From NCBI GenBank assembly GCA_022826885.1, contig JAJDUB010000073.1, positions 65,388 to 129,387 of the forward strand: a DNA stretch of 64,000 nucleotides. Reading direction: 5' to 3'. Source of the stretch: Gammaproteobacteria bacterium (GTDB lineage: Bacteria; Pseudomonadota; Gammaproteobacteria; Eutrophobiales; Eutrophobiaceae). Each line of letters begins with the position of its first letter. Positions within the stretch are counted from its first letter, which is position 1. The notes under the pieces were generated by a model. The model was not told where the DNA came from. It saw only the letters and a program-made list of their open reading frames with translations, and ran no database searches. Both the position numbers and the translations under genes were made by a program. This document shows positions 1-64,000 of this stretch, piece after piece.

Positions 1-119
1 TGCGTGACTTCGCCTTTTTTTCCGAGGTAACGGACGCGCACGTCATCCAGGCTGCGCTCATCGGAGGCTTCTGTGACCTCATCCAGCGCCCGTGCAAGCA
101 GATCGCTGAGATCGGACAT
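1..119 (-). CDS. pheS: phenylalanine--tRNA ligase alpha subunit, N-terminal fragment (runs off the left edge)
   Basis: My own translation of the minus strand from ATG 119-117 gives MSDLSDLLARALDEVTEASDERSLDDVRVRYLGKKGEVT. This matches the conserved PheS N-terminus (..VRV.YLGKKG..). It lies directly downstream of rplT, as in the classical thrS-infC-rpmI-rplT-pheST cluster. It is absent from the ORF track because it is truncated. Confidence 0.8.
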   Translation of the reverse strand, partial: MSDLSDLLARALDEVTEASDERSLDDVRVRYLGKKGEVT

Positions 120-153
120 GACAAATAAGAGGCAATATCACCTGGAAAGAGTA

Positions 154-507
154 CTAGATATGCTGCCTGGCCTGCTCCGCCAGTTGCGCAAACGCGGGCT
201 TGTCGTTGACGGCGAGTTCCGCCAGCACCTTACGATCTACCTGTATGTCCGCCTTGTGCAATCCGTCCATGAACCGGCTGTAGGACAGGCCATGCTCCCT
301 GGCCGCCGCATTGATGCGGGTGATCCAAAGCGCGCGGAATTGCCGTTTACGCTGGCGCCGGTCCCGGTAAGCGTATTGACCGGCTTTTGTCACGGCCTGT
401 TTGGCCACCCGGTAAACGTTTTTCCGGCGCCCGCGGTAACCTTTGGCCTGTTCTATGACTTTTTTATGTCTGGCGCGTGCGGTAACGCCCCGCTTTACTC
501 TTGGCAT
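154..507 (-). CDS. rplT: 50S ribosomal protein L20
   Basis: 117 aa starting [28 protein letters not shown], the textbook L20 N-terminus. Follows rpmI. Confidence 0.97.
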
Positions 508-519
508 AACTGGTATTCC

Positions 520-717
520 TCAACTGTAAGGCAACAACTGCGCCAGCGCCTTCTCGTCACTTTTGTCAATCAATTGCATGTGACGCAACTTCCTGATCCG
601 TTTTGCGCTTTTCTTGGTCAGAATATGGTTGCGATGGGACTGCCGATGTTTATACCGGCCCAACGCGGTCTTGCTGAAACGCTTGGCCGCGCCACGATTT
701 GTTTTCAATTTCGGCAT
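520..717 (-). CDS. rpmI: 50S ribosomal protein L35
   Basis: 65 aa, [17 protein letters not shown]..., typical L35. Sits between infC and rplT. Confidence 0.96.
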
Positions 718-740
718 AATCAGTTTTTCAGTTTCTCACA

Positions 741-1256
741 TCAACGTTTCGGAGCCAGGATCATGATCATCTGGCGGCCTTCGAGTTTCGCTTTCTGCTC
801 CACTTCCGCGCTCTGTTGCATATCCGCTTCTATCCGATCCAGCATTTTACTGCCGAGTTCCTGGTGAGCCATCTCCCGGCCACGAAAGCGCAAAGTCACT
901 TTTACCTTGTCGCCGTTTTGTACAAAACGCGTGATGTTCCTCAATTTGACCTGGTAATCGCCGTCATCAGTACCGGGCCTGAACTTCACTTCCTTGACCT
1001 GAATCTGTTTTTGCTTCTTCTTTGCGGCGTGCCTTTTCTTGTTCTGTTCAAACTGGAACTTGCCGAAGTCCATGATCCTGCAAACGGGAGGTTCTGAATT
1101 GGGGACAATCTCGACCAGGTCGAGTTCCGCATCATCCGCCTGTCTTAAGGCCTCATCGAGGCCGACGATACCGACCTGCCCTCCCTGCGCACCGATCAAC
1201 CTGACCTCATCGGCCGTGATTTCTTCATTCACGCGATTCTGTTTCTTGATTGCGAT
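741..1256 (-). CDS. infC: translation initiation factor IF-3, probable non-canonical AUC start
   Basis: The ORF-track protein (GTG at 1232) contains [27 protein letters not shown] and [14 protein letters not shown], all IF-3 hallmarks. In frame upstream, ATC at 1256-1254 has GGAGG (1269-1265) 8 nt before it, while GTG-1232 has no SD. IF-3 genes classically use a non-canonical start (AUU). Confidence 0.85.
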
Positions 1257-1302
1257 TCGCTGTTCCTCCGCGTTACTGTTACTTGTTCAATGGCGCCTGC
1301 GC

Positions 1303-3201
1303 TTAATCCGCCTGTTTCCGTGCGTGTTCAACAAAAGCGCTTAATGTTAGCACACCCAGGTCCTTCCCGTCACGGGTACGGACTGCAACGGTCTCATTTT
1401 CCTGCTCGCGCGCGCCGATAATCAACTGGTAAGGCACGCGTTGCAGTGCGTGCTGGCGGATTTTAAGATTGATCGTTTCATTTCTCAAGTCGGTATTTAC
1501 CCGGAAACCATGATCCTTGACGGTTTGCGCTACGGACAGGGCATATTCCGACTGGCGTTGGGTAATCGAGGACACCACGACCTGAACCGGGGCCAGCCAC
1601 AGCGGGAACGACCCGGCGTGGTGCTCGATGATAATGCCTATGAAACGCTCCAGCGAACCCAGGATAGCCCGGTGCAGCATCACCGGCGCCTTTTTCTCGC
1701 TGTTGTCGTCCACGTACTGGGCGCCCAACCGGCCCGGCATGGAAAAGTCCGCCTGTATGGTGCCGCACTGCCATACGCGGCCGATGCTGTCCTTCAGGGA
1801 AAAATCGATCTTGGGCCCGTAGAATGCGCCTTCACCCGGCTGCAGTTCCCAGTCCACCCCCGTGGCATTGATCGCCTGTTCCAGGGCCTGCTCGGCCTTG
1901 TCCCAGGCCGCGTCATCACCGACGCGGTTTTCCGGGCGGGTCGACAACTTCATGATCACCTCGTGGAAACCGAAATCACCGTAAACCTCGAACAGCAGGT
2001 CGATAAAACCGGACACTTCGGACTGGATCTGATCCTCGGTGCAGAAGATGTGGGCATCGTCCTGGGTAAACCCCCGCACCCGCATCAGTCCGTGCAAGGT
2101 CCCGGAGGCCTCGTTCCGGTGGCAGGAGCCGAATTCCGCAAAGCGTAACGGCAGGTCGCGATAGCTCTTCAGGCCCTGGTTGAACACCTGGATATGACCG
2201 GGACAATTCATGGGCTTGATGGCGTAATCGCGGTTTTCCGAACTGGTAGTGAACATGTCCTCGTGGAACTTGTCCCAGTGGCCGGATTTTTCCCACAGGC
2301 TGCGGTCCAGCACCAACGGAGTGTTGATCTCCTGGTAGCCTTTCCCGGCCAGTTTGGCGCGGATATAATCCCTGACGACGTTATACAGCGTCCAGCCCTT
2401 CGGGTGCCAGAACACCAGCCCCGGCGCCTCTTCCTGGAAATGGAACAGGTCCTGCTTGCGGCCCAGCTTGCGGTGGTCGCGTTTCTCCGCCTCTTCCAGC
2501 CGTTGCAGGTGCTGCTTCAACGCCTTGCGGTCCGGCCACGCCGTGCCGTAGATGCGCTGCAACATCTCGTTACGGGAGTCCCCGCGCCAGTAGGCCCCTG
2601 CCAGCCTGGTCAGTTTGAATGCACTGAGTTTGCCGGTGCTGGGAACATGGGGCCCGCGGCAAAGGTCGATAAATTCGCCCTGCCGGTACAACGACAATTC
2701 CTCGTCTGCGGGAATGGATTCGATGATCTGCGCCTTGTATTCCTCACCCTGGCTGCGGAAGAATGCCACGGCCTCGTCACGTCCCATGACGAAGCGGCTG
2801 ACGTCCAGGTCCCGGCCGGCCAGTCCCTTCATTTTCTCCTCGATTGCGGCCAGGTCTTCCGGCGTAAACGACCGATCAAAGGCGAAATCATAATAAAATC
2901 CGTCTTCAATGACCGGACCGATGGTTACCTGCGCTTCCGGGAACAACTCCTTCACCGCCTGGGCCATCAGGTGGGCGCAGGAATGGCGCAATACCTCCAG
3001 CCCTTCCTCATCCCGTGCAGTGATGATGCGCACGGTAGCATCATCTTCTACCCGGTGAGAGGCATCAACCAGCCTGCCGTCCACTTCGGCCGCGAGGGTC
3101 GCGCGCGCAAGCCCGGGGCCGATATCCGCGGCAATATCCATTACCGACAAGGGGTCTTCGTAACTGCGCCGACTACCGTCAGGCAGTGAAATAACAGGCA
3201 T
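1303..3201 (-). CDS. thrS: threonine--tRNA ligase
   Basis: 632 aa with a TGS-like N-terminus, the class II core (..[10 protein letters not shown].., ..[18 protein letters not shown]..) and an anticodon-binding C-terminus. It heads the thrS-infC-rpmI-rplT cluster. Confidence 0.97.
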
Positions 3202-3291
3202 ACTGTCTCCTTAACCAGTGGTGGCCCCCACAACAGGCCACATGTCAAAGACATAATCAATGTTGTGGATTGTAACCCTCGCCCATCGTCC

Positions 3292-3343
3292 GGGGACGGA
3301 TTTCAAACATGCCCCCGCATGTTGTAAGCGGGGGTCCGTCTCC
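3292..3343. repeat. REP-like palindrome, composite copy (GGGGACGGA ... TCCGTCTCC with a nested hairpin)
   Basis: The arms GGGGACGGA (3292-3300) and TCCGTCTCC (3335-3343) enclose 34 nt. That insert itself contains CCCCCGC (3312-3318)-N9-GCGGGGG (3328-3334). The arm sequence is the same as at 9399, 14138, 50657 and 53187. Confidence 0.6.
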
Positions 3344-3363
3344 TTTCTTCCAGGCCGGAAATA

Positions 3364-3440
3364 TGGTAGGCGCGATTGGATTCGAACCAACGACCCCTAC
3401 CGTGTCGAGGTAGTGCTCTAACCAACTGAGCTACGCGCCT
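3364..3440 (-). tRNA. tRNA-Val (anticodon GAC)
   Basis: The reverse complement AGGCGCGTAGCTCAGTTGGTTAGAGCACTACCTCGACACGGTAGGGGTCGTTGGTTCGAATCCAATCGCGCCTACCA folds as a 77-nt cloverleaf. It has a 7-bp acceptor stem, GCTC/GAGC D stem, CTACC/GGTAG anticodon stem, loop TCGACAC and an encoded CCA. Confidence 0.9.
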
Positions 3441-3469
3441 TTGGACTTCACAGTTTATAATAAACCGGA

Positions 3470-4147
3470 CTATCGGGCAAACAGGAAATCCGACGGGTCC
3501 AGGTCTGAGGGGTTGAACTGTCGTAAAATAATTCTACTGCCATCGTTACCGGACAGGTCGATCACGCTGTCATCGCCTTCCGCAATGATCGCCAGATCAT
3601 TGAATAACAGGCCGCCAAAACCGGCCAGGTCGATACGGTCTTCTCCATTTACAAAGCCGATTATAGAATCTGTTCTGCTATCTCCGGGGTGAAAGATGAA
3701 GATGTCTTTTCCCGTACCCCCCTCAAGCCTGTCAGTACCGCCTTGTCCATCCAGGATATCTGAACCTGCATTGCCCAGAAGAACATTGTTTCTACCATCA
3801 CCCGTGAGTAAATCATCATGATTTGAACCGAAAATATTTTCGATATTGCTGATGCTGTCGCCAGTCGCATCCCCCCCATAAGCTGAATTATTACTCAAAT
3901 TTATTTCTACCCCTGATTTTGACCCTCTGTAGTCTACTGTATCTATTCCATCTCCCCCATCAATGATATCCGCGCCCGCTCCTCCCCAGATCAAATTGTC
4001 GCCGGGGTCGCCGAGCAGCGTGTCGGCGTCCGAACCGCCGTACAGGTCGTAACCGACGTCTACCCCCCTGTCGGTCAATAATATGATCACCACTGCCAGG
4101 GTAAGGCCCAGGATCAGCAGGTCGGTTACGGAAATAAGGGGTTTCAT
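3470..4147 (-). CDS. membrane-anchored RTX (hemolysin-type calcium-binding repeat) protein
   Basis: 225 aa. The N-terminus is hydrophobic (LISVTDLLILGLTLAVVIILL). Gly/Asp nonapeptide repeats follow (GGSDADTLLGDPGDNLIWGGAGADIIDGGDGIDTV, LTGDGRNNVLLGNAGSDILDGQGGTDRLEGGTGKD). The C-terminal tail is ..ILRQFNPSDLDPSDFLF. Confidence 0.8.
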   Translation of the reverse strand: MKPLISVTDLLILGLTLAVVIILLTDRGVDVGYDLYGGSDADTLLGDPGDNLIWGGAGADIIDGGDGIDTVDYRGSKSGVEINLSNNSAYGGDATGDSISNIENIFGSNHDDLLTGDGRNNVLLGNAGSDILDGQGGTDRLEGGTGKDIFIFHPGDSRTDSIIGFVNGEDRIDLAGFGGLLFNDLAIIAEGDDSVIDLSGNDGSRIILRQFNPSDLDPSDFLFAR

Positions 4148-4197
4148 CAGCTATGTCCGTCCCTGCGGGTTACAGGCATTCCAAAAGCAATCACCAT

Positions 4198-6225
4198 CTA
4201 GCCGGCTCTTTGACCGTCATGAATTTCCAGGCTGAATTCCTTGATACGCGCTATCTCGTCGCGTATCTCCGCGGCCCGTTCGAATTCCAGGTCGCGGGCA
4301 TGCCGGTACATCTGCTCTTCCAACTGGCTGATTTTTTTCATAAGCAGGTCCGGGGGCAGTTCCATATAACCGGGTTTCTGCTCAGCTACTTTCGCATAAC
4401 GCCGCGCCTGGCCGCGCGGGTCGCTGTAAGCCCCTTCCAGGATATCGGTGACCGCCTTGCGGATCCCCTGAGGGGTGATGCCGTGACGTTCGTTAAAGCG
4501 TTGTTGTTTCTCCCTGCGCCGTTCGGTTTCCCGGAGCGCCCGTTCAATGGACCCGGTCACGGTATCGGCATACATGATGGCCTTGCCGTTGATATTGCGG
4601 GCGGCGCGGCCTATGGTCTGGATCAAGGTGGTCTCGGAACGCAGGAAACCTTCCTTGTCGGCATCCAGGATCGCTACCAGGGACACTTCCGGCATATCCA
4701 GCCCCTCGCGCAGCAGGTTGATCCCCACCAGCACGTCAAATTTTCCCAGGCGCAGGTCGCGGATGATCTCCACGCGTTCCACGGTGTCGATATCGGAGTG
4801 CAGGTAGCGCACCTTGACCCCGTGTTCCGCCAGGTAGTCGGTCAGGTCTTCCGCCATGCGCTTGGTCAGGGTGGTGACCAGCACCCGTTCATTACACTGT
4901 TCACGCAACCGGATTTCCGACAACAGGTCATCCACCTGGGTCGCAACCGGCCGTACTTCCACCTCCGGGTCGACCAGGCCGGTAGGACGAACCAGTTGTT
5001 CGACGATCTCGCCGGAGCGTTCGCGCTCATAAGGACCGGGCGTCGCCGAGACAAACACCGTCTGCGGCGACAGGTATTCGAACTCGTCAAAGCGCAACGG
5101 CCGGTTGTCCAGCGCGCAGGGCAGCCGGAAACCGTACTCCACCAGGTTTTCCTTGCGCGAACGGTCGCCGCGATACATGGCGCCCAGTTGGGGGACGGTC
5201 ACATGGCTCTCATCCACCACCAGCAGGGCATTATGGGGCAGGTAATCGAACAGGGTCGGCGGCGGCTCGCCCGGCCGCCTGCCGGACAGGTGGCGGGAGT
5301 AGTTTTCGATACCGGTGCAATAGCCGATTTCCATCATCATTTCCAGGTCGAACCGGGTGCGCTGTTCCAGCCGTTGTAATTCAACCAGCTTGTTAGCCTT
5401 GCGGAATTGTTCCAGGCGATCAGCCAACTCCTCCTTGATGGCCTCTATGGCCTCCAGAACTATCTCCCGTTCGGTGACGTAATGGGTCTTGGGGTGGATG
5501 GTGATGCGCGGGACCTGCCTGTAGACCTCGCCGGTCAGCGGATCGAAGATCGATATGGATTCGATCTCGTCATCGAACAGCTCCACCCGTATCCCCTCGC
5601 GCTCTGATTCCGCCGGATAGATATCGATGAGATCGCCCCGCACCCGGTAAGTGGCGCGGTGCAGTTCCACCTCGTTGCGGGTATATTGCATCTCCGCAAG
5701 CCGGCGCAGGATGAAACGCTGCTCCATCCTCTCGCCCCGGTCCAGATGCAGTACCATCTTCAGGTAGGCCTGGGGATCGCCCAGGCCGTAAATGGCGGAA
5801 ACGGTGGCAACGATGATGGTATCGGGCCGTTCCAGCAGCGCCTTGGTGGCGGACAGGCGCATCTGTTCAATATGCTCGTTGATGGAGGCGTCTTTTTCGA
5901 TATAGGTATCGGTGGAAGGCACGTATGCCTCCGGCTGGTAATAATCGTAATAGGAAACGAAGTATTCCACGGCATTGTCCGGGAAGAACTCGCGCATTTC
6001 TCCGTACAACTGCGCGGCCAGGGTCTTGTTCGGCGCAAGGACCAGCGTCGGACGCTGAATTTTCTCGATCAGGTTGGCGATGGTAAAGGTCTTGCCGGAA
6101 CCCGTTACACCGAGCAGAGCCTGTTGCGCGATACCGCTCCGGATGCAATCGTATAACTGCGCAATGGCCTCGGGTTGATCGCCCGATGGAGAAAAGTCAG
6201 CCTGTAATATAAATTTCTTTTTCAT
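4198..6225 (-). CDS. uvrB: excinuclease ABC subunit B
   Basis: Contains [11 protein letters not shown], the Walker [11 protein letters not shown], helicase motifs and a C-terminal UVR domain ([13 protein letters not shown]). I trimmed the ORF-track start (6312) to ATG 6225-6223 ([17 protein letters not shown]), which aligns with known UvrB N-termini. Confidence 0.95.
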
Positions 6226-6281
6226 AGCCCGAATTTTCCGCATTATAATACACGAACAGTTGTCCAGGAGAGGAAACCAGG

Positions 6282-7466
6282 TTGGAAAACAGAGTGGCGC
6301 ACCGCGCCGCAAACATCAAGCCCTCACCCACCCTCGCAGTTACCGCCAAGGCCGCGGAACTGAAAGCGGCGGGAAGGGATATTATTGCCCTGAGCGCGGG
6401 CGAGCCCGATTTCGACACGCCTGAACATATCAAGGAAGCCGCGATCAAGGCCATCCGTGACGGCAAAACCAAGTACACCGCGGCAGGCGGCATGCCTGAA
6501 CTCAAACAGGCGGTCGCGGACAAGTTCCGGCGGGAAAACGACCTTGCTTACAACCCGGACCAGGTCCTGGTCTCCTGCGGCGCCAAACACAGCATCTACA
6601 ACGTGATGCAAGCCCTGCTCAATCCGGGAGACGAGGTGATTGTCCCGTCGCCTTACTGGGTTTCCTACCCCGACATGGTGAAACTGGCCGGTGCGGAACC
6701 CGTGGTGATCCGGGCCGGGATCGAACAGCGTTTCAAGATCACCGGAAAACAACTGGAACGATCCATCACCGAAAATACGCGCCTGGTCATGTTCAACAGC
6801 CCGTCAAACCCGACCGGCGTCAGTTATTCCGATACGGAACTGGCGGAGCTCGCGGCGGTACTGGTGGAACACCCGGAAATCGTGGTCCTGACGGACGATA
6901 TCTATGAGCATATCCTGTGGGGGCAGGACGGTTTCAGGAACATCGTTAACGTGTGCCTGGAGCTGGCGGACAGGACGGTCGTCGTGAACGGGGTGTCCAA
7001 GGCCTACTCCATGACCGGCTGGCGCATCGGTTACCTGGGCGGTCCGCCGGCGCTGGTCAAGGCCGCGCAGAAGATTCAGTCGCAAAGCACTTCCAACCCG
7101 TCTTCCGTCTCCCAATACGCGGCCCTGGCCGCGCTGAACGGCGACCAGACTTATATCAACGAGAGCACGGCTATCTTCAAACAGCGTCATGACTTCGTCC
7201 TGGCCGGTCTGAACGCCATCGACGGCGTGGAATGCACCCCATCCGACGGCACGTTTTACAGCTTCCCCAATATGCAGGGCGTGATCGACAAGCTGGACGG
7301 CATCAACAATGATGTGGAACTGGGCGAATACCTGCTGGAACGGGCGGAAGTCGCCCTGGTGCCCGGATCGGCCTTCGGGGCAAAGGGCTACATGCGCCTG
7401 TCCTACGCCACCAGCATGGAAAACCTGGAAGCTGCGATAAAACGGCTGAGCGATGCGCTGGGTTGA
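6282..7466 (+). CDS. class I pyridoxal-phosphate aminotransferase (aspartate aminotransferase-like)
   Basis: 394 aa with [36 protein letters not shown] and the PLP-lysine motif [19 protein letters not shown] start at 6282; GTG at 6294 is an alternative. Confidence 0.9.
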
Positions 7467-7500
7467 TTTTATGTGTATAATCCGCGTCCCAACCAATTAA

Positions 7501-7576
7501 TCCCCGGTAGCTCAGTCGGTAGAGCGGGTGACTGTTAATCACTAGGTCGGCGGTTCGAGCCCGTCCCGGGGAGCCA
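7501..7576 (+). tRNA. tRNA-Asn (anticodon GUU)
   Basis: TCCCCGGTAGCTCAGTCGGTAGAGCGGGTGACTGTTAATCACTAGGTCGGCGGTTCGAGCCCGTCCCGGGGAGCCA is a 76-nt cloverleaf with anticodon loop CTGTTAA and an encoded CCA. Confidence 0.92.
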
Positions 7577-7588
7577 ATTCATCAAAGA

Positions 7589-9364
7589 GTGCGGTCTACT
7601 ACATTTATCATCAGGATAGAGCCTGGTGGCGTCAGCCCGGCTGGCCGGAAAAACCCGGTTTCCGACATTACGGGCGCAGGTCACGAATCGGAAAATGACA
7701 CCGGGCCGTTCAAGTGGTCGGACCTGACGGGCCGCGTGGTCGTGAAGGCATGGCCGGGCAACGCGCCTCGGGACGGGCGCAACGGCCTTTGCATAACGGC
7801 CGGCTGGCCGGTCGCCATTGAAGACCGCCTGGCCGGACACTACGCCGAGGTAGACCTCAATTCGTCCGGTCAAGGCACAGTACGGCAGGACCCGTACGGC
7901 TTGCACCCGCTCTACATCGGCAGTGATCGTGGTATCACCCTGGTAGCCAACAGGCCCCACCTGGTTGCAGGTGAGCTGGAACGACTTACGGGAACGCGCG
8001 CAGCGCGTGATTATCGCTGCGCGGCCTGGCTGGCATTCAGCGGCCGCCCCATCGGTGACCGGACCGGTTACGAAGACGTGCGCTGCGTTCCTTTCGGCGC
8101 AACCGTGCTGATTGATGCGAACCACGGCGCAAGGTTTTCCTTCAAAGACGCGCCATGGCTTCTCCCCGCCGCGGATATTGACGACTCGCGCATAGACCGG
8201 ATTGAATCCGAATTGATTGCGAATCTCCGTGCTGCAATCAAGGCAATGAGCGATCCGCCGCGGCTCCAACTTACCGGGGGACGCGACTCGCGCCTTGTTC
8301 TGGCGCTTGCTGTTCGGGCCGGATTATTACAGGACGTCGAGATTGTTACATTCGGAAAAGCAGGTACGCCGGACGCAATTGTCGCGAAGGAGCTGGCAAC
8401 AAGTCTCGGTCTCGATCATACCTTATCGAAGTGGGATGACGGGGTTGTCGTTCGACATCAGCTTTGTGCTCATGTCGGCCGTGTCGCGGGCGCCGTCAGT
8501 CCTGTCGATAGCAGCATTTCTCTTTCAAAAGACGGTCGCATGACCTTGTCAGGGTTTCACGGTGAAACATTGCGAACGCACTGGCCGGATATACCTGATT
8601 ATCAGGATCTGCAGTCTGTTGTTACGGGTTATTTGTCCGGACCGCCAGGAAAGGCCGGTATCCTGCACCGGGATGCATATACTTACGCCCTGACCGACGG
8701 TATTCAAAGCCTGCTCGAGCCGGCTGAGCAGATGGTCAGGCCGGAAGATTTATTTGATGCATATTCGATTCAACACAGGGTCCGCAGATGGCTGTCGGCG
8801 CGACCCGAGAGGCTTGCCGATAAGTTCCTTCCACTTTATTATCCGCCGGCCACTGAACTTGCCTTTCAAATGGGCTGGCGCGACCGCGTTGCAGGACGGA
8901 TACATAACACGATTATCGAGCGGGCCGGACGACTGCTGTCAGAACCGCCCTACTATAAGCCCGGCGGCCTCTACAAACCGGCGATAACATCATTGCCCAT
9001 ACGGAAGGGACGTAACAAGCCGGGCGCCAGGAAGCGCAACGATAGCGCTGATGGATATGAGCGAAGTCTGGACAAGAAAACCCTGGACAAACTGATATTG
9101 AAACACGTTGAAAAGGGCTTCAATAACGCGAAGCCACCGGCAGCAACTGCCGAAGGTTGCTCAAAAGACCCCACCCTGATCAAACGGCAGGAGGCATACC
9201 GGGAACTGATCGCCGCCCGGGACGACAACCCGGTATTCGACCTTGTAGACCGTGACCGCCTCATTGATGCCGTCAACCGTTTACCTGGTCTTAACCCTTA
9301 TGTTGCCCTGCAGGTACACGGCGCCATGACCGGCGTTATCTGGCTGGGGCGACTGGAAGAGTAA
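7589..9364 (+). CDS. asparagine synthetase B-family (PP-loop ATP pyrophosphatase) protein lacking the N-terminal Cys nucleophile
   Basis: 591 aa. LQLTGGRDSRLVLALA resembles the SGGxDS PP-loop of AsnB-type enzymes. DPYGLHPLYIGSDRGITLVANRP resembles the AsnB N-domain. There is no Cys at position 2. The C-terminal third is basic, and the start is GTG. Confidence 0.55.
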   Translation: MRSTTFIIRIEPGGVSPAGRKNPVSDITGAGHESENDTGPFKWSDLTGRVVVKAWPGNAPRDGRNGLCITAGWPVAIEDRLAGHYAEVDLNSSGQGTVRQDPYGLHPLYIGSDRGITLVANRPHLVAGELERLTGTRAARDYRCAAWLAFSGRPIGDRTGYEDVRCVPFGATVLIDANHGARFSFKDAPWLLPAADIDDSRIDRIESELIANLRAAIKAMSDPPRLQLTGGRDSRLVLALAVRAGLLQDVEIVTFGKAGTPDAIVAKELATSLGLDHTLSKWDDGVVVRHQLCAHVGRVAGAVSPVDSSISLSKDGRMTLSGFHGETLRTHWPDIPDYQDLQSVVTGYLSGPPGKAGILHRDAYTYALTDGIQSLLEPAEQMVRPEDLFDAYSIQHRVRRWLSARPERLADKFLPLYYPPATELAFQMGWRDRVAGRIHNTIIERAGRLLSEPPYYKPGGLYKPAITSLPIRKGRNKPGARKRNDSADGYERSLDKKTLDKLILKHVEKGFNNAKPPAATAEGCSKDPTLIKRQEAYRELIAARDDNPVFDLVDRDRLIDAVNRLPGLNPYVALQVHGAMTGVIWLGRLEE

Positions 9365-9377
9365 TATCAGGGCAAAA

Positions 9378-9423
9378 GGGGACGGAATCGCGCGTGATGG
9401 GGACGGAATTGAATTCCGTCCTC
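9378..9423. repeat. REP-like palindrome (solo half-site plus a full copy)
   Basis: GGGGACGGAATC at 9378-9389 is a half-site. GGGGACGGAATTGAATTCCGTCCTC at 9399-9423 is a full palindrome. They lie between the convergent stops of the AsnB-like gene and galU. Confidence 0.6.
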
Positions 9424-9427
9424 GTCG

Positions 9428-10300
9428 TTAATCTTTAATCAGGTCATCCAGGTATGAACGAAACTCTGCGCCGACCGCCTCATGTCTCAGCGCGTATTCA
9501 ACATTGGCTTTCATCAGTCCCAGGATTGAGCCGCAGTCGTAGCGCCGGCCCCGGAATTCACACAGGTACACATCTTCCTGTCCCAGCAGCGCCGCAATCG
9601 CATCGGTTAACTGGATCTCGTTTCCCGCCCCCCTGGGCGTGGTTTCCAGTAACGGCATGATCCGCGGCGTGAAGATATAACGCCCTACCACCGCCAGGGT
9701 CGAAGGCGCCTTGTCCGGGGCGGGTTTTTCCACGATTGATTTCATCCTGTTGATGCCGTCAACGCCGTTGTGTGTCTCAATGATCCCGTAACGGGAAACC
9801 TGCTCGCGGGCCACGTTCTCCACTGCCACCACACTGGCGTTTTTCTCCCGGTAAACGTCAACCATCTGCTGCAGGCAGGTGCGTTCATCGTGGTAAATCA
9901 GGTCGTCGGGCAGGATAACGGCAAACGGTTCATCGTCCAGCAGCGGCCTGGCGCACAGGACTGCATGGCCCAGCCCCAGGGGTTCATGCTGGATGACGTA
10001 ACGGCAAACCGTACCGGATGGGGGAATATTCTTCACCAGTTCAAGCAACTCCTGTTTCCCCCGCTGCTCAAGTTCCCTTTCCAGCCTCTCATTGGCCTGG
10101 AAATGATCCCGGATGATCCTTTTCGTTTCCGCAGTAACAAAAATCAGTTCCCTGATACCCGCGCTGAGCGCTTCCTCAACCGCGTGCTGAATAATGGGGC
10201 GGTCCACCAGGGTCAACATCTCCTTGGCGAGAACCTTCGTGGCCGGCAGTGTGCGGGTACCCAGGCCCGCAACCGGAAACACGGCCTTGTTAATTTCCAA
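9428..10300 (-). CDS. galU: UTP--glucose-1-phosphate uridylyltransferase
   Basis: 290 aa with KAVFPVAGLGTRTLPATKVLAKEML and VEKP motifs, typical of GalU. Confidence 0.93.
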   Translation of the reverse strand: MEINKAVFPVAGLGTRTLPATKVLAKEMLTLVDRPIIQHAVEEALSAGIRELIFVTAETKRIIRDHFQANERLERELEQRGKQELLELVKNIPPSGTVCRYVIQHEPLGLGHAVLCARPLLDDEPFAVILPDDLIYHDERTCLQQMVDVYREKNASVVAVENVAREQVSRYGIIETHNGVDGINRMKSIVEKPAPDKAPSTLAVVGRYIFTPRIMPLLETTPRGAGNEIQLTDAIAALLGQEDVYLCEFRGRRYDCGSILGLMKANVEYALRHEAVGAEFRSYLDDLIKD

Positions 10301-10314
10301 GCAGCACTCTCCGG

Positions 10315-12195
10315 CTATGCTACCTTGACAATATCAAGGGGCTGTTCATCAGCGCCGAGGGGAACAAGGTCGGCCAGAATTCTTATTATCTCGTCGTCAT
10401 CCGCATCCGCAAGGGCCCGTTCCAGGCGGGCTACCACCTGTTTGACCCTGTTCCAGTCAGCCGGGGCATGTTTTGCCCGAAACACTTTCTTGTTTCCGGT
10501 TTCTTCCTTGCCTTCACTGTCATAAAACAGTTCTTCGTACAATTTTTCGCCGGGCCGTAAACCCACATACTGAATTTCGATATCCTTGCCGGGTTCTTTT
10601 CCGGATAAACGGATCATCTGTTCGGCCAGGTAACCAATCCTGACCGGAGAACCCATATCCAGTACGAAAATACCTCCCTCTCCCTCCACCACGCTGGCCT
10701 GCAAAATCAACTGGCACGCTTCTCTTGCCGTCATGAAATAGCGGGTAATATCAGGATGGGTTACCGTCAGCGGCCCCCCTGCCCGTATCTGTTCCCTGAA
10801 TAACGGGACCACGCTGCCGTCCGAACCCAGCACGTTACCGAACCTGACGGTAATAAAACGCGTAGCGGAAACCGCGTTCATGCCTTCGCAGTAGATCTCA
10901 CCGGCGCGCTTGGTCATCCCGAGCATATTGGTGGGATTGACCGCTTTATCGGTGGAAATAAACACAAATTTGTCGCAATGGAATTTGCTCGCGGCCTCGG
11001 CGACGACCCTGGTGCCGATGATATTATTTTTTACGGCTTCACCGGGATGGGCCTGTAACAGGGAAACGTGCTTATACGAAGCTGCATGAAATATCAAGTC
11101 CGGGCGGTAGTTCCCGGTAATATTCTCAACCGCCCGTTGATCACAGACATCGCCCAGCACCGTGACCAGTCTGACCTGCGGATATTTCGTTTCCAGTTCC
11201 TGCTGTATCCGGTACAGGTTAAACTCACTGCGTTCAAAAACAATCAGCGCACTCGGCGCAAAGTTGGCAACCTGCCGGCAAAGCTCCGTTCCAATGGATC
11301 CGCCGCCGCCTGTGACCATGATGACCTTGCCGGACAATCCGGCCTGCATCATGTCCCGGTCCAGTTCGATTTTTTCCCTTCCCAGCAGGTCCTCGATGGA
11401 GACTTCCTGTATGGCATTCACGGTCACCTGTCCTGAAATCAAATCCTCGAGCCTGGGCAGGGTTTTAAATGCCGTATTAGCGCTCTCACAGATCGCGACC
11501 AGTCTTTGCATTCTTTCCGATGACAATGAAGGGATAGCTATGATAACCAGGTCGACAGCATGCTTGTTTACGACCTCCGGAATTTCATCGAAAACGCCCA
11601 ATACCCGTATACCATGAATTTCCCGGCCTGTTTTATCCGGATCATCATCAATCAGACCCACGGGCAGGTATTGCGCCCGGCTGTGCCTTAACATATCCCT
11701 CAGCAATCTTCCTCCGGCATCACCGGCGCCGATCACCAGAACCCGCTTGCCGCTGCTGATTCCCACCCGGTGGTCTTTCAGGTATCGATAGATGATCCTG
11801 TCTCCCCCGAGAAAAGCGAACAACAGGATTGCATACAGCGGAATTACCGTCCTGGGCACCGCTTCCATCCTGGTGACGAGGAAAACCGCCAGCGTGATGA
11901 TTAAGACCCCGAGAAAAATCGATTTGCCGATGCGCACAAGATCGGGCAGGGAAGCAAAGCGCCAGATACCGCGATACAGCCCGAAAATCACATAGCTGAA
12001 CGCCTGGCAGACAATGACTACCGGCAACACCAGGGTCGCAGTTCGCAGGAATTCTTCAGGAATGGTACCCAGGTTGAACCTCAACCAGTATGCCAGGTAC
12101 CACGCCACCGGGATCATCAATACATCATGCAGAAATATGGTTACCCGCCCGTAGGATTGCAACATGGATGACTTTTTGCCTTTTTTATCGTTCAT
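10315..12195 (-). CDS. membrane-bound nucleotide-sugar 4,6-dehydratase (CapD/WbpM/PglF family)
   Basis: 626 aa. It has about four N-terminal TM helices, a first Rossmann region (VLVIGAGDAGG), then the SDR catalytic domain (VTGGGGSIGTEL ... YKHVSL..MGMTKRAGE). Confidence 0.88.
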   Translation of the reverse strand: MNDKKGKKSSMLQSYGRVTIFLHDVLMIPVAWYLAYWLRFNLGTIPEEFLRTATLVLPVVIVCQAFSYVIFGLYRGIWRFASLPDLVRIGKSIFLGVLIITLAVFLVTRMEAVPRTVIPLYAILLFAFLGGDRIIYRYLKDHRVGISSGKRVLVIGAGDAGGRLLRDMLRHSRAQYLPVGLIDDDPDKTGREIHGIRVLGVFDEIPEVVNKHAVDLVIIAIPSLSSERMQRLVAICESANTAFKTLPRLEDLISGQVTVNAIQEVSIEDLLGREKIELDRDMMQAGLSGKVIMVTGGGGSIGTELCRQVANFAPSALIVFERSEFNLYRIQQELETKYPQVRLVTVLGDVCDQRAVENITGNYRPDLIFHAASYKHVSLLQAHPGEAVKNNIIGTRVVAEAASKFHCDKFVFISTDKAVNPTNMLGMTKRAGEIYCEGMNAVSATRFITVRFGNVLGSDGSVVPLFREQIRAGGPLTVTHPDITRYFMTAREACQLILQASVVEGEGGIFVLDMGSPVRIGYLAEQMIRLSGKEPGKDIEIQYVGLRPGEKLYEELFYDSEGKEETGNKKVFRAKHAPADWNRVKQVVARLERALADADDDEIIRILADLVPLGADEQPLDIVKVA

Positions 12196-12267
12196 TACAT
12201 ACTGAAACCTGCACCGGCGTTCGCCGGTATCATACTACAGCCGGGTGCTGAGTAATAGTGAACGGAA

Positions 12268-13257
12268 TTGGCTTACTCGCCCTTCATACCTTATTATCAG
12301 CACTTCATGCTAAACCTGCAGGAAATAACCGAACCATCCCGCCATGGCGACCTGCCGGAAGGGATCAGCGTGGTTATGGTGTCATACTGGACCGGTCCCG
12401 TCTTGTCCGAGGCCATCGAGGCGGTGCTTGCGCCGGAGCAGGCAGCCGTAGTCGAACTCATAGTGGTCGACAACGGCAATCCGCCGGCAGTCACCCGGGA
12501 ACTTGCCCAGCGGGCAGGGGAGGAAGCGCGGCTGACACTCATCAGCGGTCACGGCAACGTCGGGTTCGCGCGCGGCTGCAACATCGGCGCGCGCCGGGCC
12601 AGGGGTCGCTACCTGTTGCTGTTGAACCCGGACTGCCGCCTCAGCCCCGGCGCGCTCCCCGCCTTGCTGGCTGAAGCCGAAAGCCTGGGCCATGACTGGA
12701 TGCTGGGCTGCCGCGTGCTCAACCCCGACGGGAGCGACCAACGCGGATCGCGGCGCGCCCTGCTCACTCCGTACACTGCCCTGGTTGAAACATTCCGTCT
12801 TGACAGGCTGGCGCCGGGGTTGTTGCGCCGCTACCGGCTCAACTGTCATGACAGCCCGCTCCCTGCAGAGACCAGTTGCGTGCCGGCCATCAGCGGCGCT
12901 TGCATGATGCTGCCGGCCGCGACTTTCCATGCCGCAGGCGGCATGGACGAGGGTTATTTTCTGCATGTGGACGATCTCGACCTCTGCTTCAGGCTGCACA
13001 GGACCGGAATCCCGATCTATTTCACGCCGCACGTGGAAGCAATCCATCACGCCGGCAGCAGCCGAATCAACCCGGTGCAGGTGGAGTGGCACAAGATGCG
13101 CGGCTTCCTGCGTTATTTCCGCGTGCATTACCACGGCCTGCGCTGGTTGCCTGTACTCGGACCCCTGGCCGCCGGTATCCTGTTCCGGTTCGTGGTAAAG
13201 GTAATACAATCACTGTTCCACCAGGCGCGGCACGGGACACATGACGCCCGCCGCTGA
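12268..13257 (+). CDS. family 2 glycosyltransferase
   Basis: 329 aa with VSVVMVSYWTGPVL..LIVVDNGNP..LLLNPDC, a GT-A/GT2 signature. ATG at 12307 is an alternative start. The 3' end overlaps the next gene by 17 nt. Confidence 0.8.
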   Translation: MAYSPFIPYYQHFMLNLQEITEPSRHGDLPEGISVVMVSYWTGPVLSEAIEAVLAPEQAAVVELIVVDNGNPPAVTRELAQRAGEEARLTLISGHGNVGFARGCNIGARRARGRYLLLLNPDCRLSPGALPALLAEAESLGHDWMLGCRVLNPDGSDQRGSRRALLTPYTALVETFRLDRLAPGLLRRYRLNCHDSPLPAETSCVPAISGACMMLPAATFHAAGGMDEGYFLHVDDLDLCFRLHRTGIPIYFTPHVEAIHHAGSSRINPVQVEWHKMRGFLRYFRVHYHGLRWLPVLGPLAAGILFRFVVKVIQSLFHQARHGTHDARR

Positions 13258-14131
13258 CACCGGGATAAGCAGAGAACGCTTCGCCGTCATTCTCGGCGCG
13301 ACCAGTCTGGTAGGCCGGTACCTCGCGCAGCGTCTGGCCGACCGCGGATTCAGGGGATTATGCCTCACTCGCCATACCGGGCCTGCCCCCTTTGAAGCGC
13401 CTCCCGGCTTCTCCTGGAACACGGTATCCGAAGGAGAAAATCTGGACATTCCCGCCTCTGCAACCTTGTTCTCCCTCACTCCCGTCACGGCGCTACCGGC
13501 CCTCATCAATCTCATCGCCGGAGGAAACCGGTTGATCGCGCTGAGTTCATCCAGTGTCGTTTTCAAAGCGCAAAGTTCCAGTCCCGGTGAGCGGGATCAG
13601 GCACAGGCACAGGGGCGGGCCGAGAAGCGGGTCCAATCGCTCTGTCATAATCGGGGGATCGCCTGGACGCTGTTTCGGCCTGCCCTGATTTACGACCCGG
13701 GACGCGACCGCAACGTGAGCAGGATCGCAACCTTCGTGCGGCGTTTCGGGTTTTTCCCGGTAGTGTGGCCGGGCACCGGATACTGCCAGCCTATCCACGC
13801 CGGCGACGTGGCTCAGGCCATGGTCGCCGCCTCAAATGCTGCCCGTGCAAGAGACACGCTCTTCGACCTGCCCGGTGGCGAAACGCTGACCTACCGCGAG
13901 ATGGTCCGCAGGATTTTCGCATCCCTGGGGAGACGCCCCGTGCTTGTCTACCTGCCGCTCAGTTTTGCCCGCGCTGCGTTTTACCTGTGGCAGACACTGA
14001 CAGGCGAAAAATACAGCAGCGCGAGCCTGGAGCGGATGAATATGGCGCTTACCCTGGACCCGACCCCGGTACGGGAGCATTTCGGCATTACAAGCAGGCC
14101 GTTTCGTCCCGAATTTCCCGACCTGAAGTAA
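13241..14131 (+). CDS. NAD(P)-dependent epimerase/reductase (SDR family)
   Basis: 296 aa with the Rossmann motif ILGATSLVGRYLAQRL. The context with the WbpM-like dehydratase suggests, but does not prove, a 4-keto-6-deoxy-HexNAc reductase role. Confidence 0.6.
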   Translation: MTPAADTGISRERFAVILGATSLVGRYLAQRLADRGFRGLCLTRHTGPAPFEAPPGFSWNTVSEGENLDIPASATLFSLTPVTALPALINLIAGGNRLIALSSSSVVFKAQSSSPGERDQAQAQGRAEKRVQSLCHNRGIAWTLFRPALIYDPGRDRNVSRIATFVRRFGFFPVVWPGTGYCQPIHAGDVAQAMVAASNAARARDTLFDLPGGETLTYREMVRRIFASLGRRPVLVYLPLSFARAAFYLWQTLTGEKYSSASLERMNMALTLDPTPVREHFGITSRPFRPEFPDLK

Positions 14132-14137
14132 CCGAAT

Positions 14138-14161
14138 GGGGACGGATTTAAATCCGTCCCC
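14138..14161. repeat. REP-like perfect palindrome GGGGACGGATTTAAATCCGTCCCC
   Basis: A 24-nt perfect palindrome. It starts 7 nt after the SDR stop and overlaps the last codons and stop of the convergent rmlA gene. Confidence 0.7.
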
Positions 14162-15047
14162 GGTTGTGCAGCTCAAGCTCATCCGCCAGTCGCAGCAGGT
14201 ATTCGCCGTAGCCGTTCTTGCGCAGTTCATGGCCGATAGCAACCAGTTCCTCGCGGCTGATCCAGCCGTTCAGGTAAGCGATCTCCTCGGGAACGGCGAT
14301 ACGCTGGTTCTGGCGCTTCTCTACGGTCTGGACAAAACCGGCAGCCTCAACCAGGCTGTCATGCGTCCCCGTGTCGAACCAGGCAAACCCGCGGCCCAGC
14401 AACTCCACGCGCAGGTCGCCGCGTTCCAGGTAACGTTCGTTGACAGAGGTGATCTCCAGTTCTCCCCGGGCACTCGGCTTGATGTCCGTAGCGATGTTGA
14501 CGATATCGTTGTCGTAGAAGTACAGTCCCGTCACCGCCCAGTGAGAGCGCGGGAGCGTCGGTTTTTCCTCGATGGAGGTTGCCCGGCCAGCCTCGTCGAA
14601 GGAAACTACCCCATAGCGTTCGGGATCGCGAACCTGAATAGCAAACACCGTGGCTCCATGCTGCTGAGAAGCCGCCAGATGCAACTTATCCGTCAAACCG
14701 TGCCCATAAAAAATATTGTCACCGAGAGCCAGGGCACAGGAGTCGTCCCCGATGAATTCCCTGCCGATCAGGAAGGCCTGGGCCAACCCGTCAGGGCTCG
14801 ACTGTACGGCGTAGCGCAGCGACAGACCCCAACGGCTCCCGTCGCCAAGGAGTCGCTGGAAGTCGGGCCCTTGTTGCGGCGTGGTGATTACCAGGATGTC
14901 CCGGATTCCCGCCAGCATCAGGACGCTTAACGGGTAGTAGATCATTGGCTTGTCGTAGATGGGCAGGAGTTGTTTGCTCACCACGCTGGTCACGGGATAG
15001 AGTCGCGTGCCTTCTCCCCCGGCGAGGATGATACCCTTGTATTTCAT
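14148..15047 (-). CDS. rmlA: glucose-1-phosphate thymidylyltransferase
   Basis: 299 aa starting [41 protein letters not shown], textbook RmlA. Overlaps rmlD by 4 nt. Confidence 0.96.
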
Positions 15048-15949
15048 ATGCCTTCCCTCAGGCAGAGTTCCGCGACCAGTCTTTGTACATGGAACTGCCA
15101 GGGGGGTGGGTAAATTCCGAATGTATCGGTTAATTTCTGCGTATCAAGGCGAGAATTCAGTGGACGTTTTGCCGCTGAGCGATACCGGGCAGTCGAAACA
15201 GGGTGTACATTTTGCGAACGCAGGCGCCGTTTATTGCTGAGACTGTGCATCTGATCAAGCAGATAGCAGGCAAAACCGTGCCAGCTTGTCGAACCGGAGG
15301 CAGTCAGATGGAAGACACCCGCCACCTGCCCTCCGAATTCACCACCGTGCGATACCCGATACAGACAGGTAGCGGTTGCATCCGCAATAAATTCGGCACT
15401 GGTAGGCGCGCCGACCTGGTCGGCAACTATTTCCAGCCTGTCCTTCTCGCCGGCAAGGCGCATGATAGTTTTAACGAAATTGGAGCCACGCGCCGAGTAT
15501 ACCCAACTGGTGCGGAAAATCAGGTGAGAGCACCGACTCTCCTGTAAAGCTATCTCTCCTTGAAGCTTGGTCCTGCCGTAGGTATTGAGTGGACCGGGCT
15601 TGTCGGTTTCGGAATATATGCCCGACTTTTCGCCGTCAAAGACATAATCCGTGGAATAGTGAAGCAGCCATATATTGCGGCGCTTTGCCTCATTCGCCAT
15701 CAGTTCAACGGCTTTCGCATTGATAGTTTCCGCTTTGTCCGGTTCGGATTCGGCTTTGTCTACGGCCGTGTAGGCAGCGGCGTTGACTACGACATCCGGA
15801 CTGTAATCATGAATCGCCGCTCTCACGGCGCGTGGGTTCTCCAGGTCCACGGTCTGCCGGTTGCAGGCTTGCAAGGAACCCAGAGGGGCCAGCGACCGCT
15901 GCAATTCCCAACCCACCTGTCCGTTGGAACCGAACAACAATATCTTCAC
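15044..15949 (-). CDS. rmlD: dTDP-4-dehydrorhamnose reductase
   Basis: 301 aa with [16 protein letters not shown].., [12 protein letters not shown] and STDYVFDG, typical RmlD. It has 4-nt overlaps on both sides. Confidence 0.93.
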
Positions 15950-17004
15950 CGGTATTGTTTCCTGACCCAGTTATGATAGTCGCCGCCGGTAGTCGCGGCT
16001 ACCCAATCCTGGTTTTCCAGGTACCATGATACGGTCTTGCGAATACCCGACTCGACCGTTTCTGACGCCCTCCAGCCGAGGTCCCGTTGAATCCTGGAGG
16101 AGTCCATGGCATAACGCCGGTCATGTCCGGGCCTGTCCTTAACGAGAGTGATCAGGGATTTATAGGATTCAGCACCGTTTCCGGGGCGTATTTCGTCCAG
16201 AATTTCACAAAGCATATTCGCAATCTCAAGATTGGTCTTTTCGTTATTGCCTCCGATATTGTAAACCTCTCCGACTTCACCCGCTTCAAGAACCTGCCTG
16301 ATGGCGGCACAGTGATCGCGCACATAGAGCCAGTCACGCACCTGCCTGCCGTCGCCGTACAGGGGTAGTGATTTTTGTGCAAGAGCATTGTGGATAAACA
16401 ATGGAATCAGTTTCTCGGGAAACTGAAACGGACCATAATTATTGGAACAGTTAGTGGTGAGCACAGGCAGTCCATAGGTATGATGAAATGCGCGAACCAG
16501 GTGATCGGAAGCAGCCTTGCTGGCGCTGTAGGGATTGTTTGGCTTGTAGCTGTTGTCTTCCGTAAAAGCCGGCTCGTCGGGTTCAAGCGCGCCATACACC
16601 TCATCGGTAGACACATGCAGGAAACGGAACCCGGCCTTTTCCGTCTCCGGCAGTTCACTCCAGTGACTCAAGATGTTATTCAACAACCTGTAGACGCCGA
16701 CGACGTTAGTCCCGATAAAATCCTCCGCGCAGTGAATGGAGCGATCAACATGTGATTCAGCGGCAAAGTTGATGACCGCGCGGGGTTTGTATTCAGCCAG
16801 CAGTTTCGGGATTAAGGCAGAATCGCCAATATCTCCCTGGATGAAGGCATAGTTCTGATTGTCTTCAACGGAGGTCAGGTTTCGCAGATTACCGGCATAA
16901 GTGAGCTTATCCAGGTTGACTACAACTTCGTTTCGGGTTTGCAGCCAGTCAATTATAAAATTCGCACCGATAAAACCGGCGCCTCCGGTAACGAGAATAG
17001 TCAT
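15946..17004 (-). CDS. rmlB: dTDP-glucose 4,6-dehydratase
   Basis: 352 aa with ILVTGGAGFIGANF, HVSTDEVYG and YSASKAASDHLV, typical RmlB. Confidence 0.96.
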   Translation of the reverse strand: MTILVTGGAGFIGANFIIDWLQTRNEVVVNLDKLTYAGNLRNLTSVEDNQNYAFIQGDIGDSALIPKLLAEYKPRAVINFAAESHVDRSIHCAEDFIGTNVVGVYRLLNNILSHWSELPETEKAGFRFLHVSTDEVYGALEPDEPAFTEDNSYKPNNPYSASKAASDHLVRAFHHTYGLPVLTTNCSNNYGPFQFPEKLIPLFIHNALAQKSLPLYGDGRQVRDWLYVRDHCAAIRQVLEAGEVGEVYNIGGNNEKTNLEIANMLCEILDEIRPGNGAESYKSLITLVKDRPGHDRRYAMDSSRIQRDLGWRASETVESGIRKTVSWYLENQDWVAATTGGDYHNWVRKQYR

Positions 17005-17080
17005 GGAACCTGTATCTTATACTGTAAGCTGTCAGGCATGAAAGATATGGCAGGAGCGATAGTACTGATGACCGTACCGG

Positions 17081-17635
17081 CTATTCAAACGGCGTGATGA
17101 GTTCGGCAAGTCGCGGATGTCTACCATCCTTGTTCGAAAGAACGGCTTCCTCGTCAGAAATTGGCCAGTTTATCCCAAGCGCGGGGTCATTCCACAGCAG
17201 CCCCTTGTCGTGGTCAGGCGCATAATAATTGCTGACCTTGTATATCACCTCGGTGTCCGGTTCAAGCGTCATGAATCCATGAGCAAAGCCGATCGGAACC
17301 AGGATCTGGTTCCAGGCCTCCGCCGAAAGCACGGCGCTGACATGCCGGGCGTAAGTCGGCGAGCCTTGACGCAAATCAACAGCAACATCGAACACCGAGC
17401 CGCGCGCCACGCGCACCAGTTTGTCCTGGGCGAAGGGCGGTGTCTGGAAATGCAACCCGCGCACCGTTCCCTTATCAGCCGAGTAAGAGTGGTTGTCTTG
17501 CACGAAGTCGATGTCGATCCCAACCGCGGCGAGCGTTTTTCTGTTATATGTCTCGGAAAAGAAACCGCGCCGGTCGCCGTGCTTCCCGGGGCTCAGCAAC
17601 CTCACATCGGGGATGTTCAAATGTTCAACCTGCAT
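17081..17635 (-). CDS. rmlC: dTDP-4-dehydrorhamnose 3,5-epimerase
   Basis: 184 aa with GDRRGFFSETY, VRGLHFQ and YAPDHDKGLLWNDP, typical RmlC. Confidence 0.95.
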   Translation of the reverse strand: MQVEHLNIPDVRLLSPGKHGDRRGFFSETYNRKTLAAVGIDIDFVQDNHSYSADKGTVRGLHFQTPPFAQDKLVRVARGSVFDVAVDLRQGSPTYARHVSAVLSAEAWNQILVPIGFAHGFMTLEPDTEVIYKVSNYYAPDHDKGLLWNDPALGINWPISDEEAVLSNKDGRHPRLAELITPFE

Positions 17636-17637
17636 TC

Positions 17638-18297
17638 CTAATCCGGCAACAGACGATAGAAGGACCGTATCCCATGTTTTGAAAGATAGAGCGGCCGGTA
17701 GGCGGTGATATTATTAAAACCACAGGTGGTAAACAGCCTGAAATATGATGTTTCAGTATGCCAGAAAGAGTTTCTGTTGGAGACGGAAGCCATGGGATTA
17801 TCCTTTTCAGGGTACAGGATCCCCTCATACCCGTTTAATTGTACCAGCGAGTGTTGCCATTCATCCACAGGGAAACGGACCACCTGATCCGGGCAATATA
17901 CCTGTGTATCAACCAGAACTTCCTTCCCCCGGCAGCGCCGCAGAAGCGCGATCTGATCATCGAGTTCAAAGTGGTAAAGTAAACCGAAAATCAGCACGAC
18001 GTCATAGGCCTCCAGGTTGAACTCGCGTACATCTTTGTGGATAAAGTGAATTCCCTGTTTTTCTATATCTTCGGGCACGCGTTCGTCGCGGCCGTCTACC
18101 GCGAACACCTCAGCGCCGAACTCCCTGGCAATGCGGGCAAACGCACACGGGCCCGCGCCCAGGTCGGCCACCCACTTGCCCGATACATTAACCTCACCGG
18201 TCAGCAACCTGCGAAAAATTTTATGGCGCAGGTGTCCTTCGTCCTGGTGTTTACCCAATTCCAGGGTGGTTATTTTCAGTTGATCACTGCCGGCCAT
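17638..18297 (-). CDS. class I SAM-dependent methyltransferase
   Basis: 219 aa with the motif I-like VADLGAGPCAFARIAREFGAEVFAVD and the downstream DVVLIFGLLYH. Confidence 0.75.
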   Translation of the reverse strand: MAGSDQLKITTLELGKHQDEGHLRHKIFRRLLTGEVNVSGKWVADLGAGPCAFARIAREFGAEVFAVDGRDERVPEDIEKQGIHFIHKDVREFNLEAYDVVLIFGLLYHFELDDQIALLRRCRGKEVLVDTQVYCPDQVVRFPVDEWQHSLVQLNGYEGILYPEKDNPMASVSNRNSFWHTETSYFRLFTTCGFNNITAYRPLYLSKHGIRSFYRLLPD

Positions 18298-18358
18298 GGT
18301 TCCCGTTGCGACTCAGTTTCCCGGTGTCCGGATTTTGCACATGTTCCACGTGCATCGT

Positions 18359-19018
18359 TTATGCTCTCACCATTGAAAATTCTTTACACCAGAACTGCAT
18401 CGCTTCAATCCATATGTTGTCCAGGGAGGTGAAGTAAACAAAATCTGAATCTCCGGTCACTGCATCAGCCGCCTCGATTTGCAAAATATGGGCGCGGGGT
18501 TGCGCCTCGCCGAAGCGCTGCAACAAGTCACGCCCGTACACGCGATAATGATAGTGCTCTTCCGGTTTAGGGTAACCCCATTCTTTTGTCCCGGCATGAT
18601 GTTTCGGATTTGGTACCGAGAACTGAAGGAAGCCCGTAGGCTTGAGAATGCGCAAGATTTCGCGGAATGCCTGACGGTCATTTTCAACATGTTCCAGGAT
18701 ATGGTTGCAGATCACGATATCATACAACCCGTCTTCACGCTCTATCTGCTGTAAGTCCAGGGAATTACGCGAATCGTAGATTGAAACTTCGAAACCACCG
18801 AACCATTTTTCTTCCACTGTAGGCTCCTCACTGAACTGCAAAACCTGTTTCTGCCCGAATATCTCTACGGGAATGCAACTCCATACACGGCGAATTAACC
18901 TGTGACGTTCCAGTGATCCGCAATCGGCACATACCGGCAACTTTCCCGTTCGGGATTTTCTTCCGTAAGGCCCCTCCTTGAACAGGATACCACCGCAGAT
19001 ATTGCACTCTATAGCCAT
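18359..19018 (-). CDS. SAM-dependent methyltransferase with N-terminal Cys4 zinc ribbon
   Basis: 219 aa. CNICGG..(19)..CADCGSLERHR forms a Cys4 ribbon, followed by DIVICNHILEHVENDRQAFREILRILKPTGFLQFSVP (Methyltransf_11-like). Confidence 0.75.
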   Translation of the reverse strand: MAIECNICGGILFKEGPYGRKSRTGKLPVCADCGSLERHRLIRRVWSCIPVEIFGQKQVLQFSEEPTVEEKWFGGFEVSIYDSRNSLDLQQIEREDGLYDIVICNHILEHVENDRQAFREILRILKPTGFLQFSVPNPKHHAGTKEWGYPKPEEHYHYRVYGRDLLQRFGEAQPRAHILQIEAADAVTGDSDFVYFTSLDNIWIEAMQFWCKEFSMVRA

Positions 19019-19063
19019 AAACCTGTTAAATTCACGCTTCAGCCAATGTAGAGGTGTGGGACG

Positions 19064-20218
19064 TCAACGCGACCGGCCTTTTGTCATTGATGTCCTTATA
19101 AGCAACTGCGCAAAAAAGTGCAACAGATTATTCAATGTCCAGTAAAGCACCATGGCGGCGGGAAACGGGTATAAAAGAAGTAGAAAAGCCAGCGCCATCC
19201 AGCAAAGGTTGCGCCTTTGGCGGGTACGCTCTCTGTTTGACCACAGGTCATTCCGGAACGTCAGGACAGACAGATATGTCACCGCAAACATTACGAACGG
19301 CAGCAGGTGAACAGTCTCCCCGAACAGCGGAATATTGAAGGGTATCACGGCAATTACGTCCGGATATGCCAGGTCATCGATCCAGAGAAAGGATTGACCC
19401 GCCAACTGCGGCATTTCTCCCAGTGCATTGAAAACAGCGATCCAGATCGGGACCTGAACCAGCACGCCCAACAGCGGCTTCAACGAATAGAACGGTGTAA
19501 CTCCCAGGGTCCTGTGAACTGCCATTATGCGATTGTGAGCCTCTTCACCGTCATAGTTCTCCTTGATATCGGCTATTCGCGGTTCGAGCAACGACCGGAC
19601 CCGACTGACCTCGTCCTGCAAACCGGCAACCACATTATTAACAGGGAATAGCGCCAGTTTCAGCAGGATGCTGAACACTACTATTGCAAGGCCCCAGTGA
19701 TTGACCGCGTGAGCCTGGATCGTCACCAGGGAATACTCGACGACCTTGGCCAACCAGGATAACGGCGCCCACAGGTGTGCATACCGGACCTGGTCCAGTT
19801 CGGGCGCTACCGTATGGAGATCGGATTTCTTTACAAGTTGCAGGCGCCCCGGTTCGACCTGCGTTTTCAGATACTCCAGCGTACCTTTCCGACCGCTCAG
19901 ACGCAGGCCAGGATCGGTGCCCTGCACCAACAACACCTTGAAGCGTGCGGCCACGGCCAGCCACGTACCGTTCTCCAGGATGAACGCATCACCATGCTCC
20001 AGTGGTTGAAAAACATCTTTTCCTACGAAATAGAAATTCACGTCGTTGTAATAGGAGGCGAGTCCGGCAAAATGATGCGTCTCTCCCGTGGCCTGGAACT
20101 CACACCAGGGGTCCGCAGAACTGCTCATGCAGTGCTCATGATCGGCTGACCATCCGGTTACGCACGCACACGAATTGCCTGCGGCCAGCAACAGGTATAA
20201 AAAACAGACTATACGCAA
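19064..20218 (-). CDS. YidC/Oxa1-family membrane insertase paralog
   Basis: 384 aa. WGLAIVVFSILLKLALFPVNNVVAGLQDEVSRVRSLLEPRIADIKENY..HRTLGVTPFYSLKPLLGVLVQVPIWIAVFNAL..FLWIDDLAYPD..PAAMVLYWTLNNLLHFFAQ matches the conserved YidC core helices. A signal/lipoprotein-like N-terminus and a ~150-aa periplasmic domain precede the core. Confidence 0.8.
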   Translation of the reverse strand: MRIVCFLYLLLAAGNSCACVTGWSADHEHCMSSSADPWCEFQATGETHHFAGLASYYNDVNFYFVGKDVFQPLEHGDAFILENGTWLAVAARFKVLLVQGTDPGLRLSGRKGTLEYLKTQVEPGRLQLVKKSDLHTVAPELDQVRYAHLWAPLSWLAKVVEYSLVTIQAHAVNHWGLAIVVFSILLKLALFPVNNVVAGLQDEVSRVRSLLEPRIADIKENYDGEEAHNRIMAVHRTLGVTPFYSLKPLLGVLVQVPIWIAVFNALGEMPQLAGQSFLWIDDLAYPDVIAVIPFNIPLFGETVHLLPFVMFAVTYLSVLTFRNDLWSNRERTRQRRNLCWMALAFLLLLYPFPAAMVLYWTLNNLLHFFAQLLIRTSMTKGRSR

Positions 20219-20231
20219 AACCGATCGCTCG

Positions 20232-22274
20232 CTAATGCAGGCATTGACGAAGTTCTCTCACCGTATCGACGATGCAGACCCGAGTGAAGTCCTCTCGTTT
20301 TCTCAACCTGGCTGTTATGGTATCTTCCCCGACAAAGCGCGTTATTCGTTTACCGTCCCCTACCGCAATTAAATGATGACGTTCCCTGTCACGATAACGT
20401 ATCCAGACTTTTTTCTCGTCTGTTATACCGAAATCGTTTATTTCAAGAAATTCGGCTACAGGGAATTGGGTAAAGTTTTTCTTTGTCCAATTGAATTCCC
20501 CTGTCTTCTTCCAGGAGGATTTTTTTGTAAGCGGACCGGACACTTCATATTCACCCAACTGAAGAAACCTGTCGTCATGGCCTGCTTCAACCCGTGATTG
20601 CCTCGTATGGTAATACCGCCGTACCCGGTTATCCGGCTTCTCATTCAAGAAATCAACGCCGTCGAAATCAACGCCCAGTTGCAACAACTCCGACATGGTT
20701 TTTGGTATGTCGGTTAGCGATATCTCAGCATCGACGGTTACCAGTTCGCCCCGTCCACCAGGTGGTTTAAGCAATAATAATGGATTGCTGTTGCCGATAT
20801 ACTTTGGAAAATTACGCACGTCGTCGTCAGGACCTGGCTTGAAATCCTGAAATGGCAAGTTCATCCCGTGGTCGCCATGTACCAGTATTGTTGCCGTGTC
20901 ATATATCCCGGAGCGTTTGAGTTTATCCAGCAACTTGACCACCTGGACCAGCGCACAGCGGGCCTGGTTATAGATATGGATGTATTCACGTTTGAGTTCC
21001 TTTTCCGAAAACCTGCAATTCGAGTCCGTAACAAAAGGCGGGTGAGGCGTAATCAGGTGAAACAGCTTATACACCCTGGACTGCTCTGCAAACCTGAACC
21101 TTTCAATCACTTCCTTCAGGAACTGAATGCCTATGTGATGGTTGAAAGTCAACCCCAGGTCCCGCGCATATAACCCGGAATACCTCCAGCGCCCCTGGTT
21201 GTATATTGATTTCTTAAGCAGTTTCGGCGCACTGCGAAACAATGACAAATCAAACAGGTAGGCAGTTTGATAATACACCACTTCCCGGACACTTATTGCA
21301 GAACTGTAAGGCTTGGGCATAAAGAAAAATTGCGAATAAAATTCCTGGTCCTTAATCACAATAAACGGGGTGGCGACATCGATTGTGAAACCGCTCCGTG
21401 TTGCCGCTTCCAGAATATTCGGGACATGTTTCACGGGCGTTGCCGTACCCATTCTGGCCACGCGGCTATTGAACAGGTAAGTTTTCATCGGTTCGTTATT
21501 CGTATATTCCCGGCCGGTGAGAAACGCTGCAAACGAAAGCTGTGTGACTTCGGACGCCGTCAAGGTATCGGGATAATACAAAAAACCGTCCAGTGCTGAT
21601 GCGATCTCATTGTCGTTCCTGATGACGTCCTGAAAAAGACCGGACTGAAATCCGTCCAGCACAATATGAAGTACGTTTTCTTTCCTGGAAAAATTGCTGA
21701 TCGCACTCATTTCAGTGTTCACATCCGGGCCTTCATCATCGGCCTCGTTGCCTGATGAAATCAGCGCCTCCAGGTTGGCCGGAATTTCGTCAAGGCTGTC
21801 GCTGCGTGATAATACCAGCACGCCCAGGTTGATAAGCTGGAACAGACAAATACCGGTAAACAACATCCTGATGTTGTCAAGCACCTTGTGCCTGAACGCG
21901 TATATGAGCCCACCGCTGAAACCGTAGATAATTAAATCCACGGCAATTTGCATTGTTGTGAAGGTATGCAGACCCTGGCCATCCAGGACGTTGAGGGACT
22001 CGCTTAACAAAAAAAACTGGATGGTACTGACGACTACGAGGAACAAAAGCGTATTGACAACCAACAGATGACTTCTTTTCCCTGCCAGGGTAATCATTGC
22101 GAAGATAACGATAAAAATTACGGCGCCGGCCTTGACCAGGAATACCCAGAACTCGAACAGCGGGATAATGAATTCACTGCTGTTCGTCACGAACAGGACA
22201 GCACATGGAACCACCGAGAGACAGATGGAAGCAGTTACTGCAATATACAAGTGGTTCGAAATAACACTCTTCAT
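20232..22274 (-). CDS. polytopic membrane sulfatase-like transferase (LtaS/OpgB/phosphoglycerol- or phosphoethanolamine-transferase-like)
   Basis: The N-terminal multi-TM region is followed by an alkaline-phosphatase-superfamily domain (VLHIVLDGFQSG, LTASEVTQLSFAAFLTG, HLITPHPPF, ILVHGDHG). I trimmed the start to ATG 22274-22272, which forms an ATGA overlap with the upstream stop. Confidence 0.7.
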   Translation of the reverse strand: MKSVISNHLYIAVTASICLSVVPCAVLFVTNSSEFIIPLFEFWVFLVKAGAVIFIVIFAMITLAGKRSHLLVVNTLLFLVVVSTIQFFLLSESLNVLDGQGLHTFTTMQIAVDLIIYGFSGGLIYAFRHKVLDNIRMLFTGICLFQLINLGVLVLSRSDSLDEIPANLEALISSGNEADDEGPDVNTEMSAISNFSRKENVLHIVLDGFQSGLFQDVIRNDNEIASALDGFLYYPDTLTASEVTQLSFAAFLTGREYTNNEPMKTYLFNSRVARMGTATPVKHVPNILEAATRSGFTIDVATPFIVIKDQEFYSQFFFMPKPYSSAISVREVVYYQTAYLFDLSLFRSAPKLLKKSIYNQGRWRYSGLYARDLGLTFNHHIGIQFLKEVIERFRFAEQSRVYKLFHLITPHPPFVTDSNCRFSEKELKREYIHIYNQARCALVQVVKLLDKLKRSGIYDTATILVHGDHGMNLPFQDFKPGPDDDVRNFPKYIGNSNPLLLLKPPGGRGELVTVDAEISLTDIPKTMSELLQLGVDFDGVDFLNEKPDNRVRRYYHTRQSRVEAGHDDRFLQLGEYEVSGPLTKKSSWKKTGEFNWTKKNFTQFPVAEFLEINDFGITDEKKVWIRYRDRERHHLIAVGDGKRITRFVGEDTITARLRKREDFTRVCIVDTVRELRQCLH

Positions 22275-23434
22275 CTGCCCGGCCCCCTGGCAGCTTCCAC
22301 CTCTGACAGAATTTGCAGCAGGCACCTGGCCCCGTAGACACCGCTTTCACCGGGGTTAAAGACCATGTTACCAGGCCCGGAACCGGTAATGGCCGACCGC
22401 TTCAACAGTCCCTCGATCTTCTCCGTTACCCGATCAATCTCATGCAGTCCGAGGATATCGCTACGCCCGGTTTTTCTGATCCTGCATTCCAGCGGCTCCA
22501 TGGCAATCCTGTGATGGTCCGGATTATTGACCTTCATCGGCACATCCACATACAACACCGGCTTGTTGAGAGCGAACATGTATTCGAGCGCCACTCCGGA
22601 CCAATCACTGATCATCATATCCGAGTCATGTAAAGTATCCTCACCCACAACGTTCAATTCATGGGTGAATAACGGATCCGCCTCGTATTGTGTCAAAATT
22701 GCGCCGACCTTGTCCCCGGCAAATTTAAGCGTCTGCGGATGGGGTCGAAGTGTTACCCGGTATTGGCCTCGAAGCAAGTGATCGACAATGGATGCACCAA
22801 TGCCCGATTCAATCATACCTCCAGGGCCCCAGGATGGAGCAACCAGTACATGACTGTGCGCTCCAGCGGAATTCTCTTCCCGGGAACGATCCCGGGACTG
22901 ACTGAGAATGGTATCCAGGCGGCCATATCCATGCTCCACCAGCCTCTTGGGACGCAGGTTGAATTCCGCTTCCATGGCCCGTATTTCCGTGATGTGGTGA
23001 GGCCCGGCGCAAAAAATCGTATCGTAATGATCAAACGCTCCTTTTCTATAAACCATATACAGACTTACCAGCGAATGCTGCACGTAGACGTAATGAACAT
23101 CATGTCGGGAACGCTTGACCTGGTACTGGTGCAGGTCGGGCATGGTCATGACGAAAACATTCGTTTCGATATTCCTGAACAACCAGTCCCGTACATGCCC
23201 CTCGTCAATCACGAATTTCCGGTAATCCGGATGCGCAATGAGTAAGCCGGGATCATCCTCATCCGAAGTGATATAACAAACCGGCACGTCTGACAGCGCC
23301 AGCACTTCCACAACCAGGGGTTGAAGGTGTGGCCAGTAATTCCTGCCTTCCGAATAGAAGGTGATCCGGCGGGTGCGTCCGGGCAGTTGAATATATCGGA
23401 TTACATTGCACAGGTGTTGAACGAATCTGAACAT
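22271..23434 (-). CDS. CDP-glycerol/polyol-phosphate glycerophosphotransferase-like protein (TagB/TagF family)
   Basis: 387 aa. HGYGRLD, VLVAPSWGPGG and SDMMISDWSGVALEYMF resemble the TagF-family motifs (GYPR.D, ILYAPTWR, SD.LITDYSS..FDF). Confidence 0.6.
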   Translation of the reverse strand: MFRFVQHLCNVIRYIQLPGRTRRITFYSEGRNYWPHLQPLVVEVLALSDVPVCYITSDEDDPGLLIAHPDYRKFVIDEGHVRDWLFRNIETNVFVMTMPDLHQYQVKRSRHDVHYVYVQHSLVSLYMVYRKGAFDHYDTIFCAGPHHITEIRAMEAEFNLRPKRLVEHGYGRLDTILSQSRDRSREENSAGAHSHVLVAPSWGPGGMIESGIGASIVDHLLRGQYRVTLRPHPQTLKFAGDKVGAILTQYEADPLFTHELNVVGEDTLHDSDMMISDWSGVALEYMFALNKPVLYVDVPMKVNNPDHHRIAMEPLECRIRKTGRSDILGLHEIDRVTEKIEGLLKRSAITGSGPGNMVFNPGESGVYGARCLLQILSEVEAARGPGR

Positions 23435-23468
23435 GGACGGGATCTAGCTCTGAGAGCCGGTGCGACCA

Positions 23469-24128
23469 CTATATTTTTCTGGCAAAAACCCGGCTGACGA
23501 GGGGGTCTTCCTGCTTGTATTTGGCCATGCCGGAACCGGTTACGGCATATTCTACGGAAAACCCGAGATTATCAATGAGTTTCAGTTGAAATTTATCCGT
23601 ATCCAGGTAACGCCGAAAATGATCCGGATAGTGTTTGTAACGGTCGGCATCCTCCTTAGTCCTGAATTCAAAAAAAACCCGCTCATTCGGTTTCATACAA
23701 TCAGAAAGCGCCTCCAGAAACCAGTCTTCTTCAGACTCATCCAGTGAGTGCAGAACAAAGCGGGAGTAATGCACCAGAAAACCGTTATTGTTTTTTTTTC
23801 GAGCGATCTGAACGACGTTTTCAACGTCCGGACGGCAGGACAGGTCACCCTGCAGAAATATGACTTTTTCATGAAGCCCTCTCAACCTGGCCTCATGAGC
23901 GCCAATTTTCACTGCTTCAGTGGATAAATCCATGGCTAACATCATGTGTCCTTGCGCGGCGAAGAACAGGGAGTCCCTGCCGTTACCGCTGCCCCAATCC
24001 ACTATGGTCGAATGTGAAGCAATTTCAGATGCAACCAGGGCGCAAAACTGGGTGGGCACCAGTGAATGCCGCTGCTTGTAGAACTCTCTCCAGTACGTTT
24101 TGCGCTGTTCACGGCTTCTGTTCGTCAT
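23469..24128 (-). CDS. class I SAM-dependent methyltransferase
   Basis: 219 aa with IVDWGSGNGRDSLFFAAQGHMMLAMDLS (motif I). Confidence 0.75.
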   Translation of the reverse strand: MTNRSREQRKTYWREFYKQRHSLVPTQFCALVASEIASHSTIVDWGSGNGRDSLFFAAQGHMMLAMDLSTEAVKIGAHEARLRGLHEKVIFLQGDLSCRPDVENVVQIARKKNNNGFLVHYSRFVLHSLDESEEDWFLEALSDCMKPNERVFFEFRTKEDADRYKHYPDHFRRYLDTDKFQLKLIDNLGFSVEYAVTGSGMAKYKQEDPLVSRVFARKI

Positions 24129-24176
24129 TGTTCGGTCTTGTTATAATGGCACAACTGATTGCGGAACCGGTCCGGA

Positions 24177-24422
24177 TCATTCTTCCTGAGACTTTTCAGG
24201 TTCAGGGTCCGGTTTGTCGGCGGATCGGGTCTGCCTGGTAAACAGCGCTTTCAGTTTGTACCAGTATGTTTTGACAGTTAATCCCAACGCTACAAAAAAG
24301 CCGATGATTAACGACATGATGGCACTGCCTGAGCCCGGATCAATATAAGCGACGGCAGGTAACCAGGCCGTAACCAGAACGGCAAATACAATAAACCGGA
24401 CGACCCACATAATTCGTTTCAT
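24177..24422 (-). CDS. small two-TM membrane protein (hypothetical)
   Basis: 81 aa from ATG 24422-24420 (the ORF track begins at TTG 24434). It has two hydrophobic helices flanking YIDPGSGS and an acidic/basic tail. The ATGA start/stop overlap with the upstream giant gene argues that it is translated. Confidence 0.55.
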   Translation of the reverse strand: MKRIMWVVRFIVFAVLVTAWLPAVAYIDPGSGSAIMSLIIGFFVALGLTVKTYWYKLKALFTRQTRSADKPDPEPEKSQEE

Positions 24423-27400
24423 GACTTTTTCCAATAGAATGAGAGCATCTGATTCGTGATAACATCCGGGGCGTGCTCGGAGCTTGGAGACTCCATTCTG
24501 AGATCGATTCCATCGCCAGCCATAATCTCTACCATGTCTTCTCCAAAATCAGTATACACCAAAGACTTCCCCCCCCCGGGCGCACTGTGGTAATGCCTGG
24601 GTAATACGAACACATCCTCCGGGCCGCTGGTATCCACCCTGAACACGGTTTTGGAACGCATCGGACGCTGTGAGGGTATGCTGAAGATATGCAAACCGCC
24701 TGGTTTAAGGATCCTGTTTACATCCTGGAAGCCGACAAAAGGCTTGCGAACATGTTCAAAGATATCCGAGGACAACACCAGGTCGAAGGAATTGTCTCCG
24801 TAAGTCAGGTTCATCAGATCCTGGCATTGAACGTCCTCGCGATACTCACCGGGAGCAACGTCTTCCCAGAAGTAGGAGTTAATGTAACCGGGCAGCTTCC
24901 GGAACAGTTTGCGGAACGGCCCTATCAGCCCGGGTTCATAAATCTTGAGATTCTGAAATTCGGCTTCGTTCACTAAATCGGCAAGGTGCCTGGAGCCTTC
25001 CCTGGAGAAATGATCAAGAATGAGTTGCGCCTGTTCCCGGTAACGCAGACTGGCTTCACAATTCCCACACCGGTATGTCTCCCTGATAGATTGTTCCTCG
25101 CGGCGCAGATAACCGGTATGCCCACACACCGCGCAGGAGTCAATGTACCCGTCCTTGTCGAAGTCAGCAGCGGCAGGCTTGCTGTGCGCTGCTTCGCGCC
25201 TGGCGAATTCCTTACCGACCAGTGTTAATATACGTGTCACCCTCTCGTCCCATGAGTTGGCTTCCAACAGATTCCGCATCCGTTCAATGTTGCCGGAGAC
25301 GGGGTTATTTTCCAGACAGTGGCTGATCCGCTCAATGAACTCGTCCGGGTTACGGCCAACCTGCACGAACTCGCGAAAATCCCCTATATTGGCAATGTGA
25401 GTGCTCACGACCGGCACATGCAGGGAAAAATACACATAGAGCTTCAGTGGATTCATACTCCGGGTAAGTTCGCTGTCCAGGTGGGGAATCATCGCCACGT
25501 CGAAGTGACGGATGTAGCGAAGCGCTTCCTCGTAGACACGAACTCCGAGGAAACGGACATTGCTGAATTTGTCCAGCTTCCTGATCTCCCTGCTCTTGTG
25601 CATGGAGCCGATGAAGACCAGGTTCCAGTCGGGCCGTTTGCTTGCCACGGTCGTCAACAGGTCGATATCGATGCGCGTGATGTCCAGGTTCCCGGCGTAC
25701 CCGATCACCGGTCCCTTGATGCGTCTCAACTCGGCGGGTTTTTTCCAGTGCCGCGCCTCATCTTCCAGTATCTCGGCCGCGTTGGGGAGCAAATGAATAT
25801 TATCAGCGTACTCCTGCATGTCTTCAAAGACACTGCGGCAATTGGCAAAAGTGACGTGAGTGCGCGCCAGGATCTCTTCATAGTTGCGGCGTAATTTCTC
25901 CTTGTATCGAGGCTTGCCGGGCCATTTACGTTGATCGTCGATCACGTCGGACACGACCAGGCCGGGCTTGAACCGATCCGCAATCATGGGGAAATCGAAT
26001 TTATTGGGGCAAACCCAGAAGACCGTGCGCCGTTGGCCGATCTGCTGCTCTCTCATCACCCGGGCCAGGTAATCGAGATAGTCCCCCTCAGCGGGCAGCA
26101 CCCAGTTCCGGAAACCTGAGGCACGATGCCGACCGGCGAAGATGAACGTATCGGAACGAACTTTACCCCTGTCCTGCAGGCGCAATCTCCGTTTCAGGGT
26201 ATTGGAAAGAACCAGGCCGGCATGACTGTGACGGCCACCTTGCCCGGACTTGAGAACGTCATGACCGGAACTGAAGATATTGACCGGCGCATCAAAATGA
26301 AGAATACGGTTAACCCGGGGGTCCCTGGCCAGGTACTTCACCAGCATATCCTGGCGCCGTCCGTAAATGCCGGTATCGTTTTGTTTCCAGAAAAATACGA
26401 TGTCTATCTTGTCGTCGACATAAGAACCGGCCTTGCGTACGTTAACGTCCGCTGCCTGGGCGGAGGGTGGAAGCAGACTTGCATCAGAAGCAGGCTGACC
26501 TCCCGCGACGACCTGCGCGCTCACCCGGGGCAAACCGGTCTCACCGGAGAATATCCTGCGGTGATAGGCGACCAGTTCGCGGAATGCATCCGGTATCGGA
26601 ACCGGATTGTTCAAAACCCGGTCGATGGTATCCTGCAGCCTGGGCAGGTTGGCGGCGTAGCTGTATTCACGTAAAAAAATCTCCCGGTTTTGCGTCGCCT
26701 TGTGTTTGTATGCATCGTAATCGCTGAAGATCTCATCGATCTTCCTGTCCAGTGGCGTATCGCCCAATAACTCCAGCAGTCCCTTCTTCGCGAGATTCAC
26801 CAGGGGCGGCACATCTGTCGCCAATACCGGAATACCCATCGAAAGTCCGTCCGAGAACTTGCCGGGCATTTGAAACCGGGTGGTAACCTGCTCCATGTCC
26901 TGGAGCAGGCAAATCAGGTCGCCGGCACTCAGGTAGCCGGGTAAATCAGTGAATGGCACGTTGGGAACCACTTTCACATGCGCGGACTTGATGCCGGCGA
27001 AAAATCGGCGCGCCTCGTTGTCCACCGGGGAACCGACGATCAGCAGCTTGTAGTCCGGGCGCTTCAGGGTCTCCAAAGCCGTCACAATGCGCGTGAAGCC
27101 CTTGTGCATTCGGGGTGTGCCGGCGAACAGGATAACCTTATCTTCCGCAGTGAAGCCAAGTTCCGCACGGATCGCATCACGCGGGTAGGCAGCCGGGTCA
27201 AAATCGTGATCGTCGCGGATATGCGGCAATACCATGCCGCCGAATTTCTTCCTCAATTCCTCATTGGAGACTGTGACCTGATCGAACATCTGTATAAGTG
27301 ATTCGCCGTAACGGGTCCAGGTCTCGTCATGCGGACAGAAAAAGTCCGGCCTGTGACGTTTTCGTTTCACCTGCTTCAGTGAAAGTGGTTTACGGTTCCT

Positions 27401-29524
27401 GAAAAATCCCGGTTCGTAGTCGTCCACGTCCACAATAACCGGCCGGTTCCTGTGTAACTTGGCGAGGATAGCGAGTTCCAGTCCGGGCAACCTCGGTTTG
27501 GATACATAAATGACATCCCCTTCTATCTGCCGGGCGATGTCCTCCATACGCTTGAAATGCTCCGGAAAGTTACTTCCGGGGAAACTTTTTACGGCAACCC
27601 GGCTGCAGTTGCGCAGCGGTTCCCAGACCTCGTTCCCGAATCGGGGAAATTGGGCGCCGATCAGATCAACGTCGTAATTGTGCCGCAAAACATCTGCAAG
27701 CAAATAGGCGCGGCCAAGAGGATTGTGCCCTAAATCCCATGTGATGACCGTAATCTTCGTTCTGGATTCACCGGCAGCGGGCTGCTTTCGTACGTCCGGG
27801 CGCTGTGCTTGCCCACGCTCCCGGACAAGCTTTGCCAACCGATCCGTTAACCCAGGTTGCCCTGCTTCAGGGAGCGTAGCGGTTTTTCTTCCTGATTTTG
27901 CCCGTGCGTTGCGAACGGCCTCGATAACTCGGGAAAACCGGCCAGTGCTCAACCATAAAAAAAAAATGACCGCCCGGCGCAGCTTTCCCAGGAGCCATCT
28001 GACACAACGCGACAGCACGCGCAACGGGGCGGTGATTTTCCAACTGGTCGAGTTATACAGTTCACCGATCGTCCTGTTGCGGTCCTCCAGCGTCGCAGTG
28101 CGAGACTTCAGCGTCGCAGTGCGTTCCTCCAGACTGCTCCTCAGACGCCTCGCTGATGCCTCCAGGGTTTTGATCCTCTTTTCACGAGCCTTCAGCGTCG
28201 CAGTCCGTTCCTCCAGGTTGCCCCTCAGCCGTTCTGCAGAACCCTCCAGGGCTTCGATCCTCTTTTCGCGAGCCTTCAGCGTCGCAGTCCGTTCCTCCAG
28301 GTTGCCCCTCAGCCGCTCTGCAGAACCCTCCAGGGCTTCGATCCTCTTTTCGCGAACCTTAAGCATCTCACCGCGCACCTCCAGTTTGCCTCTCAGCCGG
28401 GTTCCGGATTCTTCAAGCGCTTTTATCCGTTCGTCGCGGATTCTCAGGGTTGCAGTACGCTCCTCCAGCCTGCTCCTCCACTGGTCCAGCGAACTCTCCA
28501 GCGCATTGATCCGCTCCTCGCGTACCTTCAATGCCGCAGCATGCTCATCCAGGTTGTCCCTCAACAGGCCCACCGAAGCCTCCAGGGATTCAATCCTTGC
28601 TTCACTGAGCTTCACCGATGCGCTCAACTCTTGTGTCCTGTCGTTATGAAGGTTGAACGACACCTCTACCGATTCCAGATCAAGCAGGGCTTGTCTGGTC
28701 GCTCCCGAAACCGGAATGTTCAGGTCGCCATCAAAAACCTCATCACTGCGAAGGCGCAGCCAGAGCGCACGCTGTGACGGCAAAAGGTAATTCTCCGTCT
28801 CCTCATCGGTCGCCCTTTGGCGGTGAAGGTCGAGGTCAATGAACTGCTCGATAAGTCCGCTGTCCGGTTTTATCGAATGCCCTCCTCCCGGCCCTTCAAG
28901 TTCCTTAACGAGTGCATTCAATGTTTCAACCGGGTGTTGCATGAGTACTTCGTATGAAAGAGAAATGCGCGCCAGACCCTCGGATGCCTTCAAAGCGTGG
29001 AGATTGTATACCTCCCAGAGGGCGAGCCCTGCGGAGATACTGAAACCGTTGCGCGCCTGCAGGGAACGCGCAACTTCGAGAGGGTTACGATAGATATGGA
29101 CGCAAACGGGATTGTTTACATAGTGTCGCAAAACCGGCAGCAGAAGGCAGAGACGCGGCTCCTTGATGACCCAGGCCTGAAATTTGTCCAGTTCGGAAAC
29201 AATCCTTTCAAACTTTCGGCGTTGCTCGTCCTGCGCCGCGCGCGGGATGGCTTTCGGATCGAAGTTGGCGATCTTCCACCAATCGGCTCCCGCCGAATGC
29301 AACATCCGATCGCACAGTTCGCGCATGTCACGCCTTTCCCAGAACCCCTGGGGATTCTCGGCATTCGCCTCCGTAAGTTCCTTTTCTTCCCCTACCCACA
29401 CATCGCAGTGCCGCAGCGCCCCCGTTATGGCGCTGGTGCCCGACCGGTGCATTCCGAGCACAAAAAGTGCCGGTCTGGTGCTTTTCTCATCCAGGTTCTG
29501 TGAGACGATGTTATCGATTTTCAT
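24419..29524 (-). CDS. 1701-aa multidomain glycan assembly protein: sulfotransferase, 6 x 28-aa coiled coil, two GT-B glycosyltransferase domains, Zn-ribbon SAM methyltransferase
   Basis: aa 18-37 LFVLGMHRSGTSAITGAL is a sulfotransferase PAPS-loop-like motif. aa 306-473 are heptad-rich 28-aa repeats, followed by STSWKITAPLR. aa ~590-960 look GT4-like (ILFAGTPRMHKGF.., GIPVLATDVPPL). aa ~1000-1440 form a second GT-B domain (VIGYAGNLDITRID.., NPLKLYVYFSLHVPVVST). aa ~1470-1701 carry CAVCGH..CGNCEAS plus FDLVLSSDIFEHVRKPFVGFQDVNRILKPGGLHIFSIP. Confidence 0.8.
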   Translation of the reverse strand: MKIDNIVSQNLDEKSTRPALFVLGMHRSGTSAITGALRHCDVWVGEEKELTEANAENPQGFWERRDMRELCDRMLHSAGADWWKIANFDPKAIPRAAQDEQRRKFERIVSELDKFQAWVIKEPRLCLLLPVLRHYVNNPVCVHIYRNPLEVARSLQARNGFSISAGLALWEVYNLHALKASEGLARISLSYEVLMQHPVETLNALVKELEGPGGGHSIKPDSGLIEQFIDLDLHRQRATDEETENYLLPSQRALWLRLRSDEVFDGDLNIPVSGATRQALLDLESVEVSFNLHNDRTQELSASVKLSEARIESLEASVGLLRDNLDEHAAALKVREERINALESSLDQWRSRLEERTATLRIRDERIKALEESGTRLRGKLEVRGEMLKVREKRIEALEGSAERLRGNLEERTATLKAREKRIEALEGSAERLRGNLEERTATLKAREKRIKTLEASARRLRSSLEERTATLKSRTATLEDRNRTIGELYNSTSWKITAPLRVLSRCVRWLLGKLRRAVIFFLWLSTGRFSRVIEAVRNARAKSGRKTATLPEAGQPGLTDRLAKLVRERGQAQRPDVRKQPAAGESRTKITVITWDLGHNPLGRAYLLADVLRHNYDVDLIGAQFPRFGNEVWEPLRNCSRVAVKSFPGSNFPEHFKRMEDIARQIEGDVIYVSKPRLPGLELAILAKLHRNRPVIVDVDDYEPGFFRNRKPLSLKQVKRKRHRPDFFCPHDETWTRYGESLIQMFDQVTVSNEELRKKFGGMVLPHIRDDHDFDPAAYPRDAIRAELGFTAEDKVILFAGTPRMHKGFTRIVTALETLKRPDYKLLIVGSPVDNEARRFFAGIKSAHVKVVPNVPFTDLPGYLSAGDLICLLQDMEQVTTRFQMPGKFSDGLSMGIPVLATDVPPLVNLAKKGLLELLGDTPLDRKIDEIFSDYDAYKHKATQNREIFLREYSYAANLPRLQDTIDRVLNNPVPIPDAFRELVAYHRRIFSGETGLPRVSAQVVAGGQPASDASLLPPSAQAADVNVRKAGSYVDDKIDIVFFWKQNDTGIYGRRQDMLVKYLARDPRVNRILHFDAPVNIFSSGHDVLKSGQGGRHSHAGLVLSNTLKRRLRLQDRGKVRSDTFIFAGRHRASGFRNWVLPAEGDYLDYLARVMREQQIGQRRTVFWVCPNKFDFPMIADRFKPGLVVSDVIDDQRKWPGKPRYKEKLRRNYEEILARTHVTFANCRSVFEDMQEYADNIHLLPNAAEILEDEARHWKKPAELRRIKGPVIGYAGNLDITRIDIDLLTTVASKRPDWNLVFIGSMHKSREIRKLDKFSNVRFLGVRVYEEALRYIRHFDVAMIPHLDSELTRSMNPLKLYVYFSLHVPVVSTHIANIGDFREFVQVGRNPDEFIERISHCLENNPVSGNIERMRNLLEANSWDERVTRILTLVGKEFARREAAHSKPAAADFDKDGYIDSCAVCGHTGYLRREEQSIRETYRCGNCEASLRYREQAQLILDHFSREGSRHLADLVNEAEFQNLKIYEPGLIGPFRKLFRKLPGYINSYFWEDVAPGEYREDVQCQDLMNLTYGDNSFDLVLSSDIFEHVRKPFVGFQDVNRILKPGGLHIFSIPSQRPMRSKTVFRVDTSGPEDVFVLPRHYHSAPGGGKSLVYTDFGEDMVEIMAGDGIDLRMESPSSEHAPDVITNQMLSFYWKKS
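28106..28609. repeat. six tandem 84-bp (28-codon) repeats inside the giant gene; copies at 28190-28273 and 28274-28357 are nearly identical
   Basis: Read directly: ccttcagcgtcgcagtccgttcctccaggttgcccctcagccg(t/c)tctgcagaaccctccagggcttcgatcctcttttcgcga occurs twice with an 84-bp period and only about 2 mismatches. The flanking units are more diverged. The protein units run VREKRIEALEGSAERLRGNLEERTATLK. Confidence 0.9.
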
Positions 29525-29526
29525 GG

Positions 29527-30282
29527 TCAGGCCGCCTGCCTGTATTCCTGTAGCACCTCCTGTATCGGTCCGCGGGCCTTGACTTTACCGGCATCGAGCA
29601 GGACCCCAGTGGTGCAGATGCGTTCCAGCAGGGAGAGGTTCTGCGAGGCAACCACCAGAATTCTGGCGCGGTCCATGAAATCATCAAGCCGGCGCCTGGC
29701 CTTGTCGACGAAGATCCGGTCACCGACGCTGAGCCATTCGTCCATCAACAGTATCTCAGGATCAAAGCAGGTACATACCGCGAAGGCGAGGCGCAGCCGC
29801 ATACCGTTCGAGTAAGTGTGTACCGGCATAGCCAGGTAGTCGCCCAGTTCAGTGAACTCCGCAACTTCATCCATACGCTCGCGCACCTCATCCGGCATAA
29901 GGCCCAGGAACAATCCGCGCATCATGATGTTTTCGTAGCCCGTCGCCTCGGGGTCGATTCCCAGGGAAATATTCAGCAGCGCAGCGGTTCTCCCATGCCG
30001 CACCACACTGCCGCGTGTCGGTTCATAAGCGCCTGCGAGAACTCGAAGCAACGTCGTCTTGCCCGCGCCGTTGCATCCGATGAGCCCAACTCTCTCCCCG
30101 TGTTCGAACGCGAGGCTGACATTTTCAAGTGCGCGTACACACAACCGATTACCCGCGTCGCGCCCGATACGCCCGCCGGTGCCATGATGCAAAATGCGAT
30201 GCTTCAGCGAACGCGTGCTGGTGTTATAGATCGGAAAAACGACCGTGACTGCATCGAGTTCAAGGTTCGCCATGGCGCTCAC
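29527..30282 (-). CDS. wzt: polysaccharide/O-antigen ABC transporter ATP-binding protein (short form, no C-terminal carbohydrate-binding extension)
   Basis: 251 aa with Walker A GCNGAGKTTLL, signature-like YSNGMRLRLAF and Walker B ILLMDEWLSVGD. Overlaps wzm by 4 nt. Confidence 0.88.
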   Translation of the reverse strand: MSAMANLELDAVTVVFPIYNTSTRSLKHRILHHGTGGRIGRDAGNRLCVRALENVSLAFEHGERVGLIGCNGAGKTTLLRVLAGAYEPTRGSVVRHGRTAALLNISLGIDPEATGYENIMMRGLFLGLMPDEVRERMDEVAEFTELGDYLAMPVHTYSNGMRLRLAFAVCTCFDPEILLMDEWLSVGDRIFVDKARRRLDDFMDRARILVVASQNLSLLERICTTGVLLDAGKVKARGPIQEVLQEYRQAA

Positions 30283-31184
30283 ACCCAGTACGCCACTCGC
30301 CGGCGGTAATTACGGAACATATCCAAAGCCACGAGCCAGCCACCCAGCGTCATACCCAAAACCGTAATCCAGGAGACAAGCTGCGGCGCCTGTCCCAGCA
30401 ATGGCGCCCGCACCAACTCCAAATAGTGAAAAAACGGGTTGAAATCCAGCAATATGGCGCGGCCGGGCAATAATTCGGGCATCCAGATGATCGGCGTAAC
30501 GAAAAAGGCTATCCGTACGATACTGTCCATGACAGGCGGCACATCGCGGAAGCGGGCCGAGACAAGACCGAACAACAACCCCATCCATACGCCGTTCAGG
30601 CACAGGAGAACGAGACCCGGAACAACGAGTAATCCGGTCCAACCCGGCCAAATCGAGAAGATGATGGCGACTACGACAAAAATCGCGGCATTATGGAAAA
30701 ATATGAGCAGGTTGCGCCATATCACGCGATAAACATGCACCGACAAGGGCAGGTCTACCTGCTTGATTATGCTCCCGGCATCGGTAAACGCGCTGCAGCC
30801 TTCATTGATAAAGCCGGAAATCAGGGTCCAGATGATAAATCCAAGCGCAAGAAACGGCGCATAATCTGCTATTTCAACCTTCAACAAGGCGCCGTACAGT
30901 ACACTCAGTGCCGCCACGAGTACGCCCATGCTGATGGTAAGCCAGAACGGGCCGATCATGGAACGCCGATAACGCCGGCGGACGTCCTGCCAGCCGAGCA
31001 ATCCCCACAGGTGGAAGCTGCGCGCGCCTTTGCTCAGGTCAAGCAGGGCGGCGGCAATCTGTGAGGCGGCAGGCGACTGAGACACCGGTACGGTTTGTGG
31101 TCCGAACCCGTCGCCTGAGGTATCTATCGTCTCATCGTCTCGGGTTGCGCTGGGGACTTTTTCCTGGATCTGGTGACTCTGCAT
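30279..31184 (-). CDS. wzm: polysaccharide/O-antigen ABC-2 type transporter permease
   Basis: 301 aa. A hydrophilic N-terminus is followed by about six TM helices (..RRYRRSMIGPFWLTISMG.. is typical of ABC-2/Wzm). Coupled to wzt. Confidence 0.85.
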   Translation of the reverse strand: MQSHQIQEKVPSATRDDETIDTSGDGFGPQTVPVSQSPAASQIAAALLDLSKGARSFHLWGLLGWQDVRRRYRRSMIGPFWLTISMGVLVAALSVLYGALLKVEIADYAPFLALGFIIWTLISGFINEGCSAFTDAGSIIKQVDLPLSVHVYRVIWRNLLIFFHNAAIFVVVAIIFSIWPGWTGLLVVPGLVLLCLNGVWMGLLFGLVSARFRDVPPVMDSIVRIAFFVTPIIWMPELLPGRAILLDFNPFFHYLELVRAPLLGQAPQLVSWITVLGMTLGGWLVALDMFRNYRRRVAYWV

Positions 31185-31366
31185 TTGGAAGTATTATAAC
31201 AATTGTCAAAAAAATGACCCAGGGGATTTTGATTCCGTCGGGACAAGAGTCGATTTTTTTAGTAACCTACATGGATGTATACCGTTACTTCAGTTGAACA
31301 GTTGCAAAGTGTCAGACCGGCTGTCGCTGACATCCTCAGACCGGGGGCCAACTCGTAGCTTGAGCA

Positions 31367-32383
31367 GTGGAAGCGGTACTAGTCACTCTGGTTGCCGGGT
31401 TGGTGTCCGCCCTTCTTACGTGGATGCTTGTTCGTGCGGCGCTGAAGCTTTTGATTGCATATAACGTTGTCGACCGGCCCGGCACACGCTCCAGCCATGG
31501 AGGGAACGTTCCCACGGGCGGAGGTATTGCAGTTATCGGCGTGGTTCTGACAAGCTGGATGTGTCTGGCCCTCATCACCGGCACGCTTGGAGAGACCCTG
31601 ATCATCGTGACTGCAGCGGCTGTACTGGCAGGGATTTCCTTTATAGACGATATAAGACATGTCCCGAAGTTGGCGCGCCTCACAACCCATATCGCTGCCG
31701 TTGCCCTGGGGATTACCCTGTTGCCTGATACGGCGCTGCTGTTCGGCGGAGTGCTGCCGCCCTGGGCGGATCGTCTGGTGACCGGTGTAGCCTGGGTCTG
31801 GTTCATCAATCTTTTCAACTTCATGGATGGGATCGACGGGATCACGGGCGTCGAAACCATCGCGGTGGCGGGGGGTGTGGCAACGGCTCTGTTGCTCATG
31901 GCGCCGATAGAGAGCAGCGTCTGGTCGAAAGCATCGCTGGCTGCCGTGCTGGCAGGCGCGGCAGCGGGTTTTCTCGTGCTTAACTGGCATCCGGCGCGCC
32001 TGTTCCTGGGTGATGCAGGGAGTGTCCCGCTCGGTTACCTGCTGGGCTGGTTGCTGGTCTGGACCGCCTGTGTCGCGGGTCTCTGGTGGCTGGCACTGGT
32101 GTTGCCGTTGTACTACTGGGCCGACGCCACACTTACCCTACTGGCGCGGGGCTCGCGGGGAGAGAAAGTCTGGCTCGCCCATCGTCAGCACGCTTACCAG
32201 GTCGCGGTCAGGTCGGGAGCGAGTCACGCCGATGTGGCAGGGTTTATTGCCTTGATTAATCTCGCGCTGGTCGGGCTGGCGTTGGCGGCGACAGTCAGGC
32301 TGATTCCCGTCTGGTCAACCATTACCCTGGCCGTCGTCCTGGCTGCGATGGCACTGTGGCGTCTGCGCCACTGGCCCGATTGA
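31367..32383 (+). CDS. family 4 glycosyltransferase, undecaprenyl-phosphate HexNAc-1-phosphate transferase (WbpL/WecA/MraY-like)
   Basis: 338 aa, polytopic, with VVDRPGTRSSHGGNVPTGGGIA and NLFNFMDGIDGI motifs. GTG start. Divergent from wzm. Confidence 0.85.
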   Translation: MEAVLVTLVAGLVSALLTWMLVRAALKLLIAYNVVDRPGTRSSHGGNVPTGGGIAVIGVVLTSWMCLALITGTLGETLIIVTAAAVLAGISFIDDIRHVPKLARLTTHIAAVALGITLLPDTALLFGGVLPPWADRLVTGVAWVWFINLFNFMDGIDGITGVETIAVAGGVATALLLMAPIESSVWSKASLAAVLAGAAAGFLVLNWHPARLFLGDAGSVPLGYLLGWLLVWTACVAGLWWLALVLPLYYWADATLTLLARGSRGEKVWLAHRQHAYQVAVRSGASHADVAGFIALINLALVGLALAATVRLIPVWSTITLAVVLAAMALWRLRHWPD

Positions 32384-32421
32384 AATTTACCGCCATTTAT
32401 CCAATAAATCTGACGCTTAAG

Positions 32422-33363
32422 ATGCCCTTGACTAAAAGTAATACCGCCGCGAGTGCTGGTCGGGCTATTTCTGGTCCGCACTCATCGAAAGAACGCGGTT
32501 TTGAAAATAATATTCCAAAAGAACTCTTTTTGTATTGGCATCAGGGCTGGAATAACGCACCGGAAATCGTTAATCACTGTGCTGCCACATGGCAAAGGCA
32601 CAACCCAACCTGGGACATCAACCTATTGGACTCAACCACCATAGCAGATAAAGTCAGGCTCCCGGCAGCCCTTAAATCCATGAACCTGCCGCTCCCCGCA
32701 CTTTCAGACGTAATAAGAATATGCTTGCTTAAAAAGTATGGCGGTGTCTGGGCAGACGCCACACTCTGGTGTGTACGACCGTTGGATGACTGGATAGATA
32801 ACGTGTGTGTTCGCACCGGCTTTTTTGCCTACGACAAACCAGGCCCGGATCGCCCCATCAGCAGTTGGTTTCTGGCAGCCGGCAAGGAATGCCGCATCGT
32901 TGATATCTGGCACTCCGCAGTACTGCATTTATTGGCAAAGACGCAAGCACATGCTCGATTCAGGTGGGTTTTCGACAATAAGGAAAAGAACTGGCTGCTG
33001 AATTCGCTCAGCCGACTGTGTATGGGTTACCTATTGCAACGCTACCAGTACGGACATTTACTGGTTACATCTTCCGATGATCCTGAAGATGATAACTATT
33101 TCTGGTTCCACTACCTGTTCGGGAAATTGCTGGAACAGAACAGTGAGTTCCGTCAACTCTGGGCATCAACCCCCAAGATAAGCGCGGACGGCCCCCAGTT
33201 ATTACGACGTGGAGGACTCCTGGAACCGGCAACGGACCGCACCAATCTCCTGATAAGAGAAAAAGTTTCAAACGTGCATAAGCTGACGCACCGTGCGGCT
33301 TTACCTGATGATATTACCGGGACGGTCCTGGATTCCCTTTACCAGTCCGGTGAATGTAACTGA
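32422..33363 (+). CDS. GT32/capsular-polysaccharide-synthesis-type glycosyltransferase
   Basis: IPKELFLYWHQGWNNAPEIV..WQRHNPTWDINLLD..LSDVIRICLLKKYGGVWADATLWC resembles the Caps_synth / Och1-like DXD family. I trimmed the start to ATG 32422, downstream of the previous stop. Confidence 0.65.
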   Translation: MPLTKSNTAASAGRAISGPHSSKERGFENNIPKELFLYWHQGWNNAPEIVNHCAATWQRHNPTWDINLLDSTTIADKVRLPAALKSMNLPLPALSDVIRICLLKKYGGVWADATLWCVRPLDDWIDNVCVRTGFFAYDKPGPDRPISSWFLAAGKECRIVDIWHSAVLHLLAKTQAHARFRWVFDNKEKNWLLNSLSRLCMGYLLQRYQYGHLLVTSSDDPEDDNYFWFHYLFGKLLEQNSEFRQLWASTPKISADGPQLLRRGGLLEPATDRTNLLIREKVSNVHKLTHRAALPDDITGTVLDSLYQSGECN

Positions 33364-33368
33364 CGCTG

Positions 33369-34988
33369 ATGCGAATCCACGAATACCTGCTCGATTTCTT
33401 TATGACGCTTTTTGCATTGTCGTCTCTGGCGTTATGGGGGATCGTCCTGTCCGGGGGCTCGTTCAGGGCCTACGCTATCCTGGCGTTGCTGGTCCCACTG
33501 GTTTCCGTTTACCTGGTTTTCATAAACAGTCGGGGACATATTCCTCCCGATCCCGATAATACCGCCCCCGAACGCTACGGAAATCGATTTGGGGTTGAAA
33601 CCATAGCGATCTTTGTGCTGCTTCTGTTGATTTTCTTATCCAAATCCGAACCAGTAACGCTTGTACTGCTATTGGTTGCATTGTTTCTGTTCCTGAGACA
33701 AACAAAGACTCAACCATGGCTTTTCACCTCATCTTCCATTCTGGAAAGATCGCCACTCGTACCCGGCGCCGCGCTGGTGATTGCCGTTACCTATACCCTG
33801 GTTTCACATCGATACGATCCGGACGATGCTCTCTACCTGTTTTACGGACTGCTGCCCCTGGACCAGCCCTTGCAGGAAATGAACCTCTTCCCATTCTACG
33901 ACACGGCCAAGATGACGGTCAGTTACCCGACCATTGAAGCGGTGGCTTCATATTGGACCGGCACCAGTTTCCTGCAGGTGTATTACCTCGTCGTTCCTGC
34001 CCTGGCGGCGATGCTGACCGTACTTGCCTATTACGGGCTGTTTCAGCGGCTCGGCGGCAGTTATGCGGGCGTGTTAACGCTGATGACCGTCATTATTCTG
34101 ATACTGTGGGCTGACAAGCACCAGGCTCCCGGCAATGATACCTTCGTACGATTGTACCAGGGCAAGTCAATATTTTATGCCGTGGTCTGTCCTTACCTCA
34201 TCAGTTCGGCAATCGGTATCCTGACGCGTTTCCCCGGAAGCAGTTTTCGTCTGGCAATGGCCAGCATTACGGGTATCGGCCTGACCCAGTCCGCAATCAT
34301 TTTGATACCCCTGTTTTTTGCGGGCTTGACTGTAACAGCATGGATAATCTACCGGGAACCACTCAGACACGCGCGCTACCTGCCCTTCCTGGTCGGTGGC
34401 GCCTCATTCCTGGTGTTGGGTATCTTTATGACAGCCAGCCTGGGGGGTATTCCTACCGCAAAAAATCTCAGATTTGACACCCTTCACGAAGCCCTTGATT
34501 TCAGGTACGGCGACGGGCTACGCGGATATCTCGGCATTGCAAGTATATGCCTGCTACCCCTGCTTGCACACAATGCTGCCAAACATAAAGCGACTATCGC
34601 GCTGAGCGCCGGACTGGCACTGGTTGTGTTGAATCCAGTCATTGTCTTTCTGGTCGCCAAAATCGCCTGGTCATTAGCCTGGCGCCTGCAATGGCTGCTA
34701 CCGGTAGCGGGGCTGGTGGCTGTAGGAATATATCTTGTGGCTGATTTCATCGCACGCGGCAAGCCGTATTTACGACTGTTGCTTTGCGCCCTGGGTTTGA
34801 TCGGATTTGCCATGCTCGGCCAGACAACATTTTATAAACATAACCGTAATGCCATTGGAATTCCGCAGATCAAACCACCGCCCACCATAAACGGGGTTTT
34901 CGAGCGCCACCACAACGGCCGTTACAAGCTCCACGCCGAATATCTCCTGGAAGACGGGCGTATCTGCATGGCGAACGGATGTTACTGA
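33369..34988 (+). CDS. polytopic membrane protein, possible GT-C-type glycosyltransferase (hypothetical)
   Basis: 539 aa with at least 10 hydrophobic segments. An early loop contains RYDPDDALYLFY, reminiscent of the acidic first-loop motif of GT-C enzymes. I recognise no stronger motif. Confidence 0.4.
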   Translation: MRIHEYLLDFFMTLFALSSLALWGIVLSGGSFRAYAILALLVPLVSVYLVFINSRGHIPPDPDNTAPERYGNRFGVETIAIFVLLLLIFLSKSEPVTLVLLLVALFLFLRQTKTQPWLFTSSSILERSPLVPGAALVIAVTYTLVSHRYDPDDALYLFYGLLPLDQPLQEMNLFPFYDTAKMTVSYPTIEAVASYWTGTSFLQVYYLVVPALAAMLTVLAYYGLFQRLGGSYAGVLTLMTVIILILWADKHQAPGNDTFVRLYQGKSIFYAVVCPYLISSAIGILTRFPGSSFRLAMASITGIGLTQSAIILIPLFFAGLTVTAWIIYREPLRHARYLPFLVGGASFLVLGIFMTASLGGIPTAKNLRFDTLHEALDFRYGDGLRGYLGIASICLLPLLAHNAAKHKATIALSAGLALVVLNPVIVFLVAKIAWSLAWRLQWLLPVAGLVAVGIYLVADFIARGKPYLRLLLCALGLIGFAMLGQTTFYKHNRNAIGIPQIKPPPTINGVFERHHNGRYKLHAEYLLEDGRICMANGCY

Positions 34989-35073
34989 ATGCATTGAACC
35001 GTTGTCGGTAGCTTCGACGGTGGCAAGTTCAAGTCTTAATGCAGAATTTTCAAGTTTGCATTGTATCAAGCAA

Positions 35074-35751
35074 CTACGAAACGGCCTTTATGAATGCGCT
35101 TGTATCGATCTTACCCCAGGCGTAAAGGCGTGCCAGTGCTTCATAGTCCCGGTGAAGGAATCGCATGAGGTTTTTGCGGGCTTTCGATGACAAGGGAGGA
35201 CCTCGCATATCGCTGTTTTCATGTATCTGATATTCGTTGTTAATTCCAAACACTTTCGCTATGTCCTGATTTAACGTTTCCTGCATCAGTACTGCCTCTA
35301 TCTGGTCGGGTCGGCAACGGTCCAAAAGATTAGTAAGATAGAAACTGATATCCATGCGAATATGACCGATCGTCCGCATGGCCTTAACGGCCTCAGGCCT
35401 TGGTATCCCGTCATCATCGTACAGCGATTCGCTCAGCACATTGATGTTGCCGTATTGCGTCAGGGCTTCAAATTCTCCAGGATCGCTATGTCGTTGCTCT
35501 TCGGTAACCACCACCAGTTTGTAGCGCCAGTTAAATGCCGAAATTGTCCGTTCAAGGGGGTTTCTGGCAAGGATGATGTACCTCATGTTCTTCCGGAAGA
35601 CTGGCTGTTGGACGTGAAATATGCGAAGCTCGTCCGCAATCCCTGCCTCCCGCAATGCTGCGTTCAGTGAACCACCGCCACACTTGCCGATACGGACCAG
35701 TGACGTTTGCGTGTGGTGGCCGGCACTTTTCTTACGCTCTATACTAAACAC
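35074..35751 (-). CDS. sulfotransferase-family protein
   Basis: 225 aa. RIGKCGGGSL resembles the 5'-phosphosulfate-binding loop. ILARNPLERTISAFNWRY resembles the RDP.eR..Sa. motif of Sulfotransfer_2-type enzymes. Confidence 0.55.
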   Translation of the reverse strand: MFSIERKKSAGHHTQTSLVRIGKCGGGSLNAALREAGIADELRIFHVQQPVFRKNMRYIILARNPLERTISAFNWRYKLVVVTEEQRHSDPGEFEALTQYGNINVLSESLYDDDGIPRPEAVKAMRTIGHIRMDISFYLTNLLDRCRPDQIEAVLMQETLNQDIAKVFGINNEYQIHENSDMRGPPLSSKARKNLMRFLHRDYEALARLYAWGKIDTSAFIKAVS

Positions 35752-36132
35752 CTGCTATTGCCTCTTGCGTTCTCAGCCGTCTTTAAGTTCCATTCATTTG
35801 GCCGGTGATACCCGATTACAGAGTCTGCCCCTCGGTTGTAGACAGGGGACAAACCATGGACGTGCTGTCCCCTCTGTTGCCAAAAAATAATTGATTTGTG
35901 AGTCTTCCCACATACATGCTGGCAAGAATGCATTACACTGTCAACATGATGGGCGCCCTTCATTTGCATAGCCTGCAGTCAGCTTGATTAGAGAGAGCGG
36001 TCAGCGTCTCTCCGGCCGTTGTGGGCGCCGCAAAACGCAATAAAACACCCCTCAAATGCCCGTTTCAAATCTCTAACACGGAATTTGGGGATAATATAAC
36101 CCACAAATTTGACAACCAGAGGAGATATCTTT

Positions 36133-36345
36133 ATGGACCGTAAATCCGATCTTGACAACCACGCTGATCAACTGAATCCAAATAACGACGCATACTGGGA
36201 TAGCCGAGCGTATGACGGACGCCCGGACGACTGGGAAGAACTTGTAAACGAAGATGAGCATGAGATATCGCAGGCAGATCTCGATAATCATGCTGACCAG
36301 CTTAACCCTAACTCCGACACTTACTCAAAATCGCGCAGCGGGTAG
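36133..36345 (+). CDS. small acidic protein with duplicated DLDNHADQLNPN-D-Y motif (hypothetical)
   Basis: 70 aa from ATG 36133, preceded by GAGGAG 8 nt upstream. The two motif copies are SDLDNHADQLNPNNDAYWDSR and ADLDNHADQLNPNSDTYSKSR. Confidence 0.55.
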   Translation: MDRKSDLDNHADQLNPNNDAYWDSRAYDGRPDDWEELVNEDEHEISQADLDNHADQLNPNSDTYSKSRSG

Positions 36346-36467
36346 GTCTCGCCGACAGTTGACCCCAAGGGATGGGGTCGGACCAACATAACCCTTAATC
36401 GACAGGATTCCCGGATTTGCCCGAAATGACGGCTTCACGTCCCGGGGAAAGAATTAATGCGGGAGAA

Positions 36468-36707
36468 CTATCCTAACGCAATGATGATGCCGGCAAAAAC
36501 GAACAGGGAACCGACCATCCATTTGACAAGACGGGCTTCCAGCCCTGCAATTTCGCTTTTCAGGTCGGACTTTGTCGCCAGCAGGTCGGACTTTGTTGCC
36601 AGTTGCTCCAACTGTGACACTTGAATGACGTCCTCCGATGCCTTGGTTGCGCTCTCCTCCGATGCGCCGGCTTCAATAAATGCCTTGTAGAGTGCGGTAC
36701 TGCTCAA
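36468..36707 (-). CDS. DUF1640/CCDC90-like tail-anchored coiled-coil protein
   Basis: ..LYKAFIEAGASEESATKASEDV..LATKSDLLATKSDLKSEIAGLEARLVKWMVGSLFVFAGIIIALG combines an N-terminal helical region, a coiled coil and a C-terminal TM helix. The proposed TTG start at 36707-36705 forms a TTGA overlap with the upstream stop. The ORF-track start at 36767 would overlap the upstream gene by 64 nt. Confidence 0.55.
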   Translation of the reverse strand: MSSTALYKAFIEAGASEESATKASEDVIQVSQLEQLATKSDLLATKSDLKSEIAGLEARLVKWMVGSLFVFAGIIIALG

Positions 36708-37102
36708 GTCAGCTTGAGCACCGCGACCATCACCGCCAGACCGCTGAGAAAATACCAGGTCATCCACTTGATCATTTCAACCTTGAGCTTTTGCGCGCTG
36801 ACCTCTATATCCTGCCTCGTGGCAAAGTTTTTCAGGTCGTCCTTGGTGGCCATGTTTTGCTTAACCGTTTCAAGGTCGTTCTTAACGATCTCCAGATCGT
36901 CCCTGACGGTCTCAATATCCCGCCGGGTCGCCAGGTTGCTGAGCAGGTCTCCCTGCTCCGCGGCCAGCGTTTCCGCCTGTTGCTCGTTAAACCCGCCGTC
37001 GGTCATTCGTTTCACATACCCGTGGCTGTCAAATATCAGCGTGTCTTTCATTACCGCCTGGTAATGGCCGGTCGTCGCTCCGATTGGTTTCGTTTCGGTC
37101 AT
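36704..37102 (-). CDS. DUF1640/CCDC90-like tail-anchored coiled-coil protein
   Basis: 132 aa from ATG 37102, preceded by GGGAGG. FDSHGYVKRMTDGGFNEQQAETLA..LATRRDIETVRDDLEIVKNDLETVKQNMATKDDLKNF..MIKWMTWYFLSGLAVMVAVLKL shows the same architecture as the downstream paralog. Confidence 0.65.
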   Translation of the reverse strand: MTETKPIGATTGHYQAVMKDTLIFDSHGYVKRMTDGGFNEQQAETLAAEQGDLLSNLATRRDIETVRDDLEIVKNDLETVKQNMATKDDLKNFATRQDIEVSAQKLKVEMIKWMTWYFLSGLAVMVAVLKLT

Positions 37103-37226
37103 TGTAACCTCCCTGCTTGTCCCTGTGGACTGGTAAATATTGATATAAACCTGATTGACGGATGAAGCCGTCAATCCCTGTCTCAACCCTACAGGAGGGG
37201 GGGCCAAGCGTCAACAAAAAAAGACA

Positions 37227-37542
37227 TTCGTACTTTTTTCCCAAAAATGTGAGTTTCCTCACATTTTTGTTGATTTTTTGCTTTTCAGGTTATCTGAAAC
37301 GGATAAAATCATCCTTGCCATAAGGAAACCAGGCGGTGGTCAGTCCGGCACGAACAAGAATAAACAACGCCGGATGACCGGTCGAATGGAATTCGGGATG
37401 TTGTATGCCCGCATGCCCGAGGGCGGCCCGGTTACTGCTTGCCAGGGCCACGGATCAGGGGCAGCCCAAGGGCGCCAGGGGGGTGGATACCTGTCTTCCG
37501 CTTAATGTCACCTCTCCACCCCCTTCTGGCAGGGGCATGACC
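37227..37542. repeat. copy 1 of a ~300-bp bipartite direct repeat (palindrome-bearing left module, variable middle, GC-rich structured right module)
   Basis: Aligns by eye with 38922-39218. The left ~95 bp and right ~157 bp are about 85-90% identical and the middle is divergent. The element ends in ..GGCAGGGGCATGACC in both copies. Confidence 0.85.
37245..37266. promoter_or_regulatory. perfect CRP/Vfr-type consensus palindrome AAATGTGA-N6-TCACATTT
   Basis: AAATGTGAGTTTCCTCACATTT matches all 16 half-site positions of the 22-bp CRP consensus AAATGTGATCTAGATCACATTT. Confidence 0.6.
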
Positions 37543-37567
37543 AGAAATTAATCACATAGAAATAACT

Positions 37568-37595
37568 TTGATTAACTAAAGCTATTTGCTATAGT
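37568..37595 (+). promoter_or_regulatory. candidate sigma70 promoter of the toxin-antitoxin pair
   Basis: TTGATT (37568-37573), a 16-nt spacer, then TATAGT (37590-37595), about 20 nt upstream of the GTG start at 37616. Pattern match only. Confidence 0.35.
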
Positions 37596-37615
37596 TTATA
37601 TAATGGACTAAAGCA

Positions 37616-37873
37616 GTGTATCGATTGATTATACGGAAACAAGCGATTAAGGCATTACAGGGCATGTCAGCCAAGGACTCCGGCCGTATTCGCCAGTTAC
37701 TGGATAGGCTGGCGGAAGAGCCTGAGCGACGCGATATTGATGTCAAGCCGTTACGAGGCAATCGGGGTTTCCGTCTGCGGACAGGTGACTACCGGGTAAT
37801 TTTTGATCGGGACGATCAAACACAAGTGATAGAGATTTTACGTATTGGTCCGCGTGGAGATGTTTATAAATAA
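37616..37873 (+). CDS. type II toxin, RelE/ParE superfamily
   Basis: 85 aa with ..LDRLAEEPERRDIDVKPLRGNRGFRLRTGDYRVIFDRDDQTQVIEILRIGPRGDVY, the classic RelE/ParE C-terminal pattern (R.G.YR.i...d......i..i.hR...Y). Confidence 0.85.
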   Translation: MYRLIIRKQAIKALQGMSAKDSGRIRQLLDRLAEEPERRDIDVKPLRGNRGFRLRTGDYRVIFDRDDQTQVIEILRIGPRGDVYK

Positions 37874-37888
37874 ATTGGGCAACGCATT

Positions 37889-38266
37889 ATGACTGAACCA
37901 CAAATTATTCGCGATAACAGAGGCAACCCGGCGTTCGCTGTAATCCCATGGCAGGAATATCAGCACCTGAAAGCGGGCAGCGCTGACGAGTTGCCAACCG
38001 ACGAAGAACTGTACGACGAAGCCAAATCCAGCACTGAGGAAAGCTTTCCCATTGAGGTAGCTGACCGTCTTGTGGCAGGGGAAAACCCGGTCAAGGTATA
38101 CCGCAACCTGCGAGGCTTGACGCAAACACAGCTCGCGGCGGCTGCGAATATCAATGCGGTTTACCTCTCACAAATTGAAACCGGGAAACGCACCGGGTCG
38201 ATAAAAACCCTGGCCGCCATAGCAAACGCCCTGAATGTCGCCGTGGATGATTTAAGGAAACCCTGA
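37889..38266 (+). CDS. antitoxin with C-terminal XRE-type helix-turn-helix
   Basis: 125 aa. RNLRGLTQTQLAAAANINAVYLSQIETGKRTGSIKTLAAIANALNVAVDDL is a Cro/C1-type HTH. The gene lies 15 nt downstream of the toxin (toxin-first, HigBA-like order). Confidence 0.8.
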   Translation: MTEPQIIRDNRGNPAFAVIPWQEYQHLKAGSADELPTDEELYDEAKSSTEESFPIEVADRLVAGENPVKVYRNLRGLTQTQLAAAANINAVYLSQIETGKRTGSIKTLAAIANALNVAVDDLRKP

Positions 38267-38342
38267 ACAAGCCTGTTCCTGTACCAGTTACGGGACAGAA
38301 ACCGAAGCGGGGTTTAAGATTGTAACACCAGCCGAAACCTTG

Positions 38343-38906
38343 TCAGCTTACTAGCTCGTACTCCTCCGTTTCCTCGCGAATCTCCAATGCATCCCTGGAA
38401 AGCAGGTCGCGGACTGCTTCATAAACTTCGAGATAATCCAATGACTTGCCGGACCGTAGTTGTATAAACCTGATGACGTGCGCCGGAGCGAGTCCGGGCA
38501 GGTTGAGCGACGTGTCAACCTCAAGCGGTCCTGGCTGGGCCTGTAAATCCAGGAAGGTTGCCGTGATTATCCGTCTCTGCGCGCGTCTGCGAATGTTCAA
38601 CTGCCAGAACTCGACCGCTCCCTTATCCCGGTAACTCAGGTACTTCTCTTTCGATTCATGCGTCAGTCCCACCTCAACCACCAGGTCGGATTCAGCCAGG
38701 GCAATTACCTCGTCCCTGCCTGCATGGAAGGCCACGTACTCCGACCCCAGGGAGTTGCGTTTAACCTCCTTCAGTCGTTTGCGCAACCTGTCTTCCACAC
38801 TCTGCAAGGAAGAGTCTTTCGGTAATGCCGTGGCGCTGCACATGATGTCGTCCCTCGATTTGAATAAAAGCTGTGTCAAGTATAGCAGGAAAGCGAAACA
38901 GGCCAT
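38343..38906 (-). CDS. Uma2 (DUF820)-like putative endonuclease
   Basis: SDLVVEVGLTHESKEKYLSYRDKGAVEFWQLN resembles the PD-(D/E)xK core of Uma2 proteins (PDLVVEV.S......D...K...Y...GV.EYW.vd). The start is uncertain; ATG at 38843 is an alternative. Confidence 0.5.
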   Translation of the reverse strand: MACFAFLLYLTQLLFKSRDDIMCSATALPKDSSLQSVEDRLRKRLKEVKRNSLGSEYVAFHAGRDEVIALAESDLVVEVGLTHESKEKYLSYRDKGAVEFWQLNIRRRAQRRIITATFLDLQAQPGPLEVDTSLNLPGLAPAHVIRFIQLRSGKSLDYLEVYEAVRDLLSRDALEIREETEEYELVS

Positions 38907-38921
38907 AAAACAACGCTACGC

Positions 38922-39218
38922 TTCGTACTTTTTTCCCGAAAATGTGAGTTTTCTCACATTTTCGCTGATTTTTTGCTTTTCAGTTTATCCGTGGTGAATA
39001 AAATCATTATTGCCTGAATGAAAGACGGCAACGGCGCTCCAAAATGGAGAACCCGCTAAATGGAATTCGGGTGGTTGTATGCCCGCATGCCCGAGGGCGG
39101 CCCCGGTCAGCTTTCGCCTGGGCCAGGGATCAAGGACAGCCTGAGGGCGCCAAGGGGGGTGGATACCTGTCTTCCACTTAATGTGTTCTCTCCACCCCCC
39201 TCTGGCAGGGGCATGACC
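38922..39218. repeat. copy 2 of the ~300-bp bipartite direct repeat
   Basis: See copy 1. It ends 20 nt before the stop codon of the oxidoreductase-aminotransferase fusion gene. Confidence 0.85.
38940..38961. promoter_or_regulatory. perfect CRP/Vfr-type consensus palindrome AAATGTGA-N6-TCACATTT
   Basis: AAATGTGAGTTTTCTCACATTT has both half-sites perfect. It lies 34 nt upstream of the longest Uma2-like ORF start on the minus strand. Confidence 0.6.
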
Positions 39219-39238
39219 GGTCGTCGGGACGGTAATTC

Positions 39239-41371
39239 TTACAACGCTTGCCGAATAATATCGCAAATCCTGTTTTGCGTTCCCTCCTCCAGGTACGGAT
39301 GCATAGGCAAACTCAGTACCGTTGCCGCTAACCGTTCGGAAACGGATAAATCCGGCGCAGACGGATAGCCGCGATAGGCAGTCTGCCTGTGCAGCGGTAT
39401 CGGGTAGTGCAGCGCGGTCGGAAATCCATTTTTCTTCAACTCCTCGGAAATTGCGTCACGTTCGTTTGATTTAACCGTATATTGCGCCCAGACAGAGGTG
39501 CGCCCCTCACGAACTACCGGAACATCGACCAGGTTTTCAAGCATCGAGGTGTAGCTTTGCGCAACCTGTTTGCGCAGGATGATCTCTTCCGGAAAAACAG
39601 AGAGCTTCTCGATCAATATCGCAGCCTGAATGGTGTCCAGCCTGCCGTTTATGCCGATATTCACGGCGTCGTGTTGATTCGCTCCCTTTCCATGTGCCCG
39701 CGTGCTTTTCAATTTGTCGGCGATTTCGTCGTCATCCGTAAATACCGCACCCCCATCGCCGTAACAGCCCAACGGTTTTGCCGGGAAAAAACTGGTGGTG
39801 GTAAGCTCCCCCAGTGTTCCGACCTTGTTGCCGTCCAATTCGGCGCCGAAACTCTGTGCGCCATCACAGATAACAAACAATCCGCGCTCCTCGGCAAACC
39901 GGTTTATCCCACTGTAATCGGCCGGCTGTCCGAACAGGTCGACCGGAATTATTCCCCTGGGTCTCAGACCATGCCGGACTGACTCGGAGACCGCGGCTTT
40001 CAGGCTTGCCATGTCAAGCAGGAAACAGTCTGCGTCAACATCAACGAAAACAGGTGTCGCCCCCAGCAAGGCGACAACTTCCGCGGTTGCGACGAAAGTG
40101 AACGAAGGAACAAAAATGGCATCACCCGGACCTGTATCATGGGTCATTAATGCCATAAGCAGGGCATCCGTGCCGCTGGCGCAAGTGATGACATGCCCGG
40201 CGCCTGTGAAATCGGACAGCCTTTCCTCAAGCTCCCTGACTTCCGGACCCATGATGTACTGGCCGTGATCGAGTATCTTTTGTATTGCCTGAGGTATCTT
40301 CCCGCCCAATCGTTGTTGCTGCGCCCTGAGATCAACGATAGCCGTTTTATTCAGCGCTGGATTTGCATTATTTATTGCCTGATACGAATGATTCCCGCGG
40401 ATTTCCTGTTCCGATGCCTGTAGTACCTTCAACACGCGGATCGCTTCACGGCCGTCAGTACGGCAGCCTGTCCTTCCCGCAATGCAGTCCAGGAAATGTT
40501 CCAACTCCTGTCGTAACGGCTCAACCGGAGTCACGGTAACTGCCTCGGCTTCAGCTTTGCCGGGCCCGTGCAGGCCGTTTTTACAGAGGAGGTCGTCTTT
40601 ATAAATCAGTAACTTGCGGTCCCATTCCTGGGTATCATTAAAAATTGCCATGCCTTCGTCACCCACGACCACCAGTTCCTGCACCTTGTAAGGGTGCAGC
40701 CAGGAAACAAAAACATGGGCATTCTCCCCACCGGGAAATGACAGGTAGATCGCAGCCACGTCAGCATACCGGGAATGAAGAAAAAACCCGCCTACGGCAG
40801 AAATCCTGTCCGGTTCGTCACCTACCAGCGACAGGATCATGGAAGCGTCATGGGGAACAAAGCTCCAGAGTATATTCTCCTCGCGCCTGACTTTCCCCAA
40901 ATTAGAGCGATGTGCATAGATATTACGCAAACGCCCCAGTTCACCCTGTGCCACCAGTTCCTTCAGCCTGATAAACGCAGGGTGGTATTGCAGGACGTGC
41001 CCTACCATCAACACCCGTGCCTGATTCTTCGACAACCTGTTTAAATCTTCAGCAGCGCCGACATCCATGGCAAGGGGCTTCTCAACAAACACGTGTTTTC
41101 CTGCCAGCAGCACTTTCCTTACAATTTCCGAATGTGTTTCTACCGGTGTCGCGACGGCCACCGCGTCAATATTCGCATCCCGGATCACCTCTTCGAAAGT
41201 GCATGTCCTTACGTTGTACTGTCCACCCGATTGCCGCGCCAGTTCCCGGTCCGAATCGCAGACCGCGGCCAATGCCCCCAGGTCGGAAAAATTGCGCACC
41301 AGGTTCCTGCCCCAGTAACCGCAGCCGACCACGGCCACGCGCGCCGGCGTTTGTTCTGTCATACTCATCAA
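39239..41371 (-). CDS. fusion protein: Gfo/Idh/MocA NAD-dependent sugar oxidoreductase (WbpB-like) plus DegT/DnrJ/EryC1 PLP aminotransferase (WbpE-like)
   Basis: 710 aa in a single ORF. The N-terminal half has VAVVGCGYWGRNLVRNF and the Gfo/Idh/MocA fold. From about aa 345, IVDLRAQQQRLGGKI..ILDHGQYIMGPEVRELE..ITCASGTDALLMAL..TTSFFPAKPLGCYGDGG is DegT-type. Confidence 0.85.
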   Translation of the reverse strand: MMSMTEQTPARVAVVGCGYWGRNLVRNFSDLGALAAVCDSDRELARQSGGQYNVRTCTFEEVIRDANIDAVAVATPVETHSEIVRKVLLAGKHVFVEKPLAMDVGAAEDLNRLSKNQARVLMVGHVLQYHPAFIRLKELVAQGELGRLRNIYAHRSNLGKVRREENILWSFVPHDASMILSLVGDEPDRISAVGGFFLHSRYADVAAIYLSFPGGENAHVFVSWLHPYKVQELVVVGDEGMAIFNDTQEWDRKLLIYKDDLLCKNGLHGPGKAEAEAVTVTPVEPLRQELEHFLDCIAGRTGCRTDGREAIRVLKVLQASEQEIRGNHSYQAINNANPALNKTAIVDLRAQQQRLGGKIPQAIQKILDHGQYIMGPEVRELEERLSDFTGAGHVITCASGTDALLMALMTHDTGPGDAIFVPSFTFVATAEVVALLGATPVFVDVDADCFLLDMASLKAAVSESVRHGLRPRGIIPVDLFGQPADYSGINRFAEERGLFVICDGAQSFGAELDGNKVGTLGELTTTSFFPAKPLGCYGDGGAVFTDDDEIADKLKSTRAHGKGANQHDAVNIGINGRLDTIQAAILIEKLSVFPEEIILRKQVAQSYTSMLENLVDVPVVREGRTSVWAQYTVKSNERDAISEELKKNGFPTALHYPIPLHRQTAYRGYPSAPDLSVSERLAATVLSLPMHPYLEEGTQNRICDIIRQAL

Positions 41372-41419
41372 TAACCCGAATTTAACGCGGAAATATGTCC
41401 CGACCGTAACTGAAATGCG

Positions 41420-42724
41420 CTAACGTCCCACACAGTAATAGTCAAAACCTGCCGCTCGCATCGTATCCGGCTCATAGACGTTGCGCAGGTCAACGAATAC
41501 GTTGCCGCGCATTGCTTTTCTGATCCTGTCCAGGTCCATGCCCCGGTAGACATTCCATTCTGTCATCAATACGGCTGCGTCGGCCCCCAACAAGGCCGCA
41601 TAAATGTCGTCGAAATACAGTACGGAGTCGGGCAACAGCGCCCTGGCCTCCGGCATGGCCTGCGGATCATGTGCCTGTATCGTGGCGCCGTTGTCAATCA
41701 ACTTGGGCAGGATGGACAAGGCAGGCGCATCCCGCATGTCATCGGTTTCCGGTTTAAAGGCCAGGCCCAGTACGGCCAGTGTCCTGCCGTTCCCGCTGCC
41801 GCCCAGGGCTGTCCTTATCTTGCTGACCATGCGCGCCTTTTGTGCCTCATTCACCTCTATCACCGCCTCGACGATACGGCTGGTCACGTTGTTTTCCTGC
41901 GCGATCCTGACCAGCGCCCGGGTATCCTTGGGGAAACAGGAACCGCCGTAACCGGGGCCCGGGTGCAAAAACTTTCTGCCGATCCGCCCGTCAAGTCCTA
42001 TACCCCTGGCAACGGCGTGGACATCCGCGTTCACGGCTTCACACAACGCGGAGATCTCATTGATGAAACTGATCTTGGTGGCCAGGAACGCGTTGGCCGC
42101 GTATTTGATTAACTCGGCGCTTTCCAGGTCGGTCACCACCATGGGCGTTTCAATGAGATTGAGGGGGCGATACAGTTCGCGCAGCACCTGTTCGGCGCGT
42201 TTTGACTCAACGCCGATGACCACGCGGTCCGGGCGCATGAAATCAGCCAGCGCCGCGCCTTCCCGTAAAAACTCGGGATTGGAGGCAACGTCAAATTCGG
42301 CTCCCGGATTCACCTCCCCCACGATTCGCTTGACGTTACGCGCGGTACCCACGGGCACGGTGGACTTGTCCACTATCACCGTATAGCCTTCGAGATGCGG
42401 GGCAATGTCCCTCGCCGCCTGGTATACGTATTTTAAGTCTGCGTGACCGTCGCCGCGTCGGGCCGGTGTCCCGACCGCGATAAAGACCAGGTCACACTGC
42501 GCAATTGTTTCATCATAACCGGCGCGGAAGGACAACCTGCCCTGTGCCTTGTTCTTGTTTATCAGATCCGCCAGGCCCGGTTCATAGATGGGGACGACTC
42601 CCTCCCTGAGTTTATCGATCCTGGCGGAATCGATATCAATGCAGGTTACGCTGGCGCCGAATTCGGCAAAACAGGCGCTCGAGACCAGCCCGACGTAGCC
42701 TGCGCCCACCATCGTAACGTTCAT
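41420..42724 (-). CDS. ugd: UDP-glucose 6-dehydrogenase
   Basis: 434 aa with MVGAGYVGLVSSACFAEFG, PIYEPGL and the catalytic GGSCFPKD. Confidence 0.9.
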   Translation of the reverse strand: MNVTMVGAGYVGLVSSACFAEFGASVTCIDIDSARIDKLREGVVPIYEPGLADLINKNKAQGRLSFRAGYDETIAQCDLVFIAVGTPARRGDGHADLKYVYQAARDIAPHLEGYTVIVDKSTVPVGTARNVKRIVGEVNPGAEFDVASNPEFLREGAALADFMRPDRVVIGVESKRAEQVLRELYRPLNLIETPMVVTDLESAELIKYAANAFLATKISFINEISALCEAVNADVHAVARGIGLDGRIGRKFLHPGPGYGGSCFPKDTRALVRIAQENNVTSRIVEAVIEVNEAQKARMVSKIRTALGGSGNGRTLAVLGLAFKPETDDMRDAPALSILPKLIDNGATIQAHDPQAMPEARALLPDSVLYFDDIYAALLGADAAVLMTEWNVYRGMDLDRIRKAMRGNVFVDLRNVYEPDTMRAAGFDYYCVGR

Positions 42725-42750
42725 GACGGATTACTTCCGGATGTCAGCAT

Positions 42751-43761
42751 TTAACCCACCCTATAGTATCTTTTATACCAGTCAACGAACTGTTTTATCC
42801 CCTGCTCAAGTGAAACCCGGGAGACAAATTTAAATTCCCCAGCCAACCTGGACGAGTCGGATTCGGTGTTAAGCACGTCACCGGGTTGCGCCTCCACAAA
42901 CTCCAGAACAGCTTTTCTGCCGATCTCCGCCTCAAGCATTCTAATATAATCCATGAGGTTGACCGCGTCTTGATTCCCCACGTTGTAAATCCGGTATCTT
43001 GCCGGGCCGGTTGCCGGATCAGGCCGGGTCGCGTCCCAGCCTGCATCCACGCCGGGTGTGTGGTCCGTTATTCTTACCGTTGCCTCCGCCACGTCGTCGA
43101 TATAGGTAAAATCCCTCCGGTGCTCTCCCCGGTTGAATACCTGTATTGGTTCGCCCGCGTATATTTTTTCCGTAAACAGAATGGGGGACATGTCCGGCCT
43201 GCCCCAGGGACCGTAAACGGTAAAGTAGCGCAGCCCGGTCACGGGGATGTCATACAGGCGGCTGTAGCTGTGCGCCATCAATTCGTTGGCGCGCTTCGTC
43301 GCGCCGTAGAGGGAAACCGGGTGCACGGCCGGGTCCGTTTCCGAAAAAGGCAGCTTCTCATTGGCGCCGTACACCGAGCTGGACGAAGCGTACACCAGGT
43401 GTTCCACGCCGGTAGCGCGGCAGCCTTCCAGGATATTCAGGAAGCCCTCGATATTGGCGCTGATGTAGCTGTGGGGATGGGTAATGGAATGGCGCACGCC
43501 CGCCTGCGCGGCCAGGTGCGCCACGCGCCGGGGCGATACCTCCCGGAACAGGTCCGCCGTGCGCGCCGCGTCCGATATATCCACTTTCCTGAAACTGAAG
43601 TTGTCGAATTCCTCCAGTAAAACCAGCCTGTCCTGCTTCAAGCCGGGGTCGTAATAGTCATTCAGGTTATCGACCCCAACGATTTCATCACCCCGCTCCA
43701 GCAGCCGCCTGGACAATGCCGCGCCGATAAACCCGGCGCAACCGGTAACAAGGAATTCCAT
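42751..43761 (-). CDS. NAD-dependent UDP-glucuronate 4-epimerase-like SDR
   Basis: 336 aa with LVTGCAGFIGAAL, VGVDNLNDYYDPGLK, SSSSVYG and YGATKRANE (YxxxK). Its position directly upstream of ugd supports a UDP-GlcA to UDP-GalA role. Confidence 0.8.
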   Translation of the reverse strand: MEFLVTGCAGFIGAALSRRLLERGDEIVGVDNLNDYYDPGLKQDRLVLLEEFDNFSFRKVDISDAARTADLFREVSPRRVAHLAAQAGVRHSITHPHSYISANIEGFLNILEGCRATGVEHLVYASSSSVYGANEKLPFSETDPAVHPVSLYGATKRANELMAHSYSRLYDIPVTGLRYFTVYGPWGRPDMSPILFTEKIYAGEPIQVFNRGEHRRDFTYIDDVAEATVRITDHTPGVDAGWDATRPDPATGPARYRIYNVGNQDAVNLMDYIRMLEAEIGRKAVLEFVEAQPGDVLNTESDSSRLAGEFKFVSRVSLEQGIKQFVDWYKRYYRVG

Positions 43762-43922
43762 ACTTATTCAAATAAACAGGATGAACATATACTCGACGGA
43801 TAAGTGTAATATGTTACAGGAAAACACTGGCGCCTACATTGAAGAGACTGCCGTATGTCAGACAGGGCTGATTTCATATATGCGCGCTTGATTGGTTTTA
43901 CATATCAATTGGAGAACATCAC

Positions 43923-46900
43923 TTGGCGATTATCAGAGAAGATAACGGGGATGCGAGAGCCGATGATTCAACCCAGTACTCGATAGCGCCCGGCGATGTT
44001 TTTCAGGGAACGCTCGATACCGCCGGCGATACCGACTGGATTAAAATCGAGCTCAGCGCCGGTACGATTTACGACATCAGCTTGGACGAAGTGGAGTCAG
44101 ACCAGTTCAGGCTTTTTAATCCAAATGGGGGTGGTGGCATATATGGCCCCTACCTGTTACCCTACAGTACTCTCTTCAGAGCACCAGACAGTGGCACATA
44201 TTACATCGCTATAGCCAGGACCAATTATGATGACTCTGATAATTACGAGATATCATTCCTCGAGCATCCGCTTTCAATAGCCAGCTACGATGAGATCGCC
44301 AGCTATCTTAAACGCAGCCCGGATGAAAGTTATATATACGATGTTGCGCCCGGCGGTACCCTGACTGCCAATGTCACTGCCCTGACCGAAGACGGGCAAC
44401 AACTTGCCCGGTGGGCGCTTGACGCCTGGACCGATGTAACCGGGATTGAATTCGAATTTGTCGATAATAACGCAAATATTTCTTTTGACGATGATGATTT
44501 AGGGAGTGCTTACAGCTCCTACACTGCAGTAGGCGGAATAAAAGTTTCTTCTCACATCAATGTCGGAGCAGACTGGCTGACCACATACGGATCCGGTATC
44601 GATAGCTTTACCTTCTATGCCTACCTTCATGAGATAGGTCATGCCCTGGGCCTTAACCATCCGGGCCCCTACGATGGGCGATTTCCAGACTCTATTGACA
44701 AGATATTCGGCAACGACTCCTACCAGACGACGGTGATGTCATACTTCAGACAGGATAGTGATAACTTCACCGAAGCCAGTTTCGCTATTCCCGTCACACC
44801 GATGATCGCGGATATTATCGCAATCCAGGATTTATACGGCACTCCGGTAGATATAAACCCCGGTAATACCCTGCATGGGCACGGCTCCAATGTTGAAGGC
44901 TATATGGCTGAATTGTTCGAGAGGTGGACCGGCCAGGGGGATTCATCTTTCGGCAATCCGGTCACATTGACCCTGTATGACAGCGGTGGTATTGACACCC
45001 TGGATCTGAGCACGGACAGTTCCAATCAGCGGGTTGACCTGCGCCCGGAAGGGATCTCCGACGTGTACGGACTGGTCGGCAACCTCATCATTGCGCGGGA
45101 TACGTTGATCGAGAACTTCATCGCCGGTTCCGGGGACGACGTAGTTACCGGCAACGATGAAGCGAATTATCTGCAGGGACGGGGCGGCAACGACGAGTTA
45201 CAAGGTAATGGCGGAAATGATGTGTTGGAAGGCGGCGCCGGCGCCGATCGGCATGAGGGTGGCGCCGGAATGGACTGGGTATCCTACCAGAAATCGAATA
45301 CCGCTGTGACAATCAACCTTGCACAGGGAACGCTGAGGGGAGGTCATGCCGAGGGCGATGTCATTATTGATATCGAAAATGTAATTGGTTCGGATTACGG
45401 CGATGTCCTGGAGGGTGACAGTGGCGCCAACTGGTTCGACGGTGGCCCGGGCAACGATGAGATTTCGGGAAATGGCGGGAATGACGTGCTGGAGGGAAGC
45501 GCGGGAGCGGACCGTCTTAGCGGTGGCGCCGGTGAAGATGTCGCCTCCTACGAGCAATCAGACGCCGCGGTGACAGTCCGTCTCCACTCGGGAGTGGTCC
45601 GGGGTGGCGACGCCGAAGGCGATACGTTCGGAGCGATGGTTACTGTCGGATATACCGACAGCAACGGCGAGGTACAGCAGGAGACCGTCCCCGATATAGA
45701 ACATATCCGCGGCTCTGCATTTGCCGACCTCCTGGCCGGAGACAGCCGCGCCAACCGGCTGGAGGGGGGCGACGGCGCCGACCGGCTGTACGGCGGGCCG
45801 GGCGGTGGCGATGACGAACTTTGGGGCGGCGACGGCGAAGATGCCCTGTTTGGCGGCAGCGGTAACGACGTGCTGGAAGGCGGGCCGGATGCGGACACGC
45901 TCAAGGGTGGATCCGGCGCCGACACGGCCTCTTACGCGCAATCGGATGCCGGGGTGACAGTGCGTCTGTATGATGGCACAGTGCGGGGAGGTCACGCCGA
46001 GGGTGACGACATTGCTGACATTGAGAACGTGAGAGGGTCTGCTCACGCGGATATATTGGAGGGCGATGAAAGCGCCAACCGCCTGGACGGCGCTGATGGT
46101 GCAGATGAGCTTTGGGGCAATGACGGTAATGACATGCTTGACGGGGGCGACGGGGACGACTTACTGGAGGGAGGCGCCGGGTCGGACCGCCTGGACGGGG
46201 GTACCGGGGTTGACTGGCTGTCTTATGCAGGGTCGGATGGGCCGGTGTCGGTAAGGCTCTATGACGGGTATGCCGCGCGCGGCCATGCCGAAGGCGACAT
46301 CATCAGCGGTTTCGAGAACCTGCGAGGCTCCGATTACTCGGATGCCCTGTCGGGGAGTGGCAGGGCAAACCGGCTGGAGGGCGGCGCCGGGGACGACCAG
46401 ATGTGGGGTGGCAGTGGCGATGACGTGCTGGAAGGCGGCGCCGGAGCAGACCGCCTGCACGGTGGATCGGGTGCAGACACAGTGGTCTATTGGAAATCAG
46501 ATGCTGCCATAACAATAAACCTGGAAGGAGGTACCGGCATGGGGGGTCATGCCGAGGGCGACACTATCGCTGAAGTTGAGAACGTGGAAGGCTCGGACCA
46601 TAACGATGTGCTGGAAGGCAATGGCGGTATCAACCTGCTGTATGGCGGTGCAGGCAACGATGAATTGCGCGGCGCCGGAGGTGACGACATACTTGAGGGT
46701 GGCGCCGGCGCTGATCGCCTGGAAGGTGGCGCCGGTATTGACTCGGCAATCTATCAGAGTTCTAACGAGGCAGTAACTGTAAACATCAGCGACGGCACGG
46801 CAACGGGAGGTCACGCAGAAGGCGATGTAATTCTCGGCGTTGAAATAATCATCGGCTCAGAATATGGCGATACCCTGATCGGGGGGGACGGAACTGACCG

Positions 46901-48266
46901 GCTTGATGGCGATGGTGGTGACGACATTCTGGAAGGTGGAGCCGGCGCCGACCGGCTGGAGGGCGGCGCCGGCATGGATACGGCAGTCTATCGGAATTCG
47001 AATGCAGCGATCACGGTTAATCTCGGCAACGGCACACTGATGGGAGGCCATGCCGAGGGTGATGTAATAATCAATATCGAGGGTATAGAAGGATCCGCTT
47101 ACGACGATGAGTTGACAGGCGATAACGGTCCCAACAGGCTGGAGGGCGGCGATGGTGACGATGAACTCAGGGGAGGTGACGGTAACGACCAGCTCCTTGG
47201 TGGCGGCGGTAACGACCTGCTGGAGGGAGGGGAGGATATAGATTTACTGGACGGCGGGCCGGGTACAGACACCGTGTCTTATGAAAATTCAACATTATCG
47301 GTAGATGTATCTCTGCTGTTTAACGGAGCTTCGACATTCAACTACAACGACGGGGAGGAACTTATCGACATTGAAAACGTAATCGGGTCTGATTACGGGG
47401 ATATTCTACGGGGTGATAGCGGTATCAATGAAATATATGGGGGCGGGGGTAACGATAACATTAACGGCCTCGCCGGTGATGACAGGCTTTTCGGTGAAGC
47501 CGGCGATGACCAGCTATGGGGACAGGCCGGCGCAGACCAGTTGCACGGCGGAGAGGGCGTAGATACGGTGGTGTATTGGTTTTCTGACGAAGCGGTGACG
47601 GTGAATCTCAAGGACGGCACGGCTCAGGGAGGTCACGCCGATGGTGATGTGCTTGTGGGTATCGAGAACCTGTGGGGGTCCGAGCATGATGACATATTGA
47701 CTGGCGACCATGGCGCCAACCGCCTGATTGCAGAACTCGGAAACAACGAATTCTACGGCAACGGTGGAGATGATGTGCTGGAAAGCGGCGCCGGCGCCGA
47801 CCTGCTGGACGGTGGTGAGGGCATGGATACGTTATCCTATAAGAGGTCAAGTGAAGGCGTGACGGTGAGCCTGTTGGAAGGCACCGCAGTGGGAGGTCAT
47901 GCGGAGGGTGATGTCTTTGTCAACGTTGAAAACATGGAAGGGTCTTTCCACGATGATGTACTGGTGGGTGATGACAAAGCTAACCGGCTATCGGGCTGGG
48001 TCGGTAACGACGAACTGGAAGGCGGAGAAGGCGCTGACCATTTCATATTCTCGTCCGGCAATAAAAACAGCACCATTCTGGATTTTACCGACAATGAGGA
48101 CTTGATAGACCTTACGGCCTTCCGGAATATTTCCGGCTTTGATAATCTCACCATAACATCTGACTCGGACGGCGTCACCATAAACCTGAGGGCCTACCGG
48201 GGGGGAACCATCCTGCTCGAGGGCTTCGACATCGCCAACCTCGACGCCTCCGACTTCATTTTCTGA
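43923..48266 (+). CDS. giant serralysin-type (M10B metzincin) zinc metalloprotease with about 1000 aa of RTX repeats and a C-terminal T1SS-type tail
   Basis: 1447 aa. It starts at TTG, preceded by GGAG. HEIGHALGLNH (44628-44660) and the Met-turn VMSYF mark the protease. From about 45135 to 48080 there are dozens of GGxGxDxL nonapeptides arranged in about ten larger units containing GGHAEGD.I..IEN..GS. The tail is ..ILLEGFDIANLDASDFIF. Confidence 0.88.
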   Translation: MAIIREDNGDARADDSTQYSIAPGDVFQGTLDTAGDTDWIKIELSAGTIYDISLDEVESDQFRLFNPNGGGGIYGPYLLPYSTLFRAPDSGTYYIAIARTNYDDSDNYEISFLEHPLSIASYDEIASYLKRSPDESYIYDVAPGGTLTANVTALTEDGQQLARWALDAWTDVTGIEFEFVDNNANISFDDDDLGSAYSSYTAVGGIKVSSHINVGADWLTTYGSGIDSFTFYAYLHEIGHALGLNHPGPYDGRFPDSIDKIFGNDSYQTTVMSYFRQDSDNFTEASFAIPVTPMIADIIAIQDLYGTPVDINPGNTLHGHGSNVEGYMAELFERWTGQGDSSFGNPVTLTLYDSGGIDTLDLSTDSSNQRVDLRPEGISDVYGLVGNLIIARDTLIENFIAGSGDDVVTGNDEANYLQGRGGNDELQGNGGNDVLEGGAGADRHEGGAGMDWVSYQKSNTAVTINLAQGTLRGGHAEGDVIIDIENVIGSDYGDVLEGDSGANWFDGGPGNDEISGNGGNDVLEGSAGADRLSGGAGEDVASYEQSDAAVTVRLHSGVVRGGDAEGDTFGAMVTVGYTDSNGEVQQETVPDIEHIRGSAFADLLAGDSRANRLEGGDGADRLYGGPGGGDDELWGGDGEDALFGGSGNDVLEGGPDADTLKGGSGADTASYAQSDAGVTVRLYDGTVRGGHAEGDDIADIENVRGSAHADILEGDESANRLDGADGADELWGNDGNDMLDGGDGDDLLEGGAGSDRLDGGTGVDWLSYAGSDGPVSVRLYDGYAARGHAEGDIISGFENLRGSDYSDALSGSGRANRLEGGAGDDQMWGGSGDDVLEGGAGADRLHGGSGADTVVYWKSDAAITINLEGGTGMGGHAEGDTIAEVENVEGSDHNDVLEGNGGINLLYGGAGNDELRGAGGDDILEGGAGADRLEGGAGIDSAIYQSSNEAVTVNISDGTATGGHAEGDVILGVEIIIGSEYGDTLIGGDGTDRLDGDGGDDILEGGAGADRLEGGAGMDTAVYRNSNAAITVNLGNGTLMGGHAEGDVIINIEGIEGSAYDDELTGDNGPNRLEGGDGDDELRGGDGNDQLLGGGGNDLLEGGEDIDLLDGGPGTDTVSYENSTLSVDVSLLFNGASTFNYNDGEELIDIENVIGSDYGDILRGDSGINEIYGGGGNDNINGLAGDDRLFGEAGDDQLWGQAGADQLHGGEGVDTVVYWFSDEAVTVNLKDGTAQGGHADGDVLVGIENLWGSEHDDILTGDHGANRLIAELGNNEFYGNGGDDVLESGAGADLLDGGEGMDTLSYKRSSEGVTVSLLEGTAVGGHAEGDVFVNVENMEGSFHDDVLVGDDKANRLSGWVGNDELEGGEGADHFIFSSGNKNSTILDFTDNEDLIDLTAFRNISGFDNLTITSDSDGVTINLRAYRGGTILLEGFDIANLDASDFIF

Positions 48267-48279
48267 TCATCTTGTCTCC

Positions 48280-48744
48280 ATGCATTGCAGACGCCTGGCA
48301 GCGCTGTTGATCTTCGGCACAGCCGTATCCGCGGCCCATGCCGACAAGACGCCGCTCCTGCTGTCCTGCCACGGCATACCCAAAACCGATGCGGCCGTTG
48401 TCGCCACTCTGTGCGATGCGCTGGCAACCGAACTGGACAAACGTAAACCGGGCCGCGTGGTCCGGCGCAGCGTAGCGCCGGACCCTCTCCCCAAGCGGGC
48501 CTGGGACGTAGTGCTTGAAGTCACCCGCACCGAAGACTACCACTGGGAAGCGCGCCTGGTATGGGCAAAGACCCGCCGCAAGGGTGACGCCGAACGCACC
48601 ACCGGGCCGGACGTCGAGATCTTCGGCATGGACGCGCCGCTGGGCCGGGGGGCTTACCCACATTTCATCCGCAGTTTGTTGAAAGTGAGCAAGCCGGAAT
48701 TTCTGGCGTCCCCTAGGGGAGTCGAACCCCTGTTGCCGCCGTGA
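48280..48744 (+). CDS. hypothetical secreted protein
   Basis: 154 aa with a signal-peptide-like N-terminus (MHCRRLAALLIFGTAVSAAHA). The last ~41 nt overlap tRNA-Glu on the opposite strand, so the 3' end is questionable. Confidence 0.4.
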   Translation: MHCRRLAALLIFGTAVSAAHADKTPLLLSCHGIPKTDAAVVATLCDALATELDKRKPGRVVRRSVAPDPLPKRAWDVVLEVTRTEDYHWEARLVWAKTRRKGDAERTTGPDVEIFGMDAPLGRGAYPHFIRSLLKVSKPEFLASPRGVEPLLPP

Positions 48745-48779
48745 AAGGGCGGTGTCCTAGGCCTCTAGACGAAGGGGAC
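48704..48779 (-). tRNA. tRNA-Glu (anticodon UUC)
   Basis: The reverse complement GTCCCCTTCGTCTAGAGGCCTAGGACACCGCCCTTTCACGGCGGCAACAGGGGTTCGACTCCCCTAGGGGACGCCA is nearly identical to the well-known enterobacterial tRNA-Glu. Confidence 0.95.
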
Positions 48780-48790
48780 AGGTGAGATCC

Positions 48791-48866
<76 letters not shown>

Positions 48867-48884
48867 TTTACGACCCGGGTTGTA

Positions 48885-49079
48885 TCACTGCGTCCTGCCG
48901 GTAACCGATACCTGAAATAAATCTTTCAGTACGTCGATTGATCCCTCAAGCCTTGCCATGTGTTCACGAAGATCCGCTATATGATTGTCGATCTTCGACA
49001 GTCTGGGTATGATAAGACCGGTCATGGCAATGCCCGTCCCCACAATGGTGAATACGATGGTAATAAGTTCGTAGTTCAT
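48885..49079 (-). CDS. small membrane protein (hypothetical)
   Basis: 64 aa with one N-terminal TM helix (LITIVFTIVGTGIAMTGLII) followed by a short amphipathic helix. It lies between gltX and the tRNA pair. No homolog recognised. Confidence 0.35.
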   Translation of the reverse strand: MNYELITIVFTIVGTGIAMTGLIIPRLSKIDNHIADLREHMARLEGSIDVLKDLFQVSVTGRTQ

Positions 49080-49210
49080 GATGCCACCTCCTGTATGCGT
49101 TGTGATGTAAAACCGGGTATATCAAGAACAACAGCCGCTATTCTACACTGTGACGTGATGTTGTCAAGCCGGCTTTTGTCCGGCTGATACCAGGTCAGGG
49201 ATACCCCGTA

Positions 49211-50635
49211 TCACTCCTGCGCAGCAACTCTGCGCTCAATCAGTTCCAGCGCGCGCGCCAGCCGGGACAGGGTCCTGTCGCGGCCCAGCAACTCCAGGGT
49301 AACGTCGATGGAGGGCGAGACCGCGCCGCCCGTTACCGCCACCCGCAGGGGCTGGGCGATCTTGCCGAACTTGATGGCCTGTTGCTCCGCCGCGGCATCT
49401 ATGGCGGCATGAATCGATTCCCTGTCCCAGGCATCCAACCCGGCCAGTGTCTCCCTCACCTGCCGTAGAGGCTCCAGCGCCACGGGACGCAGGTGCTTTT
49501 TCGCGGCGGTCTCATCGTATTCAGCAAACTCCTCGTAGAACAAACGGCTCTGATCGGCCATCTCCACTATTGTCTTCACGCGCTCCTTCTGTACCCCGGC
49601 CACTTCCTTTAGATCGGGCGCGCCGGTTACGTCAACACCTAGCTCAACCAGTTTTCTTTTAAGCAGGCAGGCAATCCGTTCCGCCTTGCTTTCCCTCAGA
49701 TAATGCTGGTTCAGCCAGGTCAGCTTGTCCGGGTTCAGCGCGGCCGCGGCCTTGTTGGCCCGGGCAATATCGAACAGTTCGGTCATCTCGCCAGTGCTGA
49801 AGATCTCCTGGTCGCCATGGGACCAGCCCAGCCGCACCAGGTAATTCAGCAGGGCTTCCGGCAGGTAGCCCTGTTCCCGGTATTCCAGCACACTCGCGGC
49901 GCCGTGGCGCTTGGAGAGTTTCTTGCCCTCCGGGTCCAGGATCAGGGGGAGATGGGCATACTTCGGCGCGTCATGGTCCAGGGCATTGAAAATGTTGATC
50001 TGCCTGGGCGTATTGTTGAGGTGGTCGTCCCCGCGCACTACATGGGTAATGCCCATATCGGCATCATCCACCACCACGGTCAGGTTGTAGGTCGGGGAAC
50101 CGTCGGAACGGGCAATGATCAAATCGTCCAGTTCCCGGTTGCTGATCACTACCCGGCCCTGGATGAGATCGTCGATGACCACGTCGCCGTCCAGCGGGTT
50201 TTTGAACCGCACCACCGGCGTATCGCCCTCCGCAGGCCGCCTTCCTAGGTCCCGGTATTTCCCGTTATACCTGGGTTTCTCGCCCCTGCTCATGGCCTCT
50301 TTGCGCATGGCTTCCAGTTCTTCCGGGGTGCAATAACAATAGTACGCCAGGTCCCGCTCCAGCAGTTCCCGGATCACCGCTTCATATTTTTCCGTGCGCT
50401 GCGACTGGTAGACGATGTCCCGATCATGGTCCAGTCCCAGCCATTCCATGCCTTCCAGGATTACGTTCAAAGCCGCTTCCGTGGATCTCTCCCGGTCGGT
50501 GTCTTCAATCCTCAGCAGGAACTCGCCGTTATGGCGCCGGGCGAACAGCCAGGAAAACAGGGCCGTGCGGATGCCGCCGATGTGCAGGAAACCGGTGGGG
50601 CTGGGCGCAAAACGGGTGATAACTTTACCGGTCAT
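49211..50635 (-). CDS. gltX: glutamate--tRNA ligase
   Basis: 474 aa with RFAPSPTGFLHIGG (HIGH), RIEDTD and KLSKRHG (KMSKS). Confidence 0.96.
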   Translation of the reverse strand: MTGKVITRFAPSPTGFLHIGGIRTALFSWLFARRHNGEFLLRIEDTDRERSTEAALNVILEGMEWLGLDHDRDIVYQSQRTEKYEAVIRELLERDLAYYCYCTPEELEAMRKEAMSRGEKPRYNGKYRDLGRRPAEGDTPVVRFKNPLDGDVVIDDLIQGRVVISNRELDDLIIARSDGSPTYNLTVVVDDADMGITHVVRGDDHLNNTPRQINIFNALDHDAPKYAHLPLILDPEGKKLSKRHGAASVLEYREQGYLPEALLNYLVRLGWSHGDQEIFSTGEMTELFDIARANKAAAALNPDKLTWLNQHYLRESKAERIACLLKRKLVELGVDVTGAPDLKEVAGVQKERVKTIVEMADQSRLFYEEFAEYDETAAKKHLRPVALEPLRQVRETLAGLDAWDRESIHAAIDAAAEQQAIKFGKIAQPLRVAVTGGAVSPSIDVTLELLGRDRTLSRLARALELIERRVAAQE

Positions 50636-50656
50636 TGACGTGCAACCGGAGACCTT

Positions 50657-50680
50657 GGGGACGGACTTAAGTCCGTCCCC
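50657..50680. repeat. REP-like perfect palindrome GGGGACGGACTTAAGTCCGTCCCC
   Basis: It has the same arms as the 14138 copy. The central T>C and A>G changes are compensatory and keep the palindrome perfect. Confidence 0.7.
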
Positions 50681-50702
50681 GGCTGGTGTCGGACGCGCGG
50701 GA

Positions 50703-52247
50703 TCAGCATCGTTGCGCTTCCTCGGTCAATAACGATACGCCGCATTGCACCCGCCTTCTCAACCAGGGGCTGGGGCGGTAGCGCGGGTCCCGGGTCAGCC
50801 TGAACAGGTTGTCCAGGATTTCCGCGATCCGCTCCCCGCCCACCCTGTCTCCCCAGGACAGCGGGCCGTGCGGGTACCCCAGGCCCAGGGTCACGGCGGC
50901 TTCTATGTCGGGAACGGAAGCGATGCGGCGCTGGGCGATATTGGTGGCAATGTTCACGATCACGGCCAGGATGCGCTGGCTGATGAAGCCCGGACTGTCG
51001 TTGATAACGGTGACCGGGACGCCGGCGACCGCCAGCAGGCCGTGCATGCTGTCACGCACCCCGGGTGCGGTCACCGGAGACAGCATCAGGGTACGTCTCT
51101 TGTCCGGGTCCGGGAGCGGGTCCACAGCCACCGTGCGGGCTGGGTTCAGGTTCTTCTCAGCGCAGGACTGGCTGACGTCGCTGCCCCAGGGCTGCAGCAC
51201 GATCATCGTGTCCTCATGCGCGGGCGAGTCCGCAACCCGGGCGCCGCCGGCCTTCAATTCTTCGGCCAGTTGCAGGGACGCGTTATCGCCTGCGCCCTCC
51301 AGCCACACCCTCGTGATGCTGATTTGCGGCGCCGGCGCCTCTTCAGGCTCGATCTTCCGGTTGTCCTCATAATGGTAAAACCCGCGTCCGGTCTTGCGCC
51401 CGAACAGGCCTGCAGCCATCCTGGGCCGGATCAGCGACGAGGGGCGGTACATGGGTTCCTGCAGGAACTGGTCATAAACGGACTGCATCACCTTGCCGGA
51501 CACGTCCAGCCCGGTCAGGTCCAGCAGTTCAAACGGCCCCATCCGGAACCCCAGGGCTTCGCGCATGACCCGGTCCACGTCAACGGGCCGGGCCACACCC
51601 TCTTCCAGGATACGCAAGGCTTCCGTGGTAAAACCGCGGCCGGCATGGTTCACCAGGAAACCGGGCTGGTCCGCGGCGACCACGGCGCGGTGGCCGGCGG
51701 AAGTAACCAGGGATGAAAGTTGTTCGATGACGGCCGCTTCGGTCAACGCCGCCGGTATGATCTCGACCACGCGCATGAGCGGGACCGGGTTGAAGAAATG
51801 CAGCCCCGCGACCCGCTCCGGCCTGGCGCAGGCCGCGGCGATGTCCGAGACCAGCAGGGAAGAAGTATTGCTTGCCAGGATGGCATCAGCGGAGACGATG
51901 TTTTCCAGTTCCGCAAACAACTGCTTCTTGACATCCAGCAGTTCCACGACCGCCTCGATGATGACCCGGCAGGATGCCAGTCCGTCCATGCTGCGGCACA
52001 GGTTGAGACCGGCGAGCATGGAGTCCGCCTCGCCCTGCGTGTACCTGCCCTTGTCCACCTGGCGCCCGACCATTTTGCCGATGAATTCGGCGGCGTTGTC
52101 CAGCGCGCCGGCCTGGGTGTCGTAGAGCCGGACCGGGTATCCGGCATGGAGGAACAACTGGGCAATGCCCCGGCCCATGACCCCGGCGCCGACGATGCCG
52201 ATGCGCAGGTCACGCCCTGCCGGGCCAGTTTTTGTCTTGTTTGTCAT
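50703..52247 (-). CDS. 3-hydroxyacyl-CoA dehydrogenase family protein (long form with duplicated C-terminal domain)
   Basis: 514 aa with IGIVGAGVMGRGIAQLF (NAD-binding), SNTSSL and GLHFFNPVPLMRVVE motifs, plus a second C-terminal domain with GFISQRIL. Confidence 0.85.
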   Translation of the reverse strand: MTNKTKTGPAGRDLRIGIVGAGVMGRGIAQLFLHAGYPVRLYDTQAGALDNAAEFIGKMVGRQVDKGRYTQGEADSMLAGLNLCRSMDGLASCRVIIEAVVELLDVKKQLFAELENIVSADAILASNTSSLLVSDIAAACARPERVAGLHFFNPVPLMRVVEIIPAALTEAAVIEQLSSLVTSAGHRAVVAADQPGFLVNHAGRGFTTEALRILEEGVARPVDVDRVMREALGFRMGPFELLDLTGLDVSGKVMQSVYDQFLQEPMYRPSSLIRPRMAAGLFGRKTGRGFYHYEDNRKIEPEEAPAPQISITRVWLEGAGDNASLQLAEELKAGGARVADSPAHEDTMIVLQPWGSDVSQSCAEKNLNPARTVAVDPLPDPDKRRTLMLSPVTAPGVRDSMHGLLAVAGVPVTVINDSPGFISQRILAVIVNIATNIAQRRIASVPDIEAAVTLGLGYPHGPLSWGDRVGGERIAEILDNLFRLTRDPRYRPSPWLRRRVQCGVSLLTEEAQRC

Positions 52248-52329
52248 TATGGGATAAGAGTAAAACTCGTCGGAATAGTATACTTTAACCCGAATCTCAG
52301 GAGTTTTTACCCTTACCCCGTATATTGGT

Positions 52330-52372
52330 GGGGTCAGAGTAAGAAATTCGTCAGAATTTTTACTCTGACCCC
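52330..52372. repeat. 13-bp-stem perfect inverted repeat in a divergent promoter region
   Basis: GGGGTCAGAGTAA (52330-42), 17 nt, then TTACTCTGACCCC (52360-72). A partial direct copy of the arm/loop (AGAGTAAAACTCGTCGGAAT) lies at about 52255-52275. Confidence 0.6.
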
Positions 52373-52377
52373 TGAAT

Positions 52378-53175
52378 TTGTCGAGGTATTATAACCTCAT
52401 GAACAGCAACAACTCAGGCAACGAAATACGGCTGCTGCCGGTGCGCGGCATGCCTGAAGTCATGCCCGGCGATGACCTGGCGGCGCTGTTGCTGGAAAGT
52501 TTGCATAAGCATCCGGTTGCCGATGGCGATATCCTGGTCGTTGCACAGAAGATCGTCTCCAAGGCGGAGAACCGGTACGTGGACCTGGCCGGGGTTACCC
52601 CTTCGGACCGGGCCCTGGAACTGGCCGGGGAAACGGGCAAGGACCCGCGCCTGGTCGAACTGATACTGTCCCAGTCAAAACGCGTGGTCAGGTACCGGCA
52701 GGACGTGCTTATCGTCGAACACAGGCTGGGATTCGTCCACGCCAATGCCGGCATCGATCATTCGAATATCCCGCAGGACGCCCGTTCGGAACGGGTGTTG
52801 TTGCTGCCGGAAGACCCCGATGCCAGCGCCGCCCGCATCCATGCCGCCATCAGGCAAACCTGCGGAGTAAACGCCGGCGTCATTATCAACGACAGCGCCG
52901 GGCGCGCCTGGCGCAACGGCGTGACCGGCATCGCCATCGGCGCCGCCGGCCTGCCCTGCCTGCTGGACCTGCGCGGCGAGGCCGACCTGCACGGGAACCC
53001 GTTGCGCGTGACCGAAGCAGGTATCGCCGACGACATCGCCGCCGCGGCCTCGCTGGTCATGGGACAGGCGGCCCAGGGGATACCTGCCGTGCTGGTCAAG
53101 GGCCTGGCGCTGCGCGGCCCGCACAATAATGCATCCGTCCTGATCAGGGACCCGGCCAAGGACCTGTTCAGGTGA
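52378..53175 (+). CDS. cofE: coenzyme F420-0:L-glutamate ligase
   Basis: LLPVRGMPEVMPGDDLAALL..GDILVVAQKIVSKAENRYVDL..IVEHRLGFVHANAGID.SN is typical CofE. The ORF-track start is TTG 52378; ATG 52399 is an alternative. Confidence 0.82.
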   Translation: MSRYYNLMNSNNSGNEIRLLPVRGMPEVMPGDDLAALLLESLHKHPVADGDILVVAQKIVSKAENRYVDLAGVTPSDRALELAGETGKDPRLVELILSQSKRVVRYRQDVLIVEHRLGFVHANAGIDHSNIPQDARSERVLLLPEDPDASAARIHAAIRQTCGVNAGVIINDSAGRAWRNGVTGIAIGAAGLPCLLDLRGEADLHGNPLRVTEAGIADDIAAAASLVMGQAAQGIPAVLVKGLALRGPHNNASVLIRDPAKDLFR

Positions 53176-53186
53176 CCCAGGATAAA

Positions 53187-53211
53187 GGGGACGGATTTAA
53201 AATCCGTCCCC
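53187..53211. repeat. REP-like palindrome GGGGACGGATTTAAAATCCGTCCCC
   Basis: A 25-nt palindrome between cofE and cofD. Confidence 0.7.
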
Positions 53212-53236
53212 GGAGCGTATATGTAATAATTCCCGT

Positions 53237-54190
53237 ATGAATCCATCGATCCTGGCTCTGTGCGGCGGCGTGGGCGGCGCGAAACTGGCTCTCGGACTCA
53301 GCCGGACCCTCAGGCCGGATGAACTCCTCATCGCCGTCAACACCGGCGATGACTTCCTGCACCTGGGCCTGCACATCTCACCCGACCTCGATACGGTCAT
53401 GTACACGCTGGCCGGCGCGGCGGACCCGGAACGGGGCTGGGGGCTGGCCGGCGAGACCTGGAACTTCATGGAAGCGATAGCCCGTTTCGAAGGTTCGGAC
53501 TGGTTCAGGCTGGGAGACAGGGACCTCGCCACCCATGTGTACCGGACCCGGGCCCTGCAACAGGGACTGGGACTGGCCGAAGTTACGAAGTCGCTCTGCG
53601 ATGCCTTCGGCATTGCGCACCGGGTCCTGCCCATGACCGACGACCCGTTGCAGACAATCATCGCAACCGATCAGGGAGACCTGCCGTTCCAGGATTACTT
53701 CGTGCGCCTGGATTGCCGGCCCCGGGTGCGGTCCGTCAGGTTCAACTGGGTCGAAATGGCCCGCCCGCATCCCGAATTTGCCGCCCTGCTCAACAACCGG
53801 GAACTGCGCGCCGTGATCCTGTGCCCGTCGAACCCGTTCCTGAGCATCGATCCGATCCTGTCCCTGGAAGGCGTCCGTCCGGGCCTGCAATCCTCCCCTG
53901 CGCCCGTGGTCGCGGTATCTCCCATCGTCGGCGGCAAGGCCCTGAAAGGTCCCGCGGCCAGGACCATGGAGGAACTGGGCATGGCGCCGGGCAACCTGGC
54001 GATCGCGGAATACTACCGCGACTTCCTTGACGGGCTGATCATCGACAGGATTGATGAACATGAAGCGGCGGCCATCGAGAAACTGGGGATCAAGGTGAAA
54101 ATCGTCGATACCGTCATGCGCTCCATGCAGGACAGGATTGACCTGGCCGAAACAACCCTGGAGTTCGCGATCGGGTTAACCCGCAGATGA
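53237..54190 (+). CDS. cofD: 2-phospho-L-lactate transferase (F420 biosynthesis)
   Basis: 317 aa with LCGGVGGAKLALGL, VNTGDDF.HLGL.ISPDLDTVMYTLAG and NPFLSI motifs, typical of CofD/FbiA. Confidence 0.88.
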   Translation: MNPSILALCGGVGGAKLALGLSRTLRPDELLIAVNTGDDFLHLGLHISPDLDTVMYTLAGAADPERGWGLAGETWNFMEAIARFEGSDWFRLGDRDLATHVYRTRALQQGLGLAEVTKSLCDAFGIAHRVLPMTDDPLQTIIATDQGDLPFQDYFVRLDCRPRVRSVRFNWVEMARPHPEFAALLNNRELRAVILCPSNPFLSIDPILSLEGVRPGLQSSPAPVVAVSPIVGGKALKGPAARTMEELGMAPGNLAIAEYYRDFLDGLIIDRIDEHEAAAIEKLGIKVKIVDTVMRSMQDRIDLAETTLEFAIGLTRR

Positions 54191-54191
54191 A

Positions 54192-54339
54192 TTATCCGCA
54201 GATGACGCAGATTAGCGCAGATGAAATGATGATTGTTATTCACATTTTAAGTTCAGTCGGTAGCAATATAATCAGTCAGGACACAGAATCACAGAAATAA
54301 TAAAAATAATCTGCGTTAATCTGCGTCATCTGCGGATAA
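54192..54339. repeat. 148-bp element: 31-bp near-perfect terminal inverted repeats built from reiterated CGCAGAT units, flanking an AT-rich 86-bp core (MITE-like or giant hairpin)
   Basis: The left arm is TTATCCGCAGATGACGCAGATTAGCGCAGAT (54192-54222). The reverse complement of the right arm (54309-54339) is TTATCCGCAGATGACGCAGATTAACGCAGAT, with 1 mismatch. The core is strikingly AT-rich compared with its surroundings. Confidence 0.75.
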
Positions 54340-54342
54340 CAT

Positions 54343-55080
54343 TCAATCGCAATCAAGGCGTTTCTCCCAGGCTTTCTGGTTGCGGCGGGCATCCTGGATG
54401 TACGGCGAGAGGCGGATCAGGAACAGCACGGCCCGGTTGAGCAGCGATCCGGGAAACTTCAAGGGCCGCTTGACGTCGATAAACAGCACCACCCGCCTGC
54501 CGCCGGTATTGTTTTCCACCCGGTGCCGGTAGGTGTCATCGAACACGATACAACGGCCTTCCTCCCAGGTACTGGTTTCCCCGCCCACCTCTATCCAGCA
54601 GTCCTGCCGCGGTTCGGGCACGATAAGGGCCAGGTGGCAACGTAACAGGCCGCGATAAGGCCCGCGGTGCAGGGGTATGTGCTTGCCGGGCGCCAGCACG
54701 GAAAAAAATGCCGTGAACATACCGGGTATCGACTCGAGGATGCGCGTGGTTTCCGGGCAGGCCTTGCAGTTGTTTTCCATCTTGTAACCGTATCCGTAAA
54801 GGAACCAGGACTTCCACTTGTCATCCCGGGAGATATTGTATTGATCGCGCGAGATGTCCTGGAAATTCGGGATGCGCTCGGGGGCCTCCAGCAACCGCTC
54901 CAGTTCCGCGCGCATCAATTTCCAGTCGGCCTCCAGGGTGCGCACCCAGGAAAATTCCGAGGGGGCAAGGAAAGGCGTATCGGGAACCAGCGAATACCTG
55001 ATCAGGATGCGCTCTATGCGCTTGATGAGCCACAGCCCAAGCGTTACGCTGGGCCGGCGTTTTTTCTTCTCTGTTGGCAC
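54343..55080 (-). CDS. aspartyl/asparaginyl beta-hydroxylase family protein (LpxO-like Fe/2-oxoglutarate dioxygenase)
   Basis: 245 aa. FSVLAPGKHIPLHRGPYRGLLRCHLALIVP..CWIEVGGE...WEEGRCIVFDDTYRHRVENNT matches the Asp/Asn hydroxylase (LpxO) family pattern. Confidence 0.8.
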   Translation of the reverse strand: MPTEKKKRRPSVTLGLWLIKRIERILIRYSLVPDTPFLAPSEFSWVRTLEADWKLMRAELERLLEAPERIPNFQDISRDQYNISRDDKWKSWFLYGYGYKMENNCKACPETTRILESIPGMFTAFFSVLAPGKHIPLHRGPYRGLLRCHLALIVPEPRQDCWIEVGGETSTWEEGRCIVFDDTYRHRVENNTGGRRVVLFIDVKRPLKFPGSLLNRAVLFLIRLSPYIQDARRNQKAWEKRLDCD

Positions 55081-55120
55081 TTCGGGTAACCGGTCGATTC
55101 AGTTCGGGATGTAGTGTACG

Positions 55121-56242
55121 TTAGGTGCGAAGCGGATTCAGAAACCTGCTGATAGCATCGGCGCCGCGTTCAGATGGCGGACCATCGGCTGTAGCAAATG
55201 CGGCGTCGATAAATACGTCCTGCTTTGGTCTGAATTTTTCATCGAACTCATGATGAGCTGATGCCAATACCGCCTCAAGATCGTCAATTTTGTCGATTAC
55301 CGGGCCCAGTTTCCAGAAGTCCATGGTTGACGCTTCAAGTCCGTTGGGATTCAGAAACACACAGGGACGGCGCCGATGATAGATGAACTCACAGACCTGG
55401 CTGGACACGTCACCCAGGTAGATATCAGCGGCTTGCGTGTAGCTCATATCGAAACAGCGTTGACTGCCCGTATCAATATGGATATTCGGCGCATCCCTGA
55501 AATCGTCCAGATTGATATTATCGTGATATCTCCTGTGTTTAAAGAGCCGGGCATGCGGCGCAAATATCAGGTTATAATCCTGGTTGTCTTTGAAAAAAGC
55601 AAGAATTTTCCGGCCCATTGGTATCCAGGAAGATTGCAGTCGATGAAAATGCGGCGTATACAACACAACAGGACGGTTATTCCTGAATAGTACGGGCGCC
55701 TCCGGCTTGATTTTCTGCAGGACTTCAAACTTGGGATAACCCACTATCTGACAACAATCTTCAGGCAACCTGTCCTTAAAGCGCTCGTAGTAAGACTGTC
55801 CCGGTACCAGGAGACAATCAAATTTCAACCTGCCCTTATTGAATGATGTGGGCCTGTCCCCCGCGCCGTGGCGGAGACCGATAAATTTAATACTGCGAAA
55901 AGAGGGCAACGCTTTTAATATGATGTAATTCTTTTCGGGCGCAATCAGTGCGTCATAAGATGCCAGTATCTCCAAATTTGCCATTAAAGCCAACGGCCGG
56001 TGGAGAAAGGGGAAACGCCTCGCCGCCCAATCAGCTATTCGACCCTGTTTTAACAACCGGAACCTGCATCGGTGATGCGGATATGCCGTAGCTATGCGTT
56101 CAGCCTCGTCCCGGGCTTCCATGGTGGAAAAAAGAAGTTCTGTCTGAAAATCGGGCCGCATTCGAGACAATGCGAAGGCAAAGGGAGCGCCGTGCAACAC
56201 CTGGTACGTCAGGTAATGATTAAACAGGAAGCCTACTCGCAT
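55121..56242 (-). CDS. TagB/TagF-like GT-B fold protein (putative polyol-phosphate transferase)
   Basis: About 373 aa. VGYPKFE, VVLYTPHF and IYLGDVSSQVCEFIY loosely match TagF-family motifs. ATG 56242-56240 overlaps the asnB stop by 1 nt; the ORF track starts one codon earlier at TTG 56245. Confidence 0.4.
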   Translation of the reverse strand: MRVGFLFNHYLTYQVLHGAPFAFALSRMRPDFQTELLFSTMEARDEAERIATAYPHHRCRFRLLKQGRIADWAARRFPFLHRPLALMANLEILASYDALIAPEKNYIILKALPSFRSIKFIGLRHGAGDRPTSFNKGRLKFDCLLVPGQSYYERFKDRLPEDCCQIVGYPKFEVLQKIKPEAPVLFRNNRPVVLYTPHFHRLQSSWIPMGRKILAFFKDNQDYNLIFAPHARLFKHRRYHDNINLDDFRDAPNIHIDTGSQRCFDMSYTQAADIYLGDVSSQVCEFIYHRRRPCVFLNPNGLEASTMDFWKLGPVIDKIDDLEAVLASAHHEFDEKFRPKQDVFIDAAFATADGPPSERGADAISRFLNPLRT

Positions 56243-58170
56243 CAATTCGATTGCGCCTCCAGCCAGGCTTGAAACATCAATACATTCCAGAGCGACCCGG
56301 TCCAGTCACCATGTCCCGAAAGATGCATATTCCATCTTTCGCGCACCATGGGCGGGTTAAGGAAACCTTCAGTGGCGAGCCGTTTTTCAGCCAGGAGATT
56401 TTCTGCCCAATCACGCAGCGATGTTTTCAACCAGTCCCCTACCGGGATCTTGAATCCTGTCTTGCGTCTATCCATCAATTGTTCAGGAACATACCTGTAA
56501 AGAACCTGCCGTAGCAGCCACTTTCGATCTTTTCTTCGAATCTTCTGATACCTGGGCAGACGCCAGACAAACTCCACAACCCGATGGTCGAGGATGGGGG
56601 TGCGAACTTCCAGTGAGACCGCCATACTGGCGCGGTCAACTTTGGTGAGGATGTCGTCCGGCAGGTAATTAATGGTATCCAGGTACTGTAATTGTTCGAT
56701 TGTATCGGCAAGGAGACCTTTTCTTGCAGCAGCCCACAAGATGTCGCCGGGGTCGCCCGCCCCGACAACCAGCTCCGCAGGGTCACTCCAGTCACTGATC
56801 AGCATTCGGTATAATTCTTCCGGCCCCGTCTTCAGAATATCAGCCAGCTTATACAACTTATGCCCCGCAAGAATGGTGTTCTTTCGTCCGGCAAGAGATT
56901 TCAGTGGGTTATTCCGGGCGAAGGAAGAGAGGCTTGTCAGGGCAGTTGCCATACCCCTGCCCAGGGAGCCATGGAACGGTTTACTCCACCGGCGCAATAA
57001 CTCAGCGGTCTGATAGCGGTTATAACCGGCAAACAACTCATCACCTCCATCACCGGACAATGCCACAGTGACGTGCCGGCGGGTCATCTGGGAGAGGAGG
57101 AAAGTCGGTATTTGTGATGAGTCGGCAAACGGTTCATCATAAATGGACGGCAGGTCCGGGATCACATCCCGCGCCTGGTTCGAATCGACATACAATTCCG
57201 TGTGGTCACTACCCAGGTGTTTTGCTATCGCTCTGGCATGGAGCGCCTCATTATAACTTGACTCATTGAAACCTATGGTAAAGGTTCTGACAGCCCGGGC
57301 ATCTGCCCTTTGCATAAGAGCCACTATTGTCGTCGAATCTATGCCACCGGAAAGAAACGCGCCGACCGGCACATCTGCAACTATGCGCCGCCTGACAGCA
57401 TCAGCCAGTAACTCGTCCAGTCTGCTGACGGCTTCGTAGTCGGGAGAGTGAACGGGCGCCGATCTGGCTTGTTCTATGGTGTTCGATATGCTCCAGTAAG
57501 CGCGGCTTTCGGGCTGTTGCCCTCTCTTGAGGGTAAGTATGTGGCCCGGCTCCAGTTTATGCACACCCTTGTATATACTGCGGGGCGACGGGATATACCT
57601 GTATTGCATGAAGGCCATCAGGGCAGCGCGATCAATCTGCGGCGTCCAGCCAGGGTGTTTTTTGATTGCTTTCAGTTCTGAGCCGAACAGGAACAGGTTG
57701 TCAAACGCGCCCCAATACAAAGGCTTGATGCCAAGACGGTCCCGGACCAGGGCCAGTCTGCATTCCTGCCTGTCCCATAACGCAAAAGCAAACATGCCGT
57801 TCAGTCTTCTCACGGCAGCTTCCACACCCCAGGCAGCGCACGCCTCCAGCACAACTTCAGTATCGGAGTGGCCGCGGAAACGGACATCACCAAGCTCTTT
57901 TCGCAGTTCTGTGGCGTTGTACACCTCGCCGTTGTAAACGATTACAAAACGTTCGCAGCACGAAACCATGGGTTGTCTGCCGGCCTGCGACAGGTCAACC
58001 ACTGCCAGACGGCGATAACCAAGCCCCAGGCCTGCCTGAACGTCTGACCACGTATCGGCATCATCCGGACCGCGATGTGTAATACTGTCAGCCATGGCAA
58101 ACGCCACCTGCCTGATCCAGGCAGCATCGCCTGTGCGTAAACCGTCAATGAATCCCGCTATCCCGCACAT
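56242..58170 (-). CDS. asnB: asparagine synthase (glutamine-hydrolysing)
   Basis: 642 aa with the MCGIAG N-terminal Cys2 nucleophile, the PP-loop FLSGGIDSTT and a full-length AsnB architecture. Confidence 0.9.
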   Translation of the reverse strand: MCGIAGFIDGLRTGDAAWIRQVAFAMADSITHRGPDDADTWSDVQAGLGLGYRRLAVVDLSQAGRQPMVSCCERFVIVYNGEVYNATELRKELGDVRFRGHSDTEVVLEACAAWGVEAAVRRLNGMFAFALWDRQECRLALVRDRLGIKPLYWGAFDNLFLFGSELKAIKKHPGWTPQIDRAALMAFMQYRYIPSPRSIYKGVHKLEPGHILTLKRGQQPESRAYWSISNTIEQARSAPVHSPDYEAVSRLDELLADAVRRRIVADVPVGAFLSGGIDSTTIVALMQRADARAVRTFTIGFNESSYNEALHARAIAKHLGSDHTELYVDSNQARDVIPDLPSIYDEPFADSSQIPTFLLSQMTRRHVTVALSGDGGDELFAGYNRYQTAELLRRWSKPFHGSLGRGMATALTSLSSFARNNPLKSLAGRKNTILAGHKLYKLADILKTGPEELYRMLISDWSDPAELVVGAGDPGDILWAAARKGLLADTIEQLQYLDTINYLPDDILTKVDRASMAVSLEVRTPILDHRVVEFVWRLPRYQKIRRKDRKWLLRQVLYRYVPEQLMDRRKTGFKIPVGDWLKTSLRDWAENLLAEKRLATEGFLNPPMVRERWNMHLSGHGDWTGSLWNVLMFQAWLEAQSN

Positions 58171-58186
58171 AATCCAGACTCACCTG

Positions 58187-59140
58187 TCATCGCAAAATTC
58201 TCTGTTTGACAAGTTTCAGGAACGCTCCCCAGCCGAACAGCAGGGGATAACGCCGCAGCCTCGGGGTGACCTCAATCTTCACGCCGGTATGCCGGCCGAT
58301 CTTCCAGGCGGCATAATCCACGCCATTGTCGAAGGTCAGGGCCGCCTTCAGCAGCCTCAATACCCACAGGAAGTGCCCGAGTCGGCGGCGGCGGCGCCAT
58401 TGCCTGTGCGACCTTCGGGTGGTTCCGGTATCGGCGAGGGAACGGTAGCTGTTATCATCCTCCCGGCGCAGCACAGTGCCGAGCGCGGGCAGGGCCGCGT
58501 CCAGCAAGGCGGTATAAGCGGCCTGGTTATAGGACGCCAGTTGCGCCGCCTTGGAGTCCGGTTCGGCCCGGAACTCGGTCGAATAGGACAGGGATAACGC
58601 ATTGGTCCAGATCGTTTCCACGTCGCCGACCTTTCCCTGCAGGGTCGGCAACGTCGTCCTCAGCAGCGTCAGCACGGAATGCGCCATCAGTTCCTCGAAT
58701 TCACGGCGCACGGCTTCGGTCCGGGCGTAAAGTATGCGCGCCGGCTGTGCGAAGCGCCCCCACAGGTAGGAGTGGAATCCGCGGCGGATGCCGTCGCGGA
58801 AATCCGCCATGCTTATGACAGCCAGTTTCAGCCGCACCGGCGCGCCCCCGGTGGGGATTTCCCGGTAAAACACGTTAGGGGGCAGGCAGGCGTTGAGGAG
58901 TGCCAGGTAACGCTTGTCGTAACTATTGCGGTAATTGTCGACAATCGCGAAAACATCGGCGATGCCGTCCTCCATGTTCTCTCCCCTTGCACAGGAACCG
59001 TAAAACAGGATGCCCTGCAAGGCGGCGCCGTAGGTTTCCCTGACCGCCTCGATGATCAACCCGCAGGAATCCGGCACGGGGCCGGCGCATTGCTGCGCGA
59101 TACGGCCGATCAATGCCTGTGGTATGTCCTGCCGAACCAT
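58187..59140 (-). CDS. hypothetical protein, possible nucleotidyltransferase fold (weak Tam41/Mmp37-like resemblance)
   Basis: 317 aa. ILFYGSCARGENMEDGIADVFAIVDNYRNSY is reminiscent of a GS...D nucleotidyltransferase-fold N-terminus. Its start abuts the stop of the upstream CDP-alcohol transferase gene. Confidence 0.3.
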   Translation of the reverse strand: MVRQDIPQALIGRIAQQCAGPVPDSCGLIIEAVRETYGAALQGILFYGSCARGENMEDGIADVFAIVDNYRNSYDKRYLALLNACLPPNVFYREIPTGGAPVRLKLAVISMADFRDGIRRGFHSYLWGRFAQPARILYARTEAVRREFEELMAHSVLTLLRTTLPTLQGKVGDVETIWTNALSLSYSTEFRAEPDSKAAQLASYNQAAYTALLDAALPALGTVLRREDDNSYRSLADTGTTRRSHRQWRRRRRLGHFLWVLRLLKAALTFDNGVDYAAWKIGRHTGVKIEVTPRLRRYPLLFGWGAFLKLVKQRILR

Positions 59141-60424
59141 TCAGGTAAAGATTTTCAACGCCAGCCTGCTGCAGTATCCCCCCTCTTCCGCAGTACGGGG
59201 GGCGACGCCGGCAAGCCAGGGTTCAAGCGCTCCGCGCTCGCGTTTCACCTTCCAGCCCATGCCCAGCCTGGCCAGCAGGAACAGGGTGGACAGGACGTGC
59301 CAGGCGACCACAATCACCAGGCCCGCATCGGGCCGGCCCGCAAGCAACGCGGCGGTCAGGATAAGCAGGTTGGGATTGCGCCGGGCGGTAATCAATCGAT
59401 TCAGGGAATCGGCCGGCTGCCACAGGAAAATCGGGAACGGCGCAACCCATTTTTCAAAAACCCCCTCACAGAACCGGCCGCCGATGTAGCCGGCAAGCAT
59501 GACCGCGACCAGCGGCGCCAAGGCGAGAGGGAGCGAGGCAACGCCCAGCCCCACAGCCCAGGCGATATACCAGAGGGGTGGATGGATCAGGTCCAGTCCA
59601 TGGTCCAGCAAGTCACCAAAGCGGCTCGAGGTAAGCGTTACCCTGGCCAGCTTGCCGTCCACGGTGTCCAGGAAGGTCATGAACCAGCCCAGCGCCAGTC
59701 CGGCAGCGAAATTACCGTACCAGAACGCGACTCCGGCCAGGACTGCCAGCACCAGGCTCAACCCGGTAACCTGGTTCGGCCTGATGCCGAGCCGGGCGCA
59801 GACCTTTGTCGCCTGCCTTGCGGGGACGGGCCAAACCCACTTGGTGACCAGGTCGGTCACCCCTTTGTAGGAACTGCTGAACAACTCCTGTTCCAGTTCA
59901 TCCCGGTTGTCCGTGCGGATTTGCCATACCCTGGCCGGCTCGTATTTTTTCAGGTGGTTATCATAGGGGTTGACCAGGTCATCGGGATTAATCCCCGGTG
60001 GCAATTCCCCTGCGGGGCCGGTTTCGAATATCACGGGGTCGTATATCTCGGACCGCAACGCAACAACGGCGTCGCTGCCCGGTTCGTACAACGCAAAGTC
60101 ATCATCGAAGCCGAGGATGGCCTGCAGCAGGCGGATGTGGAACAGGTAGTCCCCTCGCAGGAAAATAACCGGCGTACCGGGAGGGGCAGGCGTCTCGTCT
60201 GTGACGAACGTCACGTCGTTCATGCTTTTCAGCATGCGGGTCAATCTAACACGACCGCTCAGTCCCCATATCTCAATCGGGCTGTCGCCGATGATCCGTA
60301 CATGGCGATTCGTGATACCCTGTGCCTTATCCAGGTTAAGGAATCCCAACAATATCTCCTGAATAGATGACAGTGAAATCCGGTTTGACCATAGCGCACC
60401 TCTCGGACCCGCACCTGACCTCAC
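59141..60424 (-). CDS. CDP-alcohol phosphatidyltransferase family membrane protein with a ~190-aa soluble N-terminal domain
   Basis: DTVDGKLARVTLTSSRFGDLLDHGLD fits D-x2-DG-x2-AR-x8-G-x3-D-x3-D exactly, and multiple TM helices follow. The start is uncertain. TTG at 60349, preceded by AGGAG, would remove the 58-nt overlap with the divergent gene. Confidence 0.8.
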   Translation of the reverse strand: MRSGAGPRGALWSNRISLSSIQEILLGFLNLDKAQGITNRHVRIIGDSPIEIWGLSGRVRLTRMLKSMNDVTFVTDETPAPPGTPVIFLRGDYLFHIRLLQAILGFDDDFALYEPGSDAVVALRSEIYDPVIFETGPAGELPPGINPDDLVNPYDNHLKKYEPARVWQIRTDNRDELEQELFSSSYKGVTDLVTKWVWPVPARQATKVCARLGIRPNQVTGLSLVLAVLAGVAFWYGNFAAGLALGWFMTFLDTVDGKLARVTLTSSRFGDLLDHGLDLIHPPLWYIAWAVGLGVASLPLALAPLVAVMLAGYIGGRFCEGVFEKWVAPFPIFLWQPADSLNRLITARRNPNLLILTAALLAGRPDAGLVIVVAWHVLSTLFLLARLGMGWKVKRERGALEPWLAGVAPRTAEEGGYCSRLALKIFT

Positions 60425-61299
60425 TGCACCATGTTACATGGCGTGAATTACTCAATAAACGCGTTCTCGGCTATCTCTCCTGGCGGGTGAAACGGCGCCG
60501 GTCCCACAGCCGGGAGGTCCTGTCCCGTACACTTGCCGACCTGGCGGGCAGGCAGCCGGACCACCTTGTCATCAGCGGAGATTTCACTCACCTCGGCACG
60601 GCAATTGAATGCCGGGAAGCCGAAGCCTGGCTAAACAGCGTCGGCGCGCCCGATTATATATCAATTGTGCCGGGGAATCATGATCGTTACATAGACACTG
60701 ATATCGCCGAAACAATCGGGCGCTGGCGCGCCTGGATGCAGAACGACCCCGGCCAACGGGATAAGGGGACGGACTTTCCTTACCTGCGGGTGCGCGGCCC
60801 GGTGGCGATCATCGGCCTTTCGACTGCCGTACCCACGCCGCCCTTCTTCGCCAGCGGCAGGCTGGGCGGGGAACAGTTGCGGCGTCTCGACCGGCTGCTT
60901 GAAACGGCTGCGCAGCGGGGCCTGTACCGCATCGTGACCCTGCATCACAGCCCGCACTCCATGGGCTTCAGGCGCGGTCTGTCCGATGCGGACCAACTGT
61001 TGTCGACCCTGGCGGGTCCCGGCGCGGAGTTGATTATCCACGGCCACGGCCACCGGCAGATGCACGCAATGCTGCAGGCCGGCGAGCGGCGCATCCCGGT
61101 ATTCGGCGTGCCCTCCGCCTCGGCCAGCTACGACGATCCGGCAAAATCCCCCGGCTATAACGTTTACGAGGTAACCCGGGCGCAGGAAGGCTGGCGGACC
61201 CGCGTCAGGTCGTTCATCCTTGATGAGGAAACGCAGCAATTTGAGCAGGTGCTGGATAAAGTAATTATGCCACTTTCTGCAACCACAGGCTGCCTATGA
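60367..61299 (+). CDS. metallophosphoesterase (calcineurin-like)
   Basis: 310 aa with IAHLSDPHL, ISGDFTHLG, VPGNHD, LHHSP and HGHGH motifs. Confidence 0.85.
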   Translation: MTVKSGLTIAHLSDPHLTSLHHVTWRELLNKRVLGYLSWRVKRRRSHSREVLSRTLADLAGRQPDHLVISGDFTHLGTAIECREAEAWLNSVGAPDYISIVPGNHDRYIDTDIAETIGRWRAWMQNDPGQRDKGTDFPYLRVRGPVAIIGLSTAVPTPPFFASGRLGGEQLRRLDRLLETAAQRGLYRIVTLHHSPHSMGFRRGLSDADQLLSTLAGPGAELIIHGHGHRQMHAMLQAGERRIPVFGVPSASASYDDPAKSPGYNVYEVTRAQEGWRTRVRSFILDEETQQFEQVLDKVIMPLSATTGCL

Positions 61300-62329
61300 A
61301 CATCAGGGCCAGTCCGGGCGTCAGCGCCACCAGGGCATGGTTGAGGTCCAGTAATAATCCGGCATTGGACAAAATCTGGTCAAGCAGGTAAACACAGATG
61401 CCGGTGATGCCCGCCAGTACCAGGCGGTAGCCGATACCCGTCTGTCTCGAACCGAACACGAACGGGACCGACAGCAACAGCATGGCAAGCATGATCAGCC
61501 CGGCGCCGAATTTTCGCCAGTAAGCCAGGGAGATCTCATCATGCTGCTGTCCCGTGTCTTTCAGGTAGCGAATGTGGTGATATAACTCCGTCGGAGACAG
61601 GCTTTCTGCCGGCCTCGTCAGCTTGGACACCTCCTCGGAACTCAGGAACGGGCTCCAGTTCAGCCGCGCCGCAGACCTCGTGTCGACCTGTGTGCCGTCA
61701 AATTCCTTCATGGTGACGCCATGCAGGCTCCACCGGTCGTTGCTGATTATCTCCGCTCCCTGTGCATGGACATAAGCGGCCAGCAGGCCCTGGTCATCCA
61801 GGGTAAATATTTCCACGTCCTGCACATAGGAAGCGCGGATCGCTTCCCCAAGCCGCAATACCTGGTTTTCATCCCGCGTCCAGATGCCCAGGTCCTCGCC
61901 CAGTTCCGCGCTCTGGTTCAGGGCTTCCAGGCGATGGGCAATGGCCTTGCTCTGCATTTCCGGGGCAATGACCTGCTCCAGCGCACCCAGCAGCAATAAC
62001 AGGCACAGGCCGACTTTGAAAGACGCCAGGCTGATGCGCGCAGGTGTCAATCCGGCGGCGCGCATGGCGATAATTTCCGAATTCAGCGCCAGGCGCCCCA
62101 GCGCAATCACATTGCCTATCAGCGCGATAAACGGGAGCAGTTGAATCAACCTCCTGGGCAGCAACAACAGGACAATGTAAAACGCATCCTTCATGCGATA
62201 AAAACCCTGACCGACATCCTCCATCTGGTCTATAAGGTCGAAAAAGCTGAACAGCGGCAACAGGATCGCGGCAGCGATCAACAGCCCCATGCTGATCCGG
62301 CGCATCAGGTATGTCTCAACGGTGCTCAT
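61265..62329 (-). CDS. lptG: LPS export ABC transporter permease LptG
   Basis: YjgP/YjgQ family with ..YLMRRISMGLLIAAAILLPLFSFFDLIDQMEDVG.. and a periplasmic beta-jellyroll region. I trimmed the start to ATG 62329, since the ORF-track start at 62428 would overlap lptF. It follows lptF. Confidence 0.88.
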   Translation of the reverse strand: MSTVETYLMRRISMGLLIAAAILLPLFSFFDLIDQMEDVGQGFYRMKDAFYIVLLLLPRRLIQLLPFIALIGNVIALGRLALNSEIIAMRAAGLTPARISLASFKVGLCLLLLLGALEQVIAPEMQSKAIAHRLEALNQSAELGEDLGIWTRDENQVLRLGEAIRASYVQDVEIFTLDDQGLLAAYVHAQGAEIISNDRWSLHGVTMKEFDGTQVDTRSAARLNWSPFLSSEEVSKLTRPAESLSPTELYHHIRYLKDTGQQHDEISLAYWRKFGAGLIMLAMLLLSVPFVFGSRQTGIGYRLVLAGITGICVYLLDQILSNAGLLLDLNHALVALTPGLALMFIGSLWLQKVA

Positions 62330-62369
62330 ATACAATATCAGGCTTCTCGTTACCGGCGGATTGCCCCTG

Positions 62370-63449
62370 CTAACCGAATCTCTGCAGCAATCGCCGGTAA
62401 AATCTCTGGAACAGGTACAGGGAAACAACCAGCGCCATTAACGCGTGCAACCACCAGACACCGGGTATCTCGTCCATCACGCCCTGTTCCACCCAGGTCT
62501 GGGCAACGCCGCTGAGGTTGTAATACACCGCAAAAATCAGTGCGGCCATGAACACTCTTTCATTCTTCCCCTGCCTGGGGGAGGAATGGCTCAGGGGAAT
62601 CGCGATCAATGCGAGCAGCAGCGTGGCAAGCGGCCGGGACAGGCGCCACTGGGCCTCGGCTATATCCTGCGGAGTATCGGATTCGAGCAGGGCCGGTGTC
62701 GCCTGGGCCTTGCGTTTGTAGCCAATGCTCACTTCGGGGTCTTCATGAAACCTGATCAGCTTTTCGTAGCGAGCCACCTCGTCTTCCGGGGAATTACGCT
62801 CCAGCCTGTACAGCAGTCCGTCGTCGAGTGTTACCCGCAGCCTGCCGTCCTGCAGACTCTTGTCCTGCCTGGCGCTCACCGCCGCGGTAATCTCGCTGAC
62901 TTCCCCCTTGCGCGTATAGTAAAATATCCTGGACATCTCGCCGTTCGTCCTGTCCTTGCCGGCAATGTAAATCACCGTGCCGGTATCTTCGTTACCGTAG
63001 AAACGCCCCTCCTGGAACCGGTCGGTATTCAAATCGGCCTTGGCCCGGGCATCCAGGATGTAACTGTTCTGGTAGGCCCAGGGACGGCCGTACAGGGACA
63101 GCGCGCCCACTGCCAGGGCGATCGGTATGGAGATCACGATAACCGCTCCGATAATGCGTTGATTACTGCCGCCGGCGGCATTCAGGGCCACTATTTCCCG
63201 GTCCCGGTGCAACCTGCCCAGGCCGATAACGACGGAAGTGTAAAGGGCTATCGGGACCAGGACCTCCAGGGCGATGAACGTCTTCAGCAGGATCAGTTTG
63301 ACCATGAAGTAGATGCCCAGGGTCTCCGTTACGGCCTCAGCCAGGTATCTCGCGCCGCTGAAACAGGCAAACAGGGCAACCAGGATGATCAGTACGAAAC
63401 TGAAAGGCCTGAGCACTTCCCGTATGATATAGCGTTCAATATGCGACAT
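62370..63449 (-). CDS. lptF: LPS export ABC transporter permease LptF
   Basis: 359 aa with MSHIERYIIREVLRPFSFVLIILVALF.., YjgP/YjgQ family. Paired with lptG. Confidence 0.88.
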   Translation of the reverse strand: MSHIERYIIREVLRPFSFVLIILVALFACFSGARYLAEAVTETLGIYFMVKLILLKTFIALEVLVPIALYTSVVIGLGRLHRDREIVALNAAGGSNQRIIGAVIVISIPIALAVGALSLYGRPWAYQNSYILDARAKADLNTDRFQEGRFYGNEDTGTVIYIAGKDRTNGEMSRIFYYTRKGEVSEITAAVSARQDKSLQDGRLRVTLDDGLLYRLERNSPEDEVARYEKLIRFHEDPEVSIGYKRKAQATPALLESDTPQDIAEAQWRLSRPLATLLLALIAIPLSHSSPRQGKNERVFMAALIFAVYYNLSGVAQTWVEQGVMDEIPGVWWLHALMALVVSLYLFQRFYRRLLQRFG

Positions 63450-63567
63450 GCGGCATCCAGTCGGTTAAAGAAGTTCCCGCTGCCGGGAACCACCGGTTTG
63501 ATTGTATTATAAAATTCATTAAACTGCTCACCTCACGCATGGACATCCGCACGGAAAACACGACAAC

Positions 63568-64000
63568 ATGACTAACGCTATTATATTGAGCGCGGGTCAG
63601 GGTAAAAGGCTGCTGCCCCTGACCGAGACTTACCCCAAGTGCATGCTGTCCGTCGCCGGCAAAACCATCCTGGAGTGGCAGGTGCGAACATTACTGGCGG
63701 CTGATATCGGCAGGTTGCACATCATCACCGGGTTTAATTCGGACCTGGTTGAGGAACACATCAATGATCGGTTCGGCGCCGACCTGGACAGGATAAACAT
63801 AGTTTTCAATCCTTTCTACAACGTATCCGACAACCTGGCGAGTTGCTGGATGGCCCGTCACGCCATGGATGAGGACTTTATCCTGTTGAACGGTGACACG
63901 CTGTTTGAACCTGCCCTGCTGGACACCGTTCTCCGGTCCCCCGCGGCGCCGGTCACCCTGACCATCGACTACAAGGACTGTTACGACAATGACGACATGC
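63568..64000 (+). CDS. nucleotidyltransferase (sugar/alcohol-phosphate NTP-transferase family), 5' fragment running off the right edge
   Basis: My own translation from ATG 63568 gives MTNAIILSAGQGKRLLPLTETYPKCMLSVAGKTILEWQ...LLNGDTLFEP..., the glycine-rich NTP_transferase N-terminus (LSAGQGKRL). It is open to the end of the window. Confidence 0.75.
   Translation, partial: MTNAIILSAGQGKRLLPLTETYPKCMLSVAGKTILEWQVRTLLAADIGRLHIITGFNSDLVEEHINDRFGADLDRINIVFNPFYNVSDNLASCWMARHAMDEDFILLNGDTLFEPALLDTVLRSPAAPVTLTIDYKDCYDNDDM

Follow-up and report, generated by a model that had tools for sequence, protein, structure and literature searches.

A divergent, probably paralogous YidC/Oxa1 protein and its candidate small client in a putative phosphoryl-decoration cassette

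The 64,000-nucleotide stretch of gammaproteobacterial DNA analysed here (the window) encodes YidCp, which sequence and fold comparisons identify as a genuine but divergent member of the YidC/Oxa1 family, distinct from the housekeeping type and probably an additional copy. YidCp is read here as a dedicated Sec-independent insertase, or a partner, for the small membrane protein c11 within a phosphoryl-decoration system, a reading to which we assign a probability of roughly 0.45. The features that bear on it are listed in Table 1.

Table 1. Positions of YidCp, its domains and the associated cassette genes in the window
Feature	Coordinates	Strand	Description
YidCp, YidC/Oxa1-family paralog	19064..20218	-	384 aa; TTG start; PF02096 and TIGR03592; fold
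N-terminal hydrophobic signal or anchor segment of YidCp	20156..20218	-	residues 1–21; hydropathy peak at residues 3–21
Family-specific extracytoplasmic domain of YidCp	19709..20155	-	residues 22–170; ~150 aa
Insertase core of YidCp	19064..19708	-	residues 171–384; five TM helices and C1 helical hairpin; groove Lys187; no cytoplasmic C-tail
Sulfatase-fold (alkaline-phosphatase superfamily) membrane enzyme	20232..22274	-	680 aa; LtaS/EptA-like; PF00884
TagF-like (Glyphos_transf) soluble GT-B transferase	22271..23434	-	387 aa; PF04464
Class I SAM-dependent methyltransferase MT3	23469..24128	-	219 aa; Methyltransf_25 and TehB-like matches; donor slot, variant A
Small membrane protein c11	24177..24422	-	81 aa; tblastn; ORF and junction read directly

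Architecture of YidCp

The insertase core of YidCp is recognised by both family models that apply to it. Pfam 60KD_IMP (PF02096) covers residues 175–375 with 94.7 bits (cut-off 35, E 7.6e-27), and TIGR03592 scores 106.2 bits against a cut-off of 84.3. A first-pass annotation of the window had proposed a YidC/Oxa1 paralog at this position and named these two models as the check; both lie above cut-off, the fold matches are to YidC proteins only, and membership of the family is thereby confirmed, with all four quoted peptide motifs present in the translation. In addition, a PDB search with a YidCp family profile picks out both E. coli YidC and B. halodurans YidC2, at around 2e-13. The AlphaFold (AF2) model, of moderate confidence only (pLDDT 70.6), places helices at residues 151–381 and in Foldseek yields significant scores to YidC structures only, namely 6al2 (E 5e-8), 3wvf, 3wo6 and 3wo7. 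The TTG start lies 13 nt past the stop of the upstream sulfatase-fold gene, as read directly at the junction, and is backed by homologues that open with MRI(V/I)CF. An exact sequence look-up found no record of the window protein.

The N-terminus had been described as signal- or lipoprotein-like. A hydrophobic signal or anchor is indeed present, while a lipoprotein signal or general lipobox was rejected, as the family does not conserve the Cys residues. The extracytoplasmic domain that follows is short, as had been noted, and adopts a mixed beta/alpha fold in the model (pLDDT 60–84), with F.GLASYYN, WLAV..R..VLLV and APELDQ.RY.HLW as its conserved elements. An exhaustive phmmer search with this domain across 1.84 billion representatives returned 70 representative clusters, essentially all of ~365–430 aa and of the same architecture, and matched no ~550-aa YidC.

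Within the core, the residue corresponding to Arg72 of B. halodurans YidC2 (3wo6) is Lys187, and 37 of the 38 family sequences carry a Lys at this site. The positive charge of the groove is supplied by Arg72 in the B. halodurans protein and by Arg366 in that of E. coli. The family conserves the C1 hairpin and the P2 motif 'FLWI.DLAYPD' throughout and holds ~60 invariant positions. Past the last TM helix the cytoplasmic tail has a median length of 0 aa, the window protein ending in ...IRTSMTKGRSR. The absence of a basic C-tail fits a protein that receives small clients after translation rather than one that docks to ribosomes. Collectively, the family scores, fold, groove charge, C1 hairpin and P2 motif retain the hallmarks of an insertase and predict insertase activity for YidCp.

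Relationship to housekeeping and Gram-positive YidC proteins

Housekeeping Gram-negative YidC, represented by the E. coli protein (3wvf/6al2), is built like YidCp from an anchor at the N-terminus, a domain outside the cytoplasm and a core of five TM helices, and it shares the positively charged hydrophilic groove, the C1 helical hairpin and a P2 motif of the form 'FLWI.DL..PD'; it is also the best structural match of YidCp. The two nevertheless differ in several respects, and identity in the structural alignments is 14–17%. Whereas E. coli YidC carries a ~320-aa P1 beta-supersandwich, YidCp has its own family-specific domain in that place, and scans of Pfam and NCBIfam detect no P1 domain (PF14849/TIGR03593) in it. 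YidCp further lacks the basic C-tail, and its groove residue is Lys rather than Arg. The housekeeping gene lies at rnpA/mnmE, whereas that of YidCp lies in a transferable cassette; the rpmH-rnpA-yidD-yidC-mnmE context is absent from the 41 clustered loci and from the called genes of six further loci (L041–L046), read over at most ±10 kb around each match. All 16 YidC equivalog models are missed, the best being NF002356 with 87.9 bits against a cut-off of 460, and every cut-off being at least 276.

NCBI pipelines label members of the family 'membrane protein insertase YidC', which would suit a view of YidCp as the housekeeping YidC of the organism, or as a duplicate, redundant or in decay, that has no particular role. 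We regard this as extremely improbable, given the wide miss of all equivalogs and the missing P1 domain, basic tail and rnpA/mnmE context. The distribution is moreover patchy and HGT-like, extending over Gamma-, Alpha- and Betaproteobacteria, Flavobacteriales, SAR324, Bdellovibrionales and Acidobacteria, and the family occurs in Vibrio, Legionella and Marinicella, where a canonical yidC is expected; cultured carriers include Vibrio sp. 10N.261.46.E11 and Marinicella litoralis KMM 3900. The ~60 invariant positions and strong conservation speak against decay. Within the window itself, tblastn finds no second YidC.

The Gram-positive paralogs (SpoIIIJ/YqjG, S. mutans YidC1/YidC2 and B. halodurans YidC2, 3wo6) show that a cell can have a second YidC with a specialised role, and their core is similar in size to that of YidCp. 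The likeness of YidCp to these small proteins, emphasised in the first-pass annotation, proves superficial: YidCp scores 54.8 bits with the SpoIIIJ equivalog NF002803 (cut-off 377) and 43.9 bits with the YidC2 equivalog NF002687 (cut-off 425). Gram-positive YidCs are lipoproteins with almost no extracytoplasmic domain, some bearing long basic C-tails, whereas YidCp possesses the additional ~150-aa domain and has neither a conserved lipobox nor a tail. Unlike YidCp, the Gram-positive paralogs are not bound to a particular biosynthetic cassette.

Composition and linkage of the cassette

In the window, the YidCp gene is flanked by the sulfatase-fold gene on one side and two methyltransferase genes (18359–19018 and 17638–18297) on the other, inside a block with a GC content of 0.48–0.54 against flanks of up to 0.65. 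This placement in a low-GC part of the window's polysaccharide operon agrees with the earlier description. ATGA overlaps and short gaps join the cassette genes of the window, which indicates that they form one operon; specifically, the ATG of the sulfatase-fold gene overlaps the upstream stop (ATGA, junction read directly), and the c11 ATG overlaps the stop of a giant glycosyltransferase gene in the same manner.

A total of 46 related loci were compared, with co-occurrence counted on 40–41 of them and L041–L046 obtained by reverse look-ups. Unbiased clustering of neighbours across 41 loci shows that the recurrent neighbours of YidCp are the cassette genes only: c11, a variable donor slot, the TagF-like GT-B transferase and often an LtaS-like sulfatase-fold enzyme. 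The c11 and TagF-like genes are each found in 31 of the 41 loci. Where the TagF-like gene is missing, either the contig is cut no more than 1.9 kb upstream of YidCp or the locus is one of four from Halieaceae in which the YidCp gene has no cassette partner nearby, and the same explanation holds for every absence of c11 except that in L038. Every look-up that started from a homologue of c11 or of the TagF-like protein led back to this cassette, and three independent lists of the top 120 matches have 13 contigs in common. The TagF-like gene is thus the most tightly linked partner of YidCp. The cassette also sits among housekeeping genes (secA/argJ, ruvCAB) and beside a type IV pilin gene. From these comparisons, the five-gene cassette, and not the polysaccharide operon, emerges as the relevant unit, one of which the searchable literature holds no description and which, judging from its distribution, is widely transferred.

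These counts bear directly on the role first suggested for YidCp, that of a dedicated insertase for the locus's polytopic enzymes. It is taken here to cover a chaperone function as well, and to concern chiefly the large sulfatase-fold protein but also Wzm, the WecA-like protein and DUF6077. The sulfatase-fold gene does lie immediately upstream in the window, separated by the 13-nt gap, 25 of 41 loci carry a homologue of it, in some cases a pair, and YidC is known to help polytopic proteins fold (PMC7618853). YidCp, in turn, shows no co-variation with the wzm, wzt, wecA-like or DUF6077 genes, which appear in 0–12 of 40 loci (the wzt matches being mostly generic ABC ATPases of ~35–40% identity), nor with rml or the giant glycosyltransferase gene. 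It is retained where no sulfatase-fold gene lies within 8–10 kb, and loci such as L014, L026 and L030 lack that gene despite 10-kb flanks, so that the sulfatase-fold gene is a frequent rather than obligatory neighbour. Its homologues are ~25% identical across loci, against far better conservation of the TagF-like protein and c11. Furthermore, proteins with a large domain in the periplasm depend on SecYEG, and YidCp has neither the P1 domain nor the C-tail that take part when E. coli YidC cooperates with Sec. A general insertase for the polytopic enzymes is consequently quite unlikely, and that part of the first-pass annotation is not supported as worded.

Two further proposals were rejected. 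YidCp as an accessory of the rml/O-antigen genes fails in that rml, the giant glycosyltransferase gene and wzm co-occur with it in the four closest relatives only, and a defence-system reading found no meaningful match in a PADLOC scan of all five cassette proteins.

The small membrane protein c11

The c11 protein comprises a signal peptide, an AXA site, an invariant YIDPGSGS motif, one TM helix, a basic KTYWYKLK segment and a variable acidic tail, its two hydrophobic segments being joined by a very short acidic loop. Homologues of ~75–85 aa are present in 30 of 40 loci in addition to the window, and 22 of the 30 sequences bear an AxA signal-peptidase site. Conservation is concentrated in the mature core (0.81), as compared with 0.35 in the signal and 0.31 in the tail. 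The family counts 792 members, all annotated as 'hypothetical'; scans of Pfam, even at E up to 10, and of NCBIfam give no match, and the searchable literature contains no description of the IDPGSGS motif.

This layout closely resembles that of the YidC-only substrates M13 procoat, Pf3 coat and F0c (PMC7618853), which are likewise small, with one or two hydrophobic segments and a very short translocated acidic region; procoat additionally shares the signal-peptidase site. By this analogy, c11 is a likely client of YidCp. Two differences are that c11 is chromosomal and that its mature core (YIDPGSGS, helix and KTYWYKLK) is near-invariant, and its dependence on YidCp is inferred. The conservation of the mature core across phyla suggests an active role of c11 itself; such near-invariance lies outside what an insertase-client relationship explains and counts against that reading.

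The same feature invites a different role for c11, as a consumable carrier. The TagF-like enzyme would esterify a Ser of DPGSGS on the cytoplasmic side, YidCp would translocate the modified, negatively charged loop, signal peptidase would cleave c11, and the sulfatase-fold enzyme would pass the group on, unless modified c11 were itself the end product. Across phyla, YIDPGSGS and the helix next to it hardly change, in contrast to the freely varying flanks; a modified loop would give a reason for having a dedicated insertase whose groove Lys is conserved, and the group would cross the membrane with no flippase. A precedent for a small membrane protein as carrier is DltX, an acyl carrier of the Dlt pathway. 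The idea is nonetheless purely inferential and costly, spending one 80-aa protein per group, and GT-B enzymes of the TagF type are known for glycan and polyol hydroxyls rather than peptides, which makes it very unlikely.

Partner enzymes and the variable donor slot

The sulfatase-fold enzyme matches PF00884 with 37.5 bits (cut-off 25) and contains at least four N-terminal TM segments (residues 21–172) followed by an extracytoplasmic catalytic domain; its matches to LtaS are weak (4uoo, E 0.0027; NF053595). The TagF-like protein has no TM segment and matches PF04464 with 34.7 bits (cut-off 22.1) over residues 150–295 only. Its AF2 model (pLDDT 88.8) displays a GT-B fold with the TagF-like capsule polymerase 8qoy and UDP-GlcNAc 2-epimerases among its structural neighbours, while PDB sequence searches, both single and profile, yield no match. 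The enzyme probably uses CMP/CDP-activated donors, because cytidylyltransferase genes fill the adjacent slot in two of the cassette variants (B and C, below).

That slot is occupied by one of three sets: a methyltransferase (variant A, the window), a CDP-phosphoramidate-like set (variant B) or a PEP-mutase phosphonate set (variant C). MT3 orthologues take the same position in 16 of 40 loci and in L041–L045, and never occur together with the Gln-kinase or PEP-mutase set. Variant B contains genes for a putative Gln kinase, an amidotransferase and a putative cytidylyltransferase. Its PPDK-like kinase scores 1025 bits against 501 with NF004508, an unnamed model that, by its domain architecture, may correspond to the Cj1418-type Gln kinase. 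The class-I amidotransferase has the gamma-glutamyl-CDP-amidate hydrolase model NF045546 as its best match, at 137 bits and below the cut-off of 250, and the nucleotidyltransferase finds a generic match only. PDB searches for structures of the Cj1417/Cj1418 type retrieved generic amidotransferases and PEP synthases only. Variant C comprises a CTP_transf_like+PEP_mutase fusion, a phosphonopyruvate-decarboxylase-like TPP enzyme and an Fe-ADH. By tblastn, the window cassette contains no CDP/CMP-donor genes, and the window as a whole no CDP-amidate genes.

The pairing of a cytoplasmic transferase with an extracytoplasmic catalytic domain, in a cassette holding no recognised flippase gene, raises the question of whether YidCp could itself act as a flippase or scramblase. 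In a scheme resembling GtrA/GtrB/GtrC, the TagF-like enzyme would load a membrane lipid with the phosphoryl-type group from a CMP/CDP donor, YidCp, perhaps with c11, would flip it to the periplasmic leaflet, and the LtaS/EptA-like enzyme would transfer the group to the acceptor. Alkaline-phosphatase-superfamily transferases (LtaS, EptA, OpgB) normally draw their group from a lipid donor, as would be expected of the sulfatase-fold enzyme, and the unusual head groups of variants B and C are not expected on ordinary outer-leaflet lipids. Lipid scrambling by YidC and other insertases is documented both in vitro and in silico (PMC11047089; PMC11997395), but what is known of YidC is non-specific phospholipid movement rather than directed transport. 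The sulfatase-fold gene is also missing nearby in ~40% of loci, including the three with 10-kb flanks named above, an ABC-transporter-dependent glycan can be modified in the cytoplasm and makes a flipped donor needless, and the model leaves c11 with no role. On balance, flipping by YidCp is unlikely.

Proposed role of YidCp in the cassette

For the preferred reading, in which YidCp serves c11, the invariant parts of the cassette would be YidCp, c11 and the soluble TagF-like transferase, usually accompanied by the LtaS/EptA-like periplasmic phosphotransferase and completed by one of the three alternative donor sets (methyltransferase, CDP-phosphoramidate-type, or phosphonate with fused cytidylyltransferase). 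YidCp most likely inserts c11 post-translationally and independently of Sec, possibly remaining a stable partner, and may also aid folding of the polytopic sulfatase-fold enzyme. The cassette as a whole would most likely place a small phosphoryl-type substituent on exported glycoconjugates, the acceptor in the window probably being the ABC-transporter-dependent polysaccharide. The comparisons establish the family and fold of YidCp, the make-up and linkage of the cassette, the topology features of c11 and the interchange of donor sets; the insertase-client relationship, the acceptor and the chemistry of the transferred group, above all in variant A, are proposals.

Several observations pull against a dedicated insertase. 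Co-occurrence by itself cannot separate c11 as a client from c11 as a subunit or a co-functioning protein. The housekeeping YidC should manage a procoat-like protein, which leaves the need for a paralog unexplained. The Halieaceae YidCp genes at four loci are orphans, and the pLDDT of the YidCp model is only 70.6.

A bolder proposal, which we regard as doubtful, is that YidCp and c11 together make up a new step in the export of a small group of the phosphoryl type (phosphoramidate, phosphonate or methyl-phosphate-like). Either the pair would act as a flippase for a lipid-linked donor, or the TagF-like enzyme would load the DPGSGS loop of c11 and YidCp would thread c11 across the membrane to the sulfatase-fold transferase.

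Comparison with known decoration systems

The C. jejuni O-methyl-phosphoramidate (MeOPN) capsule pathway (Cj1415–Cj1422) has a trio of kinase, amidotransferase and nucleotidyltransferase to which the putative set of variant B may correspond, the amidotransferase of variant B lying below cut-off with NF045546. No YidC-like or c11-like gene is known from the MeOPN locus. The C. jejuni trio produces a cytidine diphosphoramidate donor from Gln, ATP and CTP (PMC11800397); it is absent from the window cassette (variant A). The cassette differs further in that no Cj1415-type kinase is seen in it and its transferase is TagF-like.

Variant C has the early phosphonate steps and CMP activation in common with PntC-Ppm phosphonate tailoring (PMC6697681). 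Rice et al. (2019, PMC6697681) tie cell-surface phosphonate genes to LicD-like transferases and glycosyltransferases and leave TagF-like, sulfatase-fold and YidC-like partners unmentioned; variant C is not the variant of the window.

Broader parallels are offered by GtrABC together with LtaS, GacH, EptA/PptA and OpgB, which follow a common logic of cytoplasmic loading enzyme, membrane translocation and extracytoplasmic transferase. The LtaS/GacH/EptA-type transferases resemble the sulfatase-fold enzyme in combining an alkaline-phosphatase fold with N-terminal TM helices, although its match to LtaS is weak (E 0.003). In contrast to GtrABC, the cassette encodes no GtrA- or Wzx-type flippase, and a YidC paralog with a mini-protein stands in that place. 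The searchable literature contains no description of YidC with O-antigen or glycerophosphotransferase genes, or of YidC as a paralog or dedicated insertase in that setting, which bears out the earlier remark that the arrangement is undescribed for O-antigen and capsule clusters.

Significance

The usual description of Gram-negative bacteria gives them a single YidC (for example PMC10588454). YidCp would represent a distinct, horizontally spread Gram-negative YidC subfamily with its own extracytoplasmic domain, bound to one biosynthetic cassette, and may offer a natural system for asking what makes insertases client-specific. The c11 proteins constitute an overlooked, unannotated family of ~790 members, with no Pfam entry and the layout of textbook YidC-only substrates. 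The cassette combines one transfer core with phosphoramidate-, phosphonate- or methyltransferase-type donor genes, and its TagF-like protein and membrane machinery are candidates for decorating surfaces with phosphonate or phosphoramidate outside Campylobacter, a setting in which little is understood of the transfer steps. If YidCp moves a lipid- or peptide-linked group, it would supply a physiological example of the scrambling proposed for insertases. Should the export-step reading prove true, a protein insertase would have been repurposed for small-molecule or glycoconjugate modification.

YidCp is a structurally intact YidC-family protein

YidCp, the YidC/Oxa1-family protein of the window, carries in its translation all the YidC motifs quoted by the first-pass annotation, and both models named there for checking recognise it, Pfam 60KD_IMP with 94.7 bits over residues 175–375 (cut-off 35) and TIGR03592 with 106.2 bits (cut-off 84.3). 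A 22-member family profile matches B. halodurans YidC2 (3wo6, 2e-13) and E. coli YidC (3wvf, 3e-13) in the PDB; in the alignment to 3wo6, Lys187 of the family corresponds to Arg72 in the 'LIRLALLPL' helix, and this groove lysine is retained in 37 of 38 family sequences. The AlphaFold model, built from the 22-member alignment (pLDDT 70.6, pTM 0.65), has YidC structures as its only significant matches in a structure search. Hydropathy and model together describe a hydrophobic segment (residues 3–21), a mixed α/β domain of about 150 residues and a five-helix core with the C1 hairpin. Every criterion tested here, in sequence, fold and groove charge, places YidCp in the YidC/Oxa1/Alb3 family, as a structurally intact protein with a conserved groove charge.

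In close relatives (locus L001, proteins P0016 and P0019), YidCp starts at an ATG ('MPAL...') overlapping the end of the gene for a sulfatase-fold membrane enzyme; in the window (20218–20244, minus strand) this ATG lies in another frame that soon meets a stop codon, the TTG at 20218 being left as the start. The difference looks like a small indel relative to these proteins; the signal segment is intact. YidCp residues ~52–107 (within 19709–20155, minus strand) match repeats in the giant proteins P0404 and P0419 (2273 and 1870 aa; eight and five copies), and DUF2807, an adhesin-head GIN domain, matches the N-domain below the Pfam threshold (E 0.023). The N-domain may originate from a β-rich, adhesin-like repeat.

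YidCp differs from the established YidC types. With all 16 NCBIfam YidC equivalogs it scores far below the cut-off (best 87.9 bits against 460), and the Pfam scan gives no P1 domain match. Exhaustive phmmer with the N-domain alone (residues 22–170) against 1.84 billion representatives returned 70 clusters, the full-length ones essentially all of 365–430 aa with the domain at the same position, and none a YidC of about 550 aa. At the opposite end the proteins stop at the last transmembrane helix (cytoplasmic tail median 0 aa, 40 family members), so that the family has no basic ribosome-contacting tail. The N-terminal cysteines of the window protein are not conserved across the family, and identification as a Gram-positive-style lipoprotein YidC was therefore rejected. 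By the features tested, YidCp is of neither the housekeeping proteobacterial nor the Gram-positive YidC1/2 type, and it lacks the features serving co-translational and Sec-coupled work. Since Vibrio, Legionella and Marinicella all have members of the family, and since it is patchily distributed over at least six phyla or classes and has no rnpA/mnmE context in any locus examined, YidCp is very unlikely to be its genome's only yidC; a housekeeping or decaying copy is almost certainly the wrong description.

The YidCp gene belongs to a mobile cassette

Features of the window and gene sets of the variable slot
Feature	Coordinates or loci	Strand	Description
rmlCBDA	14148–17635		
Methyltransferase genes	17638–18297, 18359–19018	minus	directly downstream of YidCp
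YidCp	19064–20218	minus	384 aa, TTG start
Sulfatase-fold gene	20232–22274	minus	680 aa; ATG overlaps TagF-like stop (ATGA, 22271–22274)
TagF-like gene	22271–23434	minus	Glyphos_transf (PF04464)
MT3	23469–24128	minus	methyltransferase, 219 aa
c11	24177–24422	minus	81 aa; ATG overlaps giant GT stop (ATGA, 24422–24419)
1701-aa protein (giant GT)	24419–29524	minus	sulfotransferase / coiled coil / 2×GT1 / methyltransferase
wzt	29527–30282		
wzm	30279–31184		
wecA-like gene	31367–32383		
RTX gene	43923–48266	plus	1447 aa
Variant A	window, 16/40 loci, L041–L045		MT3
Variant B	nine loci		~995-aa PPDK_N/PEP-utilizer protein; Peptidase_C26 amidotransferase; nucleotidyltransferase
Variant C	L011, L029, L046		CTP_transf_like–PEP_mutase fusion; TPP decarboxylase; Fe-alcohol dehydrogenase

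In the window, YidCp lies in an ABC-transporter-dependent polysaccharide region and in the low-GC block previously noted (0.48–0.54 between positions 16 and 25 kb, while other parts of the window reach 0.65). The 1701-aa protein, encoded directly downstream of wzm/wzt, comprises an N-terminal sulfotransferase, a long coiled coil whose ~30-aa repeats are almost the same (LEERTATLKAREKRIEALEGSAERLRGN...), two domains of the GT1 type and, at the C-terminus, a methyltransferase. This architecture recalls a WbdA/WbdD-type polymerase and terminator with a coiled-coil 'ruler', and the protein possibly adds a sulfate cap. The RTX gene bordering the region encodes nine HemolysinCabind stretches and Peptidase_M10_C and has a strongly positive GC skew (0.19–0.27).

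Forty loci encoding YidCp relatives, from named genomes, were compared by tblastn with the window genes and then by unbiased all-against-all ORF clustering. The polysaccharide-operon setting described in the first-pass annotation is true of the window but not general, as rml genes, giant GT and wzm accompany YidCp only in its four closest relatives. The TagF-like gene is present in the window and 30 of the 40 loci, mostly directly upstream of YidCp and at 35–88% identity; the small membrane protein c11, hidden at first by an ORF length filter, was recovered by tblastn in the window and likewise 30 of 40. A sulfatase-fold membrane protein is encoded near YidCp in 25/41 loci, and MT3 in 16/40 plus the window. 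Among the ten loci lacking a TagF-like gene, six sequences end within 1.9 kb upstream of YidCp, and the other four are Halieaceae 'orphans' with unrelated flanking genes.

These orphans (L007, L008, L012 and L039; Halioglobus/Halieaceae) have the family N-domain and no c11, TagF-like or sulfatase-fold neighbours, their flanks encoding a TonB-dependent receptor, acyl-CoA dehydrogenases, an aminotransferase and PPDK. Because another Halioglobus MAG (L045) carries a complete variant-A cassette, some genomes may hold two YidCp copies.

The linkage also appears in reverse: three TagF-like homologues on contigs outside the YidC matches all lie in small ORF / methyltransferase / Glyphos_transf / (Sulfatase) / 60KD_IMP arrays, and two c11 homologues recover the same array. 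When the best 120 matches per family were drawn independently from 5.8 billion proteins, YidCp shared 25 contigs of at least 8 kb with the TagF-like family and 23 with c11, and 13 held all three. Across these samples, a procoat-like mini-protein and a soluble transferase are the fixed genetic partners of YidCp. The first-pass proposal of a dedicated insertase for the polytopic enzymes of the locus agrees with the 13-nt gap between the sulfatase-fold and YidCp genes, but co-variation across loci does not fit it; we hold this role quite unlikely.

In some loci the cassette is found amid housekeeping genes (secA/argJ in L042; ruvCAB in L043 and L044) and, in L046, beside a gene for a type IV pilin that is accompanied by pilSR; given these settings, it is self-contained and mobile, and no appendage of O-antigen loci. 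An RTX-type gene also flanks it in L041. The two methyltransferase genes downstream of YidCp lie outside the conserved cassette and are common only to the closest relative, L001; the second has an N-terminal Cys-rich segment (CxxC...CxxC). A gene for a ~466-aa protein, whose only match is a weak one to Formyl_trans_N (residues 321–383), recurs immediately downstream of YidCp in seven loci; most of these are variant B, and they include L005 (11001–12401), L006, L021, L025, L033 and L036.

c11 as a candidate client

Conservation of c11, scored as mean top-residue frequency over 30 sequences, is low in the N-terminal hydrophobic segment (0.35), which closes with a signal-peptidase motif (AxA in 22/30; position −3 is always a small residue and position −1 always Ala). 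The next 38 residues are near-invariant (0.81; Y(I/L)DPGSGSAIMSAIIGFFVAxGLxxKTYWYK(I/L)KSLF), and the acidic tail is variable (0.31). All 792 family members are annotated 'hypothetical'; c11 has no match in Pfam or NCBIfam, and its motif was not found in the searchable literature. Like M13 procoat, c11 has two hydrophobic segments with a very short acidic loop between them, and a 2025 review describes such a layout as common to substrates that 'fully depend on YidC' (PMC7618853). Both ATGA overlaps (giant GT/c11 and TagF-like/sulfatase-fold) indicate translational coupling and correct the mechanical ORF calls of 85 aa for c11 and 697 aa for the sulfatase-fold protein.

We propose, at slightly less than even odds (about 0.45), that YidCp would act as a dedicated post-translational insertase for c11 and might also be its stable partner; it may help the sulfatase-fold enzyme as well. 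With its basic juxtamembrane segment, c11 may anchor the TagF-like enzyme to the membrane or activate it there. Against this proposal, a client of this kind should be no difficulty for the housekeeping YidC, and the extreme conservation seen in mature c11 points to more than membrane residence. A role of c11 as a loaded carrier that YidCp would thread through the membrane is highly improbable.

Transferase partners and a possible export role

The TagF-like protein has no transmembrane segment, and its model (pLDDT 88.8) adopts a GT-B fold whose structural neighbours include the TagF-like capsule polymerase 8qoy and also UDP-GlcNAc 2-epimerases. Sequence searches of the PDB return nothing for the protein, so that it represents a divergent branch of PF04464. 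The sulfatase-fold protein, with N-terminal transmembrane helices and a weak LtaS match, is built like periplasmic phosphotransferases that depend on lipids. YidCp, with or without c11, might instead flip a lipid-linked donor, which would pass from the TagF-like enzyme in the cytoplasm to the sulfatase-fold enzyme in the periplasm. In favour are the lack of any recognised flippase in the cassette and the lipid scrambling now established for insertases (PMC11047089, PMC11997395); we hold this flippase role unlikely. More broadly, repurposing of an insertase for phosphoryl-group export, via lipid or c11, is possible but doubtful.

Three interchangeable donor gene sets

The slot between c11 and the TagF-like gene holds one of three alternative gene sets, never two together in the loci examined, and L021 has none of them. 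In variant B, the ~995-aa protein matches the NF004508 equivalog (1025 bits against 501), and we take it to be a Cj1418-type glutamine kinase; the best NCBIfam match of the amidotransferase is 'gamma-glutamyl-CDP-amidate hydrolase' (137 bits, under the cut-off of 250). The trio would correspond to the C. jejuni enzymes for cytidine diphosphoramidate, the donor for O-methyl-phosphoramidate, made from Gln, ATP and CTP (PMC11800397). Variant C, anticipated from gene sizes ahead of the domain scan, encodes a phosphonate pathway that includes its own CMP activation, of the kind reported by Rice et al. (PMC6697681), who mention no TagF-like, sulfatase-fold or YidC-like partners. A small group centred on phosphorus and activated on cytidine would be common to the sets; such a group suits a TagF-type enzyme. 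The window's cassette yielded no CDP/CMP-donor genes, and our guess for variant A is a methyl-phosphate-type group, or methylation after transfer.

In L046 (5232–15869), the variant-C cassette lies immediately downstream of the type IV pilin gene, a pilS/pilR-like two-component pair and a gene for a 661-aa protein without Pfam match; this adjacency suggests that the acceptor there may be pilin rather than polysaccharide, comparable to PptA-type phospho-form modification of pilin. In L038 (an Acidobacteriaceae MAG, 1–3500), variant B genes seem split (Gln-kinase-like 317+222 aa, amidotransferase 112+107 aa) and no c11 was detected; the splits could be pseudogenisation or assembly errors.

Significance

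PMC10588454 gives the usual view that Gram-negatives, unlike Gram-positives, are without YidC paralogs. Literature searches yielded no paper in which a YidC paralog is tied to gene clusters of the polysaccharide, teichoic-type, phosphonate or phosphoramidate kind, which bears out the earlier impression that such an arrangement was undescribed; the whole cassette, a transfer core with three interchangeable donor sets, appears to be so too. The gene singled out by the first-pass annotation is real and unusual, and the larger finding is its fixed place in a mobile decoration cassette, where YidCp has a textbook-shaped candidate client in c11.

Follow-up and report, generated by a model that had tools for sequence, protein, structure and literature searches.

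An open reading frame with an ATG start on the minus strand (24419..29524) of the window, i.e. the whole 64,000-nt stretch of DNA that was analysed, encodes a 1701-aa protein in which a predicted sulfotransferase and two glycosyltransferase (GT) modules are separated by a coiled-coil stalk. There is about an even chance that this protein is a polymerase-terminator ruler of the WbbB or Klebsiella pneumoniae O7-ORF6 type, with sulfation as the cap and with export independent of this cap. The domain order is sulfotransferase head, coiled coil, STSWKITAPLR motif, amphipathic segment, GT module 1, GT module 2 and finally a Cys4 ribbon with a methyltransferase. The product would be an ABC-transporter-dependent, rhamnose-containing surface glycan of an uncultured gammaproteobacterium, probably an O antigen.

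The reading frame is based on the ORF call, on Pfam matches, which were judged by their bit scores against the curated cut-offs, and on more than 40 full-length homologues with the same architecture (59-96% identity) from independent assemblies, including single-contig MAG chromosomes. A chimeric mis-assembly or frameshift fusion, which the initial annotation had named among the findings that would undo its interpretation, is therefore excluded. In some metagenome assemblies the homologous gene is split inside the coil, and the split copy in L062 showed a break in overlapping frames between head and motif, as expected from a frameshift. The domain order given in the initial annotation, with two GT-B modules, a Cys4 ribbon and a terminal methyltransferase, was confirmed by Pfam, AF2 models and alignments, and four of the Pfam families it had proposed for annotation (Sulfotransfer_3, Glycos_transf_1, Glyco_trans_1_4 and Methyltransf_11) all scored above their cut-offs.

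The sulfotransferase head (aa 18-270, 28715..29473, minus strand) was delimited by Pfam, invariant columns, AF2 and Foldseek. Sulfotransfer_3 matched aa 18-210 with 34.5 bits compared to a cut-off of 27, at a modest E-value of 3e-8. The 5'-PSB loop comprises G24-M-H-R27-S-G-T-S31 and the 3'-PB motif R146-x7-S154. While M25-H-R-S-G-T-S31, R146, P148 and S154 are invariant in the alignments A1 and A3 (40-42 homologues), G24 has no exception in A1 and reaches a conservation of at least 90% in A3; E63 and K121-E-P-R124 are likewise invariant among the aligned homologues. Altogether, the PAPS-binding and candidate catalytic residues showed no variation over at least 40 homologues with identities down to 41%. 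Mapped by motif order and without superposition, R27, E63 and K121 may correspond to the catalytic Arg78, Glu99 and Lys158 of TPST2 (PMC10951654). PDB sequence searches with the head gave nothing significant, and a weak profile alignment with Stf9 placed the head motifs on the P-loop and the RDPxxxxxSL motif of Stf9. All 16 Foldseek PDB matches of the AF2 model (mean pLDDT 86.5) with E<=0.001 were sulfotransferases (CurM/OLS, TPST1/2, Stf1; best E-value 5e-7). A lack of PAPS-binding residues in the N-terminal domain had been regarded beforehand as evidence against the interpretation; these residues are present and invariant, and the modelled fold is that of a sulfotransferase. The head is accordingly described as a predicted PAPS-type sulfotransferase, with the fold taken from the model and the intact PAPS-binding motifs from the sequence.

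The subsequent stalk (aa 286-488, 28061..28669, minus strand) was determined by Pfam coil families, AF2 and heptad analysis. Coil-type families (Cast, Myosin_tail, SMC) matched aa 282-483 in Pfam, NCBIfam also gave coil-type matches, and the AF2 model showed a continuous helix from aa 274 (274-329 in the model). About 185 residues (aa ~300-481) lie in one heptad register, corresponding to ~27-31 nm if fully coiled, and the predicted stalk would hold the head about 30 nm from the GT modules. The 'a' position comprises 96% L/I/V/A, and at the 'd' position Leu and Arg alternate, so that an oligomeric, rigid coil is a tentative prediction, which counts against the ruler. Repeat analysis revealed six tandem 28-aa (84-bp) units (aa 314-481, 28082..28585, minus strand), preceded by a less regular unit, so that the 168 aa of six heptad repeats claimed in the initial annotation hold true and share one register. 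TRF found the 84-bp period at 28100-28399. The units aa 398-425 and 426-453 are identical in 80 of 84 nt, which points to a recent duplication.

Among 85 homologues the spacer between head and motif ranged from 62 to 534 aa. Its length was 2 mod 7 in 63 of them, and 31 of the 52 distinct lengths fell into this class (binomial p = 5e-14), while the internal stalk periods were 14, 21, 28 or 42 aa. These lengths indicate that the stalk changes between relatives in whole heptad steps. The head varies as well. In other phyla, Methyltransf_24 heads are attached to the same GT-GT core, and in L016 and L054 a coil-like segment separates such a head from the GT; L024 has methyltransferase heads of another kind. 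The sulfotransferase head itself belongs to a very large family, in which coil-like sequence directly follows the head in 38 of 38 long representatives compared to 8 of 38 control windows. The bodies behind this sulfotransferase-coil unit differ (GT2, GT4 and others), and in every multidomain protein of the family that was scanned the head was fused to a glycosyltransferase body. Four MAGs contain natural head-less derivatives with intact polymerase and transporter, so the head appears dispensable for making and exporting the polymer.

The STSWKITAPLR motif (aa 492-502, 28019..28051, minus strand) was found by alignment, and the pattern SxSW[KR]xxxPxR is present in nearly all of 120 homologues. 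It overlaps with a basic segment (aa 495-545, 27890..28042, minus strand) identified by hydrophobic moment, charge and hydropathy. The ~30 residues after the motif are amphipathic, with a net charge of +4 to +6 and a hydrophobic moment of up to 2.0; no transmembrane helix was found in aa 495-545, where the 19-mer hydropathy peaks at 1.27, below the transmembrane level. Of the two possibilities named before, amphipathic or hydrophobic, the former therefore applies, and we infer a putative in-plane membrane anchor.

GT module 1 (aa 591-1005, 26510..27754, minus strand) was assigned by Pfam, AF2 and Foldseek, with Glycos_transf_1 at aa 782-940 (51.4 bits vs. 26.4). GT module 2 (aa 1036-1445, 25190..26419, minus strand), assigned by Pfam, NCBIfam and AF2, comprises Glyco_trans_1_4 at aa 1272-1406 (74.8 bits vs. 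27) and a local TuaH-like match in NCBIfam. The AF2 model of the body is of moderate confidence (mean pLDDT 69.9), and its Foldseek matches were MshA, PimB', BshA, WaaG and PimA with target-normalised TM-scores of ~0.58-0.70. Profiles and model assign both modules as predicted GT4-like GT-B glycosyltransferases.

At the C-terminus, the cysteines C1464, C1467, C1486 and C1489 of the Cys4 zinc ribbon (25058..25135, minus strand) are invariant in the 25 homologues of alignment A2. The ribbon is inserted at the N-terminus of a class I SAM methyltransferase (aa 1464-1701, 24422..25135, minus strand), which was assigned by Pfam (Methyltransf_11/25/23) and alignment. Methyltransf_11 matched aa 1564-1614 with 39.5 bits vs. 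21.2, covering only profile positions 45-95, and A2 showed no variation in the variant motif I (EPGxxGP) or in the DLVxSSDxxEHV block. A paralogue of this domain is encoded as a stand-alone methyltransferase at 18359-19018. Many relatives lack the fused methyltransferase (P0043, P0053, P0059), and in L008 and L010-L015 a methyltransferase gene is located just upstream of wzm instead. The most likely role of the domain is the O-methylation of sugars that the neighbouring GT modules produce.

The gene follows wzm (ABC-2 permease by domain annotation, 30279..31184) and wzt (ABC transporter ATPase, 29527..30282), both on the minus strand. The end of wzt and the start codon of the 1701-aa gene are 2 nt apart, wzm and wzt overlap by 4 nt, and the order wzm-wzt-gene is conserved in L001-L015 and L021. 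This arrangement upholds the previously claimed coupling to wzm/wzt and predicts co-transcription and translational coupling. The Wzt comprises 251 aa with ABC_tran as its sole Pfam domain and no C-terminal carbohydrate-binding module. The same holds true for the relatives with wzm-wzt directly upstream (L001-L015, L021), in which Wzt has ~250 aa after correction of ORF over-calls. By annotation, rmlA, rmlD, rmlB and rmlC for dTDP-L-rhamnose synthesis are found at 14148..17635 (minus strand), and rml genes are also neighbours of polymerase-core homologues in over 20 loci from different phyla; dTDP-L-rhamnose is likely the donor for the polymer. A divergent operon (31367..34988, plus strand), conserved in L001-L006, was annotated as a WecA-like initiating transferase (31367-32383), a Caps_synth-type GT (32356-33363) and a DUF6077 membrane protein (33369-34988). 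Accessory genes annotated between the 1701-aa gene and rml (17638..24128, minus strand) encode a methyltransferase, TagF-like, LtaS/sulfatase-fold and YidC-like proteins, followed by two more methyltransferases. The methyltransferase/TagF-like/LtaS/YidC-like cassette occurs in some relatives and is missing from others.

For the ruler, the following mechanism is proposed. The amphipathic segment would anchor an oligomeric coiled coil by its base to the inner membrane, on the cytoplasmic side and beside both GT modules, which would lengthen an undecaprenyl-diphosphate-linked chain begun by the WecA-like enzyme. The sulfotransferase at the tip of the stalk, ~30 nm off, would reach only the non-reducing ends of sufficiently long chains. 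Sulfation of the acceptor hydroxyl would halt elongation, and the stalk length would therefore set the modal chain length. By means of the tandem 14/21/28/42-aa repeats the stalk could grow or shrink by whole heptads, so that relatives would carry rulers of ~9 to 79 nm. Since Wzt comprises no carbohydrate-binding module, the cap would not be read by the transporter, unlike in the WbdD and WbbB systems, and termination would control the chain length but would not gate export. The absence of this module together with the intact head-less derivatives implies that the sulfate cannot be an obligatory export signal.

An extended coiled coil is the mark of the polymerase-terminator strategy, and the terminator is always located at the coil end distal from the polymerase (PMC11231755). 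The sulfotransferase, N-terminal to the coil and distal from the amphipathic segment and the GT modules, sits exactly at this position, which supports the ruler. Further support comes from the methyltransferase heads at the same position on the same core, methyl being established terminator chemistry, as well as, indirectly, from the heptad-step coil lengths, and from the conservation of the sulfotransferase-coil unit across a very large family. On the other hand, the nearest structural relatives of the head in Foldseek act on tyrosine or acyl intermediates and not on sugars, no PAPS-synthesis genes were found within the window, and no sulfate-capped O antigen is reported in the literature searched, all of which counts against a sulfate-cap ruler. 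In all terminated systems, Wzt contains a carbohydrate-binding module reading the cap (PMC11231755). The structural statements of the initial annotation stand. So does its comparison with WbdD and WbbB, as the sulfotransferase occupies the coil end of the terminator (PMC11231755). The Wzt without this module and the head-less derivatives do not fit the classical model.

A different explanation would be that the head decorates internal residues of the nascent chain, resulting in a polyanionic sulfated rhamnan, with the coil only as oligomerisation scaffold or spacer and the length controlled by coupling of polymerisation and export, as in K. pneumoniae O2a and other systems whose Wzt lacks a carbohydrate-binding module. 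This is less probable than the ruler. Nonetheless, it agrees with the Wzt found here, with the apparently still functional head-less variants, and with the polysaccharides of marine bacteria that carry sulfate in each repeat (e.g. PMC11766843, PMC11641403); repeat-driven drift would also cause heptad steps in any coiled coil, ruler or not. However, a decorating enzyme would gain nothing from a separation of 9-79 nm from the polymerase, the sulfotransferase-coil unit is kept whatever the polymerase body, and methyltransferase heads with coil-like segments take the same position.

It is improbable that chains are in fact terminated by a methyl cap from the C-terminal methyltransferase, while the head serves another acceptor, e.g. 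a lipid or protein. E. coli O8, K. pneumoniae O5 and the rhamnan system of Geobacillus WsaE provide methyl-cap parallels. Methyl caps are established terminators (PMC11231755), relatives without the fused methyltransferase (L008, L010-L015) have a gene for it immediately before wzm, and the non-sugar acceptors of the structures closest to the head point in the same direction. Contrary to this, many relatives lack the fused domain, the three further methyltransferases of the locus point to bulk O-methylation, and the head is joined to a glycosyltransferase body throughout the multidomain proteins scanned. That the head is a dead sulfotransferase fold binding a nucleotide or glycan, or the ORF an artefact fusing separate genes, is very improbable: the modest Pfam E-value, the missing PDB sequence match and the copies split within the coil are outweighed by the invariant PAPS-binding and candidate catalytic residues, by the frameshift-like break in L062 and by one uninterrupted ORF in over 40 assemblies of independent origin, complete chromosomes among them, due to which the artefact was rejected.

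Returning to the sulfate-cap ruler, it is proposed with some reservation, at less than even likelihood, that sulfation represents a third termination chemistry delivered by a widespread module, on a ruler of expandable repeats and with a cap that is not an export ticket. If true, sulfate would join methyl or methyl-phosphate and Kdo as chain terminators in ABC-transporter-dependent glycan synthesis, thousands of uncharacterised protein clusters would contain the sulfotransferase-plus-coiled-coil module, and in this lineage the surface-glycan length could shift quickly by expansion and contraction of the tandem heptad-multiple repeats.

In comparison with known systems, enzymes of the Sulfotransfer_3, TPST, CurM-ST and Stf1 type resemble the head in their fold and in both binding motifs (5'-PSB, 3'-PB), but the known members are stand-alone or embedded in polyketide synthases and use tyrosine, acyl-ACP or trehalose-type acceptors. 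No description of such an enzyme linked to a glycan polymerase through a coiled coil, or of any sulfotransferase-coil-polymerase protein, was found in the searchable literature; within the limited scope of this search, the combination is undescribed, as had been supposed. The O-antigen cluster of Aeromonas salmonicida contains a sulfotransferase-domain gene (216 aa) between wzt and wbbB, which was left unexplained by its authors, encoding a separate small protein without coil, next to a Wzt of 438 aa; the published O-antigen structure showed no sulfate (PMC4483657).

WbdD of E. coli O9a/O8 (K. pneumoniae O3/O5) is a coiled-coil ruler with distal catalytic domains and a proximal amphipathic membrane-binding helix (PMC11231755), in which the coil length sets the chain length (PMC11231755; PMC3482155). 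In contrast to the single polypeptide described here, its polymerase WbdA is separate and recruited, its anchor lies at the extreme C-terminus behind N-terminal catalytic domains, its cap is methyl or methyl-phosphate and its Wzt has a carbohydrate-binding module. ORF6 of K. pneumoniae O7 (methyltransferase, kinase, CBM, coiled coil, GT2, GT2) is all-in-one like the present protein, with the terminator at the distal N-terminus and two C-terminal GT modules that are responsible for the rhamnose in the O7 repeat (PMC11231755). Its cap, however, is methyl-phosphate from a methyltransferase-kinase pair, its modules are GT2 (GT-A fold) instead of GT4-like GT-B, and O7 export needs the cap, since polymer of a kinase-dead mutant stays unexported; the same need exists in the other terminated systems, in which Wzt has a carbohydrate-binding module.

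Neither WbbB nor any other glycan terminator or its coiled coil matched the present protein in PDB sequence searches, and membership in the WbbB family proper was rejected, as no WbbB chain matched and the head is Sulfotransfer_3 and not GT99. While the head of WbbB is a GT99 beta-Kdo transferase whose Kdo cap is read by the carbohydrate-binding module of its Wzt, the present protein combines a sulfotransferase and an additional C-terminal methyltransferase with a Wzt without this module. Nonetheless, WbbB of K. pneumoniae O12 and Raoultella terrigena shows the same order of N-terminal terminator, coiled coil and two GT modules in one polypeptide, and likewise belongs to an ABC-transporter pathway with a rhamnose-containing polymer (PMC11231755).

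The large gene on the minus strand (24419..29524) opens with an ATG and specifies a protein of 1701 aa, in which Pfam recognised Sulfotransfer_3 (aa 18-210, 34.5 bits against a cut-off of 27), coil-type families (aa 282-483), Glycos_transf_1 (aa 782-940), Glyco_trans_1_4 (aa 1272-1406) and Methyltransf_11 (aa 1564-1614). The STSWKITAPLR motif was located at aa 492-502, and the four cysteines of the zinc ribbon (1464, 1467, 1486 and 1489) were invariant in an alignment of 25 homologues. These results bear out the domain order read in the initial annotation. NCBIfam gave just a local likeness to the TuaH/TuaC glycosyltransferases and to SMC-type coils. Since the start codon lies 2 bases behind the end of wzt, and wzm and wzt overlap by 4 bases, the three genes are translationally coupled, which confirms the coupling described before. 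Altogether, the feature is real and its first description was correct.

A search of 5.8 billion proteins yielded 620 relatives, among which P0001-P0041 showed the same architecture as the 1701-aa protein at 59-96% identity. In a scan of species-representative genomes, full-length copies were present in seven uncultured Gammaproteobacteria MAGs (loci L001-L007), several of which are single-contig chromosomes, and the GT-GT core was also found in Alphaproteobacteria, Myxococcota, Cyanobacteria, Actinobacteria and others. The MAG names (RHO3, APA and SB bins) suggest that the hosts are sponge-associated bacteria. A mis-assembled fusion of separate genes, considered as an objection in the initial annotation, is ruled out by full-length homologues in more than 40 independent assemblies, complete chromosomes included. 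On a 17-kb contig of a metagenome assembly (ENA ERZ25067264, locus L062, 3019-7981), the homologue is broken up by a frameshift-type change between head and motif, so that a sulfotransferase ORF of 339 aa overlaps a second ORF of 1326 aa. Judged from matching contig sizes, a similar split seems to affect several other head-lacking homologues (P0033, P0038 and P0079), and such copies may reflect either sequencing errors or real on/off variation.

The sulfotransferase head was compared in two alignments, A1 with 40 full-length relatives and A3 with 42 relatives, most of them represented by the head only, the identity reaching down to 41%. The residues M25, H26, R27, S28, G29, T30, S31, E63, R64, K121, E122, P123, R124, R146, P148 and S154 were invariant in both, while G24 was invariant in A1 and conserved to at least 90% in A3. 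These columns make up the two motifs of PAPS enzymes, the loop for the 5'-phosphosulfate and the R-x7-S motif for the 3'-phosphate. The possibility of a head without PAPS-binding residues had been raised beforehand; the motif columns are instead conserved throughout the 40 and 42 relatives. An AF2 model of aa 1-330 reached a mean pLDDT of 86.5 and contains an uninterrupted helix starting at residue 274. Compared with the PDB by Foldseek, this model gave 16 matches at E<=0.001, all of them sulfotransferases (CurM and olefin-synthase domains, TPST1, TPST2 and Stf1). PDB sequence searches returned nothing useful, whether run with the complete protein, with just the head or with a profile of the head, and the head was identified by the fold search only. 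A marginal profile alignment with Stf9 falls on the P-loop and the RDPxxxxxSL of that enzyme. Going by motif order only, R27, E63 and K121 plausibly correspond to Arg78, Glu99 and Lys158, the catalytic residues of TPST2 (PMC10951654). The genes cysD, cysN and cysC for PAPS synthesis were not found within the 64-kb window.

With the head alone as query, the family comprised 17,754 clusters at 50% identity for E<=1e-3 and 11,454 for E<=1e-10, and in the best 150 clusters the head was almost always N-terminal. Coil-like sequence followed the head directly in all 38 long representatives compared to 8 of 38 control windows further along the same proteins, as counted with a crude home-made detector, and the bodies behind head and coil vary (GT2, GT4 and alginate-lyase-like domains). 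Therefore, sulfotransferase plus coil constitutes a conserved module carried by many polymerases. Stand-alone sulfotransferase-coil proteins, sought as WbdD-like arrangements, have glycosyltransferases and methyltransferases nearby and no wzm/wzt within 8 kb. Two representatives of the head family, P0253 (2068 aa) and P0301 (2592 aa), combine an N-terminal sulfotransferase head, coil-like sequence and modules of the GT2 and GT-B (Glycos_transf_1) types with a C-terminal alginate-lyase-like domain, and a lyase domain on a glycan-assembly protein is unexpected.

The stalk keeps a single heptad register from about aa 300 to 481, in which position 'a' is occupied to 96% by L/I/V/A and position 'd' alternates between Leu and Arg. 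The six 28-aa heptad units noticed initially were recovered at aa 314-481, with an 84-bp period detected by TRF at 28100-28399. Since the adjacent units aa 398-425 and 426-453 (28166-28333, minus strand) share 80 of 84 nt, compared to 46-64 for the other unit pairs, a recent tandem duplication in the stalk is indicated. Between the conserved LLDLES at the head end and the SxSW[KR]xxxPxR motif, the spacer of this protein comprises 212 aa, corresponding to about 31 nm if 0.1485 nm per residue is assumed, while among 85 homologues the shortest had 62 aa and the longest 534 aa (about 9-79 nm). Divided by 7, the spacer length left a remainder of 2 in 63 of these 85 proteins, of 6 in fourteen and of 3 in six. 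Counting distinct lengths, 31 of 52 belonged to the main class (binomial p = 5e-14, which overstates the independence of these related homologues). For most proteins, the internal period of the stalk was 14, 21, 28 or 42 aa; only two deviated, with periods of 25 and 32. From this quantisation it follows that the stalk grows and shrinks by whole heptads, so that head and base stay in phase. A transmembrane anchor after the coil is ruled out, as no segment attains transmembrane hydropathy. The post-stalk stretch is basic (net charge +4 to +6) and amphipathic, with a hydrophobic moment that reaches 2.0, and by analogy with the base of WbdD we infer that it may serve as an in-plane membrane anchor.

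For the body, the AF2 model of aa 585-1701 was of moderate confidence (mean pLDDT 69.9), and Foldseek matched it to the GT4 GT-B enzymes MshA, PimB', BshA, WaaG and PimA with target-normalised TM-scores of about 0.58-0.70. The C-terminal methyltransferase retains a variant motif I (EPGxxGP) and a DLVxSSDxxEHV block, and is a paralogue of the stand-alone methyltransferase encoded at 18359-19018. Where the big protein is without this domain (L008 and L010-L015), a homologue of the domain is encoded immediately upstream of wzm. Outside the phylum, Methyltransf_24 heads were found on the GT-GT core of L016, L054 and L061; head and GT are separated by a coil-like segment in the first two, while in L061 the flagged stretch is shorter. 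Further heads were Methyltransf_23/25 (L024), TPR (L026) and GT2 (L028), and some loci were headless. To judge from these domain assignments, different heads are swapped onto one GT-GT core.

According to PMC11231755, export in every terminated system is licensed by Wzt, which recognises the cap through a carbohydrate-binding module. The Wzt encoded here comprises 251 aa with an ABC_tran domain only. In the relatives with wzm-wzt directly upstream of the big gene, Wzt measured about 250 aa after correction of ORF over-calls. The long wzt ORFs of L002, L003, L008, L010-L013, L015 and L021, which had suggested such a module, are N-terminal over-calls overlapping wzm. In addition, four alphaproteobacterial MAGs (L010, L011, L013 and L014) encode headless derivatives from which aa ~37-363 are deleted. 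In these proteins, for example at 9848-12985 of L010, only residues 1-36, in which the P-loop is degenerate, remain before the junction, and the final stalk portion and the motif follow directly. Head and most of the stalk are thus gone, while base and GT-GT body are intact and wzm and wzt are kept. Since Wzt is without the module and the headless derivatives retain an intact polymerase and transporter, a cap, if there is one, is not the ticket for export.

Altogether, we give about an even chance to a polymerase-terminator resembling WbbB and the O7 ORF6, with a sulfate cap and cap-independent export. The sulfotransferase at the far end of the membrane-anchored stalk would sulfate, and so block, the non-reducing end of chains that are long enough; changes in stalk length driven by the repeats would retune chain length, and export would proceed independently of the cap. 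The small Wzt is also compatible with a head that sulfates internal residues, in which case the stalk would be a scaffold only and length would be set via export coupling, as for other Wzt proteins without the module. This main rival explanation is possible, if rather unlikely. Methyl transfer is an established terminator chemistry (PMC11231755), and the C-terminal methyltransferase could be the true terminator of a protein whose distal end bears the sulfotransferase; this we consider improbable. That the head is dead, or that the architecture is an artefact, is very improbable in view of the conserved head columns and the independent assemblies. A methyl-sulfate cap, conceived by analogy with methyl-phosphate, was set aside as chemically implausible in our own judgement.

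The order wzm-wzt-big gene and rmlABCD are conserved in the relatives, and rml genes stand beside the GT-GT core even in Myxococcota and Firmicutes loci. Since they accompany the core across phyla, rhamnose is indicated as substrate. A four-gene cassette at 19064-24128 (minus strand) encodes a methyltransferase, a TagF-like glycerophosphotransferase, a 697-aa membrane protein of the LtaS/sulfatase fold and a YidC-like (60KD_IMP) paralogue, the latter being unusual within a glycan locus. As the cassette is found in some close relatives and not in others (L001, L004, L005 and L007 compared with L002, L003 and L006), it behaves like a movable modification module. A divergent operon at 31367-34988 (plus strand), conserved in L001-L006, comprises genes for a WecA-like initiator, for a GT of the Caps_synth type and for a membrane protein of 539 aa with DUF6077, which might be a membrane glycosyltransferase or ligase-like protein. 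At 39239-43761 (minus strand), a GFO/IDH/MocA oxidoreductase and a DegT-type aminotransferase are fused in one protein of 710 aa, whose neighbours are a UDP-sugar dehydrogenase (41420-42724) and an epimerase/dehydratase (42751-43761); together they look like a fused WbpB/WbpE-type pathway to a 3-amino uronic acid sugar. The two sugar-biosynthesis blocks are separated by a region of lower G+C (35751-38343, about 0.51) with short ORFs only, and the ORFs 36680-37165, 35074-35751 and 38343-38906 in or beside it gave no match in the Pfam scan. An RTX-repeat protein of 1447 aa, in which HemolysinCabind stretches occur nine times, is encoded at 43923-48266 (plus strand), where the GC skew is strongly positive (+0.26 at 46-48 kb), and a small RTX protein of 225 aa at 3470-4147 (minus strand).

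Chain-length control by a coiled-coil ruler is an established concept derived from a few enterobacterial prototypes, whose caps are methyl, methyl-phosphate or Kdo and whose transporter reads the cap. The principle is thus known, whereas the components found here are new. If the proposed reading holds true, sulfate would be a new cap chemistry for ruler systems, termination would be uncoupled from export, and a very large unexplored family would be opened (the 11,454 head clusters). Near-identical enzymes with stalks of about 9-79 nm, differing by whole heptads, offer a natural experiment by which the ruler can be tested without protein engineering. Length and charge of the surface glycan might plausibly influence host recognition, which is speculation.

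In agreement with the initial annotation, which had regarded the combination as undescribed, the searchable literature contained no description of a glycan polymerase to which a coiled coil tethers a sulfotransferase, nor of sulfate as a chain terminator, although an earlier passing mention is possible. The nearest mention found concerned Aeromonas salmonicida, where a sulfotransferase gene of 216 aa, left unexplained, lies between wzt and wbbB (PMC4483657). In function and architecture, WbbB (O12) and ORF6 (O7) are closest to the 1701-aa protein, followed by WbdD. It does not belong to the WbbB family, since it is without the GT99 head and without detectable homology, and it differs from the characterised terminator class in one defining feature, the carbohydrate-binding module of Wzt. 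The ruler logic would be recognisable to a specialist, while the sulfate chemistry, the cap-independent export, the family size and the series of stalk lengths constitute a testable extension of the ruler model.

Follow-up and report, generated by a model that had tools for sequence, protein, structure and literature searches.

The 84-nt tandem repeats in this stretch of DNA (the window, 64,000 nt) encode a coiled-coil stalk, of variable length in the protein family, within a predicted glycan factory of the Wzm/Wzt type, and by analogy with known systems the stalk probably serves as a molecular ruler. In the protein family, the repeat array is a hot spot for recombination and slippage, where unequal exchange and gene conversion add, remove and homogenise units of 28 amino acids (aa) or other multiples of 7 aa. 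Because whole units or heptads are inserted or deleted, the stalk changes by ~1 to 4 nm whilst the reading frame and the heptad phase are kept. The window's own array is a comparatively stable form of this variable family-wide array, and has partly degenerated. The features concerned are listed in Table 1.

Table 1. Coordinates of the features in and around the repeat-coded stalk (window positions)
Feature	Positions	Strand	Evidence
Gene for the 1701-aa multidomain glycan-assembly protein	24419..29524	-	ORF list, Pfam, homologs
N-terminal PAPS-type sulfotransferase domain, aa 18-273	28706..29473	-	Pfam PF13469, AF2, Foldseek
Continuous coiled-coil stalk, aa 274-490, about 215-217 residues	28055..28705	-	Heptad phase, AF2/DSSP
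Two central repeat units, 82/84 identical	28190..28357	-	Unit-by-unit comparison
21-nt (7-aa) mini-repeat TATLKSR/TATLEDR, C-terminal end of array	28078..28132	-	Tandem Repeats Finder, period 21, 2.6 copies
Invariant motif STSWKITAPLR, aa 492-502, directly after the coil	28019..28051	-	Alignment of 80 sequences
Cationic amphipathic helix, aa 499-526	27947..28030	-	Hydrophobic moment; AF2 helix 493-526
First GT4 (GT-B) module, aa ~590-970	26615..27757	-	Pfam PF00534 782-940; NCBIfam TuaC/stp3-like 761-971
Second GT4 module, aa 1153-1434	25223..26068	-	Pfam PF13692 1272-1406; NCBIfam TuaH-like 1153-1434
C-terminal Cys4 zinc-ribbon-like segment and SAM methyltransferase	24422..25141	-	Pfam Methyltransf_11
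wzt, ABC-transporter ATPase, 251 aa	29527..30282	-	Pfam ABC_tran; NCBIfam galactan-export Wzt
wzm, ABC-2 permease	30279..31184	-	Profile matches
WecA/MraY-family polyprenyl-phosphate sugar-1-phosphate transferase (initiating enzyme)	31367..32383	+	Pfam Glycos_transf_4, E 2e-28

On the minus strand, positions 28106-28609 consist of six consecutive 84-nt units, in frame with the 1701-aa ORF and coding for aa 306-473, each unit specifying a 28-aa super-repeat of four heptads. A preliminary description of this DNA had proposed these six in-frame units, and the unit alignment bears it out; its estimate of ~4 nm of coil for one unit is likewise sound (~4.1 nm at 0.148 nm per residue). The two central units (units 4 and 5, 28190-28273 and 28274-28357; aa 390-445) had been put at about 2 differences in 84 positions, and the figure is exactly 2, one difference being synonymous (GAA/GAG) and the other Val/Ala. 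The longest uninterrupted identity between them is ~47 nt. The outer units are indeed more diverged: the unit at 28106-28189 matches the central pair at 69/84 positions (82%), and the three remaining units match at 49-59/84 (58-70%), against 14-36/84 for flanking control blocks.

Tandem Repeats Finder reports the array with a period of 84, 3.6 copies, 87% matches and a score of 405, and gives an additional period-168 row which extends to 28478. Within the array, the nucleotide autocorrelation reaches 0.733 at a lag of 84 nt, with 0.69 at 168 and 0.67 at 252, and falls to 0.30-0.38 at the heptad lags of 21, 42 and 63. Codon shuffling (n=1000) gave 0.291 +/- 0.022, with a maximum of 0.357. Since the peaks fall at multiples of 84 nt and lie above the codon shuffles, the six units share a single 84-nt ancestor, beyond any effect of coiled-coil composition.

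The 1701-aa protein is identical to database protein P0122 and has 610 homologs at E<=1e-10. From the N to the C terminus it comprises a PAPS-type sulfotransferase, the coil, the STSWKITAPLR motif, the cationic amphipathic helix, two GT4 modules and a methyltransferase, with Pfam matches to Sulfotransfer_3 (18-210), Glycos_transf_1 (782-940), Glyco_trans_1_4 (1272-1406) and Methyltransf_11 (1564-1614). The sulfotransferase, coil and two GT4 modules occur together in 114/120 homologs; the methyltransferase is an accessory module, missing from 64 of the 114 orthologs.

The sulfotransferase domain scores 34.5 bits against PF13469 (E 3e-8; cutoff 27), is modelled by AF2 with a pLDDT of ~90, and in a Foldseek comparison with the PDB finds a sulfotransferase in every top match (4gox, 4gbm and TPST1/2; E 4e-6 to 6e-4). 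Across 80 sequences, the MHRSGTS P-loop and R146-N147-P148...S154 are invariant or nearly so, with R146, P148 and S154 invariant, and GMHRSGTS is present in 93/120 homologs. The domain thus has the features of a PAPS-dependent sulfotransferase, namely the fold, the 5'-phosphosulfate P-loop and the 3'-phosphate-binding motif. Located at the membrane-distal end of the coil, it is a candidate chain-capping or chain-modifying enzyme.

The stalk keeps one heptad phase over aa 281-490, with hydrophobic residues at 40/56 a/d positions and no Pro in aa 296-490. AF2 and DSSP give a single helix from 274 to 490, the model being of a monomer and of low confidence around aa 397-409; if straight, the stalk is ~32 nm long. 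In the motif that follows, S492, S494, W495, T498, P500 and R502 are invariant (80 sequences), and the motif is found in nearly all 120 homologs, with no matching family for this segment in Pfam. The hydrophobic moment at aa 502-519 (0.77) is the highest of the protein (99th percentile 0.62), and there is no transmembrane-grade segment across the whole 1701 residues. The amphipathic helix at the proximal end of the coil is predicted to be a membrane-surface anchor.

The wzt and wzm genes lie immediately upstream in the same orientation, rmlABCD is also adjacent, and the arrangement of wzm/wzt with a WecA-like gene is repeated in three related loci (L001, L063 and L064). We predict that the 1701-aa protein is a cytoplasmic, membrane-associated, single-polypeptide glycan factory of this Wzm/Wzt pathway. 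The Wzt covers positions 4-242 of 244 in the NCBIfam galactan-export Wzt profile, which has no carbohydrate-binding module (CBM). A C-terminal CBM is likewise missing from the Wzt in the window, and in the 15 closest orthologous loci the protein extends 0-10 residues past the ATPase domain.

The preliminary description had suggested that repeat counts be compared in orthologs, and the comparison revealed wide variation, largely in heptad or 28-aa steps. The relatives are uncultured Gammaproteobacteria metagenome-assembled genomes (MAGs), and all sequences are metagenome-derived. The coil spacer, measured between two conserved anchors in 114 orthologs, is 62 to 548 aa long, and in 84 of them its difference from that of the window protein is a multiple of 7 aa, where 1/7 would be expected (binomial p 3e-46, in a test that ignores kinship). 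When only distinct spacer lengths are counted, 42/71 are in heptad phase. The next most frequent class, +4 (15 orthologs), is as expected from coiled-coil stutters. It is common for the coil to contain 2 to 17 near-identical 28-aa units (3 in P0005, 5 in P0004, ~14 in P0030 and ~16 in P0021), and in one cluster of >=90% identity the coil lengths are 352, 436, 436, 464, 492 and 520, all in steps of 28; other such clusters have lengths of 443 and 499, or from 205 to 380. In the DNA, arrays with periods of 84, 126 and 42 occupy the corresponding position of orthologous genes, the period-84 array reaching 13.8 copies in a 3.77-Mb chromosome-level MAG. The quantum across the family is the heptad, and 28-aa steps dominate only in homogeneous arrays.

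Change at the strain level is seen in L063 and L064, two contigs of one long-read metagenome assembly (ERZ25069191) from a sister lineage to that of the window. Their flanks differ by 3 mismatches in ~6,500 nt, of which one lies in the 2000 nt upstream of the gene and two in its final 3650 nt, the initial 880 nt being identical; their arrays have 14.2 and 15.2 units in a different order. Thus, the built-in length variation that had been proposed is present between two near-identical, co-occurring contigs, which differ by exactly one unit. Closer to the window, the L001 gene is of equal length and 97.0% identical in nucleotides, and its unit 4 carries a ~20-nt patch identical to unit 1, a gene-conversion patch. 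As to the direction of conversion, a unit-1-like unit 4 in L001 and a unit-5-like unit 4 in the window are equally parsimonious. The preliminary description had read the near-identical central units as a recent duplication, or as ongoing conversion or slippage; the patch shows conversion between units, and the duplication need not be recent. The pair is either older than the split from the 3%-diverged L001 or has been kept alike by conversion.

Whilst the repeat number varies across the family, it is six in 4/4 distinct full-length sequences of the window's own >=90% identity cluster (the window protein, P0001, whose DNA is that of L001, P0121 and P0123), at divergences of up to ~3-4%. An invariant repeat number had been named beforehand as evidence against length variation; invariance is thus found in the window's lineage and not in the family. 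It is a serious possibility, if not the one that we favour, that the window array is a largely degenerated relic with no appreciable variation, and not a working switch in this organism. The constant count points this way, as does the fact that only two units are near-identical, and that this pair was present before the L001 split or was homogenised afterwards. Against this, the conversion patch arose after the window and L001 had split, and the sample is four sequences only. Moreover, the ~47 nt that units 4 and 5 share without a mismatch suffice for slippage or for exchange mediated by RecA. A quite different explanation, that repeat collapse or expansion during metagenome assembly produced the duplicated unit or the differences in copy number, we consider very improbable. 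Every sequence is metagenomic, and the gene is fragmentary in many cluster members, suggesting that assemblies often break at the array. However, there are two mismatches between the central units of the window, independent assemblies yield the six-unit structure again, and arrays of ~1.2 kb sit on contigs of 0.2-4 Mb, whose names resemble those given by a long-read assembler; long reads, if such were used, would span the array. For the window array the artefact, which the preliminary description had itself raised, can be rejected, as independent assemblies agree on six units, three other full-length sequences of the same cluster among them.

The 84-nt units provide most of an unbroken coil of about 215 residues (~32 nm). 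In the mechanism that we propose, this coil is a stalk with the sulfotransferase at its far end and the invariant motif, the amphipathic helix and the two GT4 modules, as putative polymerase, at its near end. The distal sulfotransferase would modify or cap the lipid-linked chain only once this was long enough to reach it. The length of the stalk would in this way set the modal length of the glycan, and gain or loss of repeats would give rise to chain-length diversity between strains. An extended coiled coil with a distal terminator is the hallmark of capped ABC-transporter-dependent glycans, experiments in E. coli O9a and K. pneumoniae O12 have established the coil as a ruler, and engineered insertions and deletions in the WbdD coil shift the modal O-antigen length (PMC11231755, PMC5082667). 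We infer a ruler function here from the architecture of WbdD, WbbB and K. pneumoniae O7 ORF6. The locus shares with this class Wzm/Wzt and an initiating transferase, an uninterrupted coil and, as predicted features, a proximal membrane element and polymerase GT modules; the cap-recognising CBM on Wzt is one feature that it lacks.

Like WbbB (Klebsiella pneumoniae O12/Raoultella terrigena), the window protein joins an N-terminal chain-modifying domain, a long coil and two C-terminal GT modules in one polypeptide. The WbbB terminator is a GT99 beta-Kdo transferase, whereas the candidate terminator here has the PAPS-type sulfotransferase fold; the families of the GT modules also differ, and the WbbB system has a Wzt with a cap-binding CBM. 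No tandem-repeat length polymorphism in WbbB was reported in the literature searched. With WbdD (E. coli O9a/K. pneumoniae O3), a methyltransferase-kinase with a trimeric coil, the protein has in common N-terminal terminating enzymes (in the window protein a candidate), an extended coil and a membrane-associated amphipathic helix on its C-terminal side. However, WbdD recruits a separate polymerase, WbdA, whereas the predicted polymerase of the window protein is fused to the coil; the capping chemistry of WbdD is different, its Wzt has a CBM, and its coil is ~20 nm, compared with ~32 nm here and ~10 to 80 nm in orthologs. A phmmer search of the full 1701-aa protein against all PDB sequences, in which solved WbdD and WbbB chains are presumably present, returned neither at E<=0.01, the matches at this threshold being only a CAST coiled coil, the PimB' GT4 and a methyltransferase. 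The closest format is that of K. pneumoniae O7 ORF6, with an N-terminal methyltransferase-kinase terminator, a central coil and two C-terminal GT modules; its cluster, like that of the window, also contains genes of the rhamnose pathway (PMC11231755). The GT modules of ORF6 belong to GT2 and not GT4, it has a methylphosphate terminator and an extra CBM-like domain, it contains no sulfotransferase, and a repeat-coded coil has not been described for it. Outside polysaccharide synthesis, the copy number of in-frame repeats varies from strain to strain and sets the length of a rod or ruler through intragenic recombination in the Yersinia needle-length ruler YscP and in streptococcal M protein; these are unrelated proteins, of a secretion needle and a surface fibril, and measure no cytoplasmic polysaccharide.

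In the prototype capped systems the Wzt carries a CBM, and transporters without one go with length control that is independent of the cap. The Wzt of the window therefore counts against the ruler reading. Nor was any precedent for sulfate as a chain terminator found in the literature searched, where nothing relevant emerged on sulfotransferase terminators or on natural repeat polymorphism in O-antigen rulers. The coil might instead be a neutral spacer, needed only for oligomerisation or for tethering the sulfotransferase, with a weakly constrained length that drifts through tandem-repeat instability; the kinetics of polymerisation and export would then set the glycan length, as with CBM-less transporters, and the sulfotransferase would decorate the chain rather than terminate it. 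This we regard as rather unlikely. It would suit a Wzt that is most like the galactan-export type, and absolute length seems to be loosely constrained, given the very wide range of 62-548 aa among proteins whose flanks are 90-99% identical. The multiple-of-7 pattern, too, could stem from the mutational mechanism alone, by slippage between heptad-periodic repeats and without selection on geometry. Yet, although the coil sequence is almost unconserved, in most orthologs the heptad register is kept without a break between the two anchors, even where the repeat periods (126, 42 and 84 nt) are unrelated. A rigid rod of 10 to 80 nm is needless for a mere tether, and proven rulers have exactly this order of modifying enzyme, coil, membrane helix and polymerase (PMC11231755).

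If the stalk is a ruler, an extension of this reading, which we put forward only tentatively, is that it is naturally tunable. Slippage or unequal recombination of 84-nt units would shift the distance between sulfotransferase and polymerase by ~4 nm (1 nm per heptad), and the modal lengths of the surface glycans would differ between co-existing strains of these Gammaproteobacteria. The array would then be a contingency locus of a graded kind, as opposed to an on/off switch, acting with a sulfate cap, for which no precedent among ABC-transporter-dependent glycans was found in the literature searched, and a transporter that has no need to bind the cap. So far, the evidence for coiled-coil O-antigen rulers comes from two enterobacterial proteins in which insertions and deletions were engineered. 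This family is a natural version of that experiment, with more than 100 orthologs that combine near-identical catalytic parts with stalks of ~60 to ~550 residues, and with one co-occurring strain pair that differs essentially by a single 28-residue unit. If the stalk sets the glycan length, the ruler model can be tested directly and cheaply on these natural alleles. Surface polymers would then diversify rapidly and in graded steps, which could help uncultured bacteria, marine or host-associated, to evade phages, grazers or hosts, and sulfate would be a candidate new capping chemistry, in a capped system without a cap-reading transporter. If it does not, the family shows that coils of this kind tolerate a nine-fold range of length, which would in turn constrain ruler models.

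A plus-strand ORF of 308 aa across the array (27723-28649) was discarded as a gene, being an antisense reading of the repeats. Finally, orthologs differ in how many copies they have of 7-aa units (DRDKWLK) related to the TATLKSR/TATLEDR mini-repeat.

The coil of the 1701-residue protein is repeat-coded and unbroken, and its length changes by heptad multiples, often by whole 28-aa units; the catalytic parts hardly change. The in-frame 84-bp units and near-identical central pair noted in the preliminary description were confirmed: there are six units, and the two central blocks are identical at 82/84 positions, one of the two differences being synonymous and the other changing Val to Ala. The block at 28106-28189 matches this pair at 69/84 positions and the other three blocks at 49-59/84, against only 14-36/84 for adjoining 84-nt stretches used as controls. 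Tandem Repeats Finder reported a period of 84 (3.6 copies, 87% matches, score 405). Because the autocorrelation of the array at lags of 84, 168 and 252 (0.73, 0.69 and 0.67) is far above that at the heptad lags of 21, 42 and 63 (0.30-0.38) and that of codon shuffles (n=1000, 0.291 ± 0.022, maximum 0.357), the periodicity reflects descent from a common unit, beyond mere coiled-coil composition. Six units also recur in three more full-length sequences of the protein's 90% cluster, so that assembly collapse or expansion does not account for the structure; one of these, locus L001, was read as DNA (97.0% identity, equal gene length). A 21-nt (7-aa) mini-repeat adjoins the array. The 308-aa plus-strand ORF across it is almost certainly no gene: rich in Ser, Arg and Leu and repetitive in its own right, it reads the repeats on the opposite strand.

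Features of the large gene and its surroundings (window positions; residues of the 1701-aa protein)
Feature	Position	Strand	Residues	Remark
Large gene	24419-29524	-	1-1701	
Sulfotransfer_3 domain			18-210	Pfam; N-terminal, first in order
Long helical region				Between sulfotransferase and GT4 modules
Six 84-nt blocks	28106-28609	-	306-473	In frame
Central blocks	28190-28273, 28274-28357	-		
TATLKSR/TATLEDR mini-repeat	28078-28132			
STSWKITAPLR motif	28019-28051		492-502	Directly after coil
Two GT4-type glycosyltransferase modules			782-940, 1272-1406	Pfam; TuaC/TuaH-like in NCBIfam
Zinc-ribbon-like segment, SAM methyltransferase				C-terminal, last in order
308-aa ORF (rejected)	27723-28649	+		
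YidC-like (60KD_IMP) protein, 697-aa sulfatase-family membrane enzyme (LtaS/EptA-like), TagF-like glycerophosphotransferase	19064-23434	-		Inside glycan cluster
85-aa hydrophobic ORF	24177-24434	-		
225-aa ORF	35074-35751	-		
Region of small ORFs	35800-39200			
CCDC90-like/DUF1640-type coiled-coil membrane proteins	36468-36767, 36704-37207			Within 35800-39200
HTH_3 regulator	37889-38266			Within 35800-39200
Unassigned 187-aa ORF				Within 35800-39200
1447-aa RTX protein	43923-48266	+		

Residues 1-620 were modelled with AlphaFold2 from an alignment of 80 orthologs. The N-domain (pLDDT ~90) matched PAPS sulfotransferases in Foldseek, namely the curacin and olefin-synthase ST domains, TPST1/2 and mycobacterial Stf (E from 4e-6), and its P-loop MHRSGTS and R146-N147-P148...S154 motif vary little or not at all. 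DSSP assigned a single helix to residues 274-490 of the model and a second to 493-526. A single heptad phase runs over residues 281-490, with 40/56 a/d positions hydrophobic, and there is no proline in 296-490. The first helix is a continuous coiled coil of ~217 residues, or ~32 nm. The rise of a coiled coil is 0.148 nm per residue, at which the 28-residue unit of four heptads spans ~4.1 nm, so that the earlier figure of about 4 nm holds.

The STSWKITAPLR motif has six invariant positions in the 80 sequences and is present in nearly all of 120 homologs (twice in the homolog P0057), and the Pfam search found no family covering it. Possibly it ends the coil or docks the protein at the membrane, as an element common to many coiled-coil glycan enzymes. 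The Arg/Lys-rich segment that follows is the most amphipathic of the protein (hydrophobic moment 0.77, 99th percentile 0.62) and is a predicted in-plane membrane anchor; no transmembrane-grade segment was found along the whole protein. Sulfotransferase, coil and two GT4 modules form a core conserved in 114/120 homologs, and the C-terminal methyltransferase is absent from 64 of those 114, suggesting that the sulfotransferase is the functional partner of the coil.

Repeat counts in orthologs, which the preliminary description had proposed to compare, vary strongly. The spacer, measured from the N-domain anchor (L280 of the query) to the STSW motif, is 212 aa in the query; in the 114 orthologs measured, the shortest is 62 aa and the longest 548 aa. 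Its length differs from that of the query by a multiple of 7 in 84/114, where 1/7 is expected (binomial p 3e-46, uncorrected for relatedness), and in 42/71 when each distinct length is counted once; the second-commonest class, +4 (15 cases), has the size of a coiled-coil stutter. Among proteins at least 90% identical, one cluster has spacers of 352/436/436/464/492/520, every step a multiple of 28, and others have 443/499, 205 to 380 and 142 to 261. In many orthologs, 28-aa units that are the same or almost the same follow one another: three in P0005, five copies of one and the same unit in P0004, ~14 in P0030 and ~16 in P0021. A 7-aa unit, DRDKWLK, analogous to the mini-repeat of the window, is present in one to ~4 copies and gives single-heptad steps. 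At the matching gene position, period-84 arrays occur in L004, a 3.77-Mb chromosome-level MAG (13.8 copies), and L007 (4.6 copies), ~10 copies of a 126-nt (42-aa, six-heptad) unit in L008 (Candidatus Azophilus sp., OZ244830.1, 6899-8288), and a 42-nt period in L009; L003 has a 54-nt (18-aa) period. It seems that different lineages acquired or reshaped their arrays independently of one another. Many members of the P0005, P0030 and P0033 clusters are gene fragments (65-1300 aa) on 10-200 kb contigs, which suggests that gene calls or assemblies often break at the array; copy numbers from short-read assemblies are therefore to be read with caution.

Strain-level change is seen between L063 and L064, contigs of 231 kb and 510 kb from the same assembly (ERZ25069191). 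They differ by 1 mismatch in 2000 nt upstream, by none over the gene's first 880 nt and by 2 over its last 3650 nt, and have 14.2 and 15.2 units, respectively, in the variant orders ABBCDEBFGHIJKLM and NBBBBODBBGGPQKLM. In this lineage, change in the array far outpaces change in its flanks, and the sample holds co-existing alleles exactly one 28-aa unit apart.

Between L001 and the window, units 1, 2, 3, 5 and 6 are each 1-2 nt apart, and unit 4 differs by 9 nt grouped in a ~20-nt patch. Since this patch matches unit 1 in L001 and unit 5 in the window, one of the two lineages has undergone conversion between units since their 3% divergence. Of the proposed recent duplication or ongoing conversion, conversion is thus supported by this patch; recency is not demonstrable, because the divergence of the central pair (2.4%) is close to that between the lineages (3.0%). 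The central duplication is either about as old as their split or kept alike by conversion. The two central units share at most ~47 nt without a mismatch, a length that suffices for slippage or for exchange by homologous recombination. The idea of a built-in mechanism for length variation has comparative and strain-level support, but the window's own array is relatively quiet, with six units in 4/4 distinct full-length sequences.

The large gene belongs to a surface-glycan (O-antigen-like) locus of the ABC-transporter-dependent type. Around it lie wzt (251 aa) and wzm, a WecA-family initiating transferase transcribed divergently, several genes for small methyltransferases, and rmlABCD with other nucleotide-sugar genes. 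In characterised systems, an extended coiled coil carries a terminating enzyme at its distal end, and the polymerase is fused or recruited membrane-proximally; the coil sets chain length, by experiment, in E. coli O9a (WbdD) and K. pneumoniae O12 (WbbB), and K. pneumoniae O7 ORF6 has the order non-glycosyl terminator, coil, two GT modules (PMC11231755, PMC5082667). The domain order of our protein matches that of O7 ORF6, and functionally it looks like a single-protein polymerase-terminator of the WbbB or O7-ORF6 kind. Because of this architectural resemblance, it is plausible that the coil would act as a molecular ruler for the glycan chain.

The chief alternative is that the coil serves as a neutral spacer or for oligomerisation, chain length being set by polymerisation and export kinetics and the sulfotransferase decorating the chain. 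Several points oppose or weaken the ruler reading. The protein is no member of the WbbB or O7-ORF6 families by homology, and no sequence homology to WbdD or WbbB was detected. Unlike the prototype capped systems, in which Wzt carries a carbohydrate-binding module as a hallmark of the class, Wzt has none in the window or the 15 closest loci. Sulfate as a chain terminator is without precedent in the searchable literature, and the multiple-of-7 pattern could stem from slippage between heptad-periodic repeats, without selection on geometry.

Other contexts already offer rulers coded by repeats and coiled coils of variable size (YscP, M proteins). With respect to the literature searched, three features are new: homogeneous tandem DNA repeats coding for the stalk, a natural polymorphism in stalk length that is extensive, keeps heptad phase and reaches down to co-occurring strains, and a sulfotransferase as distal module; a 2019 terminator census (Mann et al., Glycobiology), outside that search, may already list sulfotransferase-coil proteins. 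Relatives are labelled uncultured Gammaproteobacteria MAGs, the more distant ones Alphaproteobacteria and other phyla.

The YidC-like, sulfatase-family and TagF-like trio, also present in L001, hints that the polymer receives decoration of a periplasmic or phosphoglycerol type. The 85-aa ORF, which overlaps the large gene by 16 nt at its stop codon, matched no family and is a possible small membrane partner; an 81-aa counterpart is called there in L001. The 225-aa ORF has sub-threshold sulfotransferase-family matches (Sulfotransfer_1, E 0.015) and, by eye, P-loop-like GKCGGGS and ARNPLERTIS motifs, and may be a second, stand-alone sulfotransferase where the glycan locus ends. The region of small ORFs breaks up the polysaccharide genes and looks like an inserted accessory islet. 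The RTX protein adjoins the nucleotide-sugar genes and has many HemolysinCabind nonapeptide repeats and a serralysin C-terminal-like segment.
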